Origin: Escherichia coli | GTDB lineage: Bacteria; Pseudomonadota; Gammaproteobacteria; Enterobacterales; Enterobacteriaceae | NCBI RefSeq assembly: GCF_045037415.1 | Contig: NZ_CP173439.1 | Length of the DNA stretch: 64,000 nucleotides | Direction: 5' to 3' (one strand) | Shown: piece after piece, positions 1-64,000 of the stretch | Layout: each line of letters begins with the position of its first letter | Position numbering within the stretch: the stretch's first letter is position 1 | The notes under the pieces: model-generated | What the model was told of the DNA's origin: nothing | The model's input: only the letters and a program-made list of their open reading frames with translations | Database searches by the model: none | Translations under genes and position numbers: made by a program

Positions 1-317
1 CTACCGGGGAGGAAGGAAAGTACCGGATGGAAAGAGTCCCCACTAAAGCAGACTGACAGACATCACAAATCCCCGGGAGGGGACTTGTGTATAAGAGACA
101 GCTCAGATACAGGGAAAGTGCAGAATGGCAACTATGATGTCTGGCGGCAATGCGAGTTCACCGGAACGATACATAGATTCTGTTTACCTCTCTCTCAACG
201 AGTTTAGTCTCCAGGATTCCCGGGGCGGTTCAGTCTGGCGACTCATCCTAATCATGCCTGTTTCCCATCCAACGGGAAAACCTGGGGTATTTCCCATATA
301 CTGGCCAGAGCATTTTC

Positions 318-1124
318 TCAGGATAATTGTTTCAGCATCACAACCGCATCAGATTCCGGCATCGCAAACTGCACCCGGTGCCGTGCAGCCACATCCAGCG
401 CAAACACCTTCGTGTAGACCTCCGTTGAGCTGATGGACTTATGCCCCATCAGGCTCTGCAGGACCTTCAGCGGTATACCGGCATACAGCATGTGCATCGC
501 ATAGGAATGGCGGAACGTATGTGGCGTGATCGGGACAGAGAACGTCACACCATCAGCGGCAGCGGCGGCAACCGCTTCCCCAATCCAGGTCCTGACCGTT
601 CTGTCCGTCACTTCCCAGATCCGCGCTTTCTCTGTCCTGCCTGTTCGTTTATTACGCCGTTCCATGGGGATTTTCAGTGTTGCCACCATCGTCTGCAGCT
701 GGCTGACGTACCAGGAGTCGGAGAGCGGGACCAGCCGGTGAGTCTGCTGACCGGCTGGCATTCTTCCTGCCGTCCTGGCGGCTTTTTCGGTCCGTTGTTT
801 CAGGGTCGCAAGCTGCACAAACGGATACGGAGGCGTGAGCGAAAAATCCCCCCGCGTCAGCGCTAGTGCTTCATTAATACGCGCGCCGGTGTTCCACAGA
901 GTGGCCAGCAGCATCTTGCGGCGCAGATCCGGGACATAATGAAGCAGGGCACTCACCTCGGGAGCCAGCAGATATTTCGGCAGTTCATCATGAACCATCG
1001 ACATCTGGCGGAGTGCCAGAGCTGCCGGATAATCAATGGCAACAGGAAGTTGTGCAGACTGTCCGGCAGAATACACTGCCGGTACCATGGCTGCAGACTG
1101 GCTGTGTATAACGGAGCCTGACAT
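318..1124 (-). CDS. resD: ResD tyrosine site-specific recombinase (F-plasmid D protein, multimer resolution)
   Basis: 268-aa ORF; translation matches F-plasmid ResD as recalled (MSGSVIHSQSAAMVPAVYS..., HxxR/Y recombinase C-terminus); sits directly downstream of ccdB as in F. Confidence 0.85.
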   Translation of the reverse strand: MSGSVIHSQSAAMVPAVYSAGQSAQLPVAIDYPAALALRQMSMVHDELPKYLLAPEVSALLHYVPDLRRKMLLATLWNTGARINEALALTRGDFSLTPPYPFVQLATLKQRTEKAARTAGRMPAGQQTHRLVPLSDSWYVSQLQTMVATLKIPMERRNKRTGRTEKARIWEVTDRTVRTWIGEAVAAAAADGVTFSVPITPHTFRHSYAMHMLYAGIPLKVLQSLMGHKSISSTEVYTKVFALDVAARHRVQFAMPESDAVVMLKQLS

Positions 1125-1650
<526 letters not shown>

Positions 1651-2244
1651 AATGCACCTCATCTTACATACTCTCTGTACACCATTAAGTATACACCAGT
1701 ATTACGCTATAACATGCCTCCGGCAACGGAATATTGTTATCCAGCTATTATTAACACCACCATCAATAACTGACCTGAAAAGTAATCATGACAATAATAA
1801 CCTGCAATGTAGTAACCATGATAAATTACAGGATGACTGTTTTTCTATGATCCGATTTTTATCGGATTCAGGATTTTCCGGAAGTGAATCAGGATCAGTG
1901 AATAAGCGAAGCGATCTTTTCTGCCGCTGATGACTGGCTCGGGAACACGGGAAGAAACACAACATACAGTGTCATGTCAGCGGAGCGGGACACCACATCC
2001 TGTGAAAGCGGACCAGCGGGCGGCAGCGAAGGATCCGCGGATCCGGAACCACCAGAAACCGGATCTGCGTGATGAGAAAAGAGTAGTAGATATGATTTTA
2101 TATAAAAAACATAAAACCATACCAGGCGTGATGTTTGTCATAATATATAAATTCATACCTGATATGATATTTACCAAAGTAGAGATAAATTATTCGCTGT
2201 ATGATTTTACCTATTAATGCACATAATCAAATGGAGCATGCAGG

Positions 2245-2514
2245 ATGGATGAAAAAGTATACTTTCGCCTCAGCTATGAAACGATGACCGGCGATACGGA
2301 AGACTTCATTAACGCATGTATTGAACGGGCAAACCGTGCGGACTGCAACGATACCGATGCGGAGATTGCCCGCGCACGCAGCACCATTGAACTCTGGTAC
2401 TGTCTGGCACTCGCGGGGCGTGCCCCAGACGACGTCGCCGACAGGGATCATCTGCGGTTCACCGAAATGCTCCTGCGCGCCCCGACAGCAGAACAACGCG
2501 CATGTCAGCTGTAA
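2245..2514 (+). CDS. hypothetical protein (high-GC gene)
   Basis: 89-aa ORF divergent from ccdA; noticeably GC-rich relative to neighbours; no recognisable family. Confidence 0.35.
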   Translation: MDEKVYFRLSYETMTGDTEDFINACIERANRADCNDTDAEIARARSTIELWYCLALAGRAPDDVADRDHLRFTEMLLRAPTAEQRACQL

Positions 2515-3098
2515 CCTCCCGTGGGCCGTCGCCGCTGCAACGACGGGTGCTGATTGTGCTGGCTGCCCTTGATGAAAAACGGCCTGGCCCCGTGCTGACT
2601 CGGGACATAGAACGGGTGCTGGAGCGAAGCGGGGAAGCCCCGGTCTACGGACCAAACCTGCGCGCCTCCTGCCGGCGCATGGAAGCATCAGGCTGGCTTC
2701 GCACACTGCGCGCCCCGAATCTGCAGCTGGCTGTCGAACTGACGGACGCCGGCCGGGCCGTGGCACAGCCTCTGCTGCTGGCAGAACAGGACCGCCTCCG
2801 GGCAAAACAGCGCGCGGCAGAAGTCGTCGTACTGCCGCTGGTCCCGGCATCAGGTCTGCCCGCAGACGGCACTTCTGCCACTGATCTGGCGGTGGAGCTG
2901 AACGGCATGACGTATCAGGCCTGCCGTGGGGATTTTGTGGTACGTCTCGACGGCAGCACCTGTCTGCAGTTATGGAACAGAGAAGGCAAGGTGGTACGCC
3001 GGGAGGGCGATCCGCTGGAAGTGGCGCAGTGGCTGCAGGCCTGTCATGATGCCGGAATAAAAGTTCGTGTACAGGTTAATGAAAGTATCACCCCGTAA
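2502..3098 (+). CDS. hypothetical protein, possible winged-helix N-terminus
   Basis: 198-aa ORF overlapping the upstream ORF end; N-terminal LQRRVLIVLAALDE...VLTRDIERVLE resembles a DNA-binding fold; GC-rich. Confidence 0.45.
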   Translation: MSAVTSRGPSPLQRRVLIVLAALDEKRPGPVLTRDIERVLERSGEAPVYGPNLRASCRRMEASGWLRTLRAPNLQLAVELTDAGRAVAQPLLLAEQDRLRAKQRAAEVVVLPLVPASGLPADGTSATDLAVELNGMTYQACRGDFVVRLDGSTCLQLWNREGKVVRREGDPLEVAQWLQACHDAGIKVRVQVNESITP

Positions 3099-3165
3099 AA
3101 ACATGCCTGCACGATTCACACATCATCCCATGGTGGCAGCCGGTTAACTTTCCTGCACCACCAGT
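3075..3165. repeat. Inverted-repeat copy A (~90 bp) bounding the AT-rich lasso island; partner at 9035..9125
   Basis: Reverse complement of 9035..9125 matches this stretch with a few mismatches (shared ...ccccgtaaaaacatgcctgcacg...catcccatggtggcagccggttaactttcctgc...). Confidence 0.6.
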
Positions 3166-3463
3166 GGAAAGAGGCCATGAGCAGTCCGAACAAAAAACCA
3201 CCCGTGATACTTATAATAATGGCCTCACCGGCCACCATTCCTGACGGCCCCCAGTAGATAAACCACATTGCACATCCCCAGGAAATGCCCCATAAGCCCC
3301 CCGTCAGCACCGTGACCTGCCAGAACGGCATAAAGGGTAATGGCGGAAGCCGGATCCCCAGCCGCCAGAGAATACGCAGAAGAGGAGGGGCATAATTGCT
3401 CCGCCACATCTTTTTGCTGTCCATCAGGGCAATGGCCCGGGCTTTTTTCTGCTCAAAAGTCAC
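3116..3463 (-). CDS. hypothetical small membrane protein
   Basis: 115-aa ORF with hydrophobic helices (LWGISWGCAMWFIYW, IIISITGGFLFGLLMASF); its last ~17 codons are duplicated in inverted orientation near 9040..9090. Confidence 0.5.
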   Translation of the reverse strand: MTFEQKKARAIALMDSKKMWRSNYAPPLLRILWRLGIRLPPLPFMPFWQVTVLTGGLWGISWGCAMWFIYWGPSGMVAGEAIIISITGGFLFGLLMASFHWWCRKVNRLPPWDDV

Positions 3464-3573
3464 AGGAGTACCTCCGTTCCATGATGTAAACGTGACACAG
3501 TTTATTGTTATTGATTATTATTATCATTATGTTATCACGCACCAGTACACGATGACAATAAAGGAGAAACCAG

Positions 3574-3921
3574 ATGAAAGCGGATATATCTGTAAAGTAT
3601 TTTCTGAAAAGCCTGATACCAGGTTTCATTATTCTTACAGTTTTTTATCTGGGATGGAAAGATAACCAGGAAAATTCAAGAATGTTTTATGCGTTCATCG
3701 GATGCATTATCAGCTCCATTACTTTTCCTTTTTCAATGAAGATAATACAGAAAATGGTAATAAGGTTTACAGGGAAAGAAGTCTGGCAAAAAGACTTCTT
3801 TACTAATCCAGTTGGCGGAAGCTTAACTGTAATATTTGAATTATTCTGTTTCGTTATATCAGTTCCTGTAGTTGCCATTTACTTAATATTTATATTCTGC
3901 AAAACCCTTTCAGGAAAATGA
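3574..3921 (+). CDS. small polytopic membrane protein, unknown function (first gene of the AT-rich island)
   Basis: 115-aa ORF with about three hydrophobic segments; AT-rich codon usage like the lasso genes downstream. Confidence 0.5.
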   Translation: MKADISVKYFLKSLIPGFIILTVFYLGWKDNQENSRMFYAFIGCIISSITFPFSMKIIQKMVIRFTGKEVWQKDFFTNPVGGSLTVIFELFCFVISVPVVAIYLIFIFCKTLSGK

Positions 3922-4456
3922 AAGGGCATCATTATATGTCAGATACCAATAAGTTTATTGTTCTGCTCAATAAACTTATCATTAACAAGCGCACTCACAG
4001 CAGCCATAATAATTGCAAAACCCAGAATACCTACAAGGGTCCCCGGCATGACGGAAAACGTCCATGCGGTAACAGATGAAGTAGCTCTTCCTGCTGCCAG
4101 TGATTCAAGTTTTACAAAAAATGGACGCCAGTTATCTGTCCAGACAACCTTACCAAACTCAGTGCTCCAGTCAGCAAAATCGTTGCCTTCAGTACACCGT
4201 GTTTTCTCTTCAGCTCTCTTCTGGTTGATGTCGGCAAGCTGGCAACAAAAATTCTCTTTTTACGTCAAGAACGTCATTTGCATGTTTTTACTCATTTGTT
4301 CTGGCACTGACGTTATTTCTCGCCGAATTTACCGCAGATTCAGCAAAGGTGATTTTATTGTAACTGCAACACCTACCAGATGACGGAAAACGGGTGAACG
4401 GATTAGAGTACGATTTTTCCATTTCGTGATCTTCACCTCAGAACCCCACCATTGAT

Positions 4457-4475
4457 GATAAAAATGATTATCATT
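4457..4475 (+). promoter_or_regulatory. Fur-box-like sequence next to the precursor promoter
   Basis: gataaaaatgattatcatt matches about 13 of 19 positions of the Fur consensus GATAATGATAATCATTATC; inner tgattatcatt is one mismatch from tgataatcatt. Confidence 0.3.
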
Positions 4476-4479
4476 CGCA

Positions 4480-4507
4480 TTGACACTTTGAAATAAGTAG
4501 TTATATT
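4480..4507 (+). promoter_or_regulatory. putative sigma-70 promoter of the lasso precursor gene
   Basis: TTGACA (4480..4485), 16-bp spacer, TATATT (4502..4507); about 70 bp upstream of the precursor ATG, which has an AAGGA Shine-Dalgarno. Confidence 0.35.
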
Positions 4508-4576
4508 TTTCATGGTTATTGAGCAATTGGTAACCAATGTAGGTTGTAGGTGTTTCATTTTCATTAAGGAATATGT

Positions 4577-4765
4577 ATGAAAAAACAATCTAAAGAAGTG
4601 AAAACCTCTGGCTCTGAACATCGTGAAATTATGATAGAAATTGATGCCTCTAAATCGACGAACGGTACCGGTGGAGGCTCCATCATTGAAGGGTCATACA
4701 CTGTCTATCGCTGCGATGGCGGAAGTGTCCCCTCGCGTCCTTTTGGCCCCCCATTCTGTCCTTAA
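4577..4765 (+). CDS. putative lasso-peptide precursor (A gene)
   Basis: 62-aa ORF MKKQSKEVKTSGSEHREIMIEIDASKSTNGTGGGSIIEGSYTVYRCDGGSVPSRPFGPPFCP; good SD; immediately upstream of the cyclase; Thr near the leader end, Gly-rich core start, Glu at a ring-forming distance, aromatic and Cys residues in the tail. Confidence 0.6.
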   Translation: MKKQSKEVKTSGSEHREIMIEIDASKSTNGTGGGSIIEGSYTVYRCDGGSVPSRPFGPPFCP

Positions 4766-4892
4766 ATTTAAAGGCTGGTCATGATTGAAATATTCACTTC
4801 TCTCAAACGAAAGCAATGAATCCGATAATACAGGTATATTCGATAAAAAGGACGTCTTTTGTGGCGTCCTTACCTTAAGGAGATTATTACGA

Positions 4893-6281
4893 ATGTCTTT
4901 GGGGGATAAATTTACATCTGGATACCGTGGGATTAATGCCTTCAATAGTGGCGTGATAAAACTTCTTGTTGCCAGAGAAAATGACTGGATTGAAGAAAAA
5001 CTTAGTGCCATTTTAACTCAATCACCTCGTATTGATTTCGAACCACTCATTGCGAGTATAGTTTTTGGGCGTACTGAGGGGAAAACTTCATTATTTAAAA
5101 ATGTGGAATGTATTGTTCCTGGTTGCAGTTTTAAAATTGACCACACGCACAATGGTGCATCCGTAAGTGAATATATTGACTGGAATGCAATTTCATATAA
5201 GACATTACCGCACGACCCGGCAGAGATTCTTTTTCAGTCTGTATCTGAAGTCGTCAACAGAAATCAAGGCGGATACTTTGTTGTGCGCCTGTCTGGTGGC
5301 ATGGACTCTACTGGCATTCTTCTCTCACTAATGGAGGCAGTTGATGTAAGCAGAATTATTGCCATAACTTATCGGTACCTTATGGGGACAAGCAATCAAG
5401 ATGAAGTATCAGCAAGGTATTTATGTAAAATATTTGGAATCAGGCAAATAATAATTGATTTTGAACCTCATTCATTATTTCATAGGCTTCCTTCACCAGT
5501 GCCTCCTGTTCTAAATATGAGAACAATAAATTTTAAAGTTTATGAAGAGGAAAGAAAGCGTATCGGAAGTATCTGTGGAGATAATTATACCCTGTTTGAT
5601 GGGCATGGGGGGGACCATGTATTTTGTGAGAAAATCCCGTTTGGAATAATAAAAGAGTTATTTTTCCATGGGAGTTTGTTAACCTCATGCCGTAAGTTAT
5701 TACAGATAGCTCGCCTTCATGGCATAAATATGAAAGATGTCTTATTAATGCATACTAATAGTATGCATTATCTTATAACTGAAGCACAGTGTTATTTTTC
5801 CAAAGATGTTATAAAAAACCTTCACTATGACAGAAAAACAGTAAGTGAAGAAAGAAAGTCAGCCCTTCAGGAGGCTATTCTTGATAATGGGACGAGCCTG
5901 ACGCTGAGTCTTACGGAAAACGATATATTCCCTTTTACAGACCAGAGGATGATAGGCTATGGTCTGAAACTCAGAGTTGAGGAGTCATTTGATACTACAT
6001 CAAAACGATTTCAATACAGAAAAGCGATTAATGACAGATATAAATTTGTATTTACCAGAAAAGATAAGGGGCATATAACAGGTGCATATCAGTCGGCCCT
6101 TAGTGTTAATAAGGACCGTGTTATTAATCTTCTGCGCCATGGGCAGTTCGCGACACACGGTTTGTTAAACTTGGAGGGGGTAGAGCGAGCAATAGAAACA
6201 AGTTCTCATGGCATCGGTGGAGTCAGTTTTATTCTTATGAAATTAATTGCTGCAGAACTTATCTTTGAAGGATATTTATAA
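4893..6281 (+). CDS. lasso-peptide cyclase (asparagine synthetase B-like, C protein)
   Basis: ORF 4785..6281 with the likely start at ATG 4893 (AAGGAG SD); PP-loop ATP pyrophosphatase motif VVRLSGGMDSTGIL; size like McjC; stop overlaps the next start (TAATG). Confidence 0.75.
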   Translation: MSLGDKFTSGYRGINAFNSGVIKLLVARENDWIEEKLSAILTQSPRIDFEPLIASIVFGRTEGKTSLFKNVECIVPGCSFKIDHTHNGASVSEYIDWNAISYKTLPHDPAEILFQSVSEVVNRNQGGYFVVRLSGGMDSTGILLSLMEAVDVSRIIAITYRYLMGTSNQDEVSARYLCKIFGIRQIIIDFEPHSLFHRLPSPVPPVLNMRTINFKVYEEERKRIGSICGDNYTLFDGHGGDHVFCEKIPFGIIKELFFHGSLLTSCRKLLQIARLHGINMKDVLLMHTNSMHYLITEAQCYFSKDVIKNLHYDRKTVSEERKSALQEAILDNGTSLTLSLTENDIFPFTDQRMIGYGLKLRVEESFDTTSKRFQYRKAINDRYKFVFTRKDKGHITGAYQSALSVNKDRVINLLRHGQFATHGLLNLEGVERAIETSSHGIGGVSFILMKLIAAELIFEGYL

Positions 6282-6964
6282 TGACTTCATTCTACTTTAA
6301 GCCGAATATACATCATGTCAATATTAATAATGAAATAACTATCCTTGATGAGATATCTGATCGTTATATCCTTCTTTCAGAAAAGCAATCAATTCTCTTA
6401 AAAGAGTATATGAGTGATGGTTCTCATAATTATGTCGGTGATACAATGAACCTGGAAGGTATAATTTCTAAGGAGTCGGGTACTCCTTTGGCAAAGAGTA
6501 CTCCGTCTCCTCAGGGGGTTGGTATATTGACCTGGAACAGTTATGTCAGCACTCGGTTGGGTATTGCCAGTTTTTTTTATATCTCTGAAGCAATAATGAG
6601 AATGATTCTTGTCCGAAAACGTCTCCAGTCAAAGGGTTTTCACCATTGCCTTGAGCATTGTCGTTGTGCGCTTAGCCAGAAGAGTTTTCCGTACATTTCC
6701 CTGAAAGATAAATTAATTATTGGGCAGAAGTTGAGCCAGAGTATTAAAATTGCGGCACCGTTTATCCCGGGCAAGGTTAAATGCCTTGAGTTTTCACTTG
6801 TTTTGTTCGACATGTTAGTGTCAAGAAAAATCAGTCCCACATTATTTATTGGATTCCAGCGCTATGATTTTCTTTCTCATGCATGGCTGGAAATTGATAA
6901 TGAAGTGGTTGCAGACCAAGATAACCTGAAAACAAAACTTACACCAATAATTAGAGTGGGATAA
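6281..6964 (+). CDS. lasso-peptide leader peptidase (transglutaminase-like Cys protease, B protein)
   Basis: 227 aa; candidate Cys...His...Asp triad (KVKCLEF ... LSHAWLEIDNE) with spacing like McjB; translationally coupled on both sides. Confidence 0.7.
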   Translation: MTSFYFKPNIHHVNINNEITILDEISDRYILLSEKQSILLKEYMSDGSHNYVGDTMNLEGIISKESGTPLAKSTPSPQGVGILTWNSYVSTRLGIASFFYISEAIMRMILVRKRLQSKGFHHCLEHCRCALSQKSFPYISLKDKLIIGQKLSQSIKIAAPFIPGKVKCLEFSLVLFDMLVSRKISPTLFIGFQRYDFLSHAWLEIDNEVVADQDNLKTKLTPIIRVG

Positions 6965-8688
6965 TGAAAATAAAAAATGTCATTTGTGAATTAAAATCAG
7001 GGGCAAGTGCTTACTCTTCGGCCTACAAGCTCATACGCTCACTGTATCCCGCATTCACATTTTCTTTTATCGGTGTGTCCATTCTCTTTATTCTGGCTTC
7101 GGTTCTTGGTGCATTACTTCCTTATCTGCTCAAAAAGACAGCGGAGGCGTATACTTTCTCTGAAGGGATATTATCTGCATTTTTCCTGATCACAATGACC
7201 TACGCCGTCAGCTGGACAGTGACCGAAGTACTGAAGAATATCAGAGGCATTTTTTCTGCGGGAATTCTGGCACAAGCAGATGCAGCACTAACCAGTAACA
7301 CGATGGAGATTTTACTTTCTATTAGTTTCCGGAAACAAAAGGAATTTGAGCCGGCGGTCCTGGCTGCAAATATTGATCGTGGCGCGCAATCATTCAGTGC
7401 GCTGACATTATCTGTTTTCTGGACACTACTCCCAATTACTGTAGAAATCAGTATGGCTGTTTATTTTCTTTATCAGAGTCTGGGTTTTACTTATTCACTT
7501 ATTTTCTCAATTTCTGTTATAGGTATGATTTTTCTTGCCTTCAGCATAGCGATCTTTAGTCGTCATATCCATACCGATATAATGAATACTCAGAATGGGG
7601 TGTATTCTTATACGATTGAGCGACTTGCCATGCCGTTGGATATCCGAATTAATTCAGCTCATGCAAAAGAAAGAGTTCTTCGCCAGGAAATTCTTAATCA
7701 GTATGTTAATACAATTAAGCTGACCAATAAAAAAATGGGCTTTTTACTGTCACTACAGGCAGTAGCTGTAGGCGTATTGCTTGCTATATCCGTACTGGTT
7801 CTGGTTTTTTTTAAAAAAGCGTCTCATATTGGAACTGGTGACTTTATTATGATTGTGGGCTATATTAGCATGCTAACATTTCAGTTGCGCACAATAGCCG
7901 GAGCCAGCATTGACATTCAACGCCAGATTGTGTACCTGAAAATTCTTCTGGAATATAACAGTATGCATCCCGAAGGGGTTATCCCTGATACAGTAAGCTC
8001 CCGCAGCACTGAGCGTATTTTTGATGTGCGTAATCTTGGAGCTTTTGCTGACGGCAGACTCCTCTTTAATAATGTGAGCTTCAGGATCCATGAAGGTGAA
8101 ATGTTTGCACTTTCTGCGCCTTCAGGTTTTGGTAAATCCACAATTCTGCAATATTTACTCGGTCTTGATACCCCAACTGAGGGCGATATTTATTTCCGAG
8201 GATACCGGATTAACACAGAGTTGAGTGCGTCTATCCTGGAGGACGTTGCTGTTGTGCCTCAAAAAGCCGTTCTGGTGCAGGGAACTATTCGTGATAATAT
8301 TCTGTATGGAACCGATGACATTCTTCCCGATGATGAACTGTTTTGCATCCTGAATTCATTGGGGTTAATTAAAGAGGACTGCGGAGAACATTTCCTTGCT
8401 TTCCTAGACCGGGATATTAATCCTCTGGGTAGTGGTTTGAGTGGTGGAGAGATCCAGCGATTATGCATAGCCCGCGCCCTAGCCCGTAAGAAAAAGATTA
8501 TCGTACTTGATGAACCCACGGCCTCTATTGGCGAAGAACTCGCGATAAAGATCATTACCTATATCCGGCAGCATTGCCCTACCGTTATTATTACAACTCA
8601 TAATCCACGAATTCTGGAGCTCGCCGATCATTTTTTTGATGGTATGTCAAAGTCTTGCGTCATTGCTGGAGAAGGCAGAGACCAATAA
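6964..8688 (+). CDS. ABC exporter (fused permease-ATPase, McjD-like export/immunity, D protein)
   Basis: 574 aa; N-terminal multi-TM domain; Walker A APSGFGKST, signature LSGGEIQR, Walker B IIVLDEPT. Confidence 0.85.
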   Translation: MKIKNVICELKSGASAYSSAYKLIRSLYPAFTFSFIGVSILFILASVLGALLPYLLKKTAEAYTFSEGILSAFFLITMTYAVSWTVTEVLKNIRGIFSAGILAQADAALTSNTMEILLSISFRKQKEFEPAVLAANIDRGAQSFSALTLSVFWTLLPITVEISMAVYFLYQSLGFTYSLIFSISVIGMIFLAFSIAIFSRHIHTDIMNTQNGVYSYTIERLAMPLDIRINSAHAKERVLRQEILNQYVNTIKLTNKKMGFLLSLQAVAVGVLLAISVLVLVFFKKASHIGTGDFIMIVGYISMLTFQLRTIAGASIDIQRQIVYLKILLEYNSMHPEGVIPDTVSSRSTERIFDVRNLGAFADGRLLFNNVSFRIHEGEMFALSAPSGFGKSTILQYLLGLDTPTEGDIYFRGYRINTELSASILEDVAVVPQKAVLVQGTIRDNILYGTDDILPDDELFCILNSLGLIKEDCGEHFLAFLDRDINPLGSGLSGGEIQRLCIARALARKKKIIVLDEPTASIGEELAIKIITYIRQHCPTVIITTHNPRILELADHFFDGMSKSCVIAGEGRDQ

Positions 8689-8712
8689 ACCACACACGTT
8701 AATTCATTTATA

Positions 8713-8980
8713 TCTAATCGGGGTTGTACGCCGGAAACGCCGAAATTTCCGATACAGCGAATTTGTTGATTTTTGAAGCATGTTTGGCAGGTTTTGACGT
8801 GTACGTTTATGGTGCAGTAAGTGAGAATTTATTCGTACCAGCCATATGATACGTTACGGGCAGTGATTTTTCGCGCTAGACAGCTATTTCTTTGCTGTCC
8901 GGTTAACTGTGGTCTTACGTACAGGTTGCCGAGCATAAAATTTGTGCCTCCCGGAAATTTCGGCGTTTCCGGCGTACAAC
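8713..8980. mobile_element. miniature inverted-repeat element (~268 bp) with 32-bp perfect terminal IRs beginning GGGG
   Basis: GGGGTTGTACGCCGGAAACGCCGAAATTTCCG at 8713..8744 and its exact reverse complement at 8949..8980; no ORF between. Confidence 0.45.
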
Positions 8981-9034
8981 CCCAAATAAATTCAATTAAT
9001 TACCTAAACAAGGTGAGACTTTTAGAGGAAATGA

Positions 9035-9125
9035 GCGCGGAACCCCTCTTTCCACTGGTGGCGCAGGAAAGTTAACCGGCTGCCACCATGGGATGATGTG
9101 TAAACCGTGCAGGCATGTTTTTACG
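9035..9125. repeat. Inverted-repeat copy B (partner of 3075..3165)
   Basis: Contains an inverted duplicate of the 3' end of the 3116..3463 gene (reads ...SFHWWRRKVNRLPPWDDV*) plus its downstream sequence. Confidence 0.6.
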
Positions 9126-9137
9126 GGATGATGCTTT

Positions 9138-9169
9138 CATTTGGATATAGAGAATTATTGTACGTTCAG
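9138..9169. repeat. partial copy of a 38-bp Tn3-family-like terminal repeat (tttggatatagagaattattgtac...)
   Basis: Shares the core tttggatat.ga.aattattgtac with copies at 32001, 42145 and 56465. Confidence 0.4.
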
Positions 9170-9465
9170 CACAACAAACTTAATACTAATGTATGCATAC
9201 ATTAGCATTAACTACACATTTAAGACATTAACCATTAATAATGTGTATTATTACACAATATTACCCATCAGGAAGCACGTCGTCAGTATTAGAAAAAAAT
9301 TACAAACGCTCGCCGCAGGCCCAGCGACCGAACGTTAGTGAGCGAGGAAGCGGAAGAGTGTCAGGTCTGAATTGAGCACATACGCCAGAAATTATATAGT
9401 AAAAAGATATATGATTTTTACATTGCTCAGTAGATTGTAAAATGCTGCTGATTGGATATCTATAT

Positions 9466-9852
9466 CTAATTTAGAATAATGGCTTTAAGATGGTCAGAAA
9501 CCATCTTCCAGTTATATTCTCCTGTTGCAGCATTCAAAGCGATAATTTGCATTTCATCAAACGAAATACGTGAACTAATAATATGTACACCATTCCGTTT
9601 TAAAAAAACCTGTGCAACAAACAAGGCTGTTCGCTTATTTGCATCGTTGAAAATGTGACCACGAGCAATAGCAACTAAATACACGGCAGCCAGATCCATA
9701 ATATCTGTCACACCTTCATAATGATACATGTTCAAAACACGATGAATGATCGCGTCAGCGCGACCGGGTTCTGGCATACCCGCCACGCCACCATCACGCG
9801 AAATCAAGCGGTCATGAAACTCAATCACTTCCTGTGAACTAACGAATTTCAT
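9466..9852 (-). CDS. doc: Doc toxin (Fic/Doc family)
   Basis: 128 aa with the Doc motif HIFNDANKRTA; overall similar to P1 Doc as recalled; overlaps the phd stop. Confidence 0.8.
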   Translation of the reverse strand: MKFVSSQEVIEFHDRLISRDGGVAGMPEPGRADAIIHRVLNMYHYEGVTDIMDLAAVYLVAIARGHIFNDANKRTALFVAQVFLKRNGVHIISSRISFDEMQIIALNAATGEYNWKMVSDHLKAIILN

Positions 9853-10073
9853 CGCTTAGAAAGCTCCGTATAGGCCGTCCCATGACTTTGCATGATCTCA
9901 GCAAACTCAGCATCAAGAGCCGCTTTACGGTATCGTTCAAAAGCGTCTTTATCAACTAGTACAGCCGCGCCACCTTTACGGCGCTGAATCTCAACAGGCT
10001 GATTTTCATCAACCGCCAGCTCGAGCAACGAGGCCAGGTTATCGCGAGCATGGCTATAGTTACATGTAAACAT
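9849..10073 (-). CDS. phd: Phd antitoxin (Phd/YefM family)
   Basis: From internal Met: MFTCNYSHARDNLASLLELAVDENQPVEIQRRKGGAAVLVDKDAFERYRKAALDAEFAEI..., close to P1 Phd. Confidence 0.75.
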   Translation of the reverse strand: MFTCNYSHARDNLASLLELAVDENQPVEIQRRKGGAAVLVDKDAFERYRKAALDAEFAEIMQSHGTAYTELSKR

Positions 10074-10090
10074 AGTGCTTCCTCTTTGAG

Positions 10091-10111
10091 TTGTACAATT
10101 AAATTGTACAA
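10091..10111. promoter_or_regulatory. putative phd-doc operator: two TTGTACAA palindromes
   Basis: ttgtacaattaaattgtacaa about 20 bp upstream of the phd start; each 8-mer is self-complementary. Confidence 0.35.
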
Positions 10112-10260
10112 CAGTTCTGTTCAATATGAAATCACCGTAGTAAGGGGGGCGTGCCCATTTCCTCTAAAAGTCTCACCTTTATTATGTAATTAATTGAGTT
10201 TATTTAGAAAATGTTGCAATTTTAGCATCATTTTTTATTGTTCTTTTTAACCTGAAGTAG

Positions 10261-10297
10261 GGGGCCGCTTGGAATTCGGAAATTTTCCCACGCTAAG
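10261..10297. repeat. Tn21/Tn1721-subgroup-like 38-bp terminal IR remnant abutting IS21 copy 1
   Basis: GGGGCCGCTTGGAATTCGGAAATTTTCCCACGCTAAG resembles the Tn1721 IR as recalled (GGGG...AATTCGGAAA...ACGCTAAG). Confidence 0.4.
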
Positions 10298-10357
10298 TGT
10301 CAACGCCACGATGTTTGACCGTTATTTGCCATTTTCATGCCCGCTAAGATACTTTCG

Positions 10358-12327
<1,970 letters not shown>

Positions 12328-13153
12328 GTTGATGTCCTTTCTGGTGTGAGAACCTTAAGGAAACAACATGTTGGGTGGAGCGGACAATCCAAATGGTGAA
12401 TTACCGTCTTATATCACTGGCGCTGACACGGCGTAGAACCCCGAGAAAACGAGAGCATGAAAACCCCCAGGACAGTCACTGAATGGGGGACCAGCAGCGG
12501 TAAAATAACCGACATAATTTCATAATGATGCCTCCGTTAGTTATGAAGGTTTGCGGGCTGACTATACTGTTGGTGCCTGAGCAGAACTGAAGGATTGAGC
12601 GTGTTTCTGATGGAGAGTTCCACAGGTATCCACGAGATTGATTATGCCACCAGAAACACGCTCGGATGCGTTTTAACGTTACTTTTACTGGCAGGCAAGG
12701 TTTCTTTGTTTTATTTGTATTCTGACTCTCAGAATGACTCTGTTCGCTCCATAAATATTAAAATTATCAGGTAGAAGAACTCTCTTTTGTACAACTTAAC
12801 TGTGTCTTTATGGAAATGTTGTAAAGGTTCTTTTCTTTAGCTGTATCGTATTTAAATATACTTTTCTGTAAGTGGAATCTTTGCATAAGATAATAAAAAA
12901 CAGCAAATTATATTAATGGTTATGATATCCTGGGAACACCTGATTAACTAATAAGTTATTTTAATAAAAACATCTGCACTGGCAAATAATTGTACCCCCT
13001 TCAATAGGAATATTCTTATTTAATGGCCTTGTTTATATTCTAAAAATAAAACTGAGAAACTCATCATATATTTGGTAAGAAAACGCACCGGTGAACACTA
13101 TCATGAGGCTATACTGCACTTCCTCAAATTGGGATATTATGATGCATTGATTC

Positions 13154-13903
13154 ATGAAAAAGAGTATACGCAATTACAACGCATTATGGATTGTCTGGTT
13201 ATTATGGGTTACAGCTATATTATATTTTATGCTAGGCAGTCATCGTGATGGTTTTCCCAATGATGTTATTGTTATACATATAATATATCTGCTATCATTA
13301 ATAATGATTGTGTTTTTCATAATAAAAAAGGTTTATGCAATTACTATGTTTAAAAGTAAGAAAAAGCCAGTATCAACACCACAAAGTTCTTCACAGAATT
13401 TAACTGAAGTTGAACACTCTCCGGAGTTACCTTCTTTATCCGGGACGCTTTGTACCACAAACTTACCAGGATCACTAAAGGAAATGAAAGATTGTTTTAT
13501 TTCGAATGACACTTCATTTAACGGAACTTTCAAATGCGGTGGTAATATAATTATTGAGGGGCATGTTGAGGGCGATGTTATTTGTGATAATCTTGTTAAA
13601 ATTGAGAGTGGGGGGTACATCAGAGGGGAGGTTCGTGGTCAGCAAGTGCTGATCAATGGAAAAGTCGAAGGCAAATGTTATGCTGCTAGATTGTCTGTCT
13701 TGTCTAAAGGCATTATGTATGGAGATATTTTTTCTGACGAAATTTCAATTGAAAAAGGGGGGAGTTTTATCGGGTGTTCACAATTAATGGATCCGTCATC
13801 AACAAAAATAGAACATGCAATTGAGGAGAACGATACTGATAGCGAGTTATTTATAACTGATATTCAGTCAACGCTTATACCTGAAGATAACTCGATAAAG
13901 TAA
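13154..13903 (+). CDS. membrane-anchored bactofilin-domain protein
   Basis: 249 aa; two N-terminal hydrophobic helices, then bactofilin-like beta-helix repeats (GGNIIIEGHVEGDVICDNLVKIESGGYIRGEVRGQQVLINGKVEGK...IEKGGSFIG). Confidence 0.5.
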   Translation: MKKSIRNYNALWIVWLLWVTAILYFMLGSHRDGFPNDVIVIHIIYLLSLIMIVFFIIKKVYAITMFKSKKKPVSTPQSSSQNLTEVEHSPELPSLSGTLCTTNLPGSLKEMKDCFISNDTSFNGTFKCGGNIIIEGHVEGDVICDNLVKIESGGYIRGEVRGQQVLINGKVEGKCYAARLSVLSKGIMYGDIFSDEISIEKGGSFIGCSQLMDPSSTKIEHAIEENDTDSELFITDIQSTLIPEDNSIK

Positions 13904-14056
13904 ACATCGGCTTCATAAATTATCGGTATTCATTCGATAGTTTATAGGAGGAAAATACAGGGTTTATATCCCTGTATCTATTCTTATCTGAATTGTCAGT
14001 GTTGCCATATCAAATACGGATATAATAAACAGGAACTTACGAAAACAATAACTGAT

Positions 14057-14434
14057 ATGACTTCACGGCTATTTCTGAAAGCTAATATCAGGAGTCTTAG
14101 TCAAATGAATTTATACTTAAGATTAAAACAGGTGGATTTATCATTAGGTAAATGGATTGATGGAAAAGACAAGATTAGTCAATTAATAATACTTAACACG
14201 ATGAGGATCCTGTTATTTACTGTTTGCATTTATATCATTGGGTTCGTTGATTTTAATTTCTACCATATAGCTGAAAATATTATATCTAATATATACAGAA
14301 TAGATATTTACATTGTTCATGGCATAATGATAATGCCACTATTAGCTATATCTGCATTCTTCATGTTTAGTGTTTCATTTATATTCTATTATTTATTAAA
14401 GAGATGTTTTATGTTGTGCTATCCAAAAAAATAA
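14057..14434 (+). CDS. hypothetical small membrane protein
   Basis: 125-aa AT-rich ORF with hydrophobic segments; no recognisable family. Confidence 0.3.
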   Translation: MTSRLFLKANIRSLSQMNLYLRLKQVDLSLGKWIDGKDKISQLIILNTMRILLFTVCIYIIGFVDFNFYHIAENIISNIYRIDIYIVHGIMIMPLLAISAFFMFSVSFIFYYLLKRCFMLCYPKK

Positions 14435-14588
14435 TCTGTCAGCAGGCCGCAATAGTTTCTGTCGTATTTGAAACTTGATGGTATGCCTGCGATCAATGCC
14501 AACCCCTGCCAGTTTTTTCGGCACAGGAGCTACCCGGTGAAATGCAATAGCACTCAGCTTACGTGAGAGCTATTGCATATAACATTAT

Positions 14589-15191
14589 TTAAAATGAATA
14601 GCGTACTTTTAAGTTCAGCTCATTATCGATATTGTATTTACCGCCAAATGAACGCTCATAGTCGATGCCAACACGGGTGTTTTTGCCAAGCTCAAATGCA
14701 AGGCGAGCTCCAACAAGTACTCGGCTGTCATGCCCGAATTTGACGGTTGTCTCGTTATAAGCATCACTGAGAATAGTTTGATTATCATTCAATATATCAA
14801 ACTGGTAACTTGTGTCTATCTTTGCTACTATTGACCAGTCCTTACCAGTGAGTTTTCTGGCAAAATCAACACCAGTACGACCGACAAGTACATTATAATC
14901 CTTGTTATCAATAACGGTTTGATTAGCCAGATTTTGTTTACTACCTCCAATCCGTCCATAAGTAAGTTCAAACTGAGACTCAATAAACATTTCATTACTC
15001 AGTCCCCAGCGATATCCTATTTCAGCGTCTGCATAATATGAATTTGTGCTGAAGTTCTCTTTGTCTCTTGGACTTAAATAGCTATAAACGTTTGTTGAAT
15101 GGATGTATTTAGCGATAAAATCAGTATAAAAACCGTTATCAAAGAAGATGGACGTATACCCACCCAGACCATAGCTTTTAGTATCGCCATA
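14589..15191 (-). pseudogene. autotransporter beta-barrel domain, 3' fragment (ends ...LNLKVRYSF)
   Basis: Translation continues upstream of the annotated Met without a start and is cut by the IS911 end at 15192; C-terminal aromatic residue typical of outer-membrane beta-barrels; 5' part found at 43915..44477. Confidence 0.6.
15067..15191. repeat. 125-bp direct repeat copy A (partner 43915..44039), internal to the split autotransporter gene
   Basis: Identical stretch cttggacttaaatagctataaacg...agtatcgccata found at both positions. Confidence 0.75.
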
Positions 15192-15508
15192 TGAAGTGGC
15201 ACACTGAATTTGGCCACCTGAACAGAGGTGATATGCTCACCTCAGAACAACACAGGTGCTCCAATGAAAAAAAGAAATTTCAGCGCAGAGTTTAAACGCG
15301 AATCCGCTCAACTGGTTGTTGACCAGAACTACACGGTGGCAGATGCCGCCAAAGCTATGGATATCGGCCTTTCCACAATGACAAGATGGGTCAAACAACT
15401 GCGTGATGAGCGTCAGGGCAAAACACCAAAAGCCTCTCCGATAACACCAGAACAAATCGAAATACGTGAGCTGAGGAAAAAGCTACAACGCATTGAAATG
15501 GAGAATGA
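15192..15508 (+). mobile_element. IS911 left-end fragment (IS3 family), cut by IS30
   Basis: Begins TGAAGTGGCACACTG; OrfA reads [53 protein letters not shown]...IEMENEIL, then diverges into the IS30 end. Confidence 0.6.
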
Positions 15509-15545
15509 AATATTAATTCAATTGGTCAACGCAACAGTTATGTGA
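15264..15545 (+). pseudogene. IS911 OrfA, C-terminally truncated/altered
   Basis: About 93 OrfA-like residues, then a foreign tail ([11 protein letters not shown]) read from IS30 sequence. Confidence 0.6.
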
Positions 15546-16233
15546 AAACATGGGGTTGCGGAGGTTTTTTGAATGAGACGAACATTTACAGCAGAGGAAA
15601 AAGCCTCTGTTTTTGAACTATGGAAGAACGGAACAGGCTTCAGTGAAATAGCGAATATCCTGGGTTCAAAACCCGGAACGATCTTCACTATGTTAAGGGA
15701 TACTGGCGGCATAAAACCCCATGAGCGTAAGCGGGCTGTAGCTCACCTGACACTGTCTGAGCGCGAGGAGATACGAGCTGGTTTGTCAGCCAACATAAGC
15801 ATTCGTGCGATAGCTACTGCGCTGAATCGCAGTCCTTCGACGATCTCACGTGAAGTTCAGCGTAATCGGGGCAGACGCTATTACAAAGCTGTTGATGCTA
15901 ATAACCGAGCCAACAGAATGGCGAAAAGGCCAAAACCGTGCTTACTGGATCAAAATTTACCATTGCGAAAGCTTGTTCTGGAAAAGCTGGAGATGAAATG
16001 GTCTCCAGAGCAAATATCAGGATGGTTAAGGCGAACAAAACCACGTCAAAAAACGCTGCGAATATCACCTGAGACAATTTATAAAACGCTGTACTTTCGT
16101 AGCCGTGAAGCGCTACACCACCTGAATATACAGCATCTGCGACGGTCGCATAGCCTTCGCCATGGCAGGCGTCATACCCGCAAAGGCGAAAGAGGTACGA
16201 TTAACATAGTGAACGGAACACCAATTCACCGAG
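15509..16233 (+). mobile_element. IS30 fragment (left end and 5' two-thirds of the transposase)
   Basis: ATTCAATTGGTCAACGCAACAGTTATGTG end sequence; transposase matches IS30 InsI for ~220 aa, then diverges after ...NGTPIH. Confidence 0.7.
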
Positions 16234-16283
16234 TAGGCAGCCTGGCGGCTGCGGCTTGTCATGGCCTGAAATTACCGTTATAA
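15573..16283 (+). pseudogene. IS30 transposase, 3'-truncated
   Basis: MRRTFTAEEKASVFELWKNGTGFSEIANILGSKPGTIFTMLRDTGGIKPHERKRAVAHLTLSEREEIRAGLS... matches IS30 transposase N-terminus; tail is junction-derived. Confidence 0.75.
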
Positions 16284-16317
16284 AAACAGACAATATCATT
16301 GTCTTTCAGGTAGTTAT

Positions 16318-16683
16318 ATGTCCCGTTCAGCTAAACCCCGTAAACGAAAACCTGCCCCTCAAAGAAGCAAACTTCCCCGCTATGTCGTGAAGCTTCACGA
16401 CGATGACTTCTTTGACGAAGAAGACGCAGAAGCTCTGCGCTTTGATAATTTTGACGATGCCGTTGAGTGCTGCGCAGACCTGAATATTCCCTTCTTTGTG
16501 GATGCCGGAAACAAAAAGCTGGTCTTCTGGTTTGTACGTGTTGATGACGAAGGGTATCCTGAAATAGCCCGCTGCACGGAGCGGGAGTTTGCGACCATTC
16601 TTGCCGGTATCAGCGCCGGCGGCATGTACTGCCCGGAGTGTGGCACGGTTCACTGGCCGGACGGAGTCCCCCCGCCCTTCTGA
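16318..16683 (+). CDS. IS91 ORF121
   Basis: 121-aa ORF immediately upstream of and overlapping the IS91-family transposase. Confidence 0.65.
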   Translation: MSRSAKPRKRKPAPQRSKLPRYVVKLHDDDFFDEEDAEALRFDNFDDAVECCADLNIPFFVDAGNKKLVFWFVRVDDEGYPEIARCTEREFATILAGISAGGMYCPECGTVHWPDGVPPPF

Positions 16684-17870
16684 TGCTTCCCCGTTTTGCC
16701 GACATTTTTCAGCAGGGAAACCGCTGGCTAAACTGGCTGGAGAAACAACCGGAAGGTTCAGTGCGTCCGGTAGTCATTGAGTCTGTGACAAAAATCATGG
16801 CCTGCGGGACCACGCTGATGGGGTACACACAGTGGTGCTGTTCATCTCCGGACTGCAGCCACATAAAAAAGGTCTGCTTCCGGTGTAAAAGTCGCTCCTG
16901 CCCGCACTGCGGAGTGAAGGCTGGCGCACAGTGGATACAGTATCTGCTGAATCTGGTTCCCGACTGTCCGTGGCAGCATATTGTGTTCACACTTCCCTGC
17001 CAGTACTGGTCCCTGGTGTTCCACAACCGGTGGTTACTGGCAGAGATGAGCCGCATTGCTGCGGATGTGATACAGGAAATCTGCCGCCAGGCAGATGTGG
17101 TGCCGGGAATATTCACGGTCATCCACACATGGGGACGTGACCAGCAGTGGCATCCGCACATTCACCTGTCGACAACGACCGGCGGCGTGACATCAGACCA
17201 CACCTGGAAAAACCTTCATTTTTACGCCCGTAAGGTGATGAGTATGTGGCGTTACCGGATAACGCGGTTACTGTCACGGAAATATCCGGACCTGGTGATA
17301 CCGGATGCGCTGGCAGCAGAAGGAAGCAGTAAACGGGACTGGAATCGCTTCCTGGACAGTCATTACCGGCGGGGCTGGAATGTCAACGTATCCCGGGTGA
17401 TGGATAACGCCACACATGTGGCGGTGTACTTCGGCTCTTACCTGAAAAAACCGCCGGTGCCGATGAGCCGTCTGGAGCACTATGCTGGTCAGGATGAAAT
17501 TGGTCTGCGTTACAACAGTCACCGGACAAAACGGGAAGAATACCTGGTGATGAGTGGTGATGAGTTTATGGAAAGGTTCTCCTGGCATGTGGCGGATAAG
17601 GGGTTCCATATGGTGAGGTACTACGGTTTCCTGAGTCCGGTGAAGCGCCGGTTACTGGAAGATGTTGTGTACGTCATAACGGAGACGGTGAGAAAGACGG
17701 CGATGCAAATCAGGTGGAGAGGGATGTATCAGCGGTTACTGAAGGTTGACCCGCTGAAGTGCATCCTGTGCGGAGGTCAGATGCGTTTTACGGGGCTGAA
17801 GCGGGGCTACCGTCTGACAGAGCTGGTCCTGATGCATGAGCCACTGGCGCAACAGCGGGTGTGCGGCTGA
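16638..17870 (+). CDS. tnpA: IS91-family HUH (Y2) transposase
   Basis: 410 aa; N-terminal Cys-rich zinc-binding region (CFRCKSRSCPHCG), HUH-type motif HPHIHLS, C-terminal CILCGG. Confidence 0.85.
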   Translation: MWHGSLAGRSPPALLMLPRFADIFQQGNRWLNWLEKQPEGSVRPVVIESVTKIMACGTTLMGYTQWCCSSPDCSHIKKVCFRCKSRSCPHCGVKAGAQWIQYLLNLVPDCPWQHIVFTLPCQYWSLVFHNRWLLAEMSRIAADVIQEICRQADVVPGIFTVIHTWGRDQQWHPHIHLSTTTGGVTSDHTWKNLHFYARKVMSMWRYRITRLLSRKYPDLVIPDALAAEGSSKRDWNRFLDSHYRRGWNVNVSRVMDNATHVAVYFGSYLKKPPVPMSRLEHYAGQDEIGLRYNSHRTKREEYLVMSGDEFMERFSWHVADKGFHMVRYYGFLSPVKRRLLEDVVYVITETVRKTAMQIRWRGMYQRLLKVDPLKCILCGGQMRFTGLKRGYRLTELVLMHEPLAQQRVCG

Positions 17871-18063
17871 GAGCCGCATCGGAGAAGTTGCGTCCATTTT
17901 CAGGGGAATGGGGTAAAAAACCATCAGTGATATACAGTATCAATCGATAAGATCCATTTAATTGACGGCGGTGCACTCATGGCACGCAGGCAGTGTTGAA
18001 TAAACATCCGTTTTTGGGTGTTTTTTTAATCTTTTTGGGATTTAAATTCCTATCGATGAACAG

Positions 18064-18330
18064 AGATGAGGACCTTCCATCATGGGCTTCGAGGCGGGCA
18101 CGCCACGCTTTTTCAGCCAGTTCATTATCGAACAGGCTTGCCAGATTCAGTAGCAGCGGGTAACGAAAGGGGGTCCAGTAGGCAACCCTGGGCACTGCAG
18201 GATTCATCCCCTGATCGAAGAACGAAATAATGGCGTGATCCCGTTTAACGACCTGCCAGACATCAAACCGTATCCGGTGCTTCTTCTGCAGGACAAGCAG
18301 CGTATCAACCACCTCATCAAGGCGGTGCAT
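18064..18330 (-). pseudogene. N-terminal fragment of an unknown gene truncated by IS91
   Basis: ORF 17977..18330 runs into IS91 sequence; only ~89 codons lie outside the IS. Confidence 0.3.
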
Positions 18331-18361
18331 GCCAAGCTCTGCGGCGTGCAGACGCTGTACT

Positions 18362-18385
18362 TGTCAACGCCACGATCTTTGACCG
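18362..18385. repeat. solo IS21-like terminal repeat remnant
   Basis: TGTCAACGCCACGATCTTTGACCG matches the first 23 bp of the IS21-like copies with one mismatch, then diverges. Confidence 0.4.
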
Positions 18386-19117
18386 TCTTATATCGACAGA
18401 GTTATCCGGCATGGTGTCAATCCGTTCACAATTTTTCCATCGGAGCAGCCTACCACCGGTGATAACCAGACTTTGCCTGTAGTTTGTATACACAATCCCT
18501 GGCATTGAAACACGCATATGAGGTGTACTTCGGAATATGACCGTGCGCTCAGGAAGTACGGCAGATTCCGTCAAAAATTACCTGTAAAGACAGACTTCAG
18601 AAAAAACAGTGCTCGCCGCAGACCGGTGACCGGGCGAAGCCCGCGAACCGGCGAGGAAGCGCAATATATCTGTAGTTACAGTGAGCAGGTACGCCCTGAA
18701 GCCCTTATAAGCGGTTGTGTATGCTGTTTCCCTGGGATGATTTATCCACATATCCGGAGGCTCGATCCAGTAAACAGATCCATGAATGATCAACAAAGGA
18801 TCCATTAAAGATCCCCATATCGCTGCAAACCTTGTCACTCATGGGCCGGGACCACGATCACATAAGCTGTGGCATGTTACTGATAAACAGTAACATGCTA
18901 ATGATAAGCTGTATTCAGTAATCCATATACTGAAGTAAGTTAATGACATAAACTATGGTCAGTACGCCAGACTCAGTTGTTAAATACAGGCTGCAGGTTT
19001 TTCTTCAGTCAGTTAGCGGAGTTCTGACACACGATTTTCTGTTTATTCTTTTACTGTCCACAGGCTGGAGGCTTTCTGGAAAACGAAAATTCAGACATCA
19101 AAAAACTGTTCGGCGAG

Positions 19118-20095
19118 GTGGATAAGTCGTCCGGTGAGCTGGTGACACTGACACCAAACAATAACAACACCGTACAACCTGTGGCGCTGATGCGTCTGGG
19201 CGTCTTTGTACCTACCCTTAAGTCACTGAAGAACAGTAAAAAAAATACACTGTCACGCACCGATGCCACGGAAGAACTGACGCGTCTTTCTCTGGCCCGT
19301 GCAGAAGGATTCGATAAGGTTGAGATCACCGGCCCCCGCCTGGATATGGATAACGATTTCAAGACCTGGGTGGGGATCATTCATTCCTTTGCCCGCCATA
19401 ACGTAATTGGTGACAAAGTGGAACTGCCTTTTGTCGAGTTTGCAAAACTGTGTGGTATACCTTCAAGCCAGTCATCCCGCAGGCTGCGTGAGCGTATCAG
19501 CCCTTCCCTGAAGCGCATTGCCGGTACCGTGATTTCGTTTTCCCGTACCGATGAGAAGCACACCCGGGAATATATCACCCATCTGGTACAGTCAGCCTAC
19601 TACGATACTGAGCGGGATATTGTGCAGTTACAGGCCGATCCCCGCCTGTTTGAACTGTACCAGTTTGACAGAAAAGTCCTTCTCCAGCTTAAGGCGATTA
19701 ATGCCCTGAAGCGACGGGAGTCCGCCCAGGCACTCTACACCTTTATAGAGAGCCTGCCCCGGGATCCGGCACCGATATCGCTGGCGCGGCTGCGTGCACG
19801 CCTCAATCTGAAGTCTCCTGTATTTTCCCAGAACCAGACGGTCAGACGGGCAATGGAGCAGTTGCGCGAGATTGGATATCTTGATTACACGGAGATCCAG
19901 CGGGGGCGGACAAAATTCTTCTGTATTCACTACCGGCGTCCCCGGTTAAAAGCGCCGAATGATGAGAGTAAGGAAAATCCGTTGCCACCTTCACCTGCGG
20001 AAAAAGTCAGTCCGGAGATGGCGGAGAAGCTTGCCCTGCTTGAGAAACTGGGCATCACGCTGGATGACCTGGAAAAACTCTTCAAATCCCGCTGA
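19118..20095 (+). CDS. repA: RepFIB replication initiator RepA
   Basis: 325 aa, [30 protein letters not shown]..., matches the RepFIB (P307-type) RepA as recalled; flanked by iteron-like repeats. Confidence 0.9.
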
Positions 20096-20099
20096 ATAT

Positions 20100-20370
20100 A
20101 AACTGTAGTCAGTGAAGAGCGCTCCTTTACTGACTACAGCTTATATTAACTGGTGCAGTGAGTGGTCTGCTCACTGCAGTTTATATTCTGTTCCCTGCAG
20201 TGCTGTCTGTAGCTGAGCTGCCATCTGCCTGTCCCTTACGTAAGTGATCCCGTAACCTGATGCTGAGGCATTGCTCCCTTCATAAAACATGACTTACTCA
20301 CTACAGCTTATATACATGCTCCAGCTTATGTTATGTCTGTTCTGCTGACCACAGCTTATATAAGGAAGCG
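20100..20370. repeat. RepFIB iteron region (repeated ACTACAGCTTATAT-type motifs)
   Basis: At least four direct copies and one inverted copy of (c/t)actacagcttatat(a/t) within 270 bp downstream of repA. Confidence 0.6.
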
Positions 20371-20379
20371 CGTATGCCG

Positions 20380-21120
20380 TCACCTCAGGGGAGGCAGTGT
20401 ACGCAGGATCTCCGCAGCATCCCGCCCGTCACCTGTGAAAGGCACTGCCAGCGTGGCAGCCATATCCAGCGCAAAAACTCTGGTATAAACCTCCATCGAA
20501 CGTGGATCCCTGTGACCAGCCAGTGCCTGGATGACTTTCCGGGGCTGGCGGTGATAGAGCATGTGCATGATATAGCTGTGCCGGAAGGTATGTGGTGTGA
20601 CCGGAATCGAAAAGTGAACCCCGTCTGCTTCGGCCCGTCTGACAGCCTGCTTCAGCCAGTTGCGCATGGTTTCGTCGGTCACGGCCCATAATAGTTCACG
20701 ACGCCGGGGCCGGGTGGTGATCATCCAGCTTTCCATCTGCCTGACATAGCTTATATCTGTCAGCGGAACTAGGCGGACTTCATCTTTTGGCGGGCGTCCG
20801 CGTCGCGCACGCACTTTTTCGGACAGGATCCGCACAAACGGTCTTACTCCATCCAGGTCAAATGATTCCGGCGTCAGCATCCGGGCTTCGCCAATACGCA
20901 TTCCGGTATTCCAGAGGGTGGCGAACAGCATATGGTGACGCTGATCCGGCATATAGAAAAGAAGGGCACTCACTTCCGGGGCCAGCAGGTAGGCCGGTGT
21001 GCCCCCCGTGGAAGTGGCCATTCTTCTCAGGGAGAGCGCTGTTGCAAAATCCACCCCCGGCGCAATGGGTAACAGGGAGACGCGTTCTGGTGAATTCTGC
21101 AGGGGAATGACATTGTTCAT
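20380..21120 (-). CDS. int: tyrosine site-specific recombinase (integrase family) next to RepFIB
   Basis: 246 aa; C-terminal catalytic region HTFRHSY...[14 protein letters not shown]; paralogous to ResD at 318..1124. Confidence 0.8.
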
Positions 21121-21790
21121 GAGTTATTTTTCACGTAGCACACGCACTGTTTATGGATACAGGTATTCTGACCTGAACGCCCGGATCCTTCCACGACAAT
21201 AAATCGCAGCGCGCGGATCCTTTTGTTTGATTATCACGCATTATTGCGGGTAAAACCAAATGCGTAAAGGCGCATTTTGCCGCAGGGATCCCGTCTTAAG
21301 CCAGTCATGGTGCGGGCTGAGAGCTGGTTTACCGTTTTTGGGAGAATTGGGGTAATGCCAGGAACAGGCAGATACGGAGAAAAATCCTGCAGATAACCTT
21401 CTACGACAACTGAAGGTGTCTGACGCCATATTCTTAGCTACTTCTCAGTTTTAAGGCGGCTTAGTCACAACATAAGGTTATGCATAATAAGCATATTTTA
21501 TTATGTTATGGTCTTGTTCATGCATGAACTGTTATCTATTCAGTCACTTTTAACGTTTTATATCATACTGCATATGACACAATCATCTTCTATATTCAGA
21601 TTAAAAATATTATGACGACGATCAAATAAATTTAGTGAAATCATTACTTACAATAATATGTTTATGACATAATTTATCAAAAATATCCGACAACCTTCCT
21701 GAAAGGTTACTGCGAGGAGTCAAACAATGAAGTGTAATAACTTATTCAGTCTTTTTTATGCTCTCTTTATAGCAAAACCAGGAAGTTAAA

Positions 21791-22960
21791 ATGAATCAGA
21801 AGTGGAAGACGCTAATAGTTTCAGTATTAACACCATCAAGTATTATATCAGGGATTGCGTTGATAGTTCTCTGGGGATATTTCAGTCGTCTGGATCGACT
21901 TGATATTTTCTTTGATGTGATGAATATTAAAAGCATCTTGGTATTGGTTTGTTGTACAACTATTCTATCATTGATTATGATCATTTTTATTTTTTTTATA
22001 ACATCTTTTTTTATACCAATAGTTATTCCTTATGATATAAAAAATCTTCCTGCTTACAATAAGATTCAGGGTAATTTTTTATCTGTAATGATGTTATCTG
22101 GCCTCTTCCCCATGGCCTTTATATACGTGTTATACTGTGCATTTGATTTTGACCAGAGTGTTAAAGATAACTCTGGCTGGTTATCTATTTTAAGTATAGG
22201 AGTACTAATAGTTGTTATTTCAGCCATAATAAACACGAGGTATCTTGAATATGACTTATCGTTTAAAAATAATAGAATGAAACTGTTGAGACGTGTTCAG
22301 ATCTATCTTGTCATTCCGTTGTCTATTGCTTTACTGGTGCATCTTCAGGTAATTCCACTGGAGATGGTTTTTAGGAATATTGAAACTTCAGATAAGAGTA
22401 TTAATTTCAAAGTGATAGCTGAACTGGCTTTCATGTCATATTTTATTTTTATTCTGACAATACTTCCCGGCCTCATTTATCTAAAAATGAATCCACAGCA
22501 TAAACTTTCTAAAAGAATTAGTTCTGCATTTGTCGCATCCTTGATGATATTATTAGTTATATCGACTCAAATAACCGTATTACCAGTAATTTTTACCCAT
22601 TCAGTTATTAAGCTCTCAGGTATAAGTGACTTCAAAATACATAGCTACATTATTAAAACAAGTGAATATCCGGAGGAGTTTTTTTCCAATGCAGTATGGG
22701 GTAAAAAAAATATAAAACCGGGGGAATATTACTCTGTGCAGGCTGTTTCTATGTTTACGACAAACCAGTTTATTCTCCTTTGTCCCAAGGATATTATAAG
22801 GTTTTATCGGGAAAGCTGGAAGTTCGACCTGCTTAATGTAGACTTCGATACAAATACCAGGAAGAAACTCCAGGAAGAAGCAGCATATTGCGTACCAATT
22901 TCTGCAATATCTGTAAAACGATGGGATATGCCTCTTCAGGGCTCGAAACCCTCAAATTAG
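21791..22960 (+). CDS. hypothetical polytopic membrane protein (AT-rich orphan)
   Basis: 389 aa with about eight hydrophobic helices and a ~90-aa hydrophilic C-terminal domain; flanked by long AT-rich non-coding DNA. Confidence 0.5.
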   Translation: MNQKWKTLIVSVLTPSSIISGIALIVLWGYFSRLDRLDIFFDVMNIKSILVLVCCTTILSLIMIIFIFFITSFFIPIVIPYDIKNLPAYNKIQGNFLSVMMLSGLFPMAFIYVLYCAFDFDQSVKDNSGWLSILSIGVLIVVISAIINTRYLEYDLSFKNNRMKLLRRVQIYLVIPLSIALLVHLQVIPLEMVFRNIETSDKSINFKVIAELAFMSYFIFILTILPGLIYLKMNPQHKLSKRISSAFVASLMILLVISTQITVLPVIFTHSVIKLSGISDFKIHSYIIKTSEYPEEFFSNAVWGKKNIKPGEYYSVQAVSMFTTNQFILLCPKDIIRFYRESWKFDLLNVDFDTNTRKKLQEEAAYCVPISAISVKRWDMPLQGSKPSN

Positions 22961-23038
22961 AAGGCCGCTCGTGCGACTGTATTAGATAGTAATGCGGTAT
23001 GGAAAAATAGTGATGGCAAGATGAACTTGACTTGGCTA

Positions 23039-23290
<252 letters not shown>

Positions 23291-23840
23291 TTATTTCCGA
23301 ACCTCGCCCTTGCCTGCGTAACCATCCGTCGCCCCCATCCTGTTTTCAGACTGCGGAAAAAGGCAAGTTTTTATCCCCCCACAGAGATTCAATCATATAT
23401 CGCGTGTTTTGGAAGTGACAGTTCTTATTCCTGAGAATACTGCATGTGCAACACACTCGGCATCCATCGATACCACTTTTATCTCCAATAGGCAGGATAA
23501 AAAACAAGACTGTGAATTAAAGTAATCGGCAAATGAATGAGTTAGAAGATACTGAAAATGAATCAAGGACTAACCCCATAGGGAATGAAAATAATAAAAG
23601 AACATCTTGTTTTTATTTTAATGAATGAGCATGTTCTTTTATATTAATAACAAAACCTATCATTAAACAAAATGATGAATGACAGAGTTTTCTTTAAAAT
23701 AGCTTATATTATCTTACAGTAGCTGACATAGTGCAATATAAATTATCAGCTATGCCATAACGGCTTAGCAGTGTCTAAGCGTAAGAATCAAGACTTCAGT
23801 TACAGTTTACTCACGGTAGAAATATTTAATGGATTTGCCC

Positions 23841-24746
23841 CTATATTTCCAGACACCTGTTATCACTTAACCCATCACTGGCCCACTGCCGCAGATATTC
23901 CCGTGGCGAGCGATAACCCAGCGCACTATGCGGATGCCATTCGTTATAATGCTCGAACGCCTCTGCAAGGTTCTTTGCTGCCGTTAACCCGTCTGGTTTG
24001 GGCATGATACTGATGTAGTCACGCTTTATCGTTTTCACGAAGCTCTCTGCTATTCCGTTACTCTCCGGACTCCGCACTGCCGTGTTCTTCGGTTCAAGTC
24101 CCAACATCCTGGCGAACTGACGTGTTTCATTCGCCCGGTAGCATGAACCATTATCCGTCAGCCACTCCACTGGAGACGCCGGAAGCTCGCTGCCAAAGCG
24201 GCGTTCCACTGCTCCCAGCATGACGTCCTGTACTGTTTCACTGTCGAAGCCACCCGTTGTGACCGCCCAGTGCAGTGCCTCACGGTCACAGCAGTCCAGC
24301 GCGAACGTGACCCGCAGTTTTTCTCCGTTATCACAGCGGAACTCAAACCCGTCAGAGCACCATCGCTGATTACTTTCTTTCACAGCCACTCTGCCGGTAT
24401 GTGCCCGTTTCGATGGCGGTACAGCGGGTTTTCGCTCAAGCAACAGCGCATTCTGGCGCATGATCCGGTAAACACGTTTGGCATTGATCGCAGGCATACC
24501 ATCAAGTTCTGTTTGTCTGCGAAGCAGCGCCCATACCCGACGATAACCATATGTGGGTAGCTCTCCGATAACATGGTGTATACGGCGAAGCACATCCGTA
24601 TCATCCGTGTGACGGCTGCGGCGGCCGTCCTTCCAGTCATCGGCTCGTCTGAGAATGACGTGCAACTGCGCACGCGACACCCGGAGACAACGGCTGACGA
24701 AGCTTACTCCCCATCCCCGGGCAATAAGGGCGCGTGCGCTATCCAC
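23841..24746 (-). CDS. insD: IS2 InsD (OrfB, DDE transposase)
   Basis: 301 aa matching IS2 InsD ([30 protein letters not shown]...). Confidence 0.9.
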
Positions 24747-25069
24747 TTTTTTGCTCGCCCATATTCAACGGCTTCTTTAAGGAGTTCATTTTCCATCGTT
24801 TTTTTGCCGAGCAGACGCTGGAGTTCTTTAATCTGCTTCATGGCGGCAGCAAGTTCAGAGGCAGGAACGACCTGTTCTCCGGCAGCCACAGCAGTAAGAC
24901 TTCCCTCCTGGTATTGCTTACGCCAGAGAAATAGCTGGCTGGCTGCCACACCATGTTGCCGGGCAACAAGGGAGACCGTCATTCCCGGTTCAAAGCTCTG
25001 CTGAACGATAGCGATCTTTTCCTGTGTAGTACGCCGTCTGCGTTTCTCCGGCCCTAAGACATCAATCAT
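24704..25069 (-). CDS. insC: IS2 InsC (OrfA)
   Basis: [41 protein letters not shown]... from the internal Met of ORF 24704..25114. Confidence 0.9.
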
Positions 25070-25350
25070 CTGTTCTCCAATGACTAGTCTAAAAACTAGT
25101 ATTAAGACTATCACTTAAATAAGTGATATTGGTTGTCTGGAGATTCAGGGGGCCAGTCTAAATTCCGTATTGCTGGTTCTTTATCGGTAGAAAAATCAAT
25201 ATCCATAGCATCGGTCGCAGGCGCTGATACATTGCAGAGCGACCGGGTATTAGAGTCGCTATTCACTGGTTATCACTGAACGCTGCGTGATCAGGGTTGC
25301 ATTAATAAAATGATATGTTATAACATACCAATATTAACATATATTTTCGC

Positions 25351-27321
25351 ATGTATATGAACGTAATCAGAAACGTCATTTGTACATTAATCATACTCCC
25401 GATAGGGTTACAGGCAGAGACCAGTCATTCTTCTATGGCTAAAGATACAATCACCGTTGTCGCGACAGGAAATCAGAACACGGTATTTGAAACGCCGTCA
25501 ATGGTCAGTGTCGTCACGAATGACACGCCATGGAGTCAGAATGCGGTCACATCAGCCGGCATGCTGAAAGGTGTTGCCGGTCTCAGCCAGACTGGTGCAG
25601 GACGGACCAATGGGCAGACCTTTAATCTACGCGGCTATGACAAAAGCGGGGTACTTGTTCTTGTTGACGGCATCCGTCAACTCAGTGACATGGCAAAAAG
25701 CAGTGGCACTTATCTGGATCCGGCACTCGTCAAACGTATCGAAGTTGTCCGCGGACCAAACTCCAGTCTGTACGGCAGTGGCGGGCTGGGAGGTGTTGTG
25801 GACTTCAGAACTGCCGATGCAGCAGATTTCCTTCCCCCCGGAGAGACAAACGGTTTAAGTCTGTGGGGAAATATCGCCAGTGGTGACCACAGCACAGGCT
25901 CGGGGCTCACCTGGTTCGGTAAAACCGGAAAAACAGATGCGCTCCTTTCTGTCATTATGCGTAAAAGAGGTAATATCTATCAAAGTGATGGTGAGCGCGC
26001 ACCTAACAAGGAAAAACCTGCAGCCCTGTTTGCGAAAGGCTCTGTCGGTATAACAGACAGTAACAAAGCAGGTGCCAGCTTGCGTCTCTACCGGAATAAC
26101 ACCACTGAACCGGGCAATCCCACTCAGACACATGGTGACAGCGGCCTGCGTGACAGAAAAACAGTACAAAATGACGTACAGTTCTGGTACCAGTACGCTC
26201 CTGTGGATAACAGCCTCATCAATGTAAAGTCAACTTTATATCTCAGTGATATCACTATCAAGACAAACGGTCACAACAAAACGGCAGAATGGAGAAACAA
26301 CAGAACCTCCGGTGTTAATGTTGTCAACAGGAGTCATACTCTGATTTTTCCGGGAGCCCATCAGTTAAGTTATGGCGCTGAATATTACCGTCAGCAGCAG
26401 AAGCCAGAAGGCTCTGCCACACTATATCCGGAAGGAAACATTGACTTTACATCGTTGTATTTCCAGGATGAAATGACAATGAAAAGCTACCCGGTTAACA
26501 TTATCGTCGGTTCCCGCTATGACCGGTACAAGAGCTTCAATCCCCGTGCCGGAGAACTGAAAGCCGAACGCCTGTCCCCAAGGGCGGCGATTTCAGTCTC
26601 ACCGACAGACTGGCTGATGATGTACGGCTCCATATCCTCTGCATTCCGTGCCCCCACAATGGCAGAAATGTACAGGGATGATGTACATTTTTACCGCAAG
26701 GGTAAACCCAATTACTGGGTACCTAACCTTAATCTGAAACCAGAAAATAACATTACCCGTGAGATTGGCGCAGGTATTCAACTGGACGGCCTGCTTACAG
26801 GCAATGATCGGCTGCAGTTGAAAGGCGGATATTTCGGAACGGATGCCAGAAACTATATTGCCACGCGCGTGGATATGAAACGGATGCGTTCTTATTCTTA
26901 TAATGTATCCCGGGCCCGTATCTGGGGATGGGATATGCAGGGAAATTACCAGTCTGATTATTTTGACTGGATGCTTTCTTATAACCGCACGGAAAGTATG
27001 GATGCCAGCAGCAGGGAATGGCTGGGCTCCGGCAATCCTGACACACTCATCAGTGACATCAGTATACCTGTTGGTCATGGAGGAGTTTCTGCCGGATGGC
27101 GTGCTGAACTTTCGGCAGCAGCCACGCATGTGAAAAAAGGCGATCCCCATCAGGCTGGCTATGCCGTACATTCCTTTTCACTGTCTTATAAGCCTGTAAG
27201 TGTTAAAGGCTTTGAGGCATCAGTGACTCTGGATAATGCCTTCAACAAGCTTGCCATGAATGGCAAAGGAGTGCCGCTTTCAGGCAGAACTGTCAGTCTT
27301 TATACCCGTTATCAGTGGTAA
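25351..27321 (+). CDS. TonB-dependent outer-membrane receptor, heme/hemoglobin (ChuA/ShuA-like) family
   Basis: 656 aa; signal peptide, plug-domain motifs, C-terminal ...RYQW; overall resemblance to ChuA. Confidence 0.8.
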   Translation: MYMNVIRNVICTLIILPIGLQAETSHSSMAKDTITVVATGNQNTVFETPSMVSVVTNDTPWSQNAVTSAGMLKGVAGLSQTGAGRTNGQTFNLRGYDKSGVLVLVDGIRQLSDMAKSSGTYLDPALVKRIEVVRGPNSSLYGSGGLGGVVDFRTADAADFLPPGETNGLSLWGNIASGDHSTGSGLTWFGKTGKTDALLSVIMRKRGNIYQSDGERAPNKEKPAALFAKGSVGITDSNKAGASLRLYRNNTTEPGNPTQTHGDSGLRDRKTVQNDVQFWYQYAPVDNSLINVKSTLYLSDITIKTNGHNKTAEWRNNRTSGVNVVNRSHTLIFPGAHQLSYGAEYYRQQQKPEGSATLYPEGNIDFTSLYFQDEMTMKSYPVNIIVGSRYDRYKSFNPRAGELKAERLSPRAAISVSPTDWLMMYGSISSAFRAPTMAEMYRDDVHFYRKGKPNYWVPNLNLKPENNITREIGAGIQLDGLLTGNDRLQLKGGYFGTDARNYIATRVDMKRMRSYSYNVSRARIWGWDMQGNYQSDYFDWMLSYNRTESMDASSREWLGSGNPDTLISDISIPVGHGGVSAGWRAELSAAATHVKKGDPHQAGYAVHSFSLSYKPVSVKGFEASVTLDNAFNKLAMNGKGVPLSGRTVSLYTRYQW

Positions 27322-27327
27322 CAAATC

Positions 27328-28119
27328 ATGATGAAAAATACAGGTTATATCTTAGCTCTTTGTCTGACAGCATCGGGGCATGTCCTGGCCCACGATGTCT
27401 GGATTACAGGTAAACAGGCAGAGAACAACATTACCGCAGAGATTGGTTATGGTCATAATTTCCCCTCAAAGGGCACAATTCCTGACAGAAGGAATTTCTT
27501 TGAAAATCCCCGGATTTATAACGGGAAAGAGACAATAACACTGAAGCCAGCGTCCACGGATTATGTCTATAAAACTGAGTCTGCAAGCAAAGATAATGGC
27601 TACGTTTTGTCAACATATATGAAACCGGGATACTGGTCGAGAACCTCTTCAGGATGGAAACCGGTCAGCCGGGAGGGCAGAAATGATGTGGCTTACTGTG
27701 AGTTTGTCACTAAATATGCGAAATCTTTTATTCCTGGTGAACAGCAGATGCCAGCACAACTCTATCAGTCTCCAACGGGGCATGAGCTTGAAATCATTCC
27801 GTTATCCGATATAAGTCGTTTCAGTGAAGATGTGAAGCTGAAAGTCCTGTATAAAACGTCCCCGCTCGCCGGAGCTATCATGGAGCTTGACTCGGTCAGT
27901 TATCTGAAATCATCCCGTCATACTCATGCAGTTGAGCACAAACATCCTGTTCATAAAGCAGAACTCACCTTTGTAACTAATGAGGATGGTATCGTCACAG
28001 TACCTTCTCTTCATATTGGACAGTGGCTGGCGAAAGTCCAAAATAAGAAAAGTTTTCAGGACAAAAGCCTGTGTGATGAAACTGTCGATGTGGCAACTTT
28101 AAGTTTCTCCCGAAATTAA
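27328..28119 (+). CDS. periplasmic protein co-encoded with the receptor (possibly DUF4198-like)
   Basis: 263 aa with signal peptide, start 6 bp after the receptor stop; family assignment from memory only. Confidence 0.45.
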   Translation: MMKNTGYILALCLTASGHVLAHDVWITGKQAENNITAEIGYGHNFPSKGTIPDRRNFFENPRIYNGKETITLKPASTDYVYKTESASKDNGYVLSTYMKPGYWSRTSSGWKPVSREGRNDVAYCEFVTKYAKSFIPGEQQMPAQLYQSPTGHELEIIPLSDISRFSEDVKLKVLYKTSPLAGAIMELDSVSYLKSSRHTHAVEHKHPVHKAELTFVTNEDGIVTVPSLHIGQWLAKVQNKKSFQDKSLCDETVDVATLSFSRN

Positions 28120-28142
28120 CAATACTATTCCCTGCCCTGAAA

Positions 28143-28847
28143 TTGTAAGCGTGCAGCAAGAACCGTATTGACGGGGATGTGTTATTCAGTCGGCAGTGCT
28201 ACGCGCCAGGGGAGCAGTTCGCCGACCCGGTTTATCGGCCAGTCGGCTATGACGTCAAGGACATAGCGGAGGTAGCTTTCTGGCTCCACTCCGTTCAGTT
28301 TGCACGTCCCGATCAGGCTGTACAGCAGCGCTCCCCGCTCTCCTCCATGATCCGAACCGAAGAACAGGTAGTTTTTGCGGCCCAGACTGACCATCCGCAA
28401 CGCATTTTCAGCGATGTTATTGTCCGCCTCAGCCCAGCCATCATCTGCATAGTACGTCAGCGCCGGCCACTGGTTCAGGGCGTATGCGAACGCTTTCGCC
28501 AGTTCTGAGTGTCGCGACAGGGTTTTCATCTTTTCACGCAGCCAGCTTTCCAGGGATTTCAGCAGCGGTTTCGTTTTCAACTGACGTTCGGCAAGGCGCT
28601 GCTCCGCCGTCATTCCCCTTATCTCTGCCTCGATGGCGTACAGTTCGCCGATCCGTTTCAGCGCTTCCTCCGTCAGGGTTGACGGGGTGCGAACGTGCAC
28701 ATCGTGGATTTTACGGCGGGCGTGAGCCCAACAGGCGGCTTCCGTTATCCGGTCATCCCGGTACAGCTCGTTGAACCCGGCGTATGCATCCGCCTGCAGT
28801 ACACCACTGAACCCCGCAAGATGGGTCTGCGGATGGATGCCTTTTCT
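28143..28847 (-). mobile_element. IS66-family element fragment, truncated by IS21-like copy 2
   Basis: Terminal GTAAGCGTGCAGCAAGAACCG characteristic of IS66-family IRs; adjacent ORF is the C-terminal part of an IS66-type transposase. Confidence 0.6.
28182..28847 (-). pseudogene. IS66-family transposase, 5'-truncated
   Basis: ...[56 protein letters not shown] is a conserved IS66 TnpC C-terminus; reading frame enters the IS21 end. Confidence 0.65.
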
Positions 28848-28908
28848 GTGTCAACGCCACGATGTTTGACCGTTATTTGCCATTTTCATGCCCGCTAAGA
28901 TACTTTCG

Positions 28909-30878
<1,970 letters not shown>

Positions 30879-32000
30879 GTTGATGTCCTTTCTGGTGTGA
30901 GAACCTTAAGGAAACAACATGTTGGGTGGAGCGGACAATCCAAATGGTGAATTACCGTCTTATATCACTGGCGCTGACAAACAGGGATATTGCGACAATT
31001 CACAGCAATATCGTGCAGGAATACAACACCCTTAAAGGGTATAGCTGGAAATGGCTGGGTGGGGTGTCAGTGGCTTTTCTGGTTATGTTCTGTGTGCTCG
31101 GATGGGGAATGAAAACAATACTCGACAGGAACTACAACGCCACAGCGGCGGTGTATCAGAAAGTTGTGACACTGGAAGATAAACTGGTGGAGAAACCTGT
31201 CACGGGGAAGAGCCGGAAAAACTGACGCGCTTCGCTTGTCCAACGCCTCACGACCCGCGAAAGAATTTCGCGAACCGTTCACTGTTTTTTTCAATATGAT
31301 TCTGTCTGCTTTGGTCGATAAAGCAGACGATAGTATTCCAGCCTTCGTATATATAACGGTACGTGCTCATCAGTAAGAGCTGGCGGTATTGTGTTATCAG
31401 GGGGAAGTTTTTTCAGATACTCACGAAATGCCTGGCTTGATGCCATAAAATCTACAGCTGCATCGATAATATGTGGGATATTTTCATCTAATTTTGTCAT
31501 GATGATTGATCTGATATTATCACGGTTCGTGAATTATAGTATGTCACTATTATTTATGCTTTAGTGAACCAGAAAAAATCCCCCGTTGGTATAGGGGGAT
31601 ATGTAAGGAGAAATAACTTCGCAGGTGTTCTTGTTTGTATTATAACGTGAAAAGAATGCACGCAACTTAATTAATCTGCCGTACTTCCTTTCAGTTTTCA
31701 AGATAAGGTTTATAATAAAACATGGAATGGAAGCAAGCTTTAAGGTTTCAGCTCTAAAATTTTTAATATCTATTAACTAGCTAGTTGTTGTCCTTGTGAG
31801 CATGTTGTATATAAAAGCTAGGATAATATCCTGACCGGAGTATTCATATTCCTTATCCCCTCTGTGTTCTCAGAGGTTTTTTTCTGTATTTAATGATATG
31901 AGCTGGAATGCGATTCCGGCCCCCCCCGTTTACATAATTCTCCCTGACATACGGCACCGGAATCGCATTGATTTTGCATTGCTAATGTCTAACTGTGCTG

Positions 32001-32038
32001 GTGAATGTTGGGGGCAGTTTGGATATCGAAAATTATTG
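32001..32038. repeat. 38-bp Tn3-family-like terminal repeat copy (GGGGCAGTTTGGATATCGAAAATTATTGTACGTTAAGG)
   Basis: Starts GGGG, ends ...GTTAAG like Tn3-family IRs; related copies at 42145 and 56465. Confidence 0.45.
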
Positions 32039-32042
32039 TACG

Positions 32043-32389
32043 TTAAGGTTGTTTTTTGACCTTGTCGGGGTCCGCCTGCGGGCAGTAGAGATCATATAAG
32101 GTATTCAATAACGTCATGATGCGGTTATCCCCGATACGGTAATATACCATTTTACCTGCCCGTCGGGTTCGACCAGCTTCAGGCGACGCATGACACCCAA
32201 CTGCTGAGACAGGGTCGGCTGAGTGATACCGACCGCCGCTTCCAGCTCGGTCACATTCGCTTCCCCCTGGCTTAACTGACACATCAACAATAGCCGGTCG
32301 CTGTTGGCCAGTCCCCGTAGGACATCTGCTGCCCCCAGGGCTGCATTTTTCATATCAGTCTGACGTTTTGTGTCTTCATTCATGGGCAT
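32043..32389 (-). pseudogene. ArsR/SmtB-family regulator (BigR/YgaV-like), apparent frameshift
   Basis: HTH region (NVTELEAAVGITQPTLSQQLGVMRRLKLVE) in one frame and the expected wing (GKMVYYRIGDNRI...LYDLYCP) in an overlapping frame; break near a G-run around 32160..32200. Confidence 0.55.
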
Positions 32390-32510
32390 TGCTGGTTTCT
32401 TATATTATGTATTTTTATATAATATTGTTCAGTATAATGATAGTGGCGTAATTTTGCCACCGTGATCTTCAGGTCTGCAGCGTCCAGCTGGACCGGGTAA
32501 CTAATTATAT

Positions 32511-34208
32511 ATGGCAGATATTTTGCCCCGAGTGAACAGAGAGGATGTAATGAAAATAGTGATTGTTGGTGGTGTTGCCGGGGGAGCATCCGCTGCAGCC
32601 AGGGCTCGTCGGTTATCAGAGGATGTCAGTATTGTTGTGTTTGAGCGGGGAAGCGATGTCTCTTTCGCCAACTGTGGATTGCCTTATCATATAGGCGGAA
32701 AAATTCCGTTACGGCAGTCGCTGATTCTGAAAACCCCGGAGGATTTTAAATCCCGTTTTAACATAGACGTCCGTATCCGTCATGAAGTGATGTCAGTAGA
32801 CCCGGTTAATAAGATGGTGACGGTTAAAAATCTGACCTCCGGGGAGGTCTATACCGAAGAATGGGATCGTCTGCTCCTCAGTACCGGTGCCGCTCCGGTT
32901 GTTCCCCCCTTGCCCGGACTACAGGAAGCGGGTGTCTTTACACTGCGAAATCTTACTGACATGGATGCTATCCAGGCGTGGATTGAGCAACATAATATCG
33001 CTCACACCACGCTTGTCGGGGGGGGATTTATCGGGCTCGAAGTGATGGAGGCACTGAGCGAAAGGGGGATCAGTGTGACCCTGCTGGAGATGGGGGAACA
33101 GGTTATGGCTCCGGTTGATCCTGAAATGGCATCGGCCCTGCATCAGGAAATCAGGAGTCATGGCGTGGATCTGCGTCTCAGAACGGCGCTCACCGAGGTA
33201 CTGCGGACAGAGACGGGATTCCGCGTTGCACTGTCTGACGGTGGGTTTCTGCAGACCGACATGGTTATTCTCGCCATCGGGGTAAAACCTGAGAGCAGCC
33301 TTGCCACAGGAGCCGGGCTCGCCGTGGGTAAACGGGGAGGCATAAGTGTCAATGCCTGTATGCAGACAAGTATCCCTGACATCTATGCCGTGGGGGATGC
33401 AGTTGAAACACCTGACCTTGTCTTTCAGGAACCCGCTAATGTTCCTCTGGCAGGGCCAGCCAACCGCCAGGGACGCATTGCTGCTGATAATATGCTCGAT
33501 CGTCACAGCCTTTACCATGGCAGTCAGGGGACATCCATTTGTAAGGTATTTTCGCTGAGTATTGGCAGTGTCGGGGCGAATGAAAAGCAGCTGAAAGCCC
33601 ATGGTACCCGATACGAGAAGGTTTACGTCCATGCCGCTGATCATGCCAGTTACTACCCGGGGGCAACAATGATCAGTCTGAAACTGCTGTTCAGCCCCGA
33701 TACCGGTAAAATTCTCGGGGCCCAGGCGTCAGGGAAAAAAGGGGTTGATAAACGCATCGATGTCCTGGCTGTCGTACAGCGCGCGGGGCTTACCGTTAAC
33801 GATCTCGAGCATCTGGAGCTGACCTATGCTCCGCCTTTCAACAGTGCAAGGGACGTCGTTAACCAGGCTGGAATGGTGGCGGCAAATGTTATCAAGGGTG
33901 ATACGGTCATCTGTCATGTCCGCGATGTGTTACAACGGGAACCGGGCAGTTATTGTTTACTTGATATTCGTTCTCCTGCAGAACTGAAACAATTTGGTGA
34001 ATATCCTGACGCGCTATCCATCCCTCTTGATTCCCTGCGGGAGAATCTTGATAAGTTGCCTGAAGATAAAGAGATTATTATCGGGTGTCAGAGTGGTCTG
34101 CGGGGGCATGTGGCATACCGTATGCTTCAGTCTCACGGCTTCCGGACATATAATCTGAGTGGTGGTTTTATAACTTGGCAGGCGGTTACGGAATCAATGA
34201 GTCAATAA
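32511..34208 (+). CDS. CoA-disulfide/persulfide reductase with C-terminal rhodanese domain
   Basis: 565 aa; FAD-binding GGVAGG start, pyridine-nucleotide disulfide oxidoreductase core with redox Cys (SFANCGLPY), C-terminal rhodanese with active-site Cys (IIIGCQSGLRG). Confidence 0.85.
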   Translation: MADILPRVNREDVMKIVIVGGVAGGASAAARARRLSEDVSIVVFERGSDVSFANCGLPYHIGGKIPLRQSLILKTPEDFKSRFNIDVRIRHEVMSVDPVNKMVTVKNLTSGEVYTEEWDRLLLSTGAAPVVPPLPGLQEAGVFTLRNLTDMDAIQAWIEQHNIAHTTLVGGGFIGLEVMEALSERGISVTLLEMGEQVMAPVDPEMASALHQEIRSHGVDLRLRTALTEVLRTETGFRVALSDGGFLQTDMVILAIGVKPESSLATGAGLAVGKRGGISVNACMQTSIPDIYAVGDAVETPDLVFQEPANVPLAGPANRQGRIAADNMLDRHSLYHGSQGTSICKVFSLSIGSVGANEKQLKAHGTRYEKVYVHAADHASYYPGATMISLKLLFSPDTGKILGAQASGKKGVDKRIDVLAVVQRAGLTVNDLEHLELTYAPPFNSARDVVNQAGMVAANVIKGDTVICHVRDVLQREPGSYCLLDIRSPAELKQFGEYPDALSIPLDSLRENLDKLPEDKEIIIGCQSGLRGHVAYRMLQSHGFRTYNLSGGFITWQAVTESMSQ

Positions 34209-34486
34209 GAGATGAGGTGCCATACACATGGCACCTCATCTTCCAGATTCATTGAAAACGTATTATATGGAATAGAAATCTACAAAAATAATTAACACCC
34301 TGGATGGTACCCTATTGCGATAATGTGGACTGTTCAAAAAACAGGCTTACCGTACAATAATTCTCTATATCCAAACTGACCCCAATGTTCCTGAATGTAA
34401 ATCTCCGTACAAAGATATCGTTGAGTTTTATATAATTCATTGTTTTTATTGTGTTTTGTTTTTTTTGGTTGTGCTGGTTTGTAGTT

Positions 34487-34512
34487 ATAAAAAACCCCTG
34501 GGAATCCAGGGG
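34487..34512 (-). terminator. possible Rho-independent terminator (minus strand)
   Basis: GC stem cccctgg/ccagggg with a 4-nt loop, followed on the minus strand by a T-run. Confidence 0.3.
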
Positions 34513-35571
34513 TAGGTAAGGAAAACAAATGATACTCAGTTAGTGTTGCACTTTAAACGGGTTGAAGTATAACTCGTATTAAATGAGATGTTGAAAATAA
34601 GTGAAAACCATTGCTGGTTGCAATAGGGCAGTATGCGTAAAAAATAAATTTGTGATGCTTTTCAAAAAAACAATTAATACATGAATATTACAGCTCATAT
34701 ATTACAGTTTATAAAAAACTGTGTTTTATCTATTACATAGAGAAAAATTCTTATCCTGAGCTGTGAACTTGGTTGTTTCGTTTGATATATATCTTTGTAA
34801 ATGTGGTTTATTATGCGGGCATTTTTTATTGAGTATTGAATCAGAATAAGTGATGCAGCTAAATTTATTTGCGTAACTATTTCATTGTCAATATTCTGAC
34901 TCAATCTGACACCTATCGTTTCTCTTGGATTCCCCACTTTTGTGGTTTTTTATCCGGAACGGGATAGTGCCAGTTGTTTTTTATCAGCCTCAGGGTATTT
35001 TGGGGCGGTTGCGAACATTGACGCATTCCACAACTAAAAAAAATTTCTCACAGACTCTGATTCTTGCCCCGACCCTTGGTCGGTTTTTTTTTGTCCTGGC
35101 GAAACGTGAAGCTCTGAAACAGGAAACCCCGTCAGAGCGCCACGCACCAGGGGAGAAAACTTGTCGTTTTGAGCCGTTCGGTGTTCAGAACGCACGAAAC
35201 CGATCGCACATCGCTTTCGTGCATAGTTATGCAACGCCCTGAAAACGATTCTGACGCGTTTTTCTGGTTTGGCCTGGTGTTTTCTTGTCTTTTTGCGTTT
35301 TTTGCGCCAGAAAGCGATTGAGGGCGTTTTACATGGTACGTACAACGGGAGTTATGGTAAATGGATCGGGTTTTCGGGAAGGTTCGACAGGATTTGCCGT
35401 TGGGTGTAGTGTAAGCGACTGAAAAACAAACGCCCCTGAAATCATGTCCAGATCCGGCAGAACCAGCCTCATGCGCAGTTCTGGCTGGTTTTTGACGTTG
35501 ATCGCGAGGGGGCAGCGATTGACTGGAGCGACCGGAACGCTCCCGCGCCGAACATCACCGTAAAAAATCCT

Positions 35572-36138
35572 GTGAACGGTCATGCTCACCTGCTCTACGC
35601 GCTCAATATCGCCGTGAGAACCGCGCCGGACAGCTCGGTTAAGGCGCTGAAATACGCCGCTGCGATTGAACGTTCGCTGTGTGAGAAACTTTGTGCTGAT
35701 GTGAACTACAGCGGACTGATTTGTAAAAATCCGTTCCACCTGGAATGGCAGGTGATGGAGTGGCGAGAGGAAGCCTATACCCTCGATGAACTGGCTGATT
35801 ATCTCGATTTGAGCGCCTCAGCGCGCCGTAGCATCGATAAACATTACGGGATGGGGCGAAACTGCCACCTGTTCGAAATGACGCGCAAATGGGCTTACAG
35901 GGCGATTCGTCAGGGCTGGCCCGAATTCTCACAGTGGCTTGATGCCGTGATTCAGCGTGTCGAAATGTACAACGCATCGCTTTCCGTTCCGCTTTCACCG
36001 CCTGAATGTCGGGCTATTGGCAAGAGCATTGCGAAATACACGCACAGGAACTTCACGCCGGAAACTTTCGCACAGTATGTGGCTGATACGCACACATTAA
36101 CGTACGTTTTCGTTCCATTGGCCCTCACCCCCCGATAA
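35572..36138 (+). CDS. ColE2-type replicase / PriCT-domain Rep protein, probably 5'-truncated or frameshifted
   Basis: Conserved sequence continues ~45 codons upstream of the annotated start (..FWLVFDVDREGAAIDWSDRNAPAPNITVKNPVNGHAHLLYAL..) with no start codon and stops just beyond; C-terminal PriCT-like region (ECRAIGKSIAKYTHRNFTPETF). Confidence 0.5.
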   Translation: MNGHAHLLYALNIAVRTAPDSSVKALKYAAAIERSLCEKLCADVNYSGLICKNPFHLEWQVMEWREEAYTLDELADYLDLSASARRSIDKHYGMGRNCHLFEMTRKWAYRAIRQGWPEFSQWLDAVIQRVEMYNASLSVPLSPPECRAIGKSIAKYTHRNFTPETFAQYVADTHTLTYVFVPLALTPR

Positions 36139-36377
36139 CGACCCAGGTAGCGCGCCGTATTCCCCCCGCCGGCCGTTTTCTTCGACATGTACATCAGGCG
36201 CGGAACTCATCGGGGCGCGGGAATGAAATCCCATTCAGACTCCGGATAGATTCAAGCAAGCCCACTTATCGTCAAAATCGGTGTTGCAAAAACGGGAGTG
36301 ACCATAGATCCGTTTTCCAAGCGGACCCCATAATATCGGCTGGTAAACATCACTCGCTAGTGCATTCTTTTTGTTGG

Positions 36378-36394
36378 TAATGATAATCATTTAC
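36378..36394 (+). promoter_or_regulatory. Fur box upstream of the ChaN-like/TonB/receptor cluster
   Basis: taATGATAATCATTtac contains a 13-bp perfect match to the Fur-box core AATGATAATCATT. Confidence 0.5.
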
Positions 36395-36470
36395 ATTCAT
36401 TCTTTGATGTTTTATCATAATTAATGTTTTGTCAATAAATATATGGAAACATATTGTTTCAGATGGGAAT

Positions 36471-37346
36471 ATGAGAAAGTTCATCCTTATTTCTATGATA
36501 ACGTTAGCTAGTGTTAGTCTGGGAGCCTGCAGACAGAATGTCACCATAAAGCAGGATGCGCCAGGGCAGAAAGCTTTCCTGACTGACGGGCAGATTTACG
36601 ATTTGCACAGTGGCAAAATTATTTCTAGCAGCGAGCTTTTGGCGGATCTTGCTACCGCTCAACATCTTATTATTGGTGAAAAACACGATAATGCCGAGCA
36701 TCATCAGATTGAGCTTTGGCTTATTCAAAATTTGCTCATCCAGCGACCACAGGGGAGTGTGTTGCTTGAGATGTTGACGTCAGAGCAACAGCCCCGAGTT
36801 AACCAAGTTAAATGTTGGCTGAAAGATAATCCTGTGGTTCGAGATAGCCGTGTTCAGGAACTACTTAACTGGCAAAAAGGGTGGTCCTGGGAGATGTATG
36901 GCGACATCGTCATGCAGCTATTACGTGGGCCTTACCCGCTGCTCAATGCCAACATTGGCCGGGAGCAGATATTGGCACTGTACAAAAAAAACGAATTTCC
37001 TAAAGGAAAAAAATCCACTGCACCTGTGGTACAAGAAGCTCTGCGTGAAACCATCATATCTATGCATGAAGGCAACCTTGAAAGCCAGCAACTGACGTCA
37101 ATGCTCTCTATTCAGCAGCAGCGGGATCGCTACATGGCCCGCCAGCTTCTGAGTGCCCCGGTACCGTCGTTGTTGATTGCAGGTGGTTATCACGCGTCAA
37201 AAAGCATGGGCGTACCGTTACACATGGAAGATCTTGCCACCGGCACCCATCCAGTGGTGTTGATGCTTGCAGAAAAAGGAATGAACATCACAGTAGATCA
37301 TGCTGACTACGTGTGGTTTGTAGCGCCAGATACAACAAAAAGGTAA
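36471..37346 (+). CDS. ChaN-like lipoprotein (Tiki/haem-binding-uptake family)
   Basis: Lipoprotein signal with lipobox LGAC; motif GEKHDNAEHH typical of the ChaN family as recalled; start taken at the internal Met of ORF 36429..37346. Confidence 0.55.
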   Translation: MRKFILISMITLASVSLGACRQNVTIKQDAPGQKAFLTDGQIYDLHSGKIISSSELLADLATAQHLIIGEKHDNAEHHQIELWLIQNLLIQRPQGSVLLEMLTSEQQPRVNQVKCWLKDNPVVRDSRVQELLNWQKGWSWEMYGDIVMQLLRGPYPLLNANIGREQILALYKKNEFPKGKKSTAPVVQEALRETIISMHEGNLESQQLTSMLSIQQQRDRYMARQLLSAPVPSLLIAGGYHASKSMGVPLHMEDLATGTHPVVLMLAEKGMNITVDHADYVWFVAPDTTKR

Positions 37347-37353
37347 ACCATGG

Positions 37354-38130
37354 ATGATGAATATTCTCCACTTCTCACAGTCGGTAAAATGGAGCAGCTG
37401 GTTTATCTGTTCTCTACTGCTTCATGGACTGATTTTCCTTGCGTTTATCTGGCGTTTTTCCGAAGTTCAGCCCGCTATGTCTCCTGCACCGGCGATCATG
37501 CTGCAATGGGCAGAAATTATAGAGGCTCCTTCTTCTCCACTTTCGCTTCCGGTGGGAATCGCTCAACAGGAGTCCGCAGTGACAGAAGAAAAGCAACAAA
37601 CTGAGGACAGACAACAACGTCCTGTCACTGAAGACAGTGATGCAACCATTGAAATAACTAGGAAGAAAAAGTCATCCGATGGAGAAAAGAAAAAGACACG
37701 TCCACCTCGTAAGATAAAGGCTCAAACCAGCGACAGCAACCCCACAGCCGTTTCCAGTAATGCTGCACCTCAGGCTCTGGTCGAATCGTCCCGTATTGCT
37801 GCGCCTTTTAACAGTGACTCAACAAAGCGAGATAATTCTGAGGCATCTTGGGAAAGCAGAGTAAAAGGCCACCTAAACCGTTATAAACGTTACCCTGGCG
37901 ATGCCAGAAAACGTGCACGAACCGGCACAGCCGTCGTGACTTTTACCGTAAACACGGAAGGCACTATTGTCAGTAGTTTCTTGGAAATCTCTTCAGGAAC
38001 CTTTTCTCTTGACCGCGAAGCTATTGCTGTTTTAGAACGCGCTCAACCACTTCCCAAACCACCGCCTGAAATATTGGAGGGAGGATTATTTAAAGTAAAA
38101 ATGCCGATTACCTTTAAGTTGAAGGAGTAA
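37354..38130 (+). CDS. tonB: TonB-family energy transducer
   Basis: N-terminal membrane anchor, Pro/Lys/Glu-rich spacer, C-terminal TonB domain (YPGDARKRARTGTAVVTFTVNTEGTIVSSFLEISSGTFSLDREAIAVL). Confidence 0.8.
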   Translation: MMNILHFSQSVKWSSWFICSLLLHGLIFLAFIWRFSEVQPAMSPAPAIMLQWAEIIEAPSSPLSLPVGIAQQESAVTEEKQQTEDRQQRPVTEDSDATIEITRKKKSSDGEKKKTRPPRKIKAQTSDSNPTAVSSNAAPQALVESSRIAAPFNSDSTKRDNSEASWESRVKGHLNRYKRYPGDARKRARTGTAVVTFTVNTEGTIVSSFLEISSGTFSLDREAIAVLERAQPLPKPPPEILEGGLFKVKMPITFKLKE

Positions 38131-38298
38131 AGGGATAATTGGCCGTTCAAGTTCATTTAACTGAAATTTAATTTTCATTTTTATGCTGAACATTTTATCA
38201 AACTTTTCCACTGTCAAAAAAATCAAAAAGACAGTAGAACATAATTAATAAACAAATAGTTATACTTATCTTTATTAATATTATACCCAAGGAAATTT

Positions 38299-40560
38299 AT
38301 GAACGTTATAAAACTGGCTATCGGCTCAGGCATATTATTGCTCAGCTGCGGTGCTTACTCACAATCCATCAGTGAAAAAACTAATTCCGACAAAAAAGGA
38401 GCGGCAGAATTCAGTCCGCTCAGCGTTTCTGTCGGGAAGACGACCAGTGAGCAGGAAGCTCTCGAGAAAACAGGCGCGACCAGTTCCCGGACAACGGACA
38501 AAAACCTGCAATCACTTGACGCAACAGTGCGTAGTATGCCTGGTACTTATACTCAAATAGATCCTGGTCAGGGAGCAATCAGTGTGAATATTCGAGGCAT
38601 GAGCGGATTTGGTCGTGTAAACACTATGGTCGATGGTATTACCCAGAGTTTTTACGGAACCTCTACCTCCGGAACAACGACGCATGGTTCAACTAACAAT
38701 ATGGCTGGCGTACTTATAGATCCTAACTTACTGGTAGCAGTTGATGTTACACGCGGTGACAGCAGTGGCTCTGAAGGGATCAACGCCCTTGCCGGTAGTG
38801 CAAATATGCGTACTATTGGCGTTGACGATGTAATATTTAACGGTAATACATATGGCCTTCGTTCACGTTTCTCTGTCGGTAGTAATGGGCTGGGACGCAG
38901 CGGAATGATCGCCCTTGGTGGAAAAAGCGACGCTTTTACGGATACGGGAAGCATTGGCGTTATGGCTGCTGTGAGCGGCAGTTCTGTGTACTCTAATTTC
39001 TCAAATGGTTCTGGAATTAACAGCAAAGAGTTTGGTTATGATAAATATATGAAGCAGAACCCCAAATCCCAACTGTATAAAATGGATATCAGACCAGACG
39101 AATTTAACAGCTTCGAACTTTCCGCTCGAACCTATGAAAATAAATTTACACGTCGTGATATAACCAGTGACGACTATTACATTAAATATCATTACACCCC
39201 TTTTTCTGAATTAATTGACTTTAACGTAACGGCCAGTACCAGTCGCGGTAATCAAAAGTATCGTGATGGCTCGCTGTATACTTTCTACAAAACCTCAGCG
39301 CAAAATCGTTCTGACGCGCTGGATATCAACAATACCAGCCGGTTCACTGTCGCGGACAATGACCTGGAGTTTATGCTGGGCAGCAAACTGATGCGTACCC
39401 GCTATGACCGGACCATTCACTCAGCGGCGGGCGACCCGAAAGCGAATCAGGAATCGATCGAGAACAATCCGTTCGCACCCTCCGGCCAGCAGGATATTTC
39501 AGCGCTGTATACCGGGCTGAAGGTTACGCGCGGCATCTGGGAGGCAGATTTCAATCTCAACTACACACGTAACAGGATCACAGGGTACAAGCCCGCCTGC
39601 GATTCACGCGTTATCTGCGTGCCACAGGGTAGCTACGATATTGACGATAAAGAGGGTGGCTTCAACCCTTCAGTTCAGCTTTCTGCTCAGGTAACACCAT
39701 GGCTTCAGCCGTTCATTGGCTACAGCAAATCCATGCGCGCCCCGAACATCCAGGAGATGTTCTTCTCTAATTCAGGAGGCGCATCCATGAACCCATTCCT
39801 GAAGCCTGAACGTGCAGAAACCTGGCAGGCGGGTTTTAACATTGATACCAGAGATTTACTGGTCGAACAGGATGCCCTGCGCTTTAAGGCTCTGGCGTAC
39901 CGCAGCAGGATCCAGAACTACATCTACAGCGAGTCTTATCTGGTTTGTTCTGGAGGTCGTAAATGCAGTCTGCCTGAGGTGATTGGCAATGGCTGGGAGG
40001 GCATTAGCGATGAATACAGCGACAATATGTACATCTACGTTAACTCGGCAAGCGACGTTATCGCAAAGGGCTTCGAACTGGAGATGGATTATGATGCAGG
40101 TTTTGCTTTTGGTCGACTCTCTTTCAGCCAGCAGCAAACAGACCAGCCAACCTCCATCGCCAGCACCCACTTTGGCGCAGGGGATATAACCGAACTGCCC
40201 AGAAAATACATGACGCTGGATACTGGTGTTCGCTTCTTCGATAACGCGTTGACCCTGGGCACTATCATAAAATACACAGGCAAGGCTCGTCGCCTGTCGC
40301 CTGATTTTGAGCAGGACGAACATACCGGCGCAATAATCAAACAGGATTTGCCGCAGATCCCAACGATTATCGATCTCTATGGTACTTACGAGTACAACCG
40401 CAACCTGACACTGAAACTTTCGGTACAAAACCTGATGAACAGAGATTATTCGGAGGCGCTGAATAAGCTCAACATGATGCCAGGTCTTGGTGACGAAACC
40501 CACCCAGCCAATTCCGCGCGTGGCAGAACATGGATATTTGGCGGGGATATTCGTTTCTGA
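38299..40560 (+). CDS. TonB-dependent outer-membrane receptor (YncD-like)
   Basis: 753 aa; signal peptide, plug then beta-barrel, C-terminal ...WIFGGDIRF. Confidence 0.85.
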   Translation: MNVIKLAIGSGILLLSCGAYSQSISEKTNSDKKGAAEFSPLSVSVGKTTSEQEALEKTGATSSRTTDKNLQSLDATVRSMPGTYTQIDPGQGAISVNIRGMSGFGRVNTMVDGITQSFYGTSTSGTTTHGSTNNMAGVLIDPNLLVAVDVTRGDSSGSEGINALAGSANMRTIGVDDVIFNGNTYGLRSRFSVGSNGLGRSGMIALGGKSDAFTDTGSIGVMAAVSGSSVYSNFSNGSGINSKEFGYDKYMKQNPKSQLYKMDIRPDEFNSFELSARTYENKFTRRDITSDDYYIKYHYTPFSELIDFNVTASTSRGNQKYRDGSLYTFYKTSAQNRSDALDINNTSRFTVADNDLEFMLGSKLMRTRYDRTIHSAAGDPKANQESIENNPFAPSGQQDISALYTGLKVTRGIWEADFNLNYTRNRITGYKPACDSRVICVPQGSYDIDDKEGGFNPSVQLSAQVTPWLQPFIGYSKSMRAPNIQEMFFSNSGGASMNPFLKPERAETWQAGFNIDTRDLLVEQDALRFKALAYRSRIQNYIYSESYLVCSGGRKCSLPEVIGNGWEGISDEYSDNMYIYVNSASDVIAKGFELEMDYDAGFAFGRLSFSQQQTDQPTSIASTHFGAGDITELPRKYMTLDTGVRFFDNALTLGTIIKYTGKARRLSPDFEQDEHTGAIIKQDLPQIPTIIDLYGTYEYNRNLTLKLSVQNLMNRDYSEALNKLNMMPGLGDETHPANSARGRTWIFGGDIRF

Positions 40561-40628
40561 TGACAATTTCCGCTAGGTTCAGACAATACGTTTTCTCTCT
40601 TATGTCAATTTTATTGCAGGAACGAAAA

Positions 40629-41804
40629 ATGAATATTTTCACTTTATCCAAAGCACCGCTATACCTGTTAATTTCACTATTTTTACCCACGATGGCCATG
40701 GCTATCGATCCACCTGAACGCGAACTTTCGCGATTTGCCCTGAAAACGAATTACCTTCAGTCCCCTGATGAAGGCGTCTATGAACTGGCGTTTGATAATG
40801 CCAGTAAAAAGGTGTTTGCAGCAGTCACCGATCGTGTAAATCGTGAAGCCAATAAAGGCTATCTGTATTCGTTTAATTCAGATTCGCTGAAAGTCGAAAA
40901 TAAATACACGATGCCATACCGGGCATTTTCGCTGGCGATAAATCAGGATAAACATCAGCTCTATATCGGACACACCCAGTCAGCGTCCCTGCGTATCAGT
41001 ATGTTTGACACCCCAACCGGCAAACTGGTAAGAACCAGCGACAGGTTAAGTTTTAAAGCGGCAAACGCTGCAGATTCGCGTTTTGAGCATTTTCGCCATA
41101 TGGTTTACAGCCAGGATTCCGATACCCTGTTTGTGAGTTATAGCAATATGCTGAAAACGGCCGAGGGCATGAAGCCTCTGCATAAGCTGTTAATGCTCGA
41201 CGGGACGACGCTTGCCTTAAAAGGCGAGGTTAAGGATGCTTACAAAGGTACAGCGTATGGTCTGACGATGGATGAAAAAACACAGAAAATCTACGTTGGC
41301 GGAAGAGATTACATCAACGAAATTGATGCGAAAAATCAGACGCTGCTGCGTACCATCCCGTTGAAAGATCCGAGACCACAAATCACAAGTGTGCAGAATC
41401 TGGCGGTGGACTCCGCTTCTGACCGTGCCTTTGTGGTGGTATTCGACCATGACGATCGTTCCGGTACAAAAGATGGACTCTATATTTTTGACTTACGCGA
41501 CGGTAAACAGCTTGGCTATGTGCACACAGGAGCCGGAGCTAACGCGGTGAAATACAATCCGAAATATAACGAACTGTATGTCACCAACTTCACTAGCGGC
41601 ACCATCAGCGTAGTGGATGCCACCAAATACAGCATCACCCGTGAATTTAACATGCCGGTCTACCCAAACCAGATGGTGTTGTCGGACGATATGGATACCC
41701 TTTACATTGGCATCAAAGAAGGCTTTAACCGCGATTGGGATCCTGATGTGTTTGTGGAAGGAGCTAAAGAACGTATTCTGAGCATTGATTTGAAAAAGTC
41801 GTGA
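40629..41804 (+). CDS. periplasmic beta-propeller protein (YncE-like)
   Basis: Signal peptide from internal Met (MNIFTLSKAPLYLLISLFLPTMAMA); repeated YV/beta-propeller blades (LYIGHTQS, IYVGG, LYVTNFTSGTISVVD); E. coli yncE likewise sits beside yncD. Confidence 0.65.
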   Translation: MNIFTLSKAPLYLLISLFLPTMAMAIDPPERELSRFALKTNYLQSPDEGVYELAFDNASKKVFAAVTDRVNREANKGYLYSFNSDSLKVENKYTMPYRAFSLAINQDKHQLYIGHTQSASLRISMFDTPTGKLVRTSDRLSFKAANAADSRFEHFRHMVYSQDSDTLFVSYSNMLKTAEGMKPLHKLLMLDGTTLALKGEVKDAYKGTAYGLTMDEKTQKIYVGGRDYINEIDAKNQTLLRTIPLKDPRPQITSVQNLAVDSASDRAFVVVFDHDDRSGTKDGLYIFDLRDGKQLGYVHTGAGANAVKYNPKYNELYVTNFTSGTISVVDATKYSITREFNMPVYPNQMVLSDDMDTLYIGIKEGFNRDWDPDVFVEGAKERILSIDLKKS

Positions 41805-42067
41805 TCGGGGGGAAAAAACATGGGATAAAAACTCCGTTATTCCACTAAACTGGCCGGACTAGGAAAAGCAAACATCTCTGTCCTGCCGGTACGCCTGTTA
41901 CGCCGCTCCATGAGGCTGAGGAATCTCCAGAAAACGAGACAGGCACAGCATTGTACGATCAACTGATTTGTGCCAATAATTAAATGAAATCACAGCTATG
42001 CCTGTTCATGGGGTTCTAGGCCGGAACCCCAGATTTTTCCGATTGTTTGTTTTCTAACTGATTATTC

Positions 42068-42105
42068 AGTAGTTTTAGAGGGCTGACGCTCAGTGGAACG
42101 AAAAC
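42068..42105. repeat. Tn3 (TnA)-type 38-bp terminal IR remnant
   Basis: ...CTGACGCTCAGTGGAACGAAAACTCACGTTAAG identical to the Tn3 IR over 33 bp. Confidence 0.55.
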
Positions 42106-42144
42106 TCACGTTAAGAGGTTTTGACTATGATAAAAGTCAAAGTA

Positions 42145-42182
42145 GGGGTGAGTTTGGATATGGAAATTATTGTACTATAAGG
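42145..42182. repeat. 38-bp Tn3-family-like terminal repeat copy (GGGGTGAGTTTGGATATGGAAATTATTGTACTATAAGG)
   Basis: Same family as 32001 and 56465; followed by ~85 bp that recurs at 12437..12520. Confidence 0.45.
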
Positions 42183-42326
42183 AGAGCATGAAAAACCCTG
42201 GGGCAGTCACTGAATGAGGGACCAGCAGCGGTAAAATAACCAGCATAATTTCTGCGTGGTCGATTTTTATACCGTGACAGGCTGTTTTTTATACTTGCAC
42301 CGATTCCCGGGCACACTTAGCCTGTG

Positions 42327-42593
42327 TCAGGCCGGCATATACCTCAGCAGACTGATATCCCGCGCGTTTTTCTTCAGCCCTGATACATTCAGCCCCGCAA
42401 TGGCCCGGCGGTATACCATCCGGCCGCCGCACAGCACGCATTCGAACGGGTCACGACTCAGGAACTGTTTCACCATTTGTGCATAGCACACTTTCGCCAC
42501 TGCTTCCGGTTTATCCATCCCCAGAGCACGGTACACCTGCGGCAGCTTCTCTCCACACACCCGGTTGGCAAGGAACCCGAAGTACCTCACCAT
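42327..42593 (-). pseudogene. IS91-family transposase, C-terminal fragment
   Basis: 88 aa (MVRYFGFLANR...FECVLCGGRMV...) parallels the C-terminus of the IS91 TnpA at 16638..17870; no N-terminal part. Confidence 0.6.
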
Positions 42594-42657
42594 CTTAAAA
42601 AACTGAACCGCCCCGGGAATCCTGGAGACTAAACTTCCTGAGAAAGAGGTAAACAGG

Positions 42658-42984
42658 ATGACTAAAAATACTCGTTTTTCCCCCGAAGTCCGTCAACGGG
42701 CAGTCCGTATGGTTCTGGAAAGTCAGGGCGAATATGACTCACAATGGGCGACAATTTGTTCCATTGCCCCAAAGATTGGCTGTACACCGGAGACTCTGCG
42801 TGTCTGGGTACGCCAGCATGAGCGGGATACCGGAGGCGGTGATGGCGGGCTCACCACCGCTGAACGTCAGCGTCTGAAAGAGCTGGAACGTGAAAATCGT
42901 GAACTGCGCCGCAGTAACGATATCCTTCGCCAGGCTTCCGCTTATTTTGCGAAGGCGGAGTTCGACCGCCTCTGGAAAAAGTGA
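42658..42984 (+). CDS. IS629-like OrfA
   Basis: 108 aa, HTH plus leucine-zipper region. Confidence 0.85.
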
Positions 42985-43872
42985 TGCCACTGCTGGATAA
43001 GCTGCGTAAGCTGTACGGGGTCGGACCGGTATGCAGTGAACTACATATTGCCCCGTCAACGTATTACCACTGTCAGCAACAGCGACATCATCCTGATAAA
43101 CGCAGTGCCCGTGCGCAGCGCGATGACTGGCTGAAGAAAGAGATACTGCGCGTATACGATGGGAATCATCAGGTATACGGTGTGCGTAAAGTCTGGCGTC
43201 AGTTGTTACGGGAAGGAATCAGGGTAGCCAGATGTACAGTGGCGCGCCTCATGGCGGTTATGGGACTTGCCGGTGTTCTCCGGGGTAAAAAGGTCCGCAC
43301 TACCGTCAGCCGGAAAGCCGTTGCCGCAGGCGACCGCGTAAACCGTCAGTTTGTGGCAGAACGTCCTGACCAGTTGTGGGTGGCTGATTTTACTTACGTC
43401 AGCACATGGCAGGGGGTCGTCTATGTGGCGTTCATCATTGATGTGTTTGCCGGATACATCGTGGGGTGGCGGGTTCTCATCGTCCATGGAAACGACATTC
43501 GTGCTGGATGCACTGGAGCAGGCGTTATGGGCCCGTCGACCGTCCGGCACGGTCCATCACAGTGATAAAGGTTCTCAGTATGTATCGCTGGCCTACACAC
43601 AGCGGCTTAAGGAAGCCGGATTACTGGCATCAACAGGAAGTACAGGCGACTCGTATGACAACGCGATGGCGGAGAACATCAATGGTCTTTACAAAGCGGA
43701 GGTAATACACCGTAAGAGCTGGAAAAACCGTGCAGAAGTGGAACTGGCCACACTCACGTGGGTGGACTGGTATAACAATCGACGATTGCTGGAAAGGCTG
43801 GGCCATACTCCTCCGGCAGAAGCAGAAAAAGCTTATTATGCTTCCATCGGAAACGATGATCTGGCAGCCTGA
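42981..43872 (+). pseudogene. IS629-like OrfB (DDE transposase) with an internal frameshift
   Basis: Two overlapping ORFs (42981..43565 and 43351..43872) each carry part of the OrfB sequence; frame switch near 43480. Confidence 0.7.
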
Positions 43873-43914
43873 GTTCACAGATAAAACACTCTCCAGGAAA
43901 CCCGGGGCGGTTCA

Positions 43915-44477
43915 CTTGGACTTAAATAGCTATAAACGTTTGTTGAATGGATGTATTTAGCGATAAAATCAGTATAAAAACCGTTATCAAAGAAGATGGA
44001 CGTATACCCACCCAGACCATAGCTTTTAGTATCGCCATAATAGCTGCCGCTCAGCTCTGCATTGGTACTTGTATGGGTAAATATTAAGCCAGTGTATAGC
44101 ATTGCTGATTCAATTCTTATGCCTTTGTCTGCACCGAGTTGCAGGTGGTTGTATGTATTCTGATAACCGTCAGTGCCACTCCCCTGACCGAGCATATAGC
44201 GTCCCCAGACCCCGGCTTCTCCACTGTCGCGAATGTCCCCCATACGTTTATTGAGGTTATTCATTTCTGTAGAGAAAAGGCGGTAGCTGCTATTAGCAAA
44301 ACTGGCCGCCGTACTGACTGCTTTTTTATCAGGCTCTGAGTTAAAGCCAATAATTGCCAGATTTGTACCGTTACCGTTATCACTAGTACCAAGTATCGGT
44401 GTTACGTTACTGAGCCCCGTTTTCTGGCTTATTGCCGAGAACATACTGAAATCGGTACCATCCGGTGCTTCAATTAG
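43915..44477 (-). pseudogene. autotransporter beta-domain, 5'-proximal fragment (continues the 14589..15191 fragment)
   Basis: Translation ...YGDTKSYGLGGYTSIFFDNGFYTDFIAKYIHSTNVYSYLSP then runs into the IS629 end; upstream part cut by IS5; first 125 bp identical to 15067..15191. Confidence 0.55.
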
Positions 44478-45671
<1,194 letters not shown>

Positions 45672-46306
45672 CTAAAGGCGTCTTTGGCTTCGGTCAGCGA
45701 ACACTGCTGTTTTTCTTTGCAGGACGGTGAATCTTTGTAGTCCGTCATCTGCGCCAGCAGCTGATAGCTGTTGTCAAGCTGCATCTGGCTGCGCTCTTTT
45801 TCCATCGCCTGCACCGCTTTCTGGCTAAACGCCGCAGAGTCATCGGTGATCACCGGATTAAACGTTGGGTCCATCGTGCCCATTTTTTCCTGATGATGTA
45901 CCGGAATGTCGCACCCAGGGAAAGCGCCGGTGATAAAGAATTGTGCCGTCGCAACGGTGCGTTGCAGACTGTTGGCATAGGTATATACCGTGTCCGGCGT
46001 CGGGCATTCGCCTGACGTGACCATCCCCAGCTCCGCCAGCCATTCTCGCATGTAGTGGCCCATATAAATTTCCAGCACACCGCCTTTCGTGGTGAGCTGC
46101 CCGCCGGGCACATCCCACTCCGGCCACTGATTCGGCGTGGACTGCTCCAGCACGCTGCCATTATTGGCCAACGGCGCGCGCAAGTTGTGTCGGCTCATCA
46201 TCAACACTTGTTGCAGTTGATAACCTTCCGGCGTTGTCTGCGCTTGCGCGGCGGACGACAATAAAACAGCCCCTGCCACAGCGGCGGCGAGTATCAATTT
46301 TTTCAT
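45672..46306 (-). pseudogene. agp: glucose-1-phosphatase/histidine acid phosphatase (Agp-like), 3'-truncated by IS5
   Basis: Signal peptide plus RHNLRAP (RHGxRxP) motif; close to E. coli Agp over ~210 aa, then enters IS5. Confidence 0.7.
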
Positions 46307-46427
46307 CCCTACAACCTCTTGTTGTTATCAATCCTCATAGAGTGTGACAGAAATATGACATTTTTCCGGGAACGGTTTCGCAAAACGGGAGATTCCAGAA
46401 GATAACCGGCAGGTCAGCGTGTTCCGG

Positions 46428-46913
46428 TTACTCCGAGATAAAAACCTCATACTTAATATTGCGGGCGCAATAAAAAGTGCCGTCCGTCAGATACAGTTCA
46501 CGAAATCGCGTGTTATCAGAGATGTTGTCCAGCAGGGAACGTTCCGTATCGACAAATTCTTTTTGCACGCGGTAATGAACGGCGTTCTCCGTTTCAAAAG
46601 AGACATATTCCGTGGTGGCGTAGGGCTTATTTTTTGATTTCACGTACACGATATATTGCACGGTACTGGCCGTCAGCCCCGTTTTCGCCGCGATCTCTTT
46701 GAGACTCAACGTCTCAGAGGCATAAAGCGCCTGAACCTGCGCTATGCGTCGGTGATTATACGCCGTCACCCGAAGGCTCAGTTTCAGCCGATAGGCCATA
46801 TTCCGCACGGCGGTAATATTAGTGTGAAGCAGTTGCGCTATCTGCTCTGTCGTGAGGATGCCCGCGTTTTCCCGCAGAATCGCAAGGCTTTCGTCGTTCC
46901 AGATAAATGCCAT
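46428..46913 (-). CDS. hypothetical protein (possible HTH-containing)
   Basis: 161-aa ORF immediately downstream of the thioredoxin-like gene; no recognisable motif. Confidence 0.4.
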   Translation of the reverse strand: MAFIWNDESLAILRENAGILTTEQIAQLLHTNITAVRNMAYRLKLSLRVTAYNHRRIAQVQALYASETLSLKEIAAKTGLTASTVQYIVYVKSKNKPYATTEYVSFETENAVHYRVQKEFVDTERSLLDNISDNTRFRELYLTDGTFYCARNIKYEVFISE

Positions 46914-46937
46914 TGGGTATCTCTCCGTACGCGTCGT

Positions 46938-47423
46938 TCATCGCGCCGCCAGGCGCGCAAACGTGGCCTCTAACTCAGGCGGCTTACGCATACCCTGGTG
47001 TAGCTCCAGAACGCGTCCTTCGGAGTCAATCAGTACGGAGGTCGGCGTGCCGATCACCTGATAACGTTCCTGGGTAATGTTGAGCTGATCGCGCACCACC
47101 GGATAGGTTATCTGATGTTTTGCCAGCAGATCGTTGATCCTGACCGTTTCAGGGTCGGTATTGACCGCCACAACCACCACTTTATCGCCCCATTTTTTGC
47201 TCAGCGCTTCCAGCGTGTCCATTTCCGCCAGGCACCCCCCGCATCCCGCAGACCAAAAATTCAGGTACACCGCCTTTCCTTGCCAGCGTTCAAGGCCTGA
47301 CTCCTGGCCTTGCAGATCAAACGCCGCCAGCGCCGGGGCCGGTGCCCCGACCGCCAGCTTTTCTTCTTTACACCCGCTTATCAGGATCGCCGCCGCGAGT
47401 AACAGCACATTATGCCAGCGCAT
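46938..47423 (-). CDS. thioredoxin-like thiol:disulfide oxidoreductase (TlpA/ResA-like)
   Basis: Signal/anchor then WSAGCGGC CxxC motif; last gene of the fetMP-associated ABC operon. Confidence 0.7.
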   Translation of the reverse strand: MRWHNVLLLAAAILISGCKEEKLAVGAPAPALAAFDLQGQESGLERWQGKAVYLNFWSAGCGGCLAEMDTLEALSKKWGDKVVVVAVNTDPETVRINDLLAKHQITYPVVRDQLNITQERYQVIGTPTSVLIDSEGRVLELHQGMRKPPELEATFARLAAR

Positions 47424-48105
47424 GTTGATTGGCCTCCTCACCCAGATATTTACCGTGTTGCAGCCGCAGAATACGGTCGGCAAACTGCCCAAGCGCAGGG
47501 TTGTGCGTCACCATCACAATCGTGCGCCCCTGACGATGCAGATCGGTGAGCAGATCCAGCACCCGCTGCTCATTCTCTTCATCCAGGTTGCCCGTCGGTT
47601 CATCCGCGAAAATAACCGGCGGTTCGTTGACCAGCGCCCGGGCGATACACACACGCTGCTGCTCACCACCGGAAAGCTGGCTCGGCAGGTGCGTCACACG
47701 ATGCCCAAGCCCTACCTGTTCCAGCACCTTCCTCGCCGCCGCTTCATCCACCACGCTGTGGTAATGCTGGGCGAGCATGATGTTTTCCAGCGCAGTTAAG
47801 AACGGGATCAAATGGAACTGCTGAAATACCAGGCCGATTTTCTCGGCGCGAAAGCGACGGCGCCCCTCTTCATCCAGCGCGGCGGCATCGGTGCCATCAA
47901 GAAACACCTGCCCTTCCGTCGCCGTATCAAGGCACGTCAGAATATTCATCAGCGTGGTTTTACCAGAACCAGAAGCGCCCATAATGGCGACAAATTCACC
48001 CTGCGCAATGCGCAGATTAATGTCATCCAGGGCGGTAACGTCACCGAACCGTTTGTATAAGTGGCGGGTTTCGATCGCCACCTGAGGGATATGCGTAACG
48101 GACAT
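47410..48105 (-). CDS. ABC transporter ATP-binding protein (LolD/MacB-type)
   Basis: Walker [10 protein letters not shown], signature LSGGEQQR, Walker [12 protein letters not shown]. Confidence 0.85.
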
Positions 48106-48109
48106 GGCG

Positions 48110-49240
48110 CTACTCTCCTTTCAGCACTTTAGCAGGCTCGACGCTTACCGCGCGTCGCACCGGAACAATCGCCGCCAGAATGGCGACCAGTAAAGACAAC
48201 ACCAGAGTAATGGGCAACACCGGCAGACGCAGTGAAATGGCGGCATTAAACACCGTTAATCCCAACAGTTGCGCCAGCAAATATCCCAGCACCCAGCCGC
48301 ACGCCACCGCCGCCAGCGCGATGATGCTGGTTTCCAGCAGAATTTGCCGCACGATATCGCCGTTGCTGGAACCAAGCGCTTTTTGCAGCGCAAACTCGTG
48401 CGCCCGCTCGCCGACAATCGCCATCAGCGTGGTATTCACGCACAGCGAAGAGAGCGCCAGAATCACGATCGAGACCAGTCCCATCAGACCTTTAATTTTA
48501 TCCAGCACCTGCCCTTCGGAAGCAGAGACCTTACGCACCGGACGAATCTCCTGGTCAGGATACTGCGCCTGCAACCGGCTGGCATAGTTCTCCACCTGGC
48601 CGACATCGTTACTGACGCTCAGCAAGCCGTGGCTGATTTTGCCCGGCTGATGCAGCCAGGCCTGCGCCACGTCGAGGCTGACGATCAGCATGTTGTCCGT
48701 CGCATCGCCAGACTCCACAATGCCTTTAATCTGCAAATTCTTACGCTGATTGTGATCCACCAGCGTGATGCTGTCGCCCGGCTGCACGTTGAGGCGTTCC
48801 GCCAGTTTGACGCCGATCATCGCATTACGGTCGTCAAAACTGACGCCAATCCAGCTACCGGTGACCTGCCAGTACGGCACCAGTTTTTGCAGCGACTCGA
48901 ACCACACGCCAACCATCACCACTTTTTCCAGCTCGGTACGCGCCATGCCGTACAACCACGGACTGGCGCCATGCACCAGCCCCTGCGGCGCCTGATCGAG
49001 AATGCTCTGCAACTCCTGCTGCGGCATACTGGAACCGTGCCCCGGCCCGATGTAAAAATTCGCGCCGAAGGTGCGCAGTTCTTCGCTCATTTTGGTGTTA
49101 ATGTCGAACCAGACGGCAGAAAGCGCCGTCACGATGGTCGCCCCCACCATCAGCGCGGCAAACACCACGCTGACCCGCTGAAAACGCAGACGCAGCGCCC
49201 GCCACACCAGCAGCCAGAGCATGGTACGTTTAGCGGCCAT
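48110..49240 (-). CDS. ABC transporter permease, FtsX-like
   Basis: N-terminal TM, large periplasmic domain, C-terminal multi-TM bundle; start estimated at an internal Met. Confidence 0.7.
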   Translation of the reverse strand: MAAKRTMLWLLVWRALRLRFQRVSVVFAALMVGATIVTALSAVWFDINTKMSEELRTFGANFYIGPGHGSSMPQQELQSILDQAPQGLVHGASPWLYGMARTELEKVVMVGVWFESLQKLVPYWQVTGSWIGVSFDDRNAMIGVKLAERLNVQPGDSITLVDHNQRKNLQIKGIVESGDATDNMLIVSLDVAQAWLHQPGKISHGLLSVSNDVGQVENYASRLQAQYPDQEIRPVRKVSASEGQVLDKIKGLMGLVSIVILALSSLCVNTTLMAIVGERAHEFALQKALGSSNGDIVRQILLETSIIALAAVACGWVLGYLLAQLLGLTVFNAAISLRLPVLPITLVLSLLVAILAAIVPVRRAVSVEPAKVLKGE

Positions 49241-50513
49241 ACAGCACCTCCACAGGATACAGCCGGGCAATCCGCCGGGCCGGGAACCAGGTGCCGATCA
49301 ACGCAATCAGTACCGCAATCACCAGTACGCACGGCACCACAATCCAGGCAAAATTAAGCGGCGCGTCGAAGAGCATGACGCCAATCGCTTTCGCCAGCCC
49401 CCACCCGGCAATACATCCCAGCGCACCGCCAGCCAGCCCGCTGGACGCCGCTTCCAGGTAGAACAGCAGCATAATTTGCCACTGTCGCGCACCCAGCGCT
49501 TTCATCAAACCGATCTCTTTGGCGCGTTCCATAATGGTGCTGGTCATCAGCGAGGCGATCCCCATTGCGGAAGCCACCAGCGCCGCGACGGTAACGACCG
49601 CCATCAGCAACTGAATTTTATCGATCACCACCCCTTCGGACGCCGCGACCTGCCATACCGGGCGCACTTCCGCACCGGAAATCGCCTCTTCCAGCTGATG
49701 CGCGATCGACGACACATAGGCCGTGCAATACCAGAGGTCGTACTCTTCGGCATTGAGCGCGTCCAGGTTTTCCCGCGCGCGGCGGGACAGTTCGTTTTCC
49801 GGCACCGTCAGCGCCGAGACGCGAATCGCCTGCACTTTTCCGGGGAGCCCCAGCAGGTGCTGTACCGTGCTTAGCGGCATCACCAGTTGGTTATCTTCAT
49901 CGCCGCCGCTGGAGAGGATACCGCTGACGGTGACCTGCACTGCTTCGCCTTCGGTACGTAATGTCAGCTTATCACCGGGTTTCCAGCCCATTTGCCGCGC
50001 CAGCGCGTGCCCGACTAAGGTCTGCGGCTCTGCGCCTGCGGGTTCCTGCGGCCAGTCGCCGGTCACCTGCCAGTATGGGCTGACCGTTTTCTGCCCCGTC
50101 TCATATCCCTCTTCATCAGGAATATCCACTGGCTGACTGAAGAAAGTGCCCAGAATCCGCACTGGTTCTCCCTCCACGCTGGCTTCGCCGCCGAGCATCG
50201 GCGCAAACCCGACAATGTTGTTTCGCCAGAAGATATCTTTGATGTTCGGCAGCTCGGCTTCATCAAGAAAATCCTGACCGGAAAGCGGATTACTGCTCTC
50301 ACTAAACAGCGCGGGCAGCGCAGCCTGTCCGGCGGGTTCAATCAAAATGTTCGCACCATAAGACTTCAGCTCTCTGGACATTTTGTCGCCGATATCAATG
50401 GACACCGCCAGCAGCGCCGAGATCAGGCTGGAGGCCAGAAAAACGGTGATTATCGCCAGCACTTTGCGGCGTAAATTGCGCCCCCAGGATTGTCGTAACA
50501 TCCGCCACAGCAT
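49230..50513 (-). CDS. ABC transporter permease, FtsX-like
   Basis: 427 aa, same architecture as its neighbour. Confidence 0.75.
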   Translation of the reverse strand: MLWRMLRQSWGRNLRRKVLAIITVFLASSLISALLAVSIDIGDKMSRELKSYGANILIEPAGQAALPALFSESSNPLSGQDFLDEAELPNIKDIFWRNNIVGFAPMLGGEASVEGEPVRILGTFFSQPVDIPDEEGYETGQKTVSPYWQVTGDWPQEPAGAEPQTLVGHALARQMGWKPGDKLTLRTEGEAVQVTVSGILSSGGDEDNQLVMPLSTVQHLLGLPGKVQAIRVSALTVPENELSRRARENLDALNAEEYDLWYCTAYVSSIAHQLEEAISGAEVRPVWQVAASEGVVIDKIQLLMAVVTVAALVASAMGIASLMTSTIMERAKEIGLMKALGARQWQIMLLFYLEAASSGLAGGALGCIAGWGLAKAIGVMLFDAPLNFAWIVVPCVLVIAVLIALIGTWFPARRIARLYPVEVLYGR

Positions 50514-50515
50514 GA

Positions 50516-51895
50516 TTATTCCTCCCTCATGTCGGCAGGAACAAACTGCTCCGGCGTTTCACGGAAGCGTTCATAGTTAGCCTCTGACGAGAAGAACCAG
50601 GTCTTGCCGCCATAGCTGTATTTGTAATCGGCTGAGGTATTGGTCAACGTTGAACCATCGACCGGATCGGTCACTTTAATAGTCATGACCGTCGAGAAGT
50701 AGTTCACCCCTGTCGCCAGTTCTTTACCGGGGATCACCAGCTCTTTTTCATCATTGTGCCAGTTTTCAATCGGCACCGGGTTACAGCCACCGGCCTTGCC
50801 GATAGACGGAATAAAAATATGCACTCCGCAGGCGACGCAGATAACCTGATTGCCCTCCATGACATAACCCTGATCGCCGCACAGCAGGCAGGCGTCGAAC
50901 ACCACGCCAAAACGCAGCTTGTCGGGATAGCGGTTAATCACGAAGAAGCGCACCGCTTTGCCATCGTCCGCCACCCAGACGAAACGATGCAGTTTACCGT
51001 CACGAAGCTGTTCAACCGGCAGGCGCACCATGCCATCGCTCCCCAGCGTTACGGGCACGGCTTCAGAGAGTTGCGGCGGCTGCGAGGCCACTTTATCCCA
51101 CCACAGTTGGCCTGCGATAACGACCACCGCGCAGCCGATTGTGACCAACCACAGCCGCAAAGCGTTGCGACGCTGCGCCAGCGCCAGACGGTGAGCAATC
51201 GGTTCTTCGGTTTCCCGCGTCTGTCGAAAAGCCCGCAACAGCGCCGGAAGCCAGCACAGCGCCAGGGCCAGCAGCAGCGCGGCTCCCGTCCAGTTATACA
51301 GCGCCGTGTTATTTGTGACTTTCGCCACGAAGCTCAGCAGTGATTTTCCCAGCGGAACAACCTGTAATTTCATCAGCAACAACAGCAGGTTGCCGCTCAG
51401 CGGCAGCCAGATCATCACCAGCAGAATCAGCGTTAACGGCCAGTACAGGCCGCGAATACGCCGCAGCAGCATCGCGCAGAGTACGCCCGCCAGACAGAGG
51501 ATCGCAAAAGCGAGAACGACGGCCGTCAGGTTTAACAGCAGGTCAGTATTCAGCACATGCGTACTGGTCAGCCCGCCCAGATTAGGGTCCAGCGCCCAAT
51601 GGCGGGCAGCGCCGAAAATCAGAATCCCCTGCCACAGATAGCGGATACGCGTTGAAGCCCACCAGAAACTGAGGACAAACAGCAGCGATACCATGACCTC
51701 CGCCCCAACCAGCAGCAGTTGTACCGGTTGGCTGCCGTGAATAAACAGTCCCGCCAGCACGCCGGCAATCAGCCCGGTCAGCAGCGTCCAGGTCAGCGGA
51801 CGTAAAGAGGGAGGATCGTTTCGACTCCAGAGAACACCGGAAAGAAGCGCAATGCAGAAAAAGACCTGTAGCGTCGTGACGAAAAAGTAACTCAT
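50516..51895 (-). CDS. integral membrane protein with C-terminal Cys-rich/YHS-like domain (Cj1660-like)
   Basis: 459 aa; multiple TM helices; C-terminal CLLCGD...CVACG and KYSYGGKTWFFSSEANYERF. Confidence 0.55.
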   Translation of the reverse strand: MSYFFVTTLQVFFCIALLSGVLWSRNDPPSLRPLTWTLLTGLIAGVLAGLFIHGSQPVQLLLVGAEVMVSLLFVLSFWWASTRIRYLWQGILIFGAARHWALDPNLGGLTSTHVLNTDLLLNLTAVVLAFAILCLAGVLCAMLLRRIRGLYWPLTLILLVMIWLPLSGNLLLLLMKLQVVPLGKSLLSFVAKVTNNTALYNWTGAALLLALALCWLPALLRAFRQTRETEEPIAHRLALAQRRNALRLWLVTIGCAVVVIAGQLWWDKVASQPPQLSEAVPVTLGSDGMVRLPVEQLRDGKLHRFVWVADDGKAVRFFVINRYPDKLRFGVVFDACLLCGDQGYVMEGNQVICVACGVHIFIPSIGKAGGCNPVPIENWHNDEKELVIPGKELATGVNYFSTVMTIKVTDPVDGSTLTNTSADYKYSYGGKTWFFSSEANYERFRETPEQFVPADMREE

Positions 51896-51998
51896 AACTT
51901 CGACTCTGTACGGCGGGTTGAATTAAGCGACGGGCATATGATCGGTCTGACCAACGCGCCAGAAGGGGGAATCCTCCTGGCGCGTTGGTTAGTCGGTT

Positions 51999-52529
51999 TT
52001 AGTTCAGACCGACATATTTAAACTCGTAGCTCACATCAAACGGTTTCCACCAGCGGCCTACGCCTGTTTCGCTGTCAGTATGGCGATGCATCCCGGCTTT
52101 TGACGGCGGTTCAATGTGGTAGGTCACTTTATAGTTGCCCACGCCCATCATTTTGATGTTCGCGCCATAGTGCGGGCCATCGCTGGCAACCATCGGCATG
52201 AAGGTGCCTTCCTGTTTTTCGCCCGTGTCGTTGTTGACCAGGGTGTAGCTGATGGTCAGGTACGGGATCCATTCCCCTGCGCCAAAGCCGTTTTTATTGC
52301 CTTCTACAGCGTGGATATCCGCTTCAAGGTGAACATCGGCTTTTGCTGCCGGTAAGCCCATGCCGCGCGGTTCCATATCAATCGGTTGCAGGTAAACGGC
52401 CGCCAGCTCCATTTCATTCATGGTGACAGGCTCGCCTGCCGGGTACTCTTTAAAAGCAAACGCGGCTGGCGCAATGAAAATGCTGGCCATCACTGCGCTG
52501 GCAATCAGGGTTTTCTTCATGGTCATCAA
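51999..52529 (-). CDS. fetP: periplasmic iron transport protein FetP/P19 family
   Basis: 176 aa with signal peptide; size and position immediately after the FTR1-type permease match FetP/P19. Confidence 0.7.
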   Translation of the reverse strand: MMTMKKTLIASAVMASIFIAPAAFAFKEYPAGEPVTMNEMELAAVYLQPIDMEPRGMGLPAAKADVHLEADIHAVEGNKNGFGAGEWIPYLTISYTLVNNDTGEKQEGTFMPMVASDGPHYGANIKMMGVGNYKVTYHIEPPSKAGMHRHTDSETGVGRWWKPFDVSYEFKYVGLN

Positions 52530-52566
52530 ACGTATCCTCTCGTCTAAAACAACGGCTATACAACGA

Positions 52567-54513
52567 TTATGGGTTATTTTTTATCGTCTCCCCGGGAACC
52601 GCGCTTTTGCGCCGCATCACCCACAGCGCCACCAGCGCCGCGAGCAGCAATACGACCTGCGGTAACAACGTTTCCACGTAGGGATAAATCCCCAGCCAGC
52701 TGATTTCAGGGAAGCCGTTAATCAACGTAGGCTGGAACAGTTTGCCTTCCACCAGTTCCAGAACGCCTTTGCCCGCAAAGACGAAGGCCATCAGATACAT
52801 GAAACTGCCGGTAAACATAAAGAAGGGTTTCAGCGGCAGGCGCACTACTGAGTAACGCATCACCAGCCAGGCGAGCAGCAGCACCACGCAGCCAATCACA
52901 AAACCGGCGCCAATCGCCATATGGCCGGATACCGTGTTTGCATCGCCAATCAGAGCGTAATAGAACAGCACCGTTTCCGCCCCTTCGCGGTACACCGCCA
53001 GGAAGCTGGTCAGCCATAGTCCGACCAGGGAGCCTCGCGACAGGGAATGAGACAGTTTGCCTTCCAGCCAGGCTTTCCAGTGGCGCGCTTCCACTTTGGA
53101 CAGCAGCCAGTAACTCATAAAGAACAGCATCACGACGGCAATCAGCATCGTTATGCCTTCCAGCAGTTCACGGCTGGCGCCGGAGTTAGTAAACAGCATC
53201 TGGAAGATAGCGGCGGTGATGACGCTGGCGATCAGCGCCACAATTACCGACTGACGAATAAGCGGCAGCTTATCCTGATGGTTGTTTTTCACCATGTAGG
53301 CCACGATTGCCGCAACAATCAGCAGCGCTTCCAGCCCCTCGCGCACGATGATCATCAGACTATAGAGCAGCAGACTCCACTGGGTTTCTTCGCCTTCGCC
53401 CAGCATCGTCACGGCTTTTTGCAGATCCTGCGCCAGCGCGCTGGCCTCTGCATTCAGGCGCTCAACCGGCTGACCGGCCTTCATCAGACTGACCAAGCGG
53501 GTAAAATACGCCTCCAGCGTGGTTTTAAATGCCGAATCGCGAGAGCCGATTTTGTTTTCCATGCCGCTGGCTTCGAAGCGGTCGAAGTAGGTATCCTGGA
53601 TATCCAGAATCGCATTCTTCGCATCGCCGCCCTGATAGCGCGCTATCGCGTCCTGAATGCTCTGGTTAATTCCCGTCGTCACCTCAGCCCAGTCGGTGCG
53701 GTTATTTCCCTCGTCCGCCGCCGGAATGTTGTCTGCGCTTTGCGCTGCGGCAACCTGCTGATCGTCACGGGTGGTTGGCAAGCCGGGTAAGATATCCTCG
53801 ATATCCTGTAGCAGCGTAGTGACCTGATAGGAGACATCGTTGAGATGGTCAGGTTGCGCGGTCAGCGCAATCAGGGATGAGAATTGTTGGTTAATGGAGG
53901 CGGCATCTTTTGCAGAACGGTTTTGTCTGAGGGACATCTCCATCTCAGAGTTTTTAAAGCCCTGATAGTGCGCCTGTTGAACGTGCTGACTGGCAACGCT
54001 GTAATTCCCGGCCTGATATTCAGTGACCGCCTGCGCCAGCAGATCGTCGATCGTCCTGAAACTCTCCTGCCAGTGAACGGCAATGTCGTCCCTGGACAGC
54101 GCGTTGTGCTGCTCTTCGGCCACCAGACGATGTCCGCCATCCAGCACCGGTTCCACTTCGCGCAGTGCGGCTTTCAGCCAGTCAATGCGCGCCTGGACGT
54201 CAGCGAGCGGTTTTTTCTCGCCAATCATTCGACGGATCTCGCCGAATGCGCTCTCCATCTCGTAACTTTTGCGCGCGGAAATGTTGATGCGGATCGGCCC
54301 TTCCAGGTTCTCGAACACCTCAAAATAGGCCATTTGTACCGTGCGGCGCGCCTCGTCGGCATGCTGTTGCTGATAAAGTTCCGCTGTTTTATCAAGACGT
54401 TGCTCGATATCTTCAATCAAAGGCGCATAATTCGTCGACGCCCAGACACTCATGCTTATAAACAAGCCAAAGAGAGTAACCAACAAAGAGTTACGAAAGT
54501 TACGCACGTGCAC
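52567..54513 (-). CDS. fetM: FTR1-family iron permease with large N-terminal periplasmic domain (FetM-like)
   Basis: 648 aa; REGLEALLIVAAI (RExxE motif) in the C-terminal membrane domain; Fur box immediately upstream. Confidence 0.8.
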   Translation of the reverse strand: MHVRNFRNSLLVTLFGLFISMSVWASTNYAPLIEDIEQRLDKTAELYQQQHADEARRTVQMAYFEVFENLEGPIRINISARKSYEMESAFGEIRRMIGEKKPLADVQARIDWLKAALREVEPVLDGGHRLVAEEQHNALSRDDIAVHWQESFRTIDDLLAQAVTEYQAGNYSVASQHVQQAHYQGFKNSEMEMSLRQNRSAKDAASINQQFSSLIALTAQPDHLNDVSYQVTTLLQDIEDILPGLPTTRDDQQVAAAQSADNIPAADEGNNRTDWAEVTTGINQSIQDAIARYQGGDAKNAILDIQDTYFDRFEASGMENKIGSRDSAFKTTLEAYFTRLVSLMKAGQPVERLNAEASALAQDLQKAVTMLGEGEETQWSLLLYSLMIIVREGLEALLIVAAIVAYMVKNNHQDKLPLIRQSVIVALIASVITAAIFQMLFTNSGASRELLEGITMLIAVVMLFFMSYWLLSKVEARHWKAWLEGKLSHSLSRGSLVGLWLTSFLAVYREGAETVLFYYALIGDANTVSGHMAIGAGFVIGCVVLLLAWLVMRYSVVRLPLKPFFMFTGSFMYLMAFVFAGKGVLELVEGKLFQPTLINGFPEISWLGIYPYVETLLPQVVLLLAALVALWVMRRKSAVPGETIKNNP

Positions 54514-54528
54514 ACCGCCAAAGAATAC

Positions 54529-54547
54529 AAATGATAATTATTATCAT
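54529..54547 (-). promoter_or_regulatory. Fur box upstream of fetM
   Basis: AATGATAATTATTATCAT, one mismatch from the Fur core; lies 15-35 bp upstream of the annotated GTG start, so the true start or promoter geometry needs checking. Confidence 0.5.
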
Positions 54548-54799
54548 ATCTTTTTGTCGCGTTGTACATGACCTGGATCATAAAAATGTCAGCAGACGAC
54601 AAGTTATGTAAACTTATTTCATCAAATCGTGATGAACACACACATTATGCGTTGATAAAAGGGACGTTATCTCCCTGTTTTTCTCATGGAATTAACGGCA
54701 AGGCAGGCGCGGTAACAGAGGAATAAATCCCCCTGCCGACAGTGATATTATTCATTATCGGCAGGCAGAAATAAAACGCGTTATTGCGTACAGCAATAT

Positions 54800-55561
54800 T
54801 CAAAGATTAAGGTTATTTCGATCGCTGGCAAGACGCTGTAAGAATTGACCATATCCCTGCGGCCCCATCCAGTAGTTAATACTTTTCTCAACGCCGGTTG
54901 ATGTCAACGTCGCACCGGAAATACCGTCAACGGTATATTCATCGGCATGTTCAGGTTTATCCTGTACTATTTTCAATGCAGGATGTCCGCTGTTATCTAA
55001 TAATCGTTTCCCTGGCCACTGTTTGCGCCAGTTGGCGTCTTCCACCCTAGCCCCCAGAAACGGCGTTTCCCGTTGCTGATAATAATACAGATTTCTCACC
55101 GTACGACCGTCCAGCCCCAGAGCAAGAAACGCATGCATCATGGATTTCGCGCCCTTACCGGTAACTGGAATGATAACCTGCTGAATTTCATTATTTTTAT
55201 CTTTCACAAAGAACACATCCGCCACCGTACAGCGCTGACGAACCTGCGCTGGGTCGCGTTCAGGGGCAAGTTTTTCACACTTCTGCCGCGCGGTGTCCGC
55301 GCTGCTGCCAGCCACCAGTTCGCCGGAATCTAAATTAACATGGCGTTGAATAATATAACGATGATAGAGCGTTTCGACTGATTTTTTATCCTGGGTCTCT
55401 GATTTCATCAGGCCCGCAGCGTGTAAAATTGCCGCCTGTTTTTCCTCCTCTGTCGGCTCCGTCATTTCTCCCTGGAACAGCATAAACCATGCCGCCGCCG
55501 CAACAAAAATAAGGACACAAAGCACCATCATTGATGCAACAATAATTTTACCCTTGCGCAT
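54800..55561 (-). CDS. FMN-binding domain membrane protein (NqrC/RnfG-like)
   Basis: Membrane anchor then a domain with the conserved GISGATLTS motif; start estimated at an internal Met. Confidence 0.55.
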   Translation of the reverse strand: MRKGKIIVASMMVLCVLIFVAAAAWFMLFQGEMTEPTEEEKQAAILHAAGLMKSETQDKKSVETLYHRYIIQRHVNLDSGELVAGSSADTARQKCEKLAPERDPAQVRQRCTVADVFFVKDKNNEIQQVIIPVTGKGAKSMMHAFLALGLDGRTVRNLYYYQQRETPFLGARVEDANWRKQWPGKRLLDNSGHPALKIVQDKPEHADEYTVDGISGATLTSTGVEKSINYWMGPQGYGQFLQRLASDRNNLNL

Positions 55562-55797
55562 TGAATTGTTATCCCTGTCAAAATGGAAATCGAAAAAATC
55601 GCCTGAACGTATCACAGACTTTCATTCAATTAAAACAGATATGCCATTATCAATTCAGGTTTGCAACGTCAGGCAGCGGTAAAAAATAATAACTGGCGTC
55701 GGTAAAAAAGCAGCAAAAATAACAGAAAACACGCTCTCCGCTCGTTTTACACATCCTTACAATGGGTTAAAAAATGCCGGGTTTCCCCGGCACGCTA

Positions 55798-56304
55798 TCA
55801 AAACATGGCTGCCCGCCACAGACGTAACTTCATGCCCCAGTAGCTGGTCCAGCCGCTGGTCGTAGTTACCACCTGCCCCTTCGACACCACCACCAGCGTT
55901 GGCGTGACGCTGATTTCCCAGTTTCGTGATATCTCACCGCCGCTATCATTCACGACGGGGAACGTCACCCTTTTACGCGATAACCAGCGGGAAACCTCCC
56001 CGTCATTACCGGAACGCAGCGCGATGGTCATGACGCTCTCCCCTTCCGACTGCAAACGGGCGACATCCGGCGTGGTGAAACGGCAGATACCGCACCAGCT
56101 CGCCCAGAAGTAGAGCAGCACCGGGCGTTCTTCACTGATCGACGCCAGCGTTACGGTTTCCCCGTCCAGCGTATGCAGCGGCGTGCTGTCAAACATGGCC
56201 GGCATCTGCGGAGAACGCCAGACATCCAGCAGGATTATCACGCCAGCCAGCAGAACCAGTAAGATCGCGCCTTCACGCAGCCAGCGGCGCAGTTTACTGA
56301 GCAT
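55798..56304 (-). CDS. scsD: thiol:disulfide interchange protein ScsD-like (TlpA family)
   Basis: 168 aa; membrane anchor and WASWCGICR CxxC motif; sits directly after an ScsC-like fragment. Confidence 0.65.
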   Translation of the reverse strand: MLSKLRRWLREGAILLVLLAGVIILLDVWRSPQMPAMFDSTPLHTLDGETVTLASISEERPVLLYFWASWCGICRFTTPDVARLQSEGESVMTIALRSGNDGEVSRWLSRKRVTFPVVNDSGGEISRNWEISVTPTLVVVSKGQVVTTTSGWTSYWGMKLRLWRAAMF

Positions 56305-56464
56305 GGGCCACCGCCAGTTTTTCTTTCACCACCGCCTCAAGGGTCTCCCACGATACCGCGCCGGGGATCATCTCGTCGCCAATGATGGTTGCCGGCGTCC
56401 CCTGAACGCCAACCAGCCGGGCGAGTTGCAGATTGGTGCTCAACGTCTCCATGCTTTTCTCATC
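56294..56464 (-). pseudogene. scsC: DsbA-like ScsC, C-terminal fragment only
   Basis: ...GVQGTPATIIGDEMIPGAVSWETLEAVVKEKL is a DsbA-family C-terminus; the 5' part is replaced at the 38-bp repeat at 56465. Confidence 0.5.
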
Positions 56465-56503
56465 GGGGTCAGTTTGGATATAGAGAATTATTGTACTATA
56501 AGG
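56465..56503. repeat. 38-bp Tn3-family-like terminal repeat copy (GGGGTCAGTTTGGATATAGAGAATTATTGTACTATAAG)
   Basis: 38 bp from GGGG to TAAG; forms the junction that truncates scsC. Confidence 0.5.
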
Positions 56504-56757
56504 GCTTCCCCGGCATGTCAACGCCGGTGTTTACGGTTTCTGTCTGCACTATAGTAAAAAAATAAAGGGGAGAGACTGCGGTACTATAAACGGTCATGAT
56601 GAATCGTCATCGATTCGGACCCTGATGAAAGACGCTCGTGAGGCTCTAGTTCGTTAGTCGGGTACACTTGCCCTGTACAATAAGCAGATATACCTCACGG
56701 GGTCTAACCCTTTATCATCAACGAGTTGCAGATCAGATGGTCATACAGCTTTGTACT

Positions 56758-57071
56758 TTAGCTGGCTGAGTACAACCTGAAATCATCACCGTAATGCAAT
56801 GATGCCCAGCACAGTCTTGCATTTTTGGCAGCGATGGCAACAACAGCGCGCCAGTATCCTCTGCGTTCGACCAGTGAGCAGACCCAACGACTGAATAAAT
56901 CAGTCCTTTTCTCCGCCCCGATCAGTACCGAGCGGGCACCCTGAACCAGAAGTGTTCTCAGATACGAATCGCCAGCTTTCGTTATCCTGCCAAGCTTCGA
57001 CTTTCCGCCGCTGCTGTACTGCGATGGTGTCAGTCCCAGCCAGGCTGCCAGCTGGCGCCCATTCTTAAAAT
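56758..57071 (-). pseudogene. IS110/IS1111-family transposase (IS4321/IS5075-like), C-terminal fragment cut by IS26
   Basis: ...NGRQLAAWLGLTPSQYSSGGKSKLGRITKAGDSYLRTLLVQGARSVL is the conserved IS110-family C-terminus; reading frame enters the IS26 IR. Confidence 0.6.
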
Positions 57072-57891
57072 GGCACTGTTGCAAAGTTAGCGATGAGGCA
57101 GCCTTTTGTCTTATTCAAAGGCCTTACATTTCAAAAACTCTGCTTACCAGGCGCATTTCGCCCAGGGGATCACCATAATAAAATGCTGAGGCCTGGCCTT
57201 TGCGTAGTGCACGCATCACCTCAATACCTTTGATGGTGGCGTAAGCCGTCTTCATGGATTTAAATCCCAGCGTGGCGCCGATTATCCGTTTCAGTTTGCC
57301 ATGATCGCATTCAATCACGTTGTTCCGGTACTTAATCTGTCGGTGTTCAACGTCAGACGGGCACCGGCCTTCGCGTTTGAGCAGAGCAAGCGCGCGACCA
57401 TAGGCGGGCGCTTTATCCGTGTTGATGAATCGCGGGATCTGCCACTTCTTCACGTTGTTGAGGATTTTACCCAGAAACCGGTATGCAGCTTTGCTGTTAC
57501 GACGGGAGGAGAGATAAAAATCGACAGTGCGGCCCCGGCTGTCGACGGCCCGGTACAGATACGCCCAGCGACCATTGACCTTCACGTAGGTTTCATCCAT
57601 GTGCCACGGGCAAAGATCGGAAGGGTTACGCCAGTACCAGCGCAGCCGTTTTTCCATTTCAGGCGCATAACGCTGAACCCAGCGGTAAATCGTGGAGTGA
57701 TCGACATTCACTCCGCGTTCAGCCAGCATCTCCTGCAGCTCACGGTAACTGATGCCGTATTTGCAGTACCAGCGTACGGCCCACAGAATGATGTCACGCT
57801 GAAAATGCCGGCCTTTGAATGGGTTCATGTGCAGCTCCATCAGCAAAAAGGGATGATAAGTTTATCACCACCGACTATTTGCAACAGTGCC
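57072..57891 (-). mobile_element. IS26, complete, 820 bp
   Basis: GGCACTGTTGCAAA terminal repeats at both ends; intact tnp26. Confidence 0.95.
57124..57828 (-). CDS. tnpA: IS26 transposase Tnp26
   Basis: MNPFKGRHFQRDIILWAVRWYCKYGISYRELQEMLAERGVNVDHSTIYRWVQRYAPEMEKRLRWYWRNPSDL... (234 aa from the internal Met). Confidence 0.95.
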   Translation of the reverse strand: MNPFKGRHFQRDIILWAVRWYCKYGISYRELQEMLAERGVNVDHSTIYRWVQRYAPEMEKRLRWYWRNPSDLCPWHMDETYVKVNGRWAYLYRAVDSRGRTVDFYLSSRRNSKAAYRFLGKILNNVKKWQIPRFINTDKAPAYGRALALLKREGRCPSDVEHRQIKYRNNVIECDHGKLKRIIGATLGFKSMKTAYATIKGIEVMRALRKGQASAFYYGDPLGEMRLVSRVFEM

Positions 57892-59064
57892 ATTCTGAGC
57901 ACTGTCGCGCTCGACGCTGTCGGCATCGGCCTGATTATGCCGGTGCTGCCGGGCCTCCTGCGCGATCTGGTTCACTCGAACGACGTCACCGCCCACTATG
58001 GCATTCTGCTGGCGCTGTATGCGTTGATGCAATTTGCCTGCGCACCTGTGCTGGGCGCGCTGTCGGATCGTTTCGGGCGGCGGCCGGTCTTGCTCGTCTC
58101 GCTGGCCGGCGCTGCTGTCGACTACGCCATCATGGCGACGGCGCCTTTCCTTTGGGTTCTCTATATCGGGCGGATCGTGGCCGGCATCACCGGGGCGACT
58201 GGGGCGGTAGCCGGCGCTTATATTGCCGATATCACTGATGGCGATGAGCGCGCGCGGCACTTCGGCTTCATGAGCGCCTGTTTCGGGTTCGGGATGGTCG
58301 CGGGACCTGTGCTCGGTGGGCTGATGGGCGGTTTCTCCCCCCACGCTCCGTTCTTCGCCGCGGCAGCCTTGAACGGCCTCAATTTCCTGACGGGCTGTTT
58401 CCTTTTGCCGGAGTCGCACAAAGGCGAACGCCGGCCGTTACGCCGGGAGGCTCTCAACCCGCTCGCTTCGTTCCGGTGGGCCCGGGGCATGACCGTCGTC
58501 GCCGCCCTGATGGCGGTCTTCTTCATCATGCAACTTGTCGGACAGGTGCCGGCCGCGCTTTGGGTCATTTTCGGCGAGGATCGCTTTCACTGGGACGCGA
58601 CCACGATCGGCATTTCGCTTGCCGCATTTGGCATTCTGCATTCACTCGCCCAGGCAATGATCACCGGCCCTGTAGCCGCCCGGCTCGGCGAAAGGCGGGC
58701 ACTCATGCTCGGAATGATTGCCGACGGCACAGGCTACATCCTGCTTGCCTTCGCGACACGGGGATGGATGGCGTTCCCGATCATGGTCCTGCTTGCTTCG
58801 GGTGGCATCGGAATGCCGGCGCTGCAAGCAATGTTGTCCAGGCAGGTGGATGAGGAACGTCAGGGGCAGCTGCAAGGCTCACTGGCGGCGCTCACCAGCC
58901 TGACCTCGATCGTCGGACCCCTCCTCTTCACGGCGATCTATGCGGCTTCTATAACAACGTGGAACGGGTGGGCATGGATTGCAGGCGCTGCCCTCTACTT
59001 GCTCTGCCTGCCGGCGCTGCGTCGCGGGCTTTGGAGCGGCGCAGGGCAACGAGCCGATCGCTGA
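57892..59064 (+). pseudogene. tetA: tet(A) class A tetracycline efflux gene, 5'-truncated by IS26
   Basis: From the IS26 junction the frame reads ILSTVALDAVGIGLIMPVLPGLLRDLVHSNDVTAHYGILLALYALMQFACAPVLGALSDRFGRRP...; about 10 N-terminal codons, the start codon and tetR are absent. Confidence 0.85.
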
Positions 59065-59095
59065 TCGTGGAAACGATAGGCCTATGCCATGCGGG

Positions 59096-59856
59096 TCAAG
59101 GCGACTTCCGGCAAGCTATACGCGCCCTAGGAGTGCGGTTGGAACGTTGGCCCAGCCAGATACTCCCGATCACGAGCAGGACGCCGATGATTTGAAGCGC
59201 ACTCAGCGTCTGATCCAAGAACAACCATCCTAGCAACACGGCGGTCCCCGGGCTGAGAAAGCCCAGTAAGGAAACAACTGTAGGTTCGAGTCGCGAGATC
59301 CCCCGGAACCAAAGGAAGTAGGTTAAACCCGCTCCGATCAGGCCGAGCCACGCCAGGCCGAGAACATTGGTTCCTGTAGGCATCGGGATTGGCGGATCAA
59401 ACACTAAAGCTACTGGAACGAGCAGAAGTCCTCCGGCCGCCAGTTGCCAGGCGGTAAAGGTGAGCAGAGGCACGGGAGGTTGCCACTTGCGGGTCAGCAC
59501 GGTTCCGAACGCCATGGAAACCGCCCCCGCCAAGCCCGCTGCGACGCCGACAGGATCTAGCGCTGCGTTTGGTGTCAACACCAACAGCGCCACGCCCGCA
59601 GTTCCGCAAATAGCCCCCAGGACCGCCATCAATCGTATCGGGCTACCTAGCAGAGCGGCAGAGATGAACACGACCATCAGCGGCTGCACAGCGCCTACCG
59701 TCGCCGCGACCCCGCCCGGCAGGCGGTAGACCGAAATAAACAACAAGCTCCAGAATAGCGAAATATTAAGTGCGCCGAGGATGAAGATGCGCATCCACCA
59801 GATTCCCGTTGGAATCTGTCGGACGATCATCACGAGCAATAAACCCGCCGGCAACG
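59096..59856 (-). pseudogene. EamA/DMT transporter (PecM-like, Tn1721-associated), 5'-truncated by IS1
   Basis: 252-aa hydrophobic ORF downstream of and convergent with tet(A), as in Tn1721; N-terminal part replaced by the IS1 end. Confidence 0.6.
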
Positions 59857-59871
59857 GGTAATGACTCCAAC

Positions 59872-60375
59872 TTATTGATAGTGTTTTATGTTCAGATAAT
59901 GCCCGATGACTTTGTCATGCAGCTCCACCGATTTTGAGAACGACAGCGACTTCCGTCCCAGCCGTGCCAGGTGCTGCCTCAGATTCAGGTTATGCCGCTC
60001 AATTCGCTGCGTATATCGCTTGCTGATTACGTGCAGCTTTCCCTTCAGGCGGGATTCATACAGCGGCCAGCCATCCGTCATCCATATCACCACGTCAAAG
60101 GGTGACAGCAGGCTCATAAGACGCCCCAGCGTCGCCATAGTGCGTTCACCGAATACGTGCGCAACAACCGTCTTCCGGAGCCTGTCATACGCGTAAAACA
60201 GCCAGCGCTGGCGCGATTTAGCCCCGACGTATCCCCACTGTTCGTCCATTTCCGCGCAGACGATGACGTCACTGCCCGGCTGTATGCGCGAGGTTACCGA
60301 CTGCGGCCTGAGTTTTTTAAATGGCGGAAAATCGTGTTGAGGCCAACGCCCATAATGCGGGCGGTTGCCCGGCAT
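59872..60375 (-). CDS. insB: IS1 InsB
   Basis: 167-aa ORF matching IS1 InsB. Confidence 0.9.
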
Positions 60376-60569
60376 CCAACGCCATTCATGGCCATATCAA
60401 TGATTTTCTGGTGCGTACCGGGTTGAGAAGCGGTGTAAGTGAACTGCAGTTGCCATGTTTTACGGCAGTGAGAGCAGAGATAGCGCTGATGTCCGGCGGT
60501 GCTTTTGCCGTTACGCACCACCCCGTCAGTAGCTGAACAGGAGGGACAGCTGATAGAAACAGAAGCCAC
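60294..60569 (-). CDS. insA: IS1 InsA
   Basis: 91 aa, [43 protein letters not shown]... Confidence 0.9.
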
Positions 60570-60624
60570 TGGAGCACCTCAAAAACACCATCATACACTA
60601 AATCAGTAAGTTGGCAGCATCACC

Positions 60625-61059
60625 CACTTTCTCCTGCCAGAGACGCCGGATATCCTTTTCATCCCGACCAGTCAGTTTTTTACCGGACAGCAGACGGTTA
60701 AGCAGTTCCTGTCTCGCATCCGGTACGTCTTCAGTCAGACGCATAAGCCGGAGTAATTCCTGACGACTGAGTACCATGCGTGATTCCTCCGGTACGCTGT
60801 AATAATTAAAAATACGACTGAATACCCCACAACAGCAGGCAACGGACAGGCACAGGGATTTCAGATACAGGCCAGAAACACAGAATGTGGCAACACCACA
60901 AAGAATAGCTATAACTAAAAATCCCTTACCCAGTGCCATACACAAAGAACCCTGTTTTCTGGATATCCGCTCATGCTCATCCAGAATAAAATCTATTTTT
61001 TCATTTTCTGATTTATGCATAGTGTTTCCTCTGCCTTTCCTGATACGCCTGACATTCAA
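60625..61059 (-). pseudogene. hypothetical tra-region protein, 3' end replaced by IS1
   Basis: ORF 60598..61059; its last 8 codons (GDAANLLI*) are encoded by the IS1 terminal repeat. Confidence 0.4.
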
Positions 61060-61234
61060 CGCACAACGTCACACCGGGAAATATTTTCCGCCGGGCTTCC
61101 GGAATAGGATTTCCGCATGCTTCACAGAGATAAACAGGAATACCATGAGCATTTATTTTCTGGCGTATCCGGTTTATTCCTGTCATGGTCAGTTGTTCTG
61201 TTACTGAATATGCTTCATCGGCTTCATCACTCAC
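61013..61234 (-). CDS. traR: TraR (DksA-like zinc-finger protein)
   Basis: 73 aa with CxxC...CxxC zinc finger; matches F TraR as recalled. Confidence 0.85.
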   Translation of the reverse strand: MSDEADEAYSVTEQLTMTGINRIRQKINAHGIPVYLCEACGNPIPEARRKIFPGVTLCVECQAYQERQRKHYA

Positions 61235-61368
61235 GGAATATTCCTCCCGACATGTTCTGACACGCTACCGCCCATCCCTTTTCACGCACAGGGCACTCGT
61301 TTTACAGGCAGATTTTGAATACAGAAAGCCCGCCGGCATTGCCGGCTGATATACAACTTCAGGGCCAG

Positions 61369-61884
61369 TTAATTAATACGTGGTTTTCCCCACGCAGACG
61401 GTTTAATAACAAAAAACACACTGGATGGTTGATGATAAACATCCTGATTATCAATATAAGGCGCTATCCATAATGCTGCCGTCTGCTCACCCGTTCTTAG
61501 CGGGCGGGGAGGTGTTACCGACGCAACTGAACTGACCGGAATAATCGTTTTCACTTCCCGGGCAGCCGTAAACAACGGACGTGGTGCCAGCAGTTTCTGC
61601 TCCGGAAGTGCAGTCACAGCAGGCCTGCTGCGGGACGGCGTTGTCGCCGCAACGGCCTGCACCGACGTGGTCCGGAAGTTCCCGTCAGCCAGGCGCGGCA
61701 GTGATGCCGCAGCCGGCTTTGCTTCTGAGGACTGCTCCAGTTTTTTGGCCTTCTCATTGGCCTGCTCCATAGTCATACAGGTATCGGATGTGGTGGCATC
61801 ACACTCAAAATCGGAGTTCGTTCCGGCACAGCCGGAAAGTAATAACGTCCCCAGCAGCGGAATAAATAAAGAAATCTGTTTCAT
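61369..61884 (-). CDS. traV: TraV lipoprotein (type IV secretion outer-membrane component)
   Basis: 171 aa; lipoprotein signal LLLSGCAG; F-operon position between trbG and traR. Confidence 0.85.
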   Translation of the reverse strand: MKQISLFIPLLGTLLLSGCAGTNSDFECDATTSDTCMTMEQANEKAKKLEQSSEAKPAAASLPRLADGNFRTTSVQAVAATTPSRSRPAVTALPEQKLLAPRPLFTAAREVKTIIPVSSVASVTPPRPLRTGEQTAALWIAPYIDNQDVYHQPSSVFFVIKPSAWGKPRIN

Positions 61885-62132
61885 TGTCCCTCACCTTTCT
61901 CATCGCAGTTCACAAAATCATTCTTCAAATCCCTGACCGTACAGTTTTTTACAATGTCAGGATTTTCAAAAACCGTATTCCGTGATGATTTATAAACATA
62001 TGCCACAATGCGTTCTTCCCCCGCATCAGCTTCTGGTGCACTGACTTCACATAACGGAGGTGTTATTCCGGACTCATACAGCACCGGATAATTTATTTTT
62101 TTGACGCTGCCATCAGAAACCAGCTTATTCAT
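61881..62132 (-). CDS. trbG: TrbG
   Basis: 83-aa ORF at the F-operon position between trbD and traV. Confidence 0.7.
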   Translation of the reverse strand: MNKLVSDGSVKKINYPVLYESGITPPLCEVSAPEADAGEERIVAYVYKSSRNTVFENPDIVKNCTVRDLKNDFVNCDEKGEGQ

Positions 62133-62481
62133 CGAAGGGTTCCTTATATTTCTGAATAATTCTGTCGATTAGTTCTTTCACCGGAACAGATTTTCCGCCA
62201 CCGGATTGTCCGGCAACCACAATATGCCCCGGAGAAGAAAATAAACGCATCGACATTCCCTCCTTCATCACACCGACAGCAGCCATATTAAAATTGTGCG
62301 GCAATGATTCAGAACCGAATTTCTTCAGTGCAGGAAGAACTATCCTTGTGGTGCAGTTACTGAGAACAGCATGCATAAAATCATCTGATACGTTTTTATC
62401 CGGCACAGCGCGGGCAGTAATAACATTAATATTACGCATGTTCATTTTTATCTCCGTTGCTTCTGTTTGTTCTGTCATCAT
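62125..62481 (-). CDS. trbD: TrbD-like protein (start uncertain)
   Basis: ORF at the trbD position between traP and trbG; longer than F TrbD as recalled, so the true start may be internal. Confidence 0.45.
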   Translation of the reverse strand: MMTEQTEATEIKMNMRNINVITARAVPDKNVSDDFMHAVLSNCTTRIVLPALKKFGSESLPHNFNMAAVGVMKEGMSMRLFSSPGHIVVAGQSGGGKSVPVKELIDRIIQKYKEPFDE

Positions 62482-63022
62482 GGAAATAAACAGGGCATTT
62501 CCTGATTTTTTCCGGCAGGGAAGCGTCTTCCGTATAAACTTCCTTCAGATGTTCATCTGCGGTTCCCACCCGGACACATTTCATTTTTCCGGGCCACATC
62601 GGATATTTCCCGGTGCCTGCCGCAAACGACATATACATCAGTGCCAGCGTTGCCCAGAATGCGGTGACCAGTTGCATCAGTGACCGGTCAGTCTCCCTGA
62701 CATAATCTGCAGCATCAGCCGCGCGGTAATGGCAGATATCCTGTATTTCTGATCTGCCTGAAGAATCAGAGGAAGAAAACCAGCATTCACTGACCGGGAA
62801 CTGTCCGGCAGGTGCTGTTTGTCTTACGAAGTTAATCTCCTTAACCAGTAATTTCCCCGGCGTGGTGTTGTCCTTCCATAAAACAAACAGAGCCATCAGG
62901 GCCATTGTGGCCAGTGGCAGAATGACGGTGTACTTCAGACACCAGAACAGTCCTCGCAGAACCCGGGCGACAACATACCGGGCGGCATGGCACGCCTGAC
63001 GGGACGACATATTATTTGCCAT
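62432..63022 (-). CDS. traP: TraP
   Basis: 196-aa membrane protein at the F-operon position after traB; length matches F TraP. Confidence 0.8.
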   Translation of the reverse strand: MANNMSSRQACHAARYVVARVLRGLFWCLKYTVILPLATMALMALFVLWKDNTTPGKLLVKEINFVRQTAPAGQFPVSECWFSSSDSSGRSEIQDICHYRAADAADYVRETDRSLMQLVTAFWATLALMYMSFAAGTGKYPMWPGKMKCVRVGTADEHLKEVYTEDASLPEKIRKCPVYFHDDRTNRSNGDKNEHA

Positions 63023-64000
63023 CGTTGCCTCCTCCCTGGCTGCCGGACATAAACTGCTGCGGATTCAGGTTGCCCAGCTGCTTCAGCATCTGGTCAGTAT
63101 TAAAGCCGTTAAGATGACTTTCAGCTGATGGCGGAACAGGAACCGGACTTTCCGGATTATCTTCTTCCGCTCTGTTCTGCGTGCGCTCCAGCGCCATCTC
63201 TTCCACGGTTTTCAGCTGGAAGCCGTCCTGGAACACCACGGTCACTTCGTTGCCCGCACCAATCGGTATCACCGGGTGATACTGTTCGGCACGTTTGATG
63301 TAGTAGTCACTGAGCGTCTGTGCGGCTTTCGATGCGCCGCCACCGATACCCATTTTCAGGACATCACCAGCCCCGTAAGCGGCTGTGGCACCCAGCCCGA
63401 CAGCCGGCTGGGAGGCGCGCTCCATTCCCTGACCGATACCGTCAACAAATCCCGCGCCCCATGCCCAGCCGAGGATTTTGCCGTTACGCATCACCACTTC
63501 GCCCTTGATACCGTTTTTACCCCGGAAGCTGACATGCCCCTTAATCGGCATATCAATAGTTTTGCCGTCCTTCAGGCAACTGATATTGCGGGTGCGTACA
63601 ATGGCACGCTCACTGGACACATCCCCCCAGGCTTCCAGCCCCACAAAACATCCCGTTGCGTCATACGTCTTGCTGTTCGGCATTTCCACCAGGCCGGTGA
63701 TACGCAACTGCATCGGCACCGTGGATTCATTACCGGTGACTGAGGCATTGGCATCCGCCCCTTCAATCAGCATGGCTTTCGCAAAACTTCCTGACGGAAT
63801 GTACGGCAGCGATGTTCCCTGTTTTCCCTCATTACGGGTAAACACCTTACGCTGTATCCGGTTAGGCACCGGCACAGACTGGTACGTCACCTGTGGTGGT
63901 GGCGTGACACCATTCCCGGGATAAAACGCCGTCGGCGGTGGAACAGCAACGCTGCCCTGCGGCGGGAAGGATACGGGGGTGTTTCCTGGCTGTGGTTCGC
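63012..64000 (-). CDS. traB: TraB (VirB10-like), 5' end beyond the window
   Basis: Open frame to the window edge; Gly-rich C-terminal domain; followed by traP as in F. Confidence 0.85.
   Translation of the reverse strand, partial: EPQPGNTPVSFPPQGSVAVPPPTAFYPGNGVTPPPQVTYQSVPVPNRIQRKVFTRNEGKQGTSLPYIPSGSFAKAMLIEGADANASVTGNESTVPMQLRITGLVEMPNSKTYDATGCFVGLEAWGDVSSERAIVRTRNISCLKDGKTIDMPIKGHVSFRGKNGIKGEVVMRNGKILGWAWGAGFVDGIGQGMERASQPAVGLGATAAYGAGDVLKMGIGGGASKAAQTLSDYYIKRAEQYHPVIPIGAGNEVTVVFQDGFQLKTVEEMALERTQNRAEEDNPESPVPVPPSAESHLNGFNTDQMLKQLGNLNPQQFMSGSQGGGNDGK

Follow-up and report, generated by a model that had tools for sequence, protein, structure and literature searches.

An AT-rich gene beside RepFIB on Escherichia coli plasmids encodes a membrane protein of an undescribed family with a possible role in envelope exclusion or defense

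The locus and its surroundings

The window, by which we mean the whole 64,000-nucleotide stretch of Escherichia coli DNA that was analyzed (contig NZ_CP173439.1), carries an AT-rich gene for a 389-aa protein. As the sequence-only reading had described, the gene lies between a RepFIB module, with repA and a tyrosine recombinase gene, on one side and a complete IS2 on the other. The region contains the following features:

10297-12428 and 28848-30979: an IS21-family element (istA, istB; 2132 bp) in two direct copies that are 99.86% identical
19118..20095, + strand: RepFIB repA, upstream of the 389-aa gene
20380..21120, - strand: tyrosine recombinase gene (int), upstream of the 389-aa gene
21241..21429, - strand: annotated 62-aa ORF between int and the 389-aa gene
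21430..21790, + strand: AT-rich upstream region of 361 bp (GC 0.294), which should hold the promoter
21727..21789, + strand: predicted upstream ORF of 20 codons (MKCNNLFSLFYALFIAKPGS), read from the sequence
21791..22960, + strand: protein-coding gene for the 389-aa protein, an ORF in a stretch that pUTI89, VR50, and other plasmids share at 99.7 to 100% identity
23830..25160: complete IS2, 1331 bp, with terminal sequences TGGATTTGCCCC... and ...GGGGGCCAGTCTA
25351-28119, + strand: gene for a TonB-dependent receptor of the hemoglobin/transferrin/lactoferrin family (656 aa), then a gene for a DUF4198 protein (263 aa)

The 389-aa ORF, already called in the sequence-only reading and confirmed here, begins with ATG, includes its stop codon within the coordinates above, and is preceded by a Shine-Dalgarno sequence, AGGAAG, at 21780-21785. 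Its product is WP_001072358.1 of pUTI89, or nearly so, which is labeled "hypothetical protein" in that record. The gene has a GC content of 0.335 and a GC3 of 0.328, compared with 0.527 for repA, 0.574 for int, and 0.49 for the whole window, bearing out the earlier judgment that its very low GC marks it as foreign to the backbone. The same reading had described ~650 bp of AT-rich DNA upstream; this description stands for the proximal 361 bp (29% GC) but not for the rest of the ~670-bp gap back to int (upstream of 21430), which has a GC content of 0.47 to 0.50 and holds the 62-aa ORF. Several GenBank plasmid records label that ORF "serine/threonine protein kinase," RefSeq calls it a "hypothetical protein," and it had no match in NCBIfam or PADLOC. 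Since 62 aa is far too short for a kinase, we doubt the kinase label, which is probably a propagated annotation error.

A consensus scan of 21430-21790 returned no strong sigma-70 match on the + strand, no Rfam family was matched around the 389-aa gene, and repeats there were found at chance level only. The 20-codon upstream ORF has a strong Shine-Dalgarno sequence (GAGGAG, 21714-21719) and ends one base 5' of the ATG of the 389-aa gene; it could encode a leader or a small hydrophobic peptide. A conserved leader peptide was considered and rejected, as the 20-codon ORF is absent upstream of the other family members checked.

Downstream of the 389-aa gene there are only scattered short pieces similar to other loci, which are probably repeat-element debris. 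At the place of IS2, pUTI89 has a gene for a PapB-family regulator and only part of IS2. The TonB-dependent receptor and the DUF4198 protein form an iron-uptake pair and are annotated alike on pUTI89 and FDAARGOS_1376. The two IS21-family copies, whose starts are 18,551 bp apart, bracket a segment of ~16.4 kb (12429-28847) that contains RepFIB repA, int, the 389-aa gene, IS2, and the TonB-dependent receptor gene, and this bracketed segment resembles a composite transposon. The neighbors of the 389-aa gene in the window are replication, recombinase, IS, and iron-uptake genes, and PADLOC placed no known defense gene adjoining it in the 64-kb window. A defense island in the window was considered and rejected; the match that PADLOC reported between IstB and DrmD was judged to be a cross-reaction between related ATPases.

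Distribution and constraint in E. coli

DNA of the 389-aa gene was found in 1,256 of 5,426 complete E. coli genomes (~23%) and in 1,195 PLSDB plasmids. Nearly all occurrences in the complete genomes were plasmid-borne (1,272 of 1,279), and in E. coli the gene lies almost always beside RepFIB-int. Since RepFIB repA and int are present in ~3,100 complete E. coli genomes, ~40% of genomes with RepFIB-int carry the gene. On one plasmid that does not carry it, a block of IS1, IS26, and TEM-1 begins right after the 62-aa ORF. Among the plasmids that carry the gene are well-studied ones from ExPEC, including pUTI89 and that of RS218. An identical protein sequence is present on at least 1,000 contigs in public data, each source name given to the protein and its relatives is "hypothetical," and a literature search by accession number returned no paper naming the protein. 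The sequence has been catalogued thousands of times, yet never characterized.

There are two plasmid alleles of the gene, with identities to the window copy of at least 99% and of ~92%. The dN/dS ratio was 0.29 between these alleles and 0.08 between the 389-aa gene and a 60%-identical copy from Lelliottia. Given these ratios and the end-to-end alignment of relatives of 375 to 420 aa, the ORF is a real, intact gene under purifying selection and not a chance ORF. Between the same two plasmids, dN was 0.047 for the 389-aa gene versus 0.001 to 0.004 for repA and int, so the gene evolves faster than its neighbors, though still under constraint. Most of the differences between alleles (31 of 38) fall within residues 1 to 256 of the protein.

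Database copies of the gene vary in length at three homopolymer runs:

21990..21997, + strand: T8 run at codon 67, with T7 and T9 variants in otherwise identical plasmids (by alignment)
22679-22685, + strand: T7 run inside the 389-aa gene
22703..22710, + strand: A8 run at codon 305, which, like the T7 run, is the end point of some database copies

At the first run, T7 or T9 shifts the frame and leaves a 282-aa ORF that starts at Met107, the shortened protein being P0029 in our set. The copies that end at the T7 run at 22679-22685 or at the A8 run are P0033, P0035, and P0067, and the frameshifted products in databases measure 282, 304, and 307 aa. Homopolymer phase variation at the T8 run was considered and rejected: among 794 complete E. 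coli genome records, 761 (96%) have T8, 21 have T7, and ~2 have T9. These counts point to sporadic inactivation or to errors in sequencing and not to a switch.

Family, fold, and topology

A search of 1.84 billion cluster representatives recovered 113 relatives of the 389-aa protein, of which ~60 are full length (375 to 420 aa) and align end to end at 19 to 34% identity. The family comprises ~110 clusters at 50% identity and is distributed in Enterobacterales and, by fold, in Pseudomonas. Searches against family libraries were negative. Pfam gave a chance-level match only for the window protein and none at an E value of ≤0.001 in 60 family members; NCBIfam had no match to the window protein; PHROGs had none for the window protein or for three of four relatives, the fourth giving one match at chance level; and PADLOC-DB 2.0 (5,027 models, E values up to 1) had none for the window protein or 10 diverse relatives. 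Profile searches of the PDB returned only designed proteins and chance helical matches, and by fold, the AlphaFold model of the 389-aa protein had no solved counterpart there. A Foldseek search against AFDB50 returned only uncharacterized proteins, from Enterobacterales and from Pseudomonas, Halopseudomonas, and Stutzerimonas. From the results in the family libraries, the PDB, and AFDB50, we conclude that the 389-aa protein is a member of an undescribed family with an undescribed fold. The remote homology search that the sequence-only reading had proposed as a check has thus been run, and it brought up no housekeeping transporter in Pfam (60 members), NCBIfam, or the PDB by sequence and by fold. 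A tblastn search of 50,697 phage records found no homologue of the 389-aa protein or of P0100, a relative that lies in a prophage of Pantoea, and pattern scans of IMG/VR found no homologue of the family, which indicates that the prophage-borne case is rare.

The protein is divided as follows:

Residues 1-268, 21791..22594, + strand: membrane domain, from hydropathy, loop charges, and AlphaFold helices
Residues ~8-30, 48-78, 93-117, 129-150, 167-190, 207-229, and 244-268: the helices
Residues 269-389, 22595..22957, + strand: C-terminal alpha/beta domain (the ~115-residue domain), predicted to be periplasmic

Hydropathy and the AlphaFold model agree on seven membrane helices, correcting the approximately eight of the sequence-only reading; the soluble C-terminal domain that it had proposed is present in the model. 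With a 60-sequence alignment as input, AlphaFold2 produced a model (pLDDT 92.8, pTM 0.87) in which the seven helices are followed by an alpha/beta domain at residues ~277 to 383. This domain is built from a small beta-barrel core plus helices and contains the motifs SGISD, W303, and C-P. Averaged over 60 relatives, the net charges of the inside segments (N terminus and loops 4 and 6) are +1.4, +2.2, and +2.0, while those of outside loops 1, 3, and 5 are -0.4, -0.2, and -1.0, and the window protein's own loop charges also obey the positive-inside rule. By this pattern, the N terminus of the 389-aa protein is predicted to be cytoplasmic and its C-terminal domain to lie in the periplasm, a location on which the sequence-only reading had been silent.

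Only P226, C331, and C367 are invariant in 60 family sequences. C331 and C367 are the only invariant cysteines of the family, and since both belong to the C-terminal domain with its predicted periplasmic location, they suggest a disulfide there. Conservation is highest in periplasmic loop 1, which has an RLD motif (0.51), and in the C-terminal domain (0.41), and it is lowest in the cytoplasmic loops (0.21 to 0.30), which are 7 to 16 residues long. Judging from this pattern, the working surface of the protein appears to face the periplasm, and its cytoplasmic parts are too small to sense intracellular events. Since the invariant residues are only one proline and two cysteines, binding or blocking is favored over catalysis.

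Contexts of relatives and possible function

The genes of relatives have GC contents of 29 to 34% in loci of 45 to 53%, and two family copies that are less AT-rich (0.41 and 0.44) are still below their own surroundings. No neighbor gene is common to the family contexts examined, in keeping with the earlier remark that the window gene has no functional partner. One relative, P0100 (E value of 5e-37, 27% identical), belongs to a P2-like prophage of Pantoea, where its gene is flanked by orthologues of gpG (46%) and gpFI (67%) and is encoded on the strand opposite to theirs, a position at which the P2 record has fun(Z), described as "cloned gene blocks growth of T5." The fun locus is the second defense-enriched hotspot of P2 and has three validated systems (Vassallo et al. 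2022, PMC9519451). P0103 is convergent with a PDC-S31 candidate gene in a P4-integrase/AlpA/primase island, and P0201 and P0203, from Klebsiella and Salmonella, are at the far end of P4-integrase/PemK/Ash islands. The Lelliottia copy, P0045, is flanked by two integrase genes and is followed at a distance of 1.6 kb by an HEC-08 candidate; PDC-S31 and HEC-08 are PADLOC candidate genes, and both are within 2 kb of the relatives. In a Xenorhabdus ICE, P0084 is directly 3' of TraG_N genes, the slot after traG that F traS and SXT eex occupy as well. Two family copies in E. coli, one of them on a 459-kb contig, are beside IS elements and adhesin genes.

Some further observations concern these loci. 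The prophage that carries P0100 also carries Septu (L012 12894-14634; PtuA, E value of 3.5e-92; PtuB, E value of 1.5e-64), with PtuAB located between baseplate gene V and the tail gene S region. At the end of the P4-integrase/PemK/Ash islands, a 1,263-aa protein is encoded convergently with the family member (L024 8294-12085, - strand; also L025, L026, and L028). It has no Pfam match, its sole match is a weak N-terminal one to LmuA (E value of 3e-4), and it may be another uncharacterized cargo gene. We also considered a functional link between the 389-aa gene and the adjacent tyrosine recombinase of the window. The Lelliottia copy is likewise divergent from an integrase, but its integrase and the recombinase of the window show no relationship outside the catalytic motif, and other family contexts have no adjacent integrase, so this link was rejected.

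Given relatives at mobile-element sites of anti-phage cargo and an architecture suited to the envelope, exclusion or defense is the best-supported reading of the 389-aa protein. We tentatively propose that it is an envelope-level exclusion or defense factor of a new family, while rating this at clearly less than an even chance. We are more doubtful of the fuller proposal that it is the founding member of a new-fold, single-protein family that acts from the periplasm to keep out phage or conjugative DNA and has spread, across Enterobacterales and Pseudomonas, as cargo of IncFIB plasmids, prophages, satellite-like elements, and ICEs. Under the exclusion-or-defense reading, the gene would be accessory cargo of mobile elements, here of the RepFIB-int region of an IncF plasmid, and the protein would stand alone in the inner membrane, presenting its conserved first periplasmic loop and disulfide-stabilized C-terminal domain to the periplasm. 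There it would interfere with something that crosses the envelope. The most likely target would be the DNA-delivery machinery of an incoming phage, resulting in superinfection exclusion; alternatively, the protein could target the mating channel through which a conjugative element arrives, resulting in entry exclusion. The cell, and the plasmid with it, would be protected with no need for a cytoplasmic sensor or a partner protein.

The case for exclusion or defense is positional and architectural, and we infer the topology, the disulfide, and the function. The sequence-only reading had raised an exclusion or defense factor as a possibility, and the circumstantial evidence that has since accrued to it consists of the fun locus, the P4 islands, the ICE, the PDC-S31 and HEC-08 candidates, and the periplasmic surface. 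Against it, none of the 5,027 PADLOC models and no PHROG was matched, the family is absent from the phage genome collections searched, the window neighbors are not defense genes, and one relative, P0095, follows LemA and TPM genes at an ordinary chromosomal location. IncF plasmids, moreover, already possess TraS and TraT for entry exclusion, which counts against a further exclusion protein. Positional association is in itself weak evidence, since cargo sites of this kind also hold nondefense genes (Rousset 2022, PMC9122126).

Comparison with known systems shows both likenesses and differences. Like the 389-aa protein, SieA of P22 is a stand-alone, integral inner-membrane protein carried as nonessential mobile-element cargo in Enterobacteria. 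SieA needs no partner, its subtypes are highly diverged, and it blocks phage DNA injection, probably via the periplasmic/membrane conduit of ejection proteins (PMC10461980), which is the mode of action that we predict for the 389-aa protein. However, SieA has 162 to 164 aa, three predicted membrane helices, and no periplasmic domain (PMC10461980), whereas the 389-aa protein has seven helices and a ~115-residue domain. Membership in the SieA family was rejected: hhalign of the 60-sequence profile against P22 SieA gave a probability of 0.4% (E value of 0.16), and the 389-aa protein is outside the size range of SieA proteins (~160 to 200 aa, 3 to 4 helices). The likeness to P2 fun(Z) lies in the slot between gpG and gpFI, which P0100 occupies on the opposite strand, and in AT richness (GC of 0.33 for fun(Z) and 0.34 for P0100). 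Fun(Z) differs in being a 528-aa soluble P-loop protein without a membrane segment, and homology was rejected, as tblastn with the window protein and P0100 against phage records including P2 found none. The fun-locus position belongs to P0100; the window copy is plasmid-borne and adjoins RepFIB rather than being part of a prophage.

F TraS and the Eex proteins of SXT/R391, of ~140 to 170 aa, are located in the inner membrane of the recipient, where they prevent the transfer of incoming DNA, and their genes come immediately after traG. Only the Xenorhabdus relative P0084 shares the traG-adjacent position, the window gene not being part of a transfer operon, and the comparison of the 389-aa protein with TraS and Eex covered size and position. 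O-antigen modification of the GtrC type was also considered and rejected (hhalign probability of 0.5%), and no gtrA- or gtrB-like neighbors were found in any family context examined.

Among other explanations, the protein might serve the host at its envelope in ways unrelated to conflict between elements, such as transport, stress tolerance, or modulation of the surface or virulence in extraintestinal E. coli. This would be consistent with its carriage by ExPEC plasmids (such as pUTI89 and that of RS218) beside iron-uptake genes and with the position of some relatives next to adhesin/autotransporter and fimbrial genes. It would also be consistent with the context of P0095 (L011 5377-8137), in which the family member starts 23 bp after the LemA and TPM-domain genes in an apparent chromosomal operon and which is the only context not resembling mobile cargo. 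Nevertheless, no transporter or enzyme family was matched in 60 members, invariance across the family is limited to the one proline and two cysteines, and neighbors differ between loci. We consider a role in host benefit unlikely.

An orphan immunity protein is also improbable, and more so than a host function. In this case, the periplasmic domain would bind a competitor's toxin acting in the periplasm or at the inner membrane, whether a colicin or bacteriocin or an effector delivered by a type VI or contact-dependent system. Such a role would suit a protein of the inner membrane that is conserved on its periplasmic side and shows no sign of catalysis, and likewise a gene that stands alone on mobile elements. 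Integral-membrane immunity proteins are known for ColM-type toxins (PMC5277000), and Cmi, PmiA, and BmiA act protectively where the inner membrane faces the periplasm, as the 389-aa family would in this case; like that family, they are poorly conserved in sequence and are often on mobile elements. A colicin M-domain gene is found 370 bp from one of the relatives, P0109, but this gene is already paired with a convergent 113-aa YebF/Cmi-like gene, and the convergent slot beside a colicin M gene is the classical cmi position (PMC5277000). Similarly, the Lelliottia copy has a Tlde1-domain sequence 530 bp away, but this is a 33-aa fragment and lies downstream, not upstream. No toxin gene adjoins the family member in other contexts or in the window. 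The known immunity proteins are also built differently: Cmi is periplasmic, with a YebF fold and a single anchor, and PmiA and BmiA are ~137 aa long with 4 and 3 helices, respectively (PMC5277000), whereas 60 members of the 389-aa family gave no YebF match in Pfam and the family has no consistently linked toxin gene. Immunity to ColM of the PmiA type in particular, which was suggested by the structural relatives in Pseudomonas and by the ColM neighbor, was rejected on account of the size of PmiA and the Cmi-like gene at the ColM locus.

We regard as very unlikely an abortive-infection effector, in which case the protein would be a membrane pore that stays closed until infection triggers its opening and the death of the cell. 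The positions on mobile elements and in hotspots would be the same as for exclusion, and single membrane proteins can serve as suicide effectors, which favors this explanation. However, the protein has no cytoplasmic sensing domain, its loops of 7 to 16 residues being poorly conserved, and there is no conserved partner gene for a sensor. Least probable of all is a functionless remnant that hitchhikes by linkage to RepFIB: frameshift variants occur at homopolymer runs in databases, the gene is absent from ~60% of RepFIB-int genomes and replaceable by IS and resistance modules, and H-NS silencing seems likely given the low GC, but dN/dS is well under 1 at two levels of divergence, the T8 run is in frame in 96% of complete-genome copies, and relatives of full length are maintained in many genera and kinds of element.

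If envelope exclusion or defense is the true explanation, the 389-aa protein would represent a new architecture and a new family for a known kind of function. Under the fuller proposal, it would rank with the commonest unrecognized obstacles that phages or plasmids meet on entering clinical E. coli. Should it prove to exclude neither, the family would still be a large one, with a confidently predicted fold that has no solved relative. Exclusion of phages would have consequences for the host range of phage therapy in clinical E. coli and would bring a new architecture to the few proteins known to block injection, and exclusion of plasmids would matter for how IncF resistance and virulence plasmids spread.

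Follow-up and report, generated by a model that had tools for sequence, protein, structure and literature searches.

Between two insertion sequences, the 64,000-nucleotide stretch of Escherichia coli DNA analysed here (the window) carries a gene for a TonB-dependent receptor followed by a gene for a periplasmic protein. This arrangement raises the question of what the pair takes up and which regulator controls it. The initial annotation had proposed a ChuA-like haem receptor with a periplasmic partner, in which the adjacent IS2 might have replaced the native promoter and Fur control and possibly supplied an outward promoter. We instead read the locus, with moderate confidence, as a Zur-repressed, TonB-dependent acquisition module for a metal, probably zinc, whose native promoter is intact. 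The features are listed in Table 1.

Table 1 Features of the receptor-DUF4198 locus and its edges in the window
Feature	Position	Strand	Size	Basis and details
Complete IS2	23830..25160	-	1331 bp	Terminal repeats, ORFs; IRR at 23830, IRL at 25160 (terminus ...ggccagtcta); orfA 24704-25114, orfB 23841-24746, both on the minus strand
Native 5' region, IS2 to receptor	25161..25350	+		Alignment with homologues
Putative sigma-70 promoter TTGCAT-16 nt-TATAAC	25297..25324	+		-35 at 25297-25302, -10 at 25319-25324
Zur-box-like palindrome AAAATGATATGTTATAACATACC	25307..25329	.		Overlaps the -10 hexamer
TonB-dependent receptor, ChuA/ShuA paralogue	25351..27321	+	656 aa	ORF list, Pfam
DUF4198 periplasmic protein	27328..28119	+	263 aa	ORF list, Pfam
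Native terminator hairpin, left arm and half of the loop, CCCTGCCCTG AAATT	28130..28144	+		Alignment with the CFT073 downstream region
Truncated IS66-family element	28145..28847 (right end approximate)	-		Terminal repeat GTAAGCG..., C-terminal transposase fragment; transposase ORF 28182-28700

The two genes are separated by 6 bp (TAA caaatc ATG), as had been described from the ORF list, and both reading frames are intact. Compared with four diverged homologues, dN/dS is 0.09-0.31 for both genes; by this measure, the receptor gene and the DUF4198 gene are under purifying selection. The two genes are also neighbours in all of the about a dozen homologous loci which we examined. Constant adjacency together with purifying selection indicates that the two-gene unit is real and not a chance pairing of ORFs.

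Upstream, the IRL end of IS2 lies 190 bp from the receptor ATG, and downstream the terminal repeat of an IS66-family element starts 25 bp past the stop codon of the partner gene, so that the flanking by IS2 and an IS66 fragment, including the distance of ~190 bp, was described correctly. At the corresponding position of pVR50B, an IS3-family transposase with programmed frameshift is annotated. The 300 bp on the receptor side of the element have 95-99% identity to IS2-annotated sequence in many plasmids, and the identical IS2-receptor junction is found in 687 plasmid records. As the IRL end faces the receptor, the IS2 genes are transcribed away from it. The outward -35 hexamer known for IS2 sits in IRR, not in IRL. 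Plus-strand promoter matches at the IS2 end reach 8/12 at most, which is at chance level, and none exceeds this score up to the receptor (promoter tool scan and relaxed scan). The IS2 end is ~158 bp away from the conserved -10 hexamer. By these sequence criteria, the IS2 end offers no promoter directed at the gene and has the wrong orientation for read-through. A homologous locus on a Klebsiella plasmid carries an IS2-like IRL remnant 139 bp upstream, in the same orientation as in the window.

The proximal part of the 5' region is shared with loci which lack IS2. Homology to chromosomal copies begins at 25240-25272 of the window (query 80-112), i.e., the proximal 80-110 bp including promoter and operator align, and in the IS2-free plasmid pOkiPb01696, the entire stretch between IS2 and the receptor runs on unbroken. 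The initial suggestions that IS2 had displaced the native promoter and provides a new one are thus not borne out; by sequence analysis, the native promoter is preserved and IS2 read-through is not predicted. TTGCAT and TATAAC, spaced by 16 nt, form the putative receptor promoter. Among the aligned homologues, the -35 hexamer is kept in 4/5 and the -10 hexamer in 5/5. Identical hexamers, at 17-nt spacing, are present upstream of K-12 zinT, where the Zur box likewise covers the -10 hexamer.

The palindrome over the -10 hexamer matches the Zur consensus at 17/22 positions, better than any other site of the 64-kb window, and shuffling of the 190-bp upstream region gives P ~3.5e-4 for such a score. 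It also fits the consensus RNNNYRNNRYNNYRNNNY. Under the same scoring, the K-12 operators of znuA/C, zinT, and ykgM reach 20/22, 18/22, and 16/22, respectively. The Zur site of hlyII in strain J96, with the core TGTTATGTTATAACATA, binds Zur in EMSA (PMC5916954), and the core of the palindrome is the same. The core GTTATGTTATAACATAAC of the K-12 ykgM (rpmE2) operator is shared with the window, too. Compared with the Zur-repressed K-12 promoters of zinT and ykgM, the window copy has one more mismatch in the left half-site, and the genes downstream are different. The left half-site of the window carries a T-to-A change. The top sites of homologous loci score 20/22 (pOkiPb01696), 19/22 (RM10410), and 18/22 (CFT073 and locus L010), while two homologues have weaker boxes (L003, 14/22; L007, 15/22). 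Upstream of orthologues with 39-50% identity and in unrelated flanks, the operator core is kept as well (TTGTTATGTTATAACATAACC in L019 and TGATATGTTATATCATC in L020). We consider the palindrome a candidate Zur operator overlapping the promoter.

Fur had been assumed as the original regulator. With the 19-bp consensus, the best Fur match upstream of the receptor is 11-12/19; in the whole window, ~200 other positions reach this level, i.e., it is chance. We rejected a Fur box, and Fur control does not seem to have been the native state: Fur matches of at most 12/19 stand against Zur matches of 17/22 here and 18-20/22 in homologues. To our knowledge, Fur and Zur are the only regulators of the Fur/Zur family in E. 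coli. Reading the upstream region by eye for the NikR operator pattern GTATGA-N16-TCATAC gave no match. Other parts of the window, around 3507, 4454, 36376, and 54527, have high Fur-like scores. Two of these sites were tentatively placed on pVR50B by assumed collinearity, where only plasmid-maintenance and IS genes were found.

Receptor: The protein combines a signal peptide and the TonB box DTITVVA with a plug and the signature of the 22-strand barrel family; its Pfam domains are Plug (PF07715) and TonB-dependent beta-barrel (PF00593). It aligns over its full length with the ChuA/ShuA structures (PDB 9DIR, 9DHE, 3FHH) at 42% identity (E ~1e-165), is similar to them in size, and scores 419.5 bits in TIGR01785 (TonB-hemin), for which the cut-off is 316.85. 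TonB box, FRAP motif, and the equivalent of His420 in loop 7 (H446) are shared with ChuA/ShuA. Of the two haem-coordinating histidines, however, only this one is present, as the position of plug His86 in ChuA is occupied by Lys. The same Lys was found in 8/8 DUF4198-linked receptors which we examined and is a feature of the subfamily. In ChuA, the H86A substitution significantly abrogated growth on haemoglobin (PMC12241658). Also unlike ChuA, the receptor gene lies outside any chu operon, and neither a haem oxygenase nor a haem ABC transporter is linked to it; in about a dozen loci, genes for haem processing or haem ABC transport are not linked to the pair. Of the features expected of the haem family, a Fur box is thus missing upstream of the window receptor, and linkage to haem genes was found at none of these loci. 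Instead, a Zur-type operator (not of the Fur type) and a DUF4198 companion gene set the receptor apart from ChuA/ShuA. The PGAP receptor name depends on a TIGR01786 score of 324.3 with a cut-off of 323.75, and UniProt labels the Nissle/CFT073 copy "Hemin receptor." Hence, "ChuA-like" holds for the sequence (42% identity, TIGR01785), whereas "haem" does not follow from it, given the exchange of His86 for Lys and a partner from a metal-binding family. We regard haem as a doubtful substrate.

ZnuD/TdfJ of Neisseria, a TonB-dependent zinc receptor, offers a comparison for the Zur-controlled zinc role predicted here. Stork and co-workers reportedly described ZnuD in 2010 as Zur-regulated and haem-receptor-like. 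ZnuD is not an orthologue of the window receptor, which scores 44.6 bits in the NCBIfam ZnuD model (NF038289; cut-off 950), in the plug region alone, and in which no obvious extracellular loop rich in His/Asp was seen.

DUF4198 partner: The partner is a member of Pfam DUF4198 (PF10670; 94.1 bits, cut-off 34) and a homologue of Zcp, the zinc capture protein of N. gonorrhoeae (PDB 9MHI-9MHO; E 3e-23). Judged from its signal peptide and this homology, it is periplasmic, as the initial annotation had stated. Cleavage at VLA|HDVW, read by eye and from the alignment, would make His22 the mature N-terminus, and this residue is invariant in 44 homologues. Further elements are a GYGH motif and, at approximately residues 195-212, a loop rich in His (RHTHAVEHKHPVH) that is peculiar to the subfamily of the partner. 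Its AF2 model (pLDDT 90) matches Zn-Zcp with TM 0.75/0.84 and Ni-bound IsDUF4198 of Ideonella sakaiensis (PDB 9GCB) with TM 0.66/0.79, both at probability 1.00. The partner and Zcp share family, fold, periplasmic location, and a Zur box upstream. Unlike Zcp, the partner has GYGH and the internal His-rich loop, and its gene immediately follows that of a TonB-dependent receptor; zcp is monocistronic in Neisseria, whereas the DUF4198 gene of the window is co-operonic with the receptor gene. The zinc triad of Zcp (cluster 1) is not found in the partner, where the ligands H29/H31/H142 correspond to Q/E and E (compared with the mutant chain 9MHK, H29A/H31A/H142A). As the Zcp ligands are not conserved, we infer the metal site from a different subfamily. 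IsDUF4198, which shares the fold at 18% identity, binds its metal through the N-terminal His left after cleavage, and a second His lies nearby. Its His18 putatively matches the GYGH His, and its context is nickel/NikR, as opposed to Zur in the window. DUF4198 proteins are periplasmic binders of Zn or Ni (PMC12663993, PMC12537917). IsDUF4198 prefers Ni, and its family has NikR and, often, TonB receptors as neighbours. The DUF4198 genes of Caulobacter, Alteromonas, and Avibacterium are responsive to iron limitation.

From these features, the following mechanism may be proposed. Under zinc sufficiency, Zn-Zur would bind the palindrome, which overlaps the -10 hexamer, and so repress the promoter, as at zinT/znuC; under zinc starvation, the receptor and DUF4198 genes would be co-transcribed. 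The barrel of ChuA lineage, with its plug Lys, would import zinc, or a complex of zinc or another divalent metal, with energy from TonB. The DUF4198 protein would capture the metal through its N-terminal His, the GYGH His, and the flexible His-rich loop and then either serve as a buffer or hand the metal over to importers of the inner membrane, e.g., ZnuABC. The two insertions, IS2 and the IS66-family element, are probably old bystanders which delimit the module in IncF RepFIB plasmids; the former spared promoter and operator, and the latter took the terminator only.

Other explanations have to be weighed against the Zur-module reading. The receptor could be a third genuine haem/haemoglobin receptor of E. 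coli; the DUF4198 protein would then have an accessory role in the periplasm, and the Zur-like palindrome would be incidental or a secondary input. Its full-length homology to ChuA/ShuA, the TIGR01785 score above cut-off, the conserved FRAP motif and loop-7 His, and the UniProt label would all fit this. We nevertheless consider it unlikely, because the conserved Lys replaces a histidine whose loss strongly impairs ChuA (PMC12241658), a Fur box was not found upstream of the window receptor nor linked haem genes at any locus examined, the ligand of the partner family is Zn or Ni rather than haem, and the PGAP name is marginal. Moreover, a paper from 2025 lists Hma and ChuA as the only known haem transporters of E. 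coli (PMC12241658). That native regulation has been lost and the genes are expressed from an outward or hybrid promoter provided by the IS2 end appears very improbable. The orientation of the element, the promoter matches of 8/12 at most, a distance from the IS end to the -10 hexamer which exceeds that of hybrid promoters, and the intact promoter and operator common to IS-free loci all argue against it, whereas the closeness of the IS2 end and the junction in 687 records could be cited in its favour and the Klebsiella remnant may point to selection for insertions of this kind.

The choice of metal is a separate matter. A module for another transition metal (nickel/cobalt or iron/manganese), with an operator that merely looks like a Zur box, would be in line with the Ni preference of IsDUF4198 and the NikR neighbours of the family, with the response of DUF4198 genes to iron limitation, and with one distant locus (L020), at which a ZnuA-family ABC transporter with two permeases and a Fur-like box (15/19) precedes the pair. 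Against this stand the missing NikR pattern, the restriction of the Fur/Zur family in E. coli to these two regulators, and the resemblance of the operator to known Zur, not Fur, sites; we rate such a module as quite unlikely. Several observations nonetheless weigh against the Zur-module reading: the receptor is nearer to ChuA/ShuA than to any proven zinc receptor and keeps the His420 equivalent and the FRAP motif, which are typical of haem receptors; an obvious His/Asp-rich loop and the Zcp ligands are missing; the operator has the T-to-A change and is weaker in L003 and L007; and DUF4198 links to Ni and to iron starvation elsewhere mean that the metal could be other than zinc.

In nutritional immunity, one of the main strategies of the host is to withhold zinc by means of S100 proteins such as calprotectin. 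The zinc supply of E. coli is usually described as ZnuABC, ZupT, and ZinT, with yersiniabactin in some strains, and we know of no dedicated outer-membrane zinc receptor in these descriptions. Should a metal-related function under Zur control hold true, the module would count as a fitness factor carried on plasmids and now mislabelled as a haem/transferrin receptor. It would also provide a natural test of substrate change on a haem receptor scaffold and the first DUF4198 protein open to study with its cognate receptor. Tentatively, one may go further and imagine the first dedicated TonB-dependent zinc-piracy system of E. coli, in which a receptor of ChuA descent, its plug haem ligand exchanged for Lys, and a DUF4198 zinc chaperone act under Zur control. 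The metal might be taken from a host protein that sequesters zinc, much as ChuA obtains haem from haemoglobin, and the genes would be spread by IncF plasmids and by islands of ExPEC strains such as CFT073, UTI89, and Nissle 1917; we hold this to be possible rather than probable.

The module occurs in 1133 of 5426 complete E. coli genomes (about a fifth). On IncF plasmids, some of which are recorded as O25b:H4-ST131, the module adjoins the RepFIB replicon, and chromosomal copies are found in CFT073, UTI89, and Nissle 1917. Distant relatives were collected by an exhaustive HMMER search, as a word-indexed search gave few. In CFT073, the pair is followed by c1267, a GTPase of the CobW/COG0523 family; as no Zur box was found ahead of c1267, the link to COG0523 is one of genomic context only. 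As context, c1267 and the ZnuA-family transporter of L020 speak for the Zur-module reading. In the literature, we found no paper on the receptor-DUF4198 module, its Zur binding, or zinc-dependent repression, and the plasmid papers on pEC958 and pEC302/04 do not mention it.

At the downstream edge, the right arm of the terminator hairpin (GGGCAGGG) is present in IS-free homologues and has been removed in the window by the IS66-family insertion. Beyond the IS66 fragment, an IS21/IS100-like istB-istA pair follows at 28909-30878.

The initial annotation described two adjoining ORFs with a 6-bp gap, IS2 about 190 bp upstream and an IS66 fragment on the other side, and the ORF list and terminal repeats confirm this layout with its coordinates; the gap reads TAA-caaatc-ATG, and IS2 ends exactly 190 bp before the receptor ATG. 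Both genes are under purifying selection (dN/dS 0.09–0.31). We propose with moderate confidence that the pair is a Zur-repressed metal-uptake module, most likely for zinc, with a receptor of the ChuA lineage and with its native promoter and operator still in use. The TonB-dependent receptor would carry the metal into the periplasm, where the DUF4198 protein would capture it. From the comparisons described here we infer that Zur binds, that expression responds to zinc, and what the substrate is.

Features of the module and its borders in the window
Feature	Position	Strand	Remarks
IS2, complete, 1331 bp	23830–25160		two ORFs on minus strand
Zur-box-like site AAAATGATATGTTATAACATACC	25307–25329		17/22; top match in the 64-kb window, both strands
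Receptor ORF, 656 aa	25351–27321	+	ORF list
DUF4198 ORF, 263 aa	27328–28119	+	ORF list
IS66-family terminal repeat (GTAAGCG...)	starts at 28145		25 bp past the second stop codon
Truncated IS66 transposase ORF, then IS21/IS100-type istB-istA	beyond the IS66-family repeat		

Zur sites were scored with a 23-bp gamma-proteobacterial consensus; checked against K-12 operators, it recovers znuA/C (20/22), zinT (18/22), and ykgM (16/22). When the 190-bp region was shuffled, only 0.035% of the shuffles reached a score of at least 17. The operator core is that of the J96 hlyII site, to which Zur binds in EMSA (PMC5916954). The Zur-like site is likewise the top match in every homologous locus scanned (~14 kb apiece), with scores of 20/22 in pOkiPb01696, 19/22 in RM10410, and 18/22 in both CFT073 and an E. 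coli variant of 76% identity. It is also kept, as TTGTTATGTTATAACATAACC and TGATATGTTATATCATC, in two orthologues whose proteins are only 39–50% identical and whose flanks are unrelated, and a ZnuA-family ABC transporter adjoins one of them. The box overlaps a putative promoter, TTGCAT-16-TATAAC, and the same two hexamers occur upstream of K-12 zinT at a spacing of 17 nt. As the window box has one extra mismatch in its left half and two homologues have weaker boxes (14–15/22), repression could be leakier in the window. Native Fur control, as suggested initially, is not supported because the best Fur box upstream of the receptor scores 12/19, which is chance level. Fur-consensus matches of 15–16/19 lie elsewhere in the window (~3507–3531, 4454–4478, 36376–36394, and 54527–54551); two of these, if placed on pVR50B by assumed collinearity, would fall in plasmid-maintenance and IS regions, and no iron-uptake genes were identified.

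It had further been suggested that IS2 may have replaced the native promoter and possibly supplies an outward one. Homology to IS-free chromosomal copies starts at 25240–25272, and the sequence of pOkiPb01696, a RepFIB plasmid without IS2, runs on uninterrupted through the insertion point. Promoter and operator thus lie wholly inside retained native sequence. The IS2 terminus before the receptor is the IRL (...ggccagtcta), and since it faces the receptor with the IS2 genes on the opposite strand, read-through from IS2 is ruled out. The known outward -35 of IS2 is located in IRR, not IRL. Between 25100 and the receptor gene, no plus-strand promoter-like match exceeds 8/12, and the IS2 end lies about 158 bp from the -10. 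Dependence of receptor expression on IS2 is highly improbable, and this ordinary hypothesis is unsupported. The identical IS2-to-receptor junction is present in 687 plasmid records, so the insertion is old and inherited in this plasmid lineage rather than recent.

The label “ChuA-like” is correct for the receptor, which carries Plug and TonB-dependent barrel domains (Pfam) and has ChuA (9DIR, 9DHE; 42% global identity) and ShuA (3FHH) as its nearest solved structures (E ~1e-165, full length). TIGR01785 (TonB-hemin) matches with 419 bits (cut-off 317). The PGAP name “hemoglobin/transferrin/lactoferrin family receptor” stems from TIGR01786 (324.3 bits, cut-off 323.75); this score barely clears the cut-off, so the name reflects a threshold and is no evidence of function. 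No proven zinc receptor is as close to this receptor as haem receptors are (the ZnuD model gives 44.6 bits, cut-off 950), and this closeness is the strongest argument against our proposal. We rate a true haem receptor as unlikely. The loop-7 haem ligand His420 of ChuA is kept as H446, but at the plug ligand His86 there is Lys, which forms part of a D-M-(A/D)-K-(S/G)-S motif that is conserved. Each of the six close variants shows this, and so do two orthologues of only 48–50% identity. In ChuA, H86A significantly abrogated the growth phenotype in a 2025 structural study, and only Hma and ChuA are known as E. coli haem transporters (PMC12241658).

The 263-aa partner matches DUF4198 (PF10670) with 94 bits (cut-off 34), and profile, structure, and alignment comparisons gave no signs of haem binding in it. 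The family was first characterised in two 2025 papers: N. gonorrhoeae Zcp, a periplasmic homodimer under Zur control, binds zinc (PMC12663993), and IsDUF4198, whose family frequently neighbours TonB receptors, binds Ni via its N-terminal His and His18 (PMC12537917). The partner resembles Zcp (E 3e-23), and superposition of its AlphaFold2 model (pLDDT 90) gives TM scores of 0.75/0.84 with Zn-Zcp and 0.66/0.79 with Ni-IsDUF4198. An exhaustive HMMER search supplied 44 homologues for an alignment, in which His22, the first residue after the signal peptide (VLA|HDVW), is invariant and GYGH frequently provides a second His. The His-rich loop RHTHAVEHKHPVH is an insert in the partner's subfamily and is flexible in the model. 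The partner lacks the trio of Zn ligands found in Zcp, so it belongs to DUF4198 without being a Zcp-type protein, and this lack also counts against our proposal; we regard a module for another metal as quite improbable. TonB-dependent zinc receptors under Zur control, metal-binding DUF4198 proteins, and adjacency of DUF4198 and TonB receptor genes are already known, and searches of the literature library found no paper on the module. If true, it would be a new and very widespread E. coli member uniting these kinds, and the shift from an iron/haem to a Zur/zinc assignment is unexpected and open to direct tests.

Copies that cover 80% or more of the receptor region are found in 1133 of 5426 complete E. 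coli genomes (816 plasmid and 419 chromosomal placements), and 709 PLSDB plasmids carry the unit. IncF plasmids, among them pVR50B, match the region at 100% identity in their RepFIB-proximal part; chromosomal copies in CFT073, UTI89, and Nissle 1917 are 96–97% identical. In CFT073, c1267 (9124–10323 of the extracted locus), a CobW/COG0523 G3E GTPase gene, follows directly 3′ of the pair, which we therefore take by position as c1265-c1266. Proteins of this family frequently serve as zinc metallochaperones; c1267 itself lacks a Zur box. The gene is missing from plasmid copies, where IS66 is inserted at that border. Alignment with IS-free homologues shows that the IS66-family insertion (28130–28145) interrupts the native terminator hairpin CCCTGCCCTG...GGGCAGGG at its loop and that only the left arm is left, so module transcripts may read into the IS66 fragment. 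In the best-supported reading, the flanking insertion sequences merely mark the borders of the module in IncF plasmids.

A low-GC (~31%) ORF for a 389-aa multi-pass membrane protein (21791–22960), “hypothetical” in every plasmid inspected, lies between the RepFIB replicon/integrase region and the IS cluster. IS2 lacks a matching 5-bp target-site duplication at 23825–23829 and 25161–25165 (tttaa on one side, aattc on the other), and the sequence to its left differs from the ancestral upstream in pOkiPb01696. Other IncF plasmids (pSCU-172-2) have a truncated IS2 and, further upstream, a gene for a PapB/FocB-family regulator; pVR50B, identical to the window here, has none annotated upstream of IS2, and this points to a deletion or recombination associated with IS2. 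In a variant E. coli locus (4009–6792 of that locus), the receptor is 96% identical to that of the window and the adjoining DUF4198 protein only 77%, which indicates recombination inside the two-gene unit. A ~70-bp IS2-like IRL remnant lies 139 bp upstream of the receptor homologue on K. pneumoniae plasmid CP153602.1 (~3808–3878 of that locus), oriented as IS2 at window 25100–25160 but with different flanking sequence. It looks like the trace of a separate insertion by an IS2-family element ahead of a gene of the same family, which could reflect target preference or selection.

Follow-up and report, generated by a model that had tools for sequence, protein, structure and literature searches.

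Here, we report that a divergent gene pair on an Escherichia coli IncF virulence plasmid can be read, with good confidence, as a reactive-sulfur defence module carried on a non-autonomous Tn3-family cassette, the repressor of which is truncated in this sequence. The pair lies in a 64-kb window (the whole stretch of DNA that was analysed) and consists of an ArsR-type regulator gene and a CoADR-rhodanese reductase gene. An earlier reading made from the sequence only had taken it for a BigR/YgaV-type sulfide-stress module, and the best relatives (BigR/SqrR for the regulator and Npsr for the reductase) uphold this assignment, although the Tn3-family cassette and the captured small plasmid around the pair had gone unseen. 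The coordinates are collected in Table 1.

Table 1. Features of the regulator/reductase locus, by position in the window
Feature	Position	Strand	Basis or remark
pMG828-4-type small Col156/MOBQ plasmid segment in IncF virulence plasmid	30980..36095		blastn versus pEC931_4
Left direct repeat AATGTT, putative target-site duplication	32004..32009		read from sequence; abuts cassette end
Left 38-bp Tn3-family terminal inverted repeat	32010..32047	+	GGGGGCAG...ACGTTAAG; 1 mismatch to autonomous transposon terminus in two records
53 bp from tnpA-proximal transposon end	32010..32062	+	51/53 identical to autonomous transposon record 7001..7053
BigR/SqrR-type ArsR-family repressor gene	32043..32389	-	1-bp deletion here; 115 aa when intact
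ORF actually encoded	32114..32389	-	91 aa = 74 native (alpha1 to recognition helix, Cys37) + 17 out-of-frame residues
Site of missing base	32168..32169	-	+ strand C = coding-strand G of codon Glu74; alignments to relatives
ATATTAT-N10-ATAATAT dyad	32402..32425		read from sequence
Candidate sigma-70 regulator promoter TGAACA-16-CATAAT	32404..32431	-	consensus match only; encloses dyad
Conserved 14-mer, candidate operator overlapping regulator promoter	32413..32426		regulator strand AATATTATATAAAA, core palindrome TTATATAA
Perfect TATAAT, candidate reductase -10 box	32433..32438	+	read from sequence; inferred
CoADR-rhodanese (Npsr/CoAPR-type) putative persulfide reductase gene	32550..34208	+	552 aa, intact; Cys42, Cys513
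Perfect 14-bp stem hairpin, possible terminator	34210..34241	+	directly after reductase stop; inferred from inverted repeat
MITESen1-type end	34309..34383	-	first 54 bp inward identical to ISfinder MITESen1
Right 38-bp terminal inverted repeat	34346..34383	-	GGGGTCAG...ACGGTAAG
Right direct repeat AATGTT	34384..34389		abuts cassette end

The regulator and its missing base

Two overlapping minus-strand ORFs are listed in the regulator region, 32114..32389 (91 aa) and 32043..32282 (79 aa), and the BigR profile is divided between them: positions 2-66 (HTH) are matched by the former and positions 64-94 (wing and C-terminus) by the latter. The sequence-only reading was thus right in placing the HTH and the wing of the regulator in different frames. 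Base-by-base comparison with NZ_CP053232.1, CP077326.1, and NZ_CP069461.1 showed one base fewer in the window: where the references have CGTCGGGTCTCGACCAG, the window has CGTCGGGT-TCGACCAG, the gap falling after 32168 and before 32169; over 32165..32174 the intact allele is GGGTCTCGACC and the frameshifted allele GGGTTCGACC. Every relative compared has the base. The frameshift had been ascribed to a G-run near 32160..32200. One base is indeed missing there, but the lost G is that of GAG (Glu74, coding strand), next to which stands a GGG triplet and not a homopolymer run. It follows that the suggested read inspection of a homopolymer was slightly mis-aimed, because the lesion is not a homopolymer slip. 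With the base restored, the protein is continuous over 115 amino acids and identical to WP_023144239.1, in line with the ~115-aa ArsR protein that had been predicted from the return of one G.

The closest solved relatives of the restored regulator are BigR (3PQJ, E=1.9e-22) and SqrR (6O8L, 1.3e-18). Both sensing cysteines have their counterparts in the alignments: Cys37 and Cys103 correspond to Cys42 and Cys108 of BigR and to Cys41 and Cys107 of SqrR. The restored protein passes the ArsR/SmtB subfamily model NF033788 (77.6 bits, cut-off 55), and the 91-aa ORF that is actually encoded, which has no wing, no alpha5, and no Cys103 (now out of frame), scores 54.7 bits, just below that cut-off. Judged by its sequence, the regulator belongs with the two-cysteine repressors of the BigR/SqrR type; its 95.9 bits fall below the cut-off of 155 of the NCBIfam BigR equivalog (NF040642), which makes it a relative of BigR rather than BigR proper. 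It has in common with BigR (Xylella fastidiosa / Agrobacterium) and SqrR (Rhodobacter capsulatus) the winged-helix ArsR fold with aligned sensing cysteines, an AT-rich site at its own promoter, and a linkage to sulfur-handling genes, its homologues adjoining either YeeE/YedE sulfur-transporter genes or a CoADR-RHD gene. It differs from these two in that its partner is a CoADR-rhodanese reductase instead of the Blh dioxygenase or SQR, that it is carried on a plasmid within a cassette, that the transposon junction has given it a new C-terminal tail, and that its native part stops at residue 74 in this sequence. The chromosomal YgaV, which is E. coli's own BigR/SqrR homologue and the only such regulator studied in the species (PMC9774250), is a more distant relative of the plasmid regulator.

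Is the deletion a mutation or an error? We lean towards a real 1-bp deletion that truncates the repressor after the recognition helix. The alternative, that the base was lost in sequencing or consensus calling and that the real plasmid has an intact gene and a normally regulated module, seems to us possible but on balance doubtful. The deletion is private to this sequence: it was found in none of 204 plasmid records and none of 91 E. coli genome records, and the frameshifted product had no exact match in a 15-billion-protein collection (searched as Met1-start and Met3-start variants), where the intact protein is present in at least 993 contigs. A public contig with a different -1 frameshift, 2-5 bases away, also speaks for an error in that such artefacts evidently arise in this gene. 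Against an error stands the cleanness of the assembly, which differs from its closest relative, CP077326.1, by 10 substitutions and 2 indels in 24.6 kb; the one further indel is a poly-T length that varies among relatives too. Substitutions at 40497, 40548, and 42256, absent from two relatives, are real private divergence at about the same density. Indel errors in long-read or 454 data usually fall in homopolymers, and the deletion lies outside any such run. A mutational hot spot, suggested by the second frameshift in the public contig, was considered and rejected, as errors plainly abound in this contig (12 indels and 43 mismatches over 3.6 kb).

The reductase and the intergenic region

The reductase ORF starts with the ATG at 32550, and its DNA is identical to the copy annotated WP_001529697.1. 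The protein matches Npsr (PDB 3NTA) with E=2.5e-204 and 59.7% identity over 541 positions, and CoAPR (8A56) with E=3.3e-152. Three Pfam domains, Pyr_redox_2, Pyr_redox_dim, and Rhodanese, are found at residues 1-291, 330-432, and 468-545, respectively; this is the three-domain architecture of Npsr (Shewanella loihica PV-4), CoAPR (Enterococcus faecalis), and Bacillus anthracis CoADR-RHD (3ICR), with which the enzyme also shares the SFANCGLPY redox cysteine and the rhodanese CQxGxR cysteine. These two, Cys42 and Cys513, align with the catalytic residues of Npsr, and CoAPR, which is induced by sulfide, requires both cysteines (PMC9405070). The enzyme differs from Npsr in having no counterpart for ~17 residues of an Npsr insertion, and from the Npsr/CoAPR group in its putative ArsR-type control, in place of a CstR-type (CsoR family) repressor. 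It scores under the cut-off of the canonical CoA-disulfide reductase equivalog (TIGR03385; 490.9 vs 578.8 bits).

The generic database names, 'metalloregulator ArsR/SmtB' and 'FAD-dependent oxidoreductase', would fit a metal- or arsenic-sensing ArsR beside an enzyme with no part in sulfide stress, either a generic NADH oxidase or a CoA-disulfide reductase, and the single mention of the plasmid pair that we found in the literature, where no functional study of it turned up, names the enzyme 'putative NADH oxidase' (PMC3364232). We regard such a pairing as very improbable. The restored regulator has no histidine and no CXC motif, only two cysteines of the BigR/SqrR type, and its best matches are persulfide sensors; the enzyme carries a C-terminal rhodanese with its catalytic cysteine and scores 683 bits with Npsr, against ~190 to 330 bits with NADH oxidases/peroxidases. 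The sulfide-stress assignment is the one followed below.

The AT-rich dyad between the two genes had been proposed as the operator. The dyad exists and is perfect in the window and in a 91% variant; as a dyad, however, it is absent from more distant loci, and just one arm and the spacer fall inside the element that is conserved. This element, a 14-mer, lies -37..-46 from the regulator ATG and scores 63/70 over six independent loci, and in the shuffled control (49.4 +/- 1.4 over 200 shuffles) 63 was never reached (0/200). As a candidate operator overlapping the regulator promoter, it has a precedent in BigR, which occupies the -10 region until a Cys42-Cys108 bridge releases it (PMC5823870). The only explicit site available for comparison, that of SqrR (ATTC-N8-GAAT), is absent from this region, and our literature search returned no published BigR-box sequence to set beside the dyad. 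For the reductase, the consensus scan gave no full plus-strand -35/-10 pair in this region. At its other end, the hairpin behind the stop codon has no T-run, and the terminator scan made no call after the reductase.

The cassette and its plasmid host

A cassette of 2,374 bp (32010..34383) carries the regulator/reductase pair as cargo. Its 38-bp inverted repeats (GGGG...TAAG) are of the MITESen1 lineage, no transposase is encoded inside, and its G+C content is 50-56%, as against 30-38% outside. A cognate autonomous transposon is known elsewhere (7001..13901 of its record, TnpA WP_000124025.1); no cognate tnpA or tnpR occurs in the 64-kb window. The final codons of the regulator, its stop codon included, come from the 53-bp left end; the regulator tail reads ...VKKQP (stop) versus the native ...GTGKGNHNNE (stop). 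The right end was compared with the MITESen1 sequence given in Table S2 of PMC13367494. The flanking repeat is 6 bp long and not the canonical 5 bp of a Tn3-family target-site duplication; a repeat of 6 bp has a precedent in Table 1 of the same paper (PMC13367494).

In its 38-bp Tn3-family repeats, its lineage, its lack of a transposase, the flanking direct repeats, the repeat-bracketed cargo, and the small mobilizable plasmids that carry it, the cassette resembles MITESen1 (a 256-bp TIME) and the TIME-COMP structures of Enterobacteriaceae plasmids (Gomi and Yano 2026, PMC13367494), and mobile insertion cassettes (MICs) in general. It is unlike TIME-COMP in that a 75-bp MITESen1-type end and a 53-bp tnpA-proximal transposon end stand where two complete TIMEs would be expected, and unlike a TIME/MITE (50-500 bp) in its length and its two genes, which make it cassette- or MIC-like. 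Relative to the structures in PMC13367494, it carries a sulfide-stress module and no antibiotic-resistance gene, and it has the 6-bp flanking repeat and one known insertion site.

By blastn, the surrounding DNA matches the small plasmid pEC931_4 at 99.0% over 30980..35448 and at 95.8% over 35452..36095; a 5.1-kb stretch of a small plasmid is now found in a pUTI89-like IncF plasmid. All repeat-bounded copies of the cassette have one common insertion site. Megablast with the joined flanks returned 27 occupied records and no empty site; the only empty sites came from a more sensitive search mode, with flanks that run on without a break in 272 pIGJC156-type plasmids but have 73% identity and diverge exactly where they join. 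Two other candidates were discarded. A supposed empty site beside MITESen1 in another plasmid backbone has the 10-mer TGCTGGTGAA in common with the left flank, the rest being unrelated; and the E. coli chromosomal copies, taken at first sight for independent insertions, are a ~93% native variant with no repeats.

It may be asked whether the cassette ever transposed as such. A complete Tn3-family transposon with the pair as passenger could have inserted, and its tnpA, tnpR, and res could have been deleted later in situ. The single known insertion site accords with this, as does the left end, where 53 bp of the tnpA 3' end are fused out of frame to the regulator 3' end in the way an internal deletion leaves. 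We nevertheless find deletion in situ rather unlikely. The right end is closer to MITESen1 (54 bp identical, 68/75 overall) than to the opposite terminus of the autonomous transposon (84.9%). In an IncHI2-type plasmid, a MITESen1-like copy lies 0.7 kb downstream of the native pair, a hint that the cassette was put together in another place and inserted afterwards. No full-length transposon with the pair as cargo was seen.

Proposed working and significance

We prefer a cassette assembled from two sources, in which one end stems from an autonomous transposon (its tnpA-proximal end) and the other from the miniature element MITESen1, and which would be mobilised in trans by a cognate TnpA. It would have entered a pMG828-4-type small plasmid once, 5.1 kb of which would later have been captured by the pUTI89-like IncF virulence plasmid. 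By analogy with BigR, the intact repressor would bind the AT-rich site overlapping the divergent promoters and would be released once persulfides or polysulfides, the presumed effectors, bridge Cys37 and Cys103. The reductase, to judge from its sequence, would be a CoA-dependent enzyme that turns persulfide/sulfane sulfur into thiol and H2S with the help of NAD(P)H, FAD, Cys42, and Cys513 of the rhodanese domain. The deletion in codon 74 costs the repressor its wing, its alpha-5 dimerisation helix, and its sensing Cys103; if it is real, repression would be gone and the reductase would be made constitutively. Barring a sequencing error at this base, the reductase is probably expressed at all times. 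YgaV, encoded on the E. coli chromosome, might take over part of the role of the missing repressor.

Persulfide sensing and clearance have growing links to antibiotic tolerance and host adaptation. The pair of a BigR-like repressor and an Npsr-like reductase is present, under generic annotations, in ~200 enterobacterial plasmids. One may imagine that a MITESen1-lineage cassette moved the persulfide module first to small mobilizable and then to uropathogenic-type IncF plasmids, and that the repressor was lost in favor of a constitutive reductase that is adaptive to H2S/reactive-sulfur stress in the gut or the urinary tract; as a whole, we consider this scenario unlikely. The module is of an ordinary kind and its vehicle is mildly new; current understanding is not overturned, and the value of the observation is modest. 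The only systematic survey of such elements covered resistance genes alone (PMC13367494), and the present cassette shows that metabolic or stress genes, too, can be packaged by MITESen1-type ends. If genuine, the frameshifted allele offers a natural repressor knock-out for direct comparison with the many intact alleles.

A regulator gene in two frames

The minus strand carries two overlapping ORFs in 32043..32389 (ORF listing), which match successive parts of the NCBIfam BigR model (table below); a single ArsR-family gene is therefore split between two frames, as the sequence-only reading had proposed. Base-by-base comparison with three near-identical plasmids (NZ_CP053232.1, CP077326.1 and NZ_CP069461.1) gave one difference within the gene, between 32168 and 32169: the references have CGTCGGGTCTCGACCAG where the window has CGTCGGGT-TCGACCAG, i.e., the coding-strand G of GAG (Glu74) is lost. 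Putting this G back yields a 115-aa protein identical to WP_023144239.1 (annotated as intact in RefSeq), which agrees with the earlier expectation that one added G would give a continuous ArsR protein of ~115 aa. The lesion had also been placed in a homopolymeric G-run; this has to be corrected, since the missing base adjoins a GGG triplet and lies outside any homopolymer. The frameshifted product keeps residues 1-74 (α1 to the recognition helix), and 17 unrelated residues stand in for the wing, α5 and Cys103, so that repressor function would be lost.

The frameshift, private to this sequence, may be a natural knock-out of the repressor or else a lone error in the consensus. When a 69-base probe with the lesion at its midpoint was run against plasmid and E. 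coli genome records, the deletion was found in none of the 204 plasmid and 91 genome records matched; all have the extra base, and the top identity of 98.6% corresponds to a one-base gap. The exact frameshifted product was likewise not found in a collection of 15 billion proteins, which lists the intact protein on at least 993 contigs. A 24.6-kb comparison with CP077326.1 shows 10 substitutions in the window and, besides the lesion, one indel, a poly-T length difference that varies among relatives too. Since the surrounding sequence is clean, the lesion lies outside a homopolymer and other private substitutions are present, we consider a real mutation somewhat likelier than an error. One public contig (P0075/L014) has another -1 frameshift, a codon further downstream, which was set aside as noise given the 12 indels and 43 mismatches that the contig shows over 3.6 kb. 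Outside the gene, two homopolymers vary in length: 31920..31927 (C8 in the window, C9 in NZ_CP053232.1), which lies within the loop between the arms of a perfect inverted repeat (13 bp; 31907..31919 / 31957..31969), and 34452..34459 (T8 in the window, T7 or T9 in relatives).

Sensor, reductase and candidate operator

Among solved structures, the restored regulator is nearest to BigR (3PQJ, E=1.9e-22) and SqrR (6O8L, E=1.3e-18), with Cys37 and Cys103 aligned to both sensing cysteines of each; the match to YgaV is weaker (E=9e-9). The regulator lacks histidine and any further cysteine, which makes a metal site unlikely. It would work like BigR without being BigR, since it passes the ArsR/SmtB subfamily model cut-off but falls under the BigR equivalog cut-off (95.9 versus 155 bits). 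BigR itself binds the -10 region of its own operon and is released when Cys42 and Cys108 become bridged through persulfide chemistry (PMC5823870).

By relatedness, the reductase appears Npsr/CoAPR-like: Npsr of Shewanella loihica (3NTA), an NADH-dependent persulfide reductase, matches it at E=2.5e-204 with 59.7% identity across 541 positions, and both catalytic cysteine motifs (Cys42 and Cys513) are kept. After Npsr, the best-matching proteins of solved structure are B. anthracis CoADR-RHD and E. faecalis CoAPR; the cut-offs for canonical CoA-disulfide reductases are not reached. CoAPR converts CoA persulfide into CoA and H2S with both cysteines required, and is induced by sulfide via a persulfide-sensing repressor (PMC9405070).

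A Salmonella regulator homologue (71%) has the same divergent CoADR-rhodanese partner. In Dickeya, Xenorhabdus and Yersinia, chromosomal homologues (63-74% identical; loci L009, L011, L012 and L013) head sulfur transporter operons with two small YeeE/YedE-type (Sulf_transp / DUF6691) membrane proteins, and the upstream 14-mer described below is present there too, so different sulfur-handling cargo is placed under one regulator lineage.

The dyad proposed as operator is kept in the 91%-identical IncHI2 copy, a comparison of little information. A comparison of six independent loci gave TATATTATATAAAA as the 14-mer that they share best; it lies 37-46 bp before the regulator start codon (score 63/70 versus 49.4 +/- 1.4 in 200 composition-matched shuffles; 0/200 as high). 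It spans the distal arm and spacer of the dyad, and the proximal arm is not conserved among these loci. The 14-mer may be -10 box and operator at once.

Features of the regulator-reductase cassette
Feature	Position	Strand	Description
Left 38-bp terminus	32010..32047		GGGGGCAG...ACGTTAAG
Right 38-bp terminus	34383..34346		GGGGTCAG...ACGGTAAG
Left cassette part	32010..32062		tnpA-proximal transposon end, 51/53
Middle cassette part	32074..34235		native DNA; repeat-free IncHI2-plasmid and chromosomal copies are 91.7% identical
Right cassette part	34309..34383		MITESen1 end, 54 bp identical reading inward
79-aa ORF	32043..32282	-	BigR model positions 64-94
91-aa ORF	32114..32389	-	BigR model positions 2-66
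Dyad	32402..32425		ATATTAT-N10-ATAATAT, both arms present
Conserved 14-mer	32413..32426		core palindrome TTATATAA; six-locus comparison
Candidate regulator promoter			TGAACA-16-CATAAT, encloses dyad; consensus scan
Perfect TATAAT facing reductase	32433..32438		dyad just upstream
Reductase, 552 aa	32550..34208	+	Pyr_redox_2, Pyr_redox_dim, Rhodanese

Origin and spread of the cassette

The pair is flanked by 57-nt inverted repeats, the outer 38 bp of which are Tn3-family termini carried by about 4,000 PLSDB plasmids. The same terminus bounds a 6.9-kb autonomous transposon of an IncHI2 plasmid (L006, 7001..13901; tnpA, tnpR and frmRAB cargo) and, in a small Citrobacter plasmid, a 256-bp element with a GTGAA duplication (5 bp) on its flanks. 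This element is MITESen1 (253/256 identical to the ISfinder sequence as printed in Table S2 of PMC13367494). Altogether, the module combines a sensor resembling BigR/SqrR, a reductase resembling Npsr/CoAPR and a non-autonomous Tn3 cassette of the MITESen1 lineage, all of known kinds; the sequence-only interpretation as a sulfide-stress module is supported, with the homopolymer and the operator corrected.

Judged by identity, the cassette is a mosaic of three parts. Its left repeat contains the regulator stop codon, and the regulator tail reads ...VKKQP in place of the native ...GTGKGNHNNE. An IncHI2-type plasmid (NZ_CP031135.1, 4001..7132) has the native regulator and reductase, a methyltransferase gene and a full MITESen1-like copy (91% identical) 0.7 kb downstream of the pair in matching orientation, an arrangement that is a plausible precursor. 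On that plasmid a frameshift is annotated in the reductase, not in the regulator.

The source of window 30980..36095 is a pMG828-4-type Col156/MOBQ plasmid (7.46 kb), for which an extra 'putative NADH oxidase' was mentioned with no further comment (PMC3364232). The cassette flanks are contiguous in 272 related ~5.16-kb plasmids, including pIGJC156 (73% identity to the window flanks, diverged at the junction itself); G+C is 50-56% within the cassette versus 30-38% outside; every full-length copy among complete E. coli genomes has this one insertion context; and no cognate transposase or resolvase is encoded in the window. These observations support a single insertion, then spread with the small plasmid, then capture in a pUTI89-like IncF plasmid, which has heme-receptor, cjr-type and senB genes. 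Immediately beyond each cassette end is AATGTT; the cassette may have transposed in its present form, or it may have arisen in situ by deletion from a full transposon. The 10-mer TGCTGGTGAA (32000..32007, 4 bp from the cassette) also adjoins MITESen1 in the unrelated Citrobacter plasmid (L008, 3289..3298), which could reflect target preference or chance.

Three further MITESen1/Tn3-type terminal-repeat remnants, all in plus orientation, lie at 9140..9170 (without the outer 8 bp), 42145..42181 and 56465..56502, the latter two with the common inner end ...TTGTACTATAAGG. They have no mate repeat or cognate transposase within the window, so the plasmid backbone was visited repeatedly by this transposon lineage.

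The replication-initiation gene of the captured small plasmid is truncated (35452..36138; 'partial' in relatives' annotation), and about 185 bp of small-plasmid DNA is missing at 35449..35451. Just upstream of this gene, six tightly clustered substitutions (35318..35338) relative to two otherwise near-identical plasmids suggest a patch of recombination or a regulatory site that varies. Remnants of IS21-family istA and istB (27259..31226; pseudogenes in relatives) directly abut the captured segment, and NZ_CP053232.1 has an additional IS3-family insertion at about 31225 that is absent from the window.

Follow-up and report, generated by a model that had tools for sequence, protein, structure and literature searches.

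An apparent triply disabled relic of a Col156-type replication gene within an IncF plasmid of Escherichia coli

Does an open reading frame of 188 codons that resembles the replication initiator of a small ColE2-type plasmid provide the large Escherichia coli plasmid in which it resides with an additional replicon, or is it what is left of one? In the native ColE2-type Rep, an AEP-family primase is joined to PriCT-1 and HTH domains; the protein binds and unwinds an origin of ~32 bp located just 3' of rep and provides DNA polymerase I with a short RNA primer, with copy number being set by an antisense RNA (RNAI) against the rep 5' leader (PMC4538821, PMC5862659, PMC6856555). The DNA that we analyzed, referred to here as "the window", is a stretch of 64,000 nucleotides (64 kb) from contig NZ_CP173439.1, and the plasmid to which it belongs is of the IncF type, with a RepFIA remnant, RepFIB and the cjrABC-senB genes. 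The left end of the window carries a frameshifted resD and ccdBA, identity to an annotated reference being 99.9% there, and a 325-aa Rep3-type initiator, found in plasmids typed IncFIB, is encoded at 19118..20095; the ccdAB/resD and RepFIB modules that a preliminary description of this DNA had listed as companions of the ORF are therefore indeed there. The features discussed below are listed in Table 1.

Table 1. Features in and around the rep remnant, in coordinates of the window
Feature	Position	Strand	Basis or remark
IS21 copy	28848..30979	-	terminal repeat (...GGCGCTGACA) adjoins first base of captured block
Captured block (7.46 kb Col156/MOBQ plasmid, 71% present)	30980..36096	+	collinear with L004
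Native small-plasmid rep upstream region, kept	35005..35442	+	93% identical to L003 4656-5091
cer-like XerC/XerD site, GGTACGTACAA-CGGGAG-TTATGGTAAAT	35335..35362	+	match to cer arm consensus
Putative RNAI-type terminator hairpin, only 3' arm and T-run left	35416..35442	-	fold of intact copy; leader alignment
Start-less in-frame stretch, NHVQIRQNQPHAQFWLVFDVDREGAAIDWSDRNAPAPNITVKNPV	35440..35571	+	44 codons
Deletion scar, 183-185 bp lost	35443..35451	.	comparison with intact copies
Remnant of a ColE2-type rep, codons 40-254	35452..36096	+	nucleotide identity to small-plasmid rep, protein alignment, PGAP
188-aa ORF	35572..36138	+	GTG start; ORF list
Tn1000 (gamma-delta)-like terminal inverted repeat (IR)	36097..36133	-	pattern match; outer tip 36133
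Internal fragment of IS91-family transposase gene, cut by IR tip	36134..36188	-	intact Shigella boydii ORF
Terminal ~140 bp fragment with Tn21-subgroup-like IR (GGGGTCCGCTTGGAAAACGGA)	36189..36329	-	tip 36329; not a ColE2 origin

The remnant corresponds to the middle 215 codons of a ColE2-type rep gene, which specify most of the AEP primase domain and the PriCT-1 domain. Pfam was used for the domain calls, since none of the NCBIfam models matched the 229-aa conceptual product of the remnant or the RepFIB-like protein. In the 188-aa ORF the Replicase model (PF03090) is matched with an E-value of 5.4e-23 only at positions 56-130 of 130, which means that the domain has lost its N-terminal portion; in L001, an IncF copy that keeps the N-terminus and has the same 3' end as the window, the match spans positions 3-130 (E 1.3e-43). 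The PriCT_1 domain (PF08708) is found at ORF residues 95-157 (E 8.9e-6), and residues 170-247 of L001, a stretch that the remnant has as well, are almost identical to PDB entry 3vw4, the DNA-binding domain of ColE2-P9 Rep (E 4.6e-40). Intact relatives are rep genes of 304-311 aa in free MOBQ plasmids of 5.2-7.5 kb, and the rep genes of the small plasmids L003, L004, L005 and L007 share 94-95% DNA identity with the remnant over 644-645 nt; this identity and the 3vw4 match greatly exceed chance expectation. Homology to the intact genes begins at 35452, which is codon 40, and in protein alignments against intact Reps the identity is restricted to residues 40-254.

The reading frame itself is composed of rep codons 80-254 followed by 13 foreign codons and a stop. 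Upstream of it, translation from 35380 meets same-frame stops at 35407 and 35437 and is open thereafter; the 44 codons between 35440 and 35571 contain no ATG, GTG or TTG, and the first start encountered is the GTG at 35572, before which no Shine-Dalgarno-like sequence could be recognized by inspection. AEP motif I has been defined as hhhDhD/E (PMC5862659). Its counterpart here, FWLVFDVD (hhhDhD), is encoded at 35479-35502 within the start-less stretch, and with LVFDVD (35485-35502) situated upstream of the sole start codon the motif is outside any translatable protein. The rep frame is nevertheless free of stops across 229 codons, and dN/dS between the remnant and functional rep alleles is ~0.09. 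Because the start region, the HTH-coding 3' end and the origin have all been lost, the 188-aa ORF is an accidental reading frame and not a gene. Much of what the preliminary description had proposed agrees with these alignments: that the ORF has a PriCT-like C-terminus, that it belongs to a ColE2-like rep gene, that conserved sequence continues upstream of it in a frame lacking a start codon, and that the 5' end of the gene has been lost, the missing portion amounting to codons 1-39.

Comparison with the intact copies shows how the 5' end was damaged. The missing 183-185 bp, which extend from 3453 to 3637 in L001 and are retained in 3 of 12 IncF copies, comprised 68 nt upstream of the ATG (with the Shine-Dalgarno region and most of an RNAI-type hairpin), the start codon and the 39 codons that follow. 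The 5' loss is an internal deletion, with ~440 bp of native upstream sequence retained, and the gene was not simply cut off where the captured DNA ends. The minus strand of L001 at 3418-3535 folds into a GCCCCUG...CAGGGGC hairpin followed by GUUUGUUUUU, which from its fold and the general literature would represent RNAI. The intact antisense hairpin is absent from the window, in which the part not listed in Table 1 falls within the deleted 185 bp. Across the whole 118 nt of the L001 minus strand the z-score of the fold is unremarkable. Nothing could be learned about a rep promoter or RNAI from consensus promoter and terminator scans of 34900-36450 and the intact copy, and a scan of 33000-38000 against Rfam (E<=1) gave only chance-level miRNA/sRNA matches, none of them in or beside the remnant. 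The retained upstream region also includes a cer-like site for XerC/XerD, with one mismatch to the cer arm consensus and no match in 100 shuffles. A cer-like site is carried by MOBQ42/ColE2-like plasmids (PMC6856555).

The preliminary description was right about the 5' loss and underestimated the extent of the damage, as the 3' end of the gene and the origin are also missing. Full Reps run on beyond residue 254 for another 50-57 residues (RGRKGG...WEALGISRAWYY), and the homology of the remnant ends at that residue, which leaves it without the HTH half of the DNA-binding domain; the alignment with 3vw4 covers residues 170-297 in the Rep of the small plasmid L003 and only 170-247 in L001. In the small plasmids AAGCCTATATCAGATAACAGCGCC is found directly 3' of the rep stop, and the window has unrelated sequence at that place. 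With the origin defined by conservation downstream of rep in three small plasmids, the whole window contains no match at up to three mismatches, and the 14-mer origin core has a single chance-level match, at 54988. The segment 36139..36300, which the preliminary description had suggested searching for a ColE2-type origin, holds stacked transposon relics and no such origin. The first of the foreign elements is the Tn1000-like IR, whose pattern was found in none of 100 shuffles and which recurs with 100% identity in plasmid F, where it marks the end of the Tn3-family transposase gene; it encodes the foreign C-terminus LTYVFVPLALTPR that makes up the last 13 codons of the ORF. For the IS91-family fragment that its tip has cut, the uninterrupted 72-aa ORF of Shigella boydii L008 matches NF033538 IS91 transposase at 225-294 (E 1.4e-16). 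Considered as a single-strand promoter or ssi-type hairpin, the adjoining 36189-36329 segment folds no better than shuffles on either strand.

The remnant is the right-hand end of a captured block of ~5.1 kb, which is collinear with positions 1541-6854 of L004 and has 98.5% identity to it across 4,485 aligned positions and 95.3% across 645 nt; free circular plasmids of 7,462 bp that match the block are NZ_OZ546997 and NZ_JCANNG010000005. MOBQ small plasmids of this kind are the ones referred to as ColE2-like or, in PlasmidFinder, "Col156" (PMC6856555). In the block are the 3' portion of a mob-associated ORF and a small ORF, together with an arsR-CoA-disulfide reductase cassette, the region upstream of rep and the remnant itself. 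What is missing from the small plasmid, ~2.1 kb, comprises the 3' end of rep, the origin, a 399-nt ORF, mobA/oriT and the 5' portion of the next ORF, and a BLAST comparison of the whole window with L004 gave no match to the mobA region for the MOBQ relaxase (L004 325-1251). Some plasmids retain only 35150-36096 of the captured block. The collinearity upholds the earlier suggestion that a small plasmid was captured, and the part of it that named cointegration as the mechanism is not proven. At the left junction, an IS21-mediated replicon fusion probably brought the small plasmid into the IncF plasmid, and the right junction was probably created by a transposon-associated deletion after the fusion. 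Side-by-side comparison reveals that rep is joined, within 1-2 nt, to the inner end of the Tn1000-like IR and not to its tip, so that neither the plain insertion of Tn1000 into rep nor a cointegrate formed by Tn1000 can be the whole story; neither event predicts an inner-end fusion, and the route outlined here is presumptive. The 5.1 kb block was also considered as a transposon and rejected, the only other IR match (42078-42114) being wrongly oriented and beyond senB.

Of 5,426 complete E. coli genomes, 471 have the identical rep::IR::IS91 junction, and in NZ_LR890406 PGAP has annotated the same place (JMW09_RS25030) as a pseudogene, [quoted passage not shown]. On both counts the remnant is already known and ordinary. 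We are highly confident, going by the sequence comparisons, that the feature represents an inert pseudogene of a Col156/MOBQ4-2 ColE2-type rep inside an IncF plasmid, and that the replicon from which it derives has been disabled three times: by a 183-185 bp deletion in which the translation start was lost together with 39 codons and most of the RNAI hairpin, by a Tn1000-like IR that replaced the last 50-57 codons, including the HTH half of the origin-binding domain, and by loss of the origin. The region is predicted to be incapable of initiating replication, very probably exerts no copy-control incompatibility, and presumably is not expressed.

The pseudogene has not been evolutionarily static, as can be appreciated from a comparison of 12 IncF copies (the window and 11 others). 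Variable sites among these copies number 34 in the 293 nt at 35150-35442 and 64 in the 645 nt of rep, and only 2 in the 304 nt to the right of the junction; the window and L001 show 45 differences, every one of them inside 35456-36027, and agree throughout the 1,220 nt that follow. The haplotypes are arranged block-wise and equal small-plasmid alleles, all four gametes are seen at 183 of 1,653 site pairs, and in strain VR50 the IncF remnant has, over codons 40-254, the haplotype of the co-resident 5.16 kb plasmid pVR50E. Independent captures are ruled out as the source of this allele diversity by the identical right junction and flank of all 12 copies. Polymorphism that is limited to DNA homologous to small plasmids, and that is mosaic, suggests recurrent recombination with co-resident Col156 plasmids. 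One might go further and regard the remnant, its upstream region and the cer-like site as a live patch of homology that recombines repeatedly with such plasmids, by gene conversion or through transient cointegrates, so that small-plasmid DNA and its cargo would both enter and leave the IncF plasmid. This idea, which is compatible with the pseudogene verdict and adds a by-product role to it, we put forward tentatively, as possible but somewhat short of an even chance. In its favor are the confinement of strong polymorphism to sequence shared with free Col156 plasmids, the window-L001 contrast, the block-wise haplotypes, the four-gamete pairs, the VR50 haplotype, the retention of the Xer site, and a dN/dS that fits differences born in functional genes. 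Against it, several of the records are hybrid assemblies, and hybrid or short-read polishing can overwrite a low-copy region with the allele of a homologous small plasmid of high copy number, so that the mosaic could partly be an artefact; the basis is moreover 12 copies, and cointegrates were not directly observed.

Taken alone, the clean frame of 229 codons and the dN/dS of ~0.09 could be held against the pseudogene interpretation, as signs of selection for a product. Both are equally expected, however, if functional small-plasmid alleles repeatedly overwrite the sequence, as the mosaic suggests. Expression of the 188-aa ORF, or of a longer product from a non-canonical start, as a truncated Rep, e.g., a PriCT-1 fragment with a dominant-negative effect on incoming ColE2-type plasmids, seems to us quite improbable. 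The open frame, the intact PriCT_1 domain, the retention of the native promoter region upstream and the low dN/dS are what such a product would have to recommend it, but the GTG at 35572 has no recognizable ribosome-binding site, the native Shine-Dalgarno sequence and ATG were inside the deleted 185 bp, the protein would be without AEP motif I and the HTH that origin binding requires, the copy in L018 has a 1-nt gap within the rep frame, and PGAP calls a pseudogene. Typing output implies something different again, i.e., that the IncF plasmid has a working auxiliary "Col156" replicon: PLSDB/MOB-suite list Col156 or rep_cluster_2131 among the replicons of these plasmids, and "Col156, IncFIB, IncFII replicons" have been reported on pUTI89-like plasmids (PMC9429958, PMC6949217). 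The sequence contradicts this, with origin, start codon, C-terminal HTH and intact RNAI all absent, and we give the proposal almost no credence. Just as negligible is the chance that the ORF encodes an entire protein from some other family, for which nothing was found (the silence of NCBIfam is the absence of a model and not evidence), given that rep homology at 94-95% nucleotide identity is continuous through and beyond the ORF start and that the last 13 codons come from a transposon IR.

The practical consequence is that a "Col156" or rep_cluster_2131 call on pUTI89-like cjrABC-senB IncF plasmids, as given by replicon-typing tools and in many papers, reports a triply disabled relic, and the marker should not be taken in these plasmids as a sign of multi-replicon status, host range, incompatibility or the presence of a small Col plasmid. 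As to provenance, part of a virulence-plasmid region came from 71% of a 7.46 kb mobilizable plasmid that is still circulating, with a cargo that includes a redox and sulfur-related cassette. If the mosaic is genuine, the remnant would be a handy natural marker with which to measure how large and small plasmids recombine in clinical lineages of E. coli; were the homology also a live one, the 185 bp deletion could be repaired or re-created, and the arsR-CoA-disulfide reductase unit, among others, could shuttle between small and large plasmids. Beyond typing, provenance and this possible use as a marker, the locus has nothing new to say on ColE2 replication.

Among known systems, ColE2-P9 Rep (AEP "ColE2 Rep-like", PDB 3vw4) is a close relative of the same family, with Replicase and PriCT-1 domains and motif I in frame. 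Unlike it, the window remnant has only codons 40-254, without start, HTH or downstream origin, and is not a working member; nothing in it corresponds to the 3vw4 chain beyond about residue 81. The kin of the captured block are the free MOBQ4-2/"Col156" plasmids, which are ColE9-J-like and include NZ_OZ546997 (7,462 bp), NZ_CP116486 (5,166 bp) and pVR50E. With the 7.46 kb Col156 plasmid the block is collinear over 71% at 95-98.5% identity, and the arsR/CoA-disulfide reductase cassette, cer-like site and rep leader are common to both, whereas the window lacks the ~2.1 kb with the rep 3' end, origin and mobA/oriT and has the 185 bp deletion besides. The pseudogene of pUTI89-like/cjrABC-senB IncF plasmids (NZ_LR890406 JMW09_RS25030; pCE10A) has the same coordinates and junctions at 98-99.9% identity and differs in nothing substantial, its alleles varying by mosaic patches. 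RepFIC of plasmid F, a replicon relic of the RepFIIA-like family that was disrupted by Tn1000, is comparable in being a defunct replicon that an IncF plasmid carries as a passenger, and in having a Tn1000-type end where it is broken. It is, however, RepFIIA-like and not an AEP primase, and the remnant in the window comes from a foreign small plasmid and not from an F-type replicon.

The preliminary description had read a 188-aa ORF with a PriCT-like C-terminus, together with conserved sequence extending upstream of it without a start codon, as a ColE2-type rep gene that lacks its 5' end. The ORF is present as described, and Pfam finds PriCT_1 (PF08708, E 8.9e-6) in its C-terminus as well as a Replicase match (PF03090, E 5.4e-23) that covers only positions 56-130 of the 130-position model. 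Translated in the same frame from 35380, the sequence meets stops at 35407 and 35437, and no ATG, GTG or TTG occurs in the open codons between the latter and the GTG at 35572; inspection of the sequence ahead of this GTG found nothing resembling a Shine-Dalgarno sequence. A megablast search of plasmids with 35000-36400 returned near-identical matches in numerous IncF plasmids of E. coli; ~185 extra bases are present in a minority. The IncF copy in CP077381, which keeps the Rep N-terminus and shares the window's 3' end, is annotated as a 267-aa "replication initiation protein", and its Replicase match spans model positions 3-130 (Pfam). Its bases 3453-3637, missing from the window, consist of 68 nt of leader, the ATG and codons 1-39, and this comparison and the alignment put the missing N-terminus at codons 1-39.

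Residues 1-254 are matched at about 93-96% by plasmids of 3.7-12 kb, with similarity ending at 254 (tblastn). The full sequences of three small plasmids were examined, namely NZ_CP116486 (5,166 bp, Rep of 304 aa), NZ_CP010218 (5,312 bp, 308 aa) and NZ_OZ546997 (7,462 bp, 311 aa), and all three have MobA/MobL relaxase genes or MOBQ typing. In protein alignments the window product is identical or nearly so to the full Reps over residues 40-254, past which the full Reps read PEIQA.RGRKGG...WEALGISRAWYY and the IncF copies read LTYVFVPLALTPR, then stop; these foreign C-terminal residues of the ORF are a Tn1000-like terminal inverted repeat (IR) translated in frame. The DNA-binding domain of ColE2-P9 Rep (PDB 3vw4) aligns with residues 170-297 of the small-plasmid Rep (E 1.2e-56) and with residues 170-247 only of the CP077381 product. 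Judged from the Rep alignment and the limits of the 3vw4 alignment, the window gene is closely related to ColE2 Rep and lacks both of its ends, not its 5' end alone as first described.

Features of the window that bear on the rep remnant and its surroundings
Position	Strand	Feature	Remarks
1-12428		Stretch with resD-type integrase, ccdB and ccdA	99.9% identical to reference
10297-12428		IS21 copy	Same orientation as next copy
19118-20095		325-aa ORF	Rep3_N, E 1.2e-10; Rep3_C weak
28848-30979		IS21 copy	Terminal sequence directly adjoins 30980, first base of captured block
30980-35442		Captured block, left part	98.5% to 7.46 kb plasmid
32003-34390		arsR/CoA-disulfide reductase unit	57-nt flanking inverted repeats, 86% complementary
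32043-32389	-	arsR-family gene	1-nt deletion at ~32169
32511/32550-34208		CoA-disulfide reductase-type gene	
35335-35362		cer-like XerC/XerD site	GGTACGTACAA-CGGGAG-TTATGGTAAAT
35416-35442		3' arm and T-run of leader hairpin	
35440-35571	+	44 open codons	NHVQIRQNQPHAQFWLVFDVDREGAAIDWSDRNAPAPNITVKNPV
35452-36096	+	rep remnant	95.3% to 7.46 kb plasmid
35572-36138	+	188-aa ORF	GTG start
36097-36133	-	Tn1000-like IR	GGGGGGTGAGGGCCAATGGAACGAAAACGTACGTTAA
36134-36188		Internal piece of IS91-family transposase gene	
36189-36329		~140 bp terminal fragment with Tn21-subgroup-like IR	End GGGGTCCGCTTGGAAAACGGA, tip at 36329
42078-42181		Two IR relics, just right of senB	Tn3-like IR 42078-42115, GAGGGCTGACGCTCAGTGGAACGAAAACTCACGTTAAG; ~30 nt further, GGGGTGAGTTTGGATATGGAAATTATTGTACTATAAGG, similar to arsR-cassette IRs
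42251-42604		IS91-family transposase fragments	

That a small plasmid had been captured within the large one is borne out by a 5.1 kb block collinear with a 7.46 kb Col156/MOBQ plasmid; since free circular 7,462 bp plasmids of such content occur in complete E. coli genomes, the window holds 71% of such a plasmid. The block retains the 3' part of a mob-associated ORF, a small ORF, the arsR-family regulator and CoA-disulfide reductase-type gene, the rep leader with its cer-like Xer site and the rep remnant; by whole-window comparison the rep 3' end, origin, 399-nt ORF, mobA and oriT are absent. The small-plasmid cer-like site is kept intact in the IncF plasmid and could permit Xer-mediated fusion with co-resident Col plasmids. 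The repeats of the arsR unit include Tn3-family-like 38-bp IRs (GGGGGCAGTTTGGATATCGAAAATTATTGTACGTTAAGG) with AATGT(T) at both outer sides, and the unit, found in the 7.46 kb free plasmid and not in 5.2 kb relatives, looks like a non-autonomous Tn3-type cargo cassette. Its reductase-type gene has a putative C-terminal rhodanese-like extension, and its arsR-family gene is split into two ORFs relative to the allele of the reference IncF plasmid NZ_LR890406, owing to a frameshift or to an error in sequencing.

A search for a ColE2-type origin in 36139..36300 had been proposed, and this stretch proves to be a stack of transposon relics, since the IR, the IS91-family piece and the fragment with the Tn21-subgroup-like IR occupy the right flank. 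The three small plasmids share AAGCCTATATCAGATAACAGCGCC downstream of rep, at the position of a ColE2-type origin, and the window sequence at the corresponding position is unrelated; this 24-mer has no match at <=3 mismatches in the whole window, and the single match to its 14-mer core, at 54988, is at chance level. When the leader of intact copies is folded, its minus strand forms a long hairpin, after which comes GUUUGUUUUU; the 185 bp deletion begins within this hairpin, of which the 3' arm and T-run survive, and we infer that the antisense RNAI gene has also been destroyed in the window.

IS21 makes replicon fusions, and for this reason IS21-mediated cointegration would be a plausible route of capture at the left border. 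Between the two IS21 copies lie ~16.4 kb that include an inverted block, an IS91-family transposase gene, a RepFIB-like repA, a tyrosine recombinase gene, IS2 and a heme-type TonB receptor gene; NZ_LR890406 has one IS21 only at the corresponding place, which suggests an IS21-associated rearrangement or insertion. At the right border the window IR differs at two positions from the Tn1000/gamma-delta IR, to which plasmid F has a 100% match at the end of its Tn3-family transposase gene. It is the inner end of this IR, not its outer tip, that meets rep codon 254 (36096-36097, within 1-2 nt). Simple insertion, adjacent deletion and transposition cointegrate formation each predict the tip at the rep junction, contrary to the sequence. 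The tip adjoins instead the IS91-family piece, whose gene is uninterrupted in a Shigella boydii plasmid (NF033538, E 1.4e-16). The next fragment, which shows unusual folding on neither strand, has 91-96% matches in at least 5,000 plasmids, often in 2-4 copies each. Its carriers are found in Klebsiella, E. coli, Enterobacter, Citrobacter and Salmonella and include IncC plasmids; in pAM04528 a copy directly adjoins IS5075. Beyond 36329 come cjrA-like ChaN, TonB-like and TonB-dependent-receptor genes, then senB.

The polymorphism of the remnant is mosaic. All 45 differences between the window and CP077381 fall within 35456-36027, the following 1,220 nt being free of differences, and among 12 IncF copies there are 34 variable sites in 35150-35442 (293 nt), 64 in rep (645 nt) and 2 right of the junction (304 nt). 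IncF haplotypes, whether or not the copy has the 185 bp deletion, consist of variously combined blocks identical to small-plasmid alleles, and all four gametes occur at 183 of 1,653 site pairs. Over codons 40-254 the remnant of pVR50B, an IncF plasmid of strain VR50, has the haplotype of the co-resident 5.16 kb pVR50E, and over codons 1-254 (3521-4281 of the pVR50B record) it is 100% identical to the 5.17 kb NZ_CP116486 of another strain. In its leader, however, the pVR50B copy is of IncF type, with 92.8% identity to the small plasmid. Pairwise Nei-Gojobori dN/dS (codons 41-254) is 0.06-0.19, about 0.09 in most pairs, in a set that includes IncF-IncF pairs, with dS up to 0.28. The simplest reading would be that, after a single capture, the remnant has repeatedly undergone homologous recombination or been converted by co-resident Col156 plasmids, which would explain the near-absence of pseudogene decay; the rival explanation is assembly or polishing cross-talk from the high-copy small plasmids. 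This mosaic polymorphism is the sole part of the finding that deserves follow-up.

The remnant is otherwise unremarkable, a widespread pseudogene that already carries an annotation. A 239 nt probe spanning the rep::IR::IS91 junction (>=80% covered) detects it in 471 of 5,426 complete E. coli genomes, essentially always on plasmids. The presence of the rep sequence in IncF plasmids is already well known, since PGAP labels it [quoted passage not shown], PLSDB/MOB-suite assign its carriers a Col156 or rep_cluster_2131 replicon, and Col156 has been reported as co-encoded on IncF F1:A2:B20 and pUTI89-like F29:A-:B10 plasmids (PMC6949217; PMC9429958). What sequence analysis adds is the prediction that the window rep sequence, like the IncF-borne Col156 marker generally, cannot be a working replicon, and typing tools miscount this marker as one. 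The count of three replicon-derived modules in the window is a fair one, given the remnant, the Rep3-type ORF, which adjoins the tyrosine recombinase gene in plasmids typed IncFIB, and the ccdAB/resD stretch, whose counterpart in the reference has a frameshifted integrase and adjoins RepFIA genes. The captured rep remnant is thus real and its earlier interpretation holds overall, with the refinements that both ends are truncated, that origin and RNAI are lost, and that the 5.1 kb block has IS21 and Tn1000-like borders.

ColE2 Rep belongs to the AEP family of primases; besides binding its origin, it synthesizes the primer used by Pol I (PMC4538821). MOBQ4-2/ColE2-like plasmids carry a cer-like site, are under the control of an antisense RNAI and have their 32 bp origin downstream of rep (PMC6856555). 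The Rep family combines AEP, PriCT-1 and HTH, with motifs I-III (PMC5862659).

Follow-up and report, generated by a model that had tools for sequence, protein, structure and literature searches.

The four-gene cluster at positions 36378-41804 of the 64,000-nucleotide stretch of DNA analysed here (the window) is the known cjrABC-senB operon, which encodes an outer-membrane import module that is repressed by iron and includes a dedicated TonB. Four open reading frames were present on the + strand, in agreement with the co-directional genes first read from the sequence: cjrA (36471..37346), cjrB (37354..38130), cjrC (38299..40560), and senB, also named tieB (40629..41804). The nucleotide identity to pVR50 and pUTI89 was 99.9 to 100% over the whole 5.6 kb, and the gene order and upstream Fur box were identical to those of cjrABC-senB on the extraintestinal (ExPEC) plasmids pUTI89, pRS218, and pVR50. 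The cjrABC operon of EIEC/Shigella, which PMC6668396 cites as GenBank AF283288, was likewise a closest known system, and the present cluster showed no difference of substance from either group. In pUTI89, the genes are annotated as a ChaN family lipoprotein, an energy transducer TonB, a TonB-dependent receptor, and senB/TieB. Matching stretches were found in 576 PLSDB plasmids (Shigella, 20 of the 576 records). The operon was found in 531 of 5,426 complete E. coli genomes, and 554 of the 556 places were on plasmids, which supports the proposed plasmid location. Its carriers are IncF plasmids of the pUTI89 type in extraintestinal E. coli, together with the Shigella/EIEC invasion plasmid. The observation of the cluster is thus real but not new, as earlier work described the operon on virulence plasmids of Shigella and of pUTI89-type E. 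coli. Because of the near-total sequence identity and the same gene order and Fur box, the published properties (iron repression and a CjrB/ExbBD-dependent receptor for colicins Js and Z) apply here. Mutation of the cjr region in pUTI89 led to less bladder invasion and fewer intracellular communities, as cited in PMC4155114. The sequence-only reading did not recognise the genes as a named and studied operon.

The 13-mer AATGATAATCATT, taken earlier as a Fur-box core, was an exact match at 36379-36391; its sequence stood, and only the start coordinate given for it was one base off. The core lay within a 19-mer, GGTAATGATAATCATTTAC (36376..36394, + strand), which matched the consensus GATAATGATAATCATTATC at 16 of 19 positions and ended 77 bp before the cjrA ATG. 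In the window, five matches to the 13-mer with at most one mismatch were found against 0.19 expected, and none of 100 shuffles reached five. A Fur-consensus score of at least 15/19 was obtained in just 4 of 246 nonoverlapping 260-bp segments of this sequence. The best promoter-like site of the region (36390..36418, + strand; TTTACA, 17 nt, TATCAT) matched the sigma-70 consensus at 10 of 12 positions, a consensus match only, and its -35 hexamer overlapped the Fur box. An intrinsic-terminator-like hairpin with a 9-bp stem and a trailing T run was located 205 bp past senB (42009..42031, + strand) by consensus scan only. The iron regulation expected from the Fur box agrees with published work, in which the box was functional and the operon was iron-repressed and induced by dipyridyl (PMC7412671). 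In Shigella and EIEC, the operon is also temperature-regulated, according to the title of a 2001 paper. Fur-like boxes scoring at least 15/19 were present upstream of the homologous clusters in 43 of 76 species (57%), compared with 0.2% of control windows. The temperature regulation of cjr in Shigella/EIEC acts via VirB, which to our knowledge is absent from ExPEC plasmids.

CjrB (258 aa) is a TonB paralogue that scored 68.5 bits against TIGR01352 (cutoff, 27.1), which supports the dedicated TonB proposed earlier, and an S-x3-H motif (SLLLH) was read in its transmembrane segment. Sensitivity to colicin Z needs both cjrB and cjrC; loss of tonB leaves cells sensitive, whereas loss of exbB or exbD makes them resistant (PMC6668396). 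Colicins Js and Z, which have no TonB box, enter via CjrC and CjrB, powered by the host ExbB/ExbD, and are dependent on CjrB rather than on TonB (PMC6668396). The cluster had been called self-contained; however, it holds neither exbB/exbD nor an inner-membrane transporter, and colicin uptake through it needs the host ExbB and ExbD.

CjrC (753 aa; plug and barrel Pfam domains) is the TonB-dependent outer-membrane receptor for colicins Js and Z. Its earlier description as YncD-like was rejected, since BLASTP against E. coli YncD/PqqU gave 25 bits, a generic fold similarity only, and the PqqU model was not among the NCBIfam matches of CjrC. The nearest solved chains were 9oaa_T (E 6.4e-83), HasR, ShuA, and TbpA, and PhuR was also among the solved relatives. 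CjrC grouped mostly with protein-binding receptors, namely, a probable Neisseria TdfH chain, followed by HasR and TbpA. The chain 9oaa_T is probably TdfH/CbpA (NMB1497), as judged solely from a seven-residue match: it contains QQDKSSG, the peptide encoded by the reverse complement of a published TdfH qPCR primer. In addition, Serratia CjrC homologues are named in their source records "Probable TonB-dependent receptor NMB1497," a designation that refers to TdfH/CbpA. TdfH, apparently the closest solved relative of CjrC, binds calprotectin and takes zinc from it, and a similar piracy of zinc or another metal from host proteins could be proposed for the cluster. We consider this very improbable. 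TdfH is under Zur control and does not respond to iron, whereas cjr is iron-repressed with a Fur box, no Zur-box-like site was found upstream of cjr, and Fur-like boxes were conserved across the family of CjrC clusters. The two receptors also differed in size (901 aa for TdfH): 9oaa_T exceeds CjrC by about 150 residues, and the two align well in the plug and the C-terminal barrel (143 and 130 bits). TdfH uses the general TonB, and we know of no ChaN, TonB, or propeller partners for it.

CjrA (291 aa; lipobox L-G-A-C) was confirmed as a ChaN-family lipoprotein of the TIKI superfamily, with matches to PF04187, "Haem-binding uptake" (E 4.6e-34), and to ChaN 2g5g (E 2.4e-31, aligned over 245 residues). 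G69-E70-x-H72, E100, and G238-x-Y240-H241 were invariant among 10 homologues and ChaN, and CjrA kept the two GxxH motifs and the Glu residues found in TIKI proteins with enzymatic activity. Overexpressed, tagged CjrA fractionated with the inner membrane, and cells expressing CjrA had a leaky outer membrane (PMC7412671). Residue +2 of CjrA is Arg, which under the classical sorting rule should direct the protein to the outer membrane, contrary to the reported fraction. CjrA is also described as a homologue of PhuW, a protein credited with an important part in haem uptake (PMC7412671). The PF04187 and ChaN matches and the PhuW homology are consistent with dedicated haem uptake, in which CjrC would import free or haemoprotein-stripped haem, CjrA would bind it in the periplasm, and host transporters would carry it inward. 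We regard this as possible but hold it at well below even odds. The best NCBIfam match of CjrC was the haem/haemoglobin receptor family TIGR01785, and ShuA, PhuR, and HasR were among its solved relatives; however, the score of 255.2 bits was below the curated cutoff of 316.85, whereas another receptor on the plasmid (25351-27321) passed it with 419.5 bits. H. influenzae Hup, which functions in haem utilisation, is reported to be about 53% identical to TdfH, but the authors of the TdfH work warn that the similarity-based haem annotation was wrong for TdfH. In 80 species, the module was not accompanied by a conserved haem oxygenase, haem ABC transporter, or periplasmic haem-binding protein. In Campylobacter jejuni, the ChaN-family lipoprotein gene chaN (Cj0177) is directly upstream of the TonB-dependent receptor gene ctuA, like the module here, and ChaN binds haem in vitro; however, this receptor is tied to lactoferrin/transferrin iron rather than to haem, and the role of ChaN is called unclear. 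The C. jejuni exbB1-exbD1-tonB1 genes presumably adjoin chaN and the CtuA gene, and we know of no YncE-like or S9 gene in that system.

Receptor-bearing loci of 80 species were compared. ChaN and TonB were each found in 76 of the 80 loci, forming a core of ChaN, TonB, and receptor, which was joined by an S9 peptidase in 56 loci, ExbBD in 20, and a YncE-like protein in 9; no other gene family was conserved with the cluster across lineages. Janthinobacterium relatives of CjrC showed the order ChaN-ExbB-ExbD-TonB-receptor, unlike the plasmid operon, which lacks ExbBD. The S9 gene, encoding a secreted oligopeptidase-B-like protein, lay between the tonB-like gene and the receptor gene in 56 of 80 species, with GxSxGG intact in 56 of 56 and a signal-like N terminus in 54 of 56. 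S9 and YncE-like genes never occurred in the same locus (0 of 80), and 15 loci had neither; the lack of any locus with both rests on few independent lineages, and the YncE-type loci come essentially from a single clade of Enterobacteriaceae.

Comparison of these loci indicates that the plasmid operon is a derived mosaic of a Cedecea-type cjrABC without its protease gene and a Klebsiella/Phytobacter-type senB. CjrA, CjrB, and CjrC showed 70, 70, and 88% identity to a Cedecea-type locus in which S9 is present and senB is absent. SenB showed 85% identity to a Phytobacter protein, whereas the Phytobacter ChaN, TonB, and receptor were just 49, 37, and 51% identical to CjrA, CjrB, and CjrC. By blastn breakpoints, the closest chromosomal relatives hold a 2.1-kb S9 oligopeptidase-B-like gene in place of the cjrB-cjrC spacer (38131..38298). 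The spacer retained a 12-nt relic, TTTTATGCTGAA (38179-38190), matching the S9 gene start region in Cedecea loci L018, L011, and L003, and a 12-nt match was obtained in 0 of 500 shuffles.

SenB (391 aa) is a seven-bladed beta-propeller of the YncE family with a Sec signal peptide (...AMA/IDPP), and the YncE-like assignment held: it was 26% identical to E. coli YncE over 321 aa (E 1e-27) and matched PDB 3vgz (E 2.7e-22). The start at 40629 is backed by homologues beginning at the same Met and an upstream AGGAA; a longer frame from 40530 would overlap cjrC. In databases and literature, senB is named an "enterotoxin production-related protein TieB," and the pRS218 paper credits senB with part of the enterotoxic activity of EIEC/Shigella. 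SenB would then be an enterotoxin, or a toxin-production factor, merely downstream of an unrelated uptake operon. This is unlikely. The support lies only in naming, whereas SenB is a full-length propeller with a Sec signal, and NCBI calls its homologues "YncE family protein." The comparative genomics and mosaic origin also argue against an enterotoxin, with a senB-like gene in the fourth place after ChaN, TonB, and receptor on chromosomes of Klebsiella aerogenes, Phytobacter, Raoultella, Enterobacter, Silvania, Pluralibacter, and Intestinirhabdus. E. coli K-12 yncE likewise adjoins a TonB-dependent transporter gene, pqqU (yncD), and its promoter region contains a Fur-like box scoring 15/19; that pair is divergent, unlike cjrABC-senB, and the receptors are unrelated beyond fold. 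PqqU imports PQQ, for which YncE is dispensable. We also count against the enterotoxin that senB and YncE were not found named together in the literature searched.

As shown by others, Fur represses the operon under ample iron and iron chelation induces it, and CjrC is energised by CjrB rather than by the chromosomal TonB, with CjrB drawing on the host ExbB-ExbD motor. The normal role would be to import an iron-bearing ligand into the periplasm, where membrane-anchored CjrA and periplasmic SenB may bind or process it. Since the module has no inner-membrane transporter, later steps would use general transporters. We regard this account as a whole as likely. The substrate had been considered not evident from sequence, and the literature likewise names no nutrient substrate; iron-source uptake through CjrC was said to remain to be confirmed in 2020 (PMC7412671).

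Our preferred guess for the cargo is iron or haem on a peptide or small protein rather than a classical siderophore, because the receptor clusters with protein-binding receptors, most species have the secreted protease in the module, and polypeptide toxins without a TonB box use CjrB and CjrC. As the plasmid version lacks the protease, that argument holds for the family and not directly for the plasmid locus. A specific form of this idea follows the Fus system of Pectobacterium, by description a dedicated TonB paralogue and a receptor moving a polypeptide across the outer membrane: FusA is the receptor, FusB a TonB homologue that binds the cargo, ferredoxin, and FusC a periplasmic protease, according to passages in PMC7593965 and PMC6042079. 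Here, CjrC would take an iron-bearing polypeptide, CjrB would engage it, and a periplasmic factor would free the metal; most species would use the S9 protease for this step, and this operon SenB and/or CjrA. The intact S9 motif, the retained TIKI residues of CjrA, and the CjrB dependence of the colicins are consistent with such import, but we hold it only tentatively. The protease gene has been deleted from the plasmid operon, SenB showed no catalytic domain and no similarity to the S9 propeller, the 15 loci with neither partner do not fit, and no cargo candidate is known. Oligopeptidase B normally cleaves short peptides only. Fus has no ChaN component, and its protease is an M16 rather than an S9 enzyme. 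The comparative genomics and mosaic pattern hint at polypeptide-borne iron as the cargo.

The four genes lie on the plus strand at 36471-37346 (cjrA, 291 aa), 37354-38130 (cjrB, 258 aa), 38299-40560 (cjrC, 753 aa), and 40629-41804 (senB, 391 aa), with intergenic gaps of 7, 168, and 68 bp, and a consensus scan placed a terminator-like hairpin after senB (42009-42031). A megablast search with 36300-41900 matched 576 plasmids, of which 569 reached an identity of at least 99%; over 5,601 bases, the stretch was 100% identical to pVR50 and 99.9% identical to pUTI89. It was present in 531 of 5,426 complete E. coli genomes, and 554 of its 556 places there were plasmid-borne. The same four genes stand in the same order in the named operon of pUTI89 and pRS218, where pUTI89 is annotated with a ChaN family lipoprotein, an energy transducer TonB, a TonB-dependent receptor, and senB/TieB, and the genes of RS218 and pUTI89 are called cjrABC-senB (PMC7412671, PMC4155114). 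The locus is a rediscovery of this operon. The sequence-only reading, which saw a plasmid-borne, iron-regulated uptake cluster, was largely right in its interpretation and wrong in two labels, and by itself it added nothing to the existing record.

Sensitivity to colicin Z requires only cjrB and cjrC, which are necessary and sufficient; tonB and tol mutants are still sensitive, exbB and exbD mutants are resistant, and colicins Js and Z have no TonB box (PMC6668396). Fur repression, the role of CjrC as the receptor, and, for the import of colicins Js and Z, energization through CjrB and host ExbBD have been shown by others (PMC7412671, PMC6668396). The operon has a part in bladder infection and raises the sensitivity of cells to complement (PMC7412671, PMC4155114), it serves as the marker for one of the two F-plasmid lineages that dominate in ExPEC (PMC13108677), and mutation of the cjr region of pUTI89 lowered bladder invasion, as relayed in PMC4155114. 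According to the authors of PMC7412671, iron uptake by the cluster awaits confirmation.

The 13-mer taken as a Fur box by the sequence-only reading, AATGATAATCATT, was found exactly at 36379-36391. At no more than one mismatch it occurred five times in the window against 0.19 expected, and none of 100 shuffles gave five. The enclosing 19-mer upstream of cjrA (36376-36394) shared 16 of its 19 bases with the Fur consensus, and scores of at least 15 were rare, occurring in 4 of 246 windows of 260 bp from this sequence. The box and the -35 hexamer of the best-scoring promoter-like site, predicted at 36390-36418, share bases. According to PMC7412671, the box is functional, iron represses the operon, and dipyridyl induces it. 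The claims of four co-directional genes behind a near-consensus Fur box and of iron regulation were therefore upheld, the latter having been published already. Zinc piracy is an unlikely function for the operon, given the Fur control and a Zur-box search upstream of cjrA that found no site. The heptamer ATGAAAT (36223-36229), located some 150 bp ahead of the Fur box and an easy chance match at this length, fits the VirB-binding motif RWG(G)AAAT; ExPEC plasmids are not known to carry VirB.

CjrA matched PF04187 over its full length (E 4.6e-34; model positions 1-212 of 213) and Campylobacter ChaN (2g5g) at E 2.4e-31, and it has a lipobox, in agreement with the proposed ChaN-family lipoprotein. 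Haem binding is known for ChaN, its family relative. Pfam assigns PF04187 to the TIKI superfamily, whose active enzymes have a 2His/2Glu residue set (PMC6254334). G69-E70-x-H72, E100, and G238-x-Y240-H241 were invariant in CjrA, nine homologues, and ChaN; these positions may be structurally equivalent to the TIKI catalytic residues, and the pattern fits a hydrolase and a haem binder equally well. CjrA is found in the inner-membrane fraction, and its expression yields a leaky outer membrane and serum-sensitive cells (PMC7412671). CjrB scored 68.5 bits against the TonB C-terminal domain model TIGR01352 (cutoff, 27.1) and has an S-x3-H motif, SLLLH, in its N-terminal transmembrane segment, which places it in the TonB family and bears out the dedicated TonB. 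The S-x3-H transmembrane motif couples TonB to ExbBD. The description of the cluster as self-contained did not hold, as it has neither exbBD nor an inner-membrane transporter.

Other features of the plasmid were also observed. Some 80 bp upstream of a minus-strand gene set (approximately 46000-54545) is a 15/19 Fur-like box, ACAAATGATAATTATTATC (54527-54545). The set encodes an FTR1-family permease, an "iron transporter" protein, an Fe-S protein, ABC/FtsX permeases, an ATPase, and a TlpA-like thioredoxin. The matching genes of pRS218 have been termed a high-affinity Fe2+ system (PMC4155114), and the set could move iron that is released in the periplasm across the inner membrane. Another Fur-like site, with the exact AATGATAATCATT core (minus strand, 4463-4475), stands upstream of a putative lasso-peptide microcin cluster (4454-8688), consisting of a candidate 62-aa precursor (...STNGTGGGSIIEGSYTVYRCDGGSVPSRPFGPPFCP; 4577-4765), an Asn-synthetase-like cyclase (4785-6281), a B2 protease (6281-6964), and an ABC exporter (6964-8688); only 23 PLSDB plasmids carried this stretch at 80% coverage or more. 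At 32000-34208, an ArsR/SmtB-family regulator beside a 565-aa FAD-dependent oxidoreductase may form a sulfide- or persulfide-stress module.

CjrC has the plug PF07715 and the barrel PF00593, precomputed for an identical protein (P0001), and it aligned with solved receptors, consistent with a TonB-dependent receptor with a plug and a 22-strand barrel. The closest solved chains were 9oaa_T (E 6.4e-83) and HasR (E about 1e-28), with ShuA, TbpA, and PhuR. The most likely identity of 9oaa_T is the calprotectin receptor of Neisseria (TdfH/CbpA, NMB1497), because the chain contains the seven residues QQDKSSG, the reverse-complement translation of a TdfH qPCR primer printed in PMC3814407, and because Serratia homologues of CjrC bear the name of NMB1497; a literature search with the code 9OAA gave nothing relevant. 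The receptor had been called YncD-like, a label that failed: the best BLASTP segment between CjrC and E. coli PqqU (YncD; NF041535) reached only 25 bits (E 0.012), the PqqU model was not among the NCBIfam matches of CjrC, and YncD was not among its solved-structure matches at an E value of 0.001 or less. CjrC also fell below the curated cutoff for haem/haemoglobin receptors (TIGR01785; 255.2 versus 316.85 bits). A regular expression for the haem-receptor motifs FRAP...NPNL was uninformative, as it missed even the bona fide haem-family receptor of the plasmid. This other TonB-dependent receptor (25351-27321) passes the haem/haemoglobin cutoff with 419.5 bits, is followed by a DUF4198 gene (region 25311-28119), and is preceded by about 25 bp by a perfect palindrome, ATGTTATAACAT, which resembles a collapsed Zur box with a spacing unlike the Zur consensus. 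Two cysteine pairs of CjrC, C434/C440 and C550/C556, were invariant or nearly so across 12 homologues; these probably form disulfide bonds in loops and may indicate the face that binds the ligand. CjrC also has a conserved segment, FSPLxVS, near its N-terminus.

The YncE-like propeller proposed for the fourth gene was supported by matches of SenB to the YncE structure 3vgz (E 2.7e-22; residues 45-368) and to E. coli YncE (26% identity over 321 aa; BLASTP E 1e-27). SenB has an N-terminal secretion signal (...AMA/IDPP), its homologues are called "YncE family protein" by NCBI, and it belongs to the broad family of seven-bladed propellers with a signal. Because it scored only 158.2 bits against the YncE equivalog NF052280 (cutoff, 400), SenB is classed by profile score as a paralogue in the wider family and not as a YncE equivalog. 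The E. coli paralogue gene, yncE, adjoins that of a TonB-dependent transporter, and its promoter region contains a Fur-like box scoring 15/19; PQQ uptake is independent of YncE. A distant SenB homologue (46% identical) on a metagenomic contig (L015, 5362-9369) is encoded two genes away from an unrelated TonB-dependent receptor of 720 aa, so the pairing of a YncE-family protein with such a receptor recurs outside the cjr and pqqU contexts. The place of senB within the operon is conserved among non-pathogenic Enterobacteriaceae, and it looks unlikely that SenB acts as an enterotoxin. Surveillance pipelines still score senB as a toxin gene, which in genomic virulence typing is probably unfounded. 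Within the searchable library, no paper was found that mentions senB and YncE together.

The closest chromosomal relatives of CjrC in a first sample came from a Cedecea-like contig (88% identity), Cedecea neteri (82%), a further contig (78%), Serratia (57-68%), and Yersinia nurmii (58%). All had the order ChaN, TonB, S9 peptidase, receptor, and none had a senB-like gene. The S9 peptidase of Cedecea is oligopeptidase-B-like (893 bits; cutoff, 1313). The closest relatives of SenB were instead the fourth genes of ChaN-TonB-receptor-propeller clusters in Phytobacter (85%), Klebsiella aerogenes (73%), and Intestinirhabdus (68%), the first three proteins of which were only 36-51% identical to CjrA, CjrB, and CjrC; one metagenomic locus had both a receptor (65%) and a propeller (66%). 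At the nucleotide level, the operon aligned with the Cedecea davisae locus in two blocks, 36585-38115 with locus positions 3158-4687 and 38240-40566 with 6948-9274, and the 2.1-kb S9 gene of that species sits between them. A 12-nt string at 38179-38190 matched the S9 start region in three Cedecea-type loci, a match length found in none of 500 shuffles, and high similarity to the Phytobacter-type cluster began only at 40610. Taken together, these alignments indicate that the plasmid operon is a mosaic of a Cedecea-type cjrABC that lost its protease and a Klebsiella/Phytobacter-type senB. Debris of mobile elements on both flanks, a truncated replicase-like ORF upstream (35572-36138) and a transposase fragment with an IS3-family element downstream (42327-43872), fits a mosaic island. 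The propeller half of the S9 peptidases and SenB shared no similarity, so the two partners are not homologous replacements. An ABC importer beside the K. aerogenes cluster resembled a ferric-iron FbpABC system and was set aside as evidence, because it reached the cutoff of no NCBIfam family and was not conserved in other loci.

We then searched a single genome from each species, using 12 aligned CjrC homologues as the query, and obtained 80 loci, the gene orders of which were read by comparing six-frame ORFs with reference proteins. The order ChaN-TonB-S9-receptor was found in 48 loci (Cedecea, Serratia, Rahnella, Photorhabdus, Xenorhabdus, Providencia, and others), ChaN-ExbB-ExbD-TonB-receptor in 14 (Janthinobacterium, Massilia, and Pseudoduganella), ChaN-TonB-receptor-YncE-like in 8 (Enterobacter, Klebsiella, Raoultella, and allies), ChaN-ExbB-ExbD-TonB-S9-receptor in 4 (Chromobacterium, Iodobacter, Xenophilus, and one MAG), and ExbB-ExbD-ChaN-TonB-S9-receptor in Hafnia paralvei. 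Five loci were partial or odd: S9-receptor (two), ExbB-ExbD-S9-receptor, receptor alone, and a YncE-like gene with ChaN on the opposite strand (one each). An S9 gene was present in 56 of the 80 loci and a YncE-like gene in 9, none had both, and 15 had neither. This mutual exclusion counts few independent events, because the YncE-type loci are essentially one clade and the swap on the plasmid is one further event. The GxSxGG nucleophile motif was kept in all 56 S9 peptidases, and 54 had a signal-like N-terminus. At 43 of 76 loci, a Fur-like box of at least 15/19 stood upstream of the first gene; among 1,028 control windows, the share was 0.2%. All-against-all clustering of the 80 loci revealed no further gene family conserved with the module, including any inner-membrane transporter, haem oxygenase, or binding protein.

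The normal cargo would be an iron source carried into the periplasm, where CjrA and SenB would handle it. We tentatively favor iron or haem borne by a polypeptide, because a protease is the usual partner in the family, the relatives of CjrC mostly bind proteins, and polypeptide toxins enter by the CjrB/CjrC route. Plain haem uptake is about equally likely. The Fus ferredoxin uptake system of Pectobacterium, with a TonB paralogue and a periplasmic protease, is a precedent for a protease-linked module such as that of the family; in the plasmid operon itself, no periplasmic protease is encoded with the receptor, and 168 bp separate cjrB from cjrC. Within the searchable library, no paper was found linking oligopeptidase B to TonB-dependent uptake. 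We give a probability of roughly 0.3 to the following reading as a whole: the CjrC family would be an undescribed import module induced by iron starvation, composed of a ChaN/TIKI lipoprotein, a dedicated TonB, a secreted oligopeptidase-B-like protease, and the receptor, and importing peptides or small proteins that carry iron or haem; the plasmid operon would be a derived form in which the protease was deleted and the YncE-family propeller SenB was joined, and the enterotoxin label would be wrong.

The operon was described about 25 years ago, and roughly one in ten complete E. coli genomes has it. In most species, the CjrC-type receptor is accompanied by a secreted S9 protease; in the plasmid form, this protease was exchanged for a YncE-like protein. 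This comparative result is a lead rather than a demonstration, and it bears on both the cargo of the system and the role of SenB.
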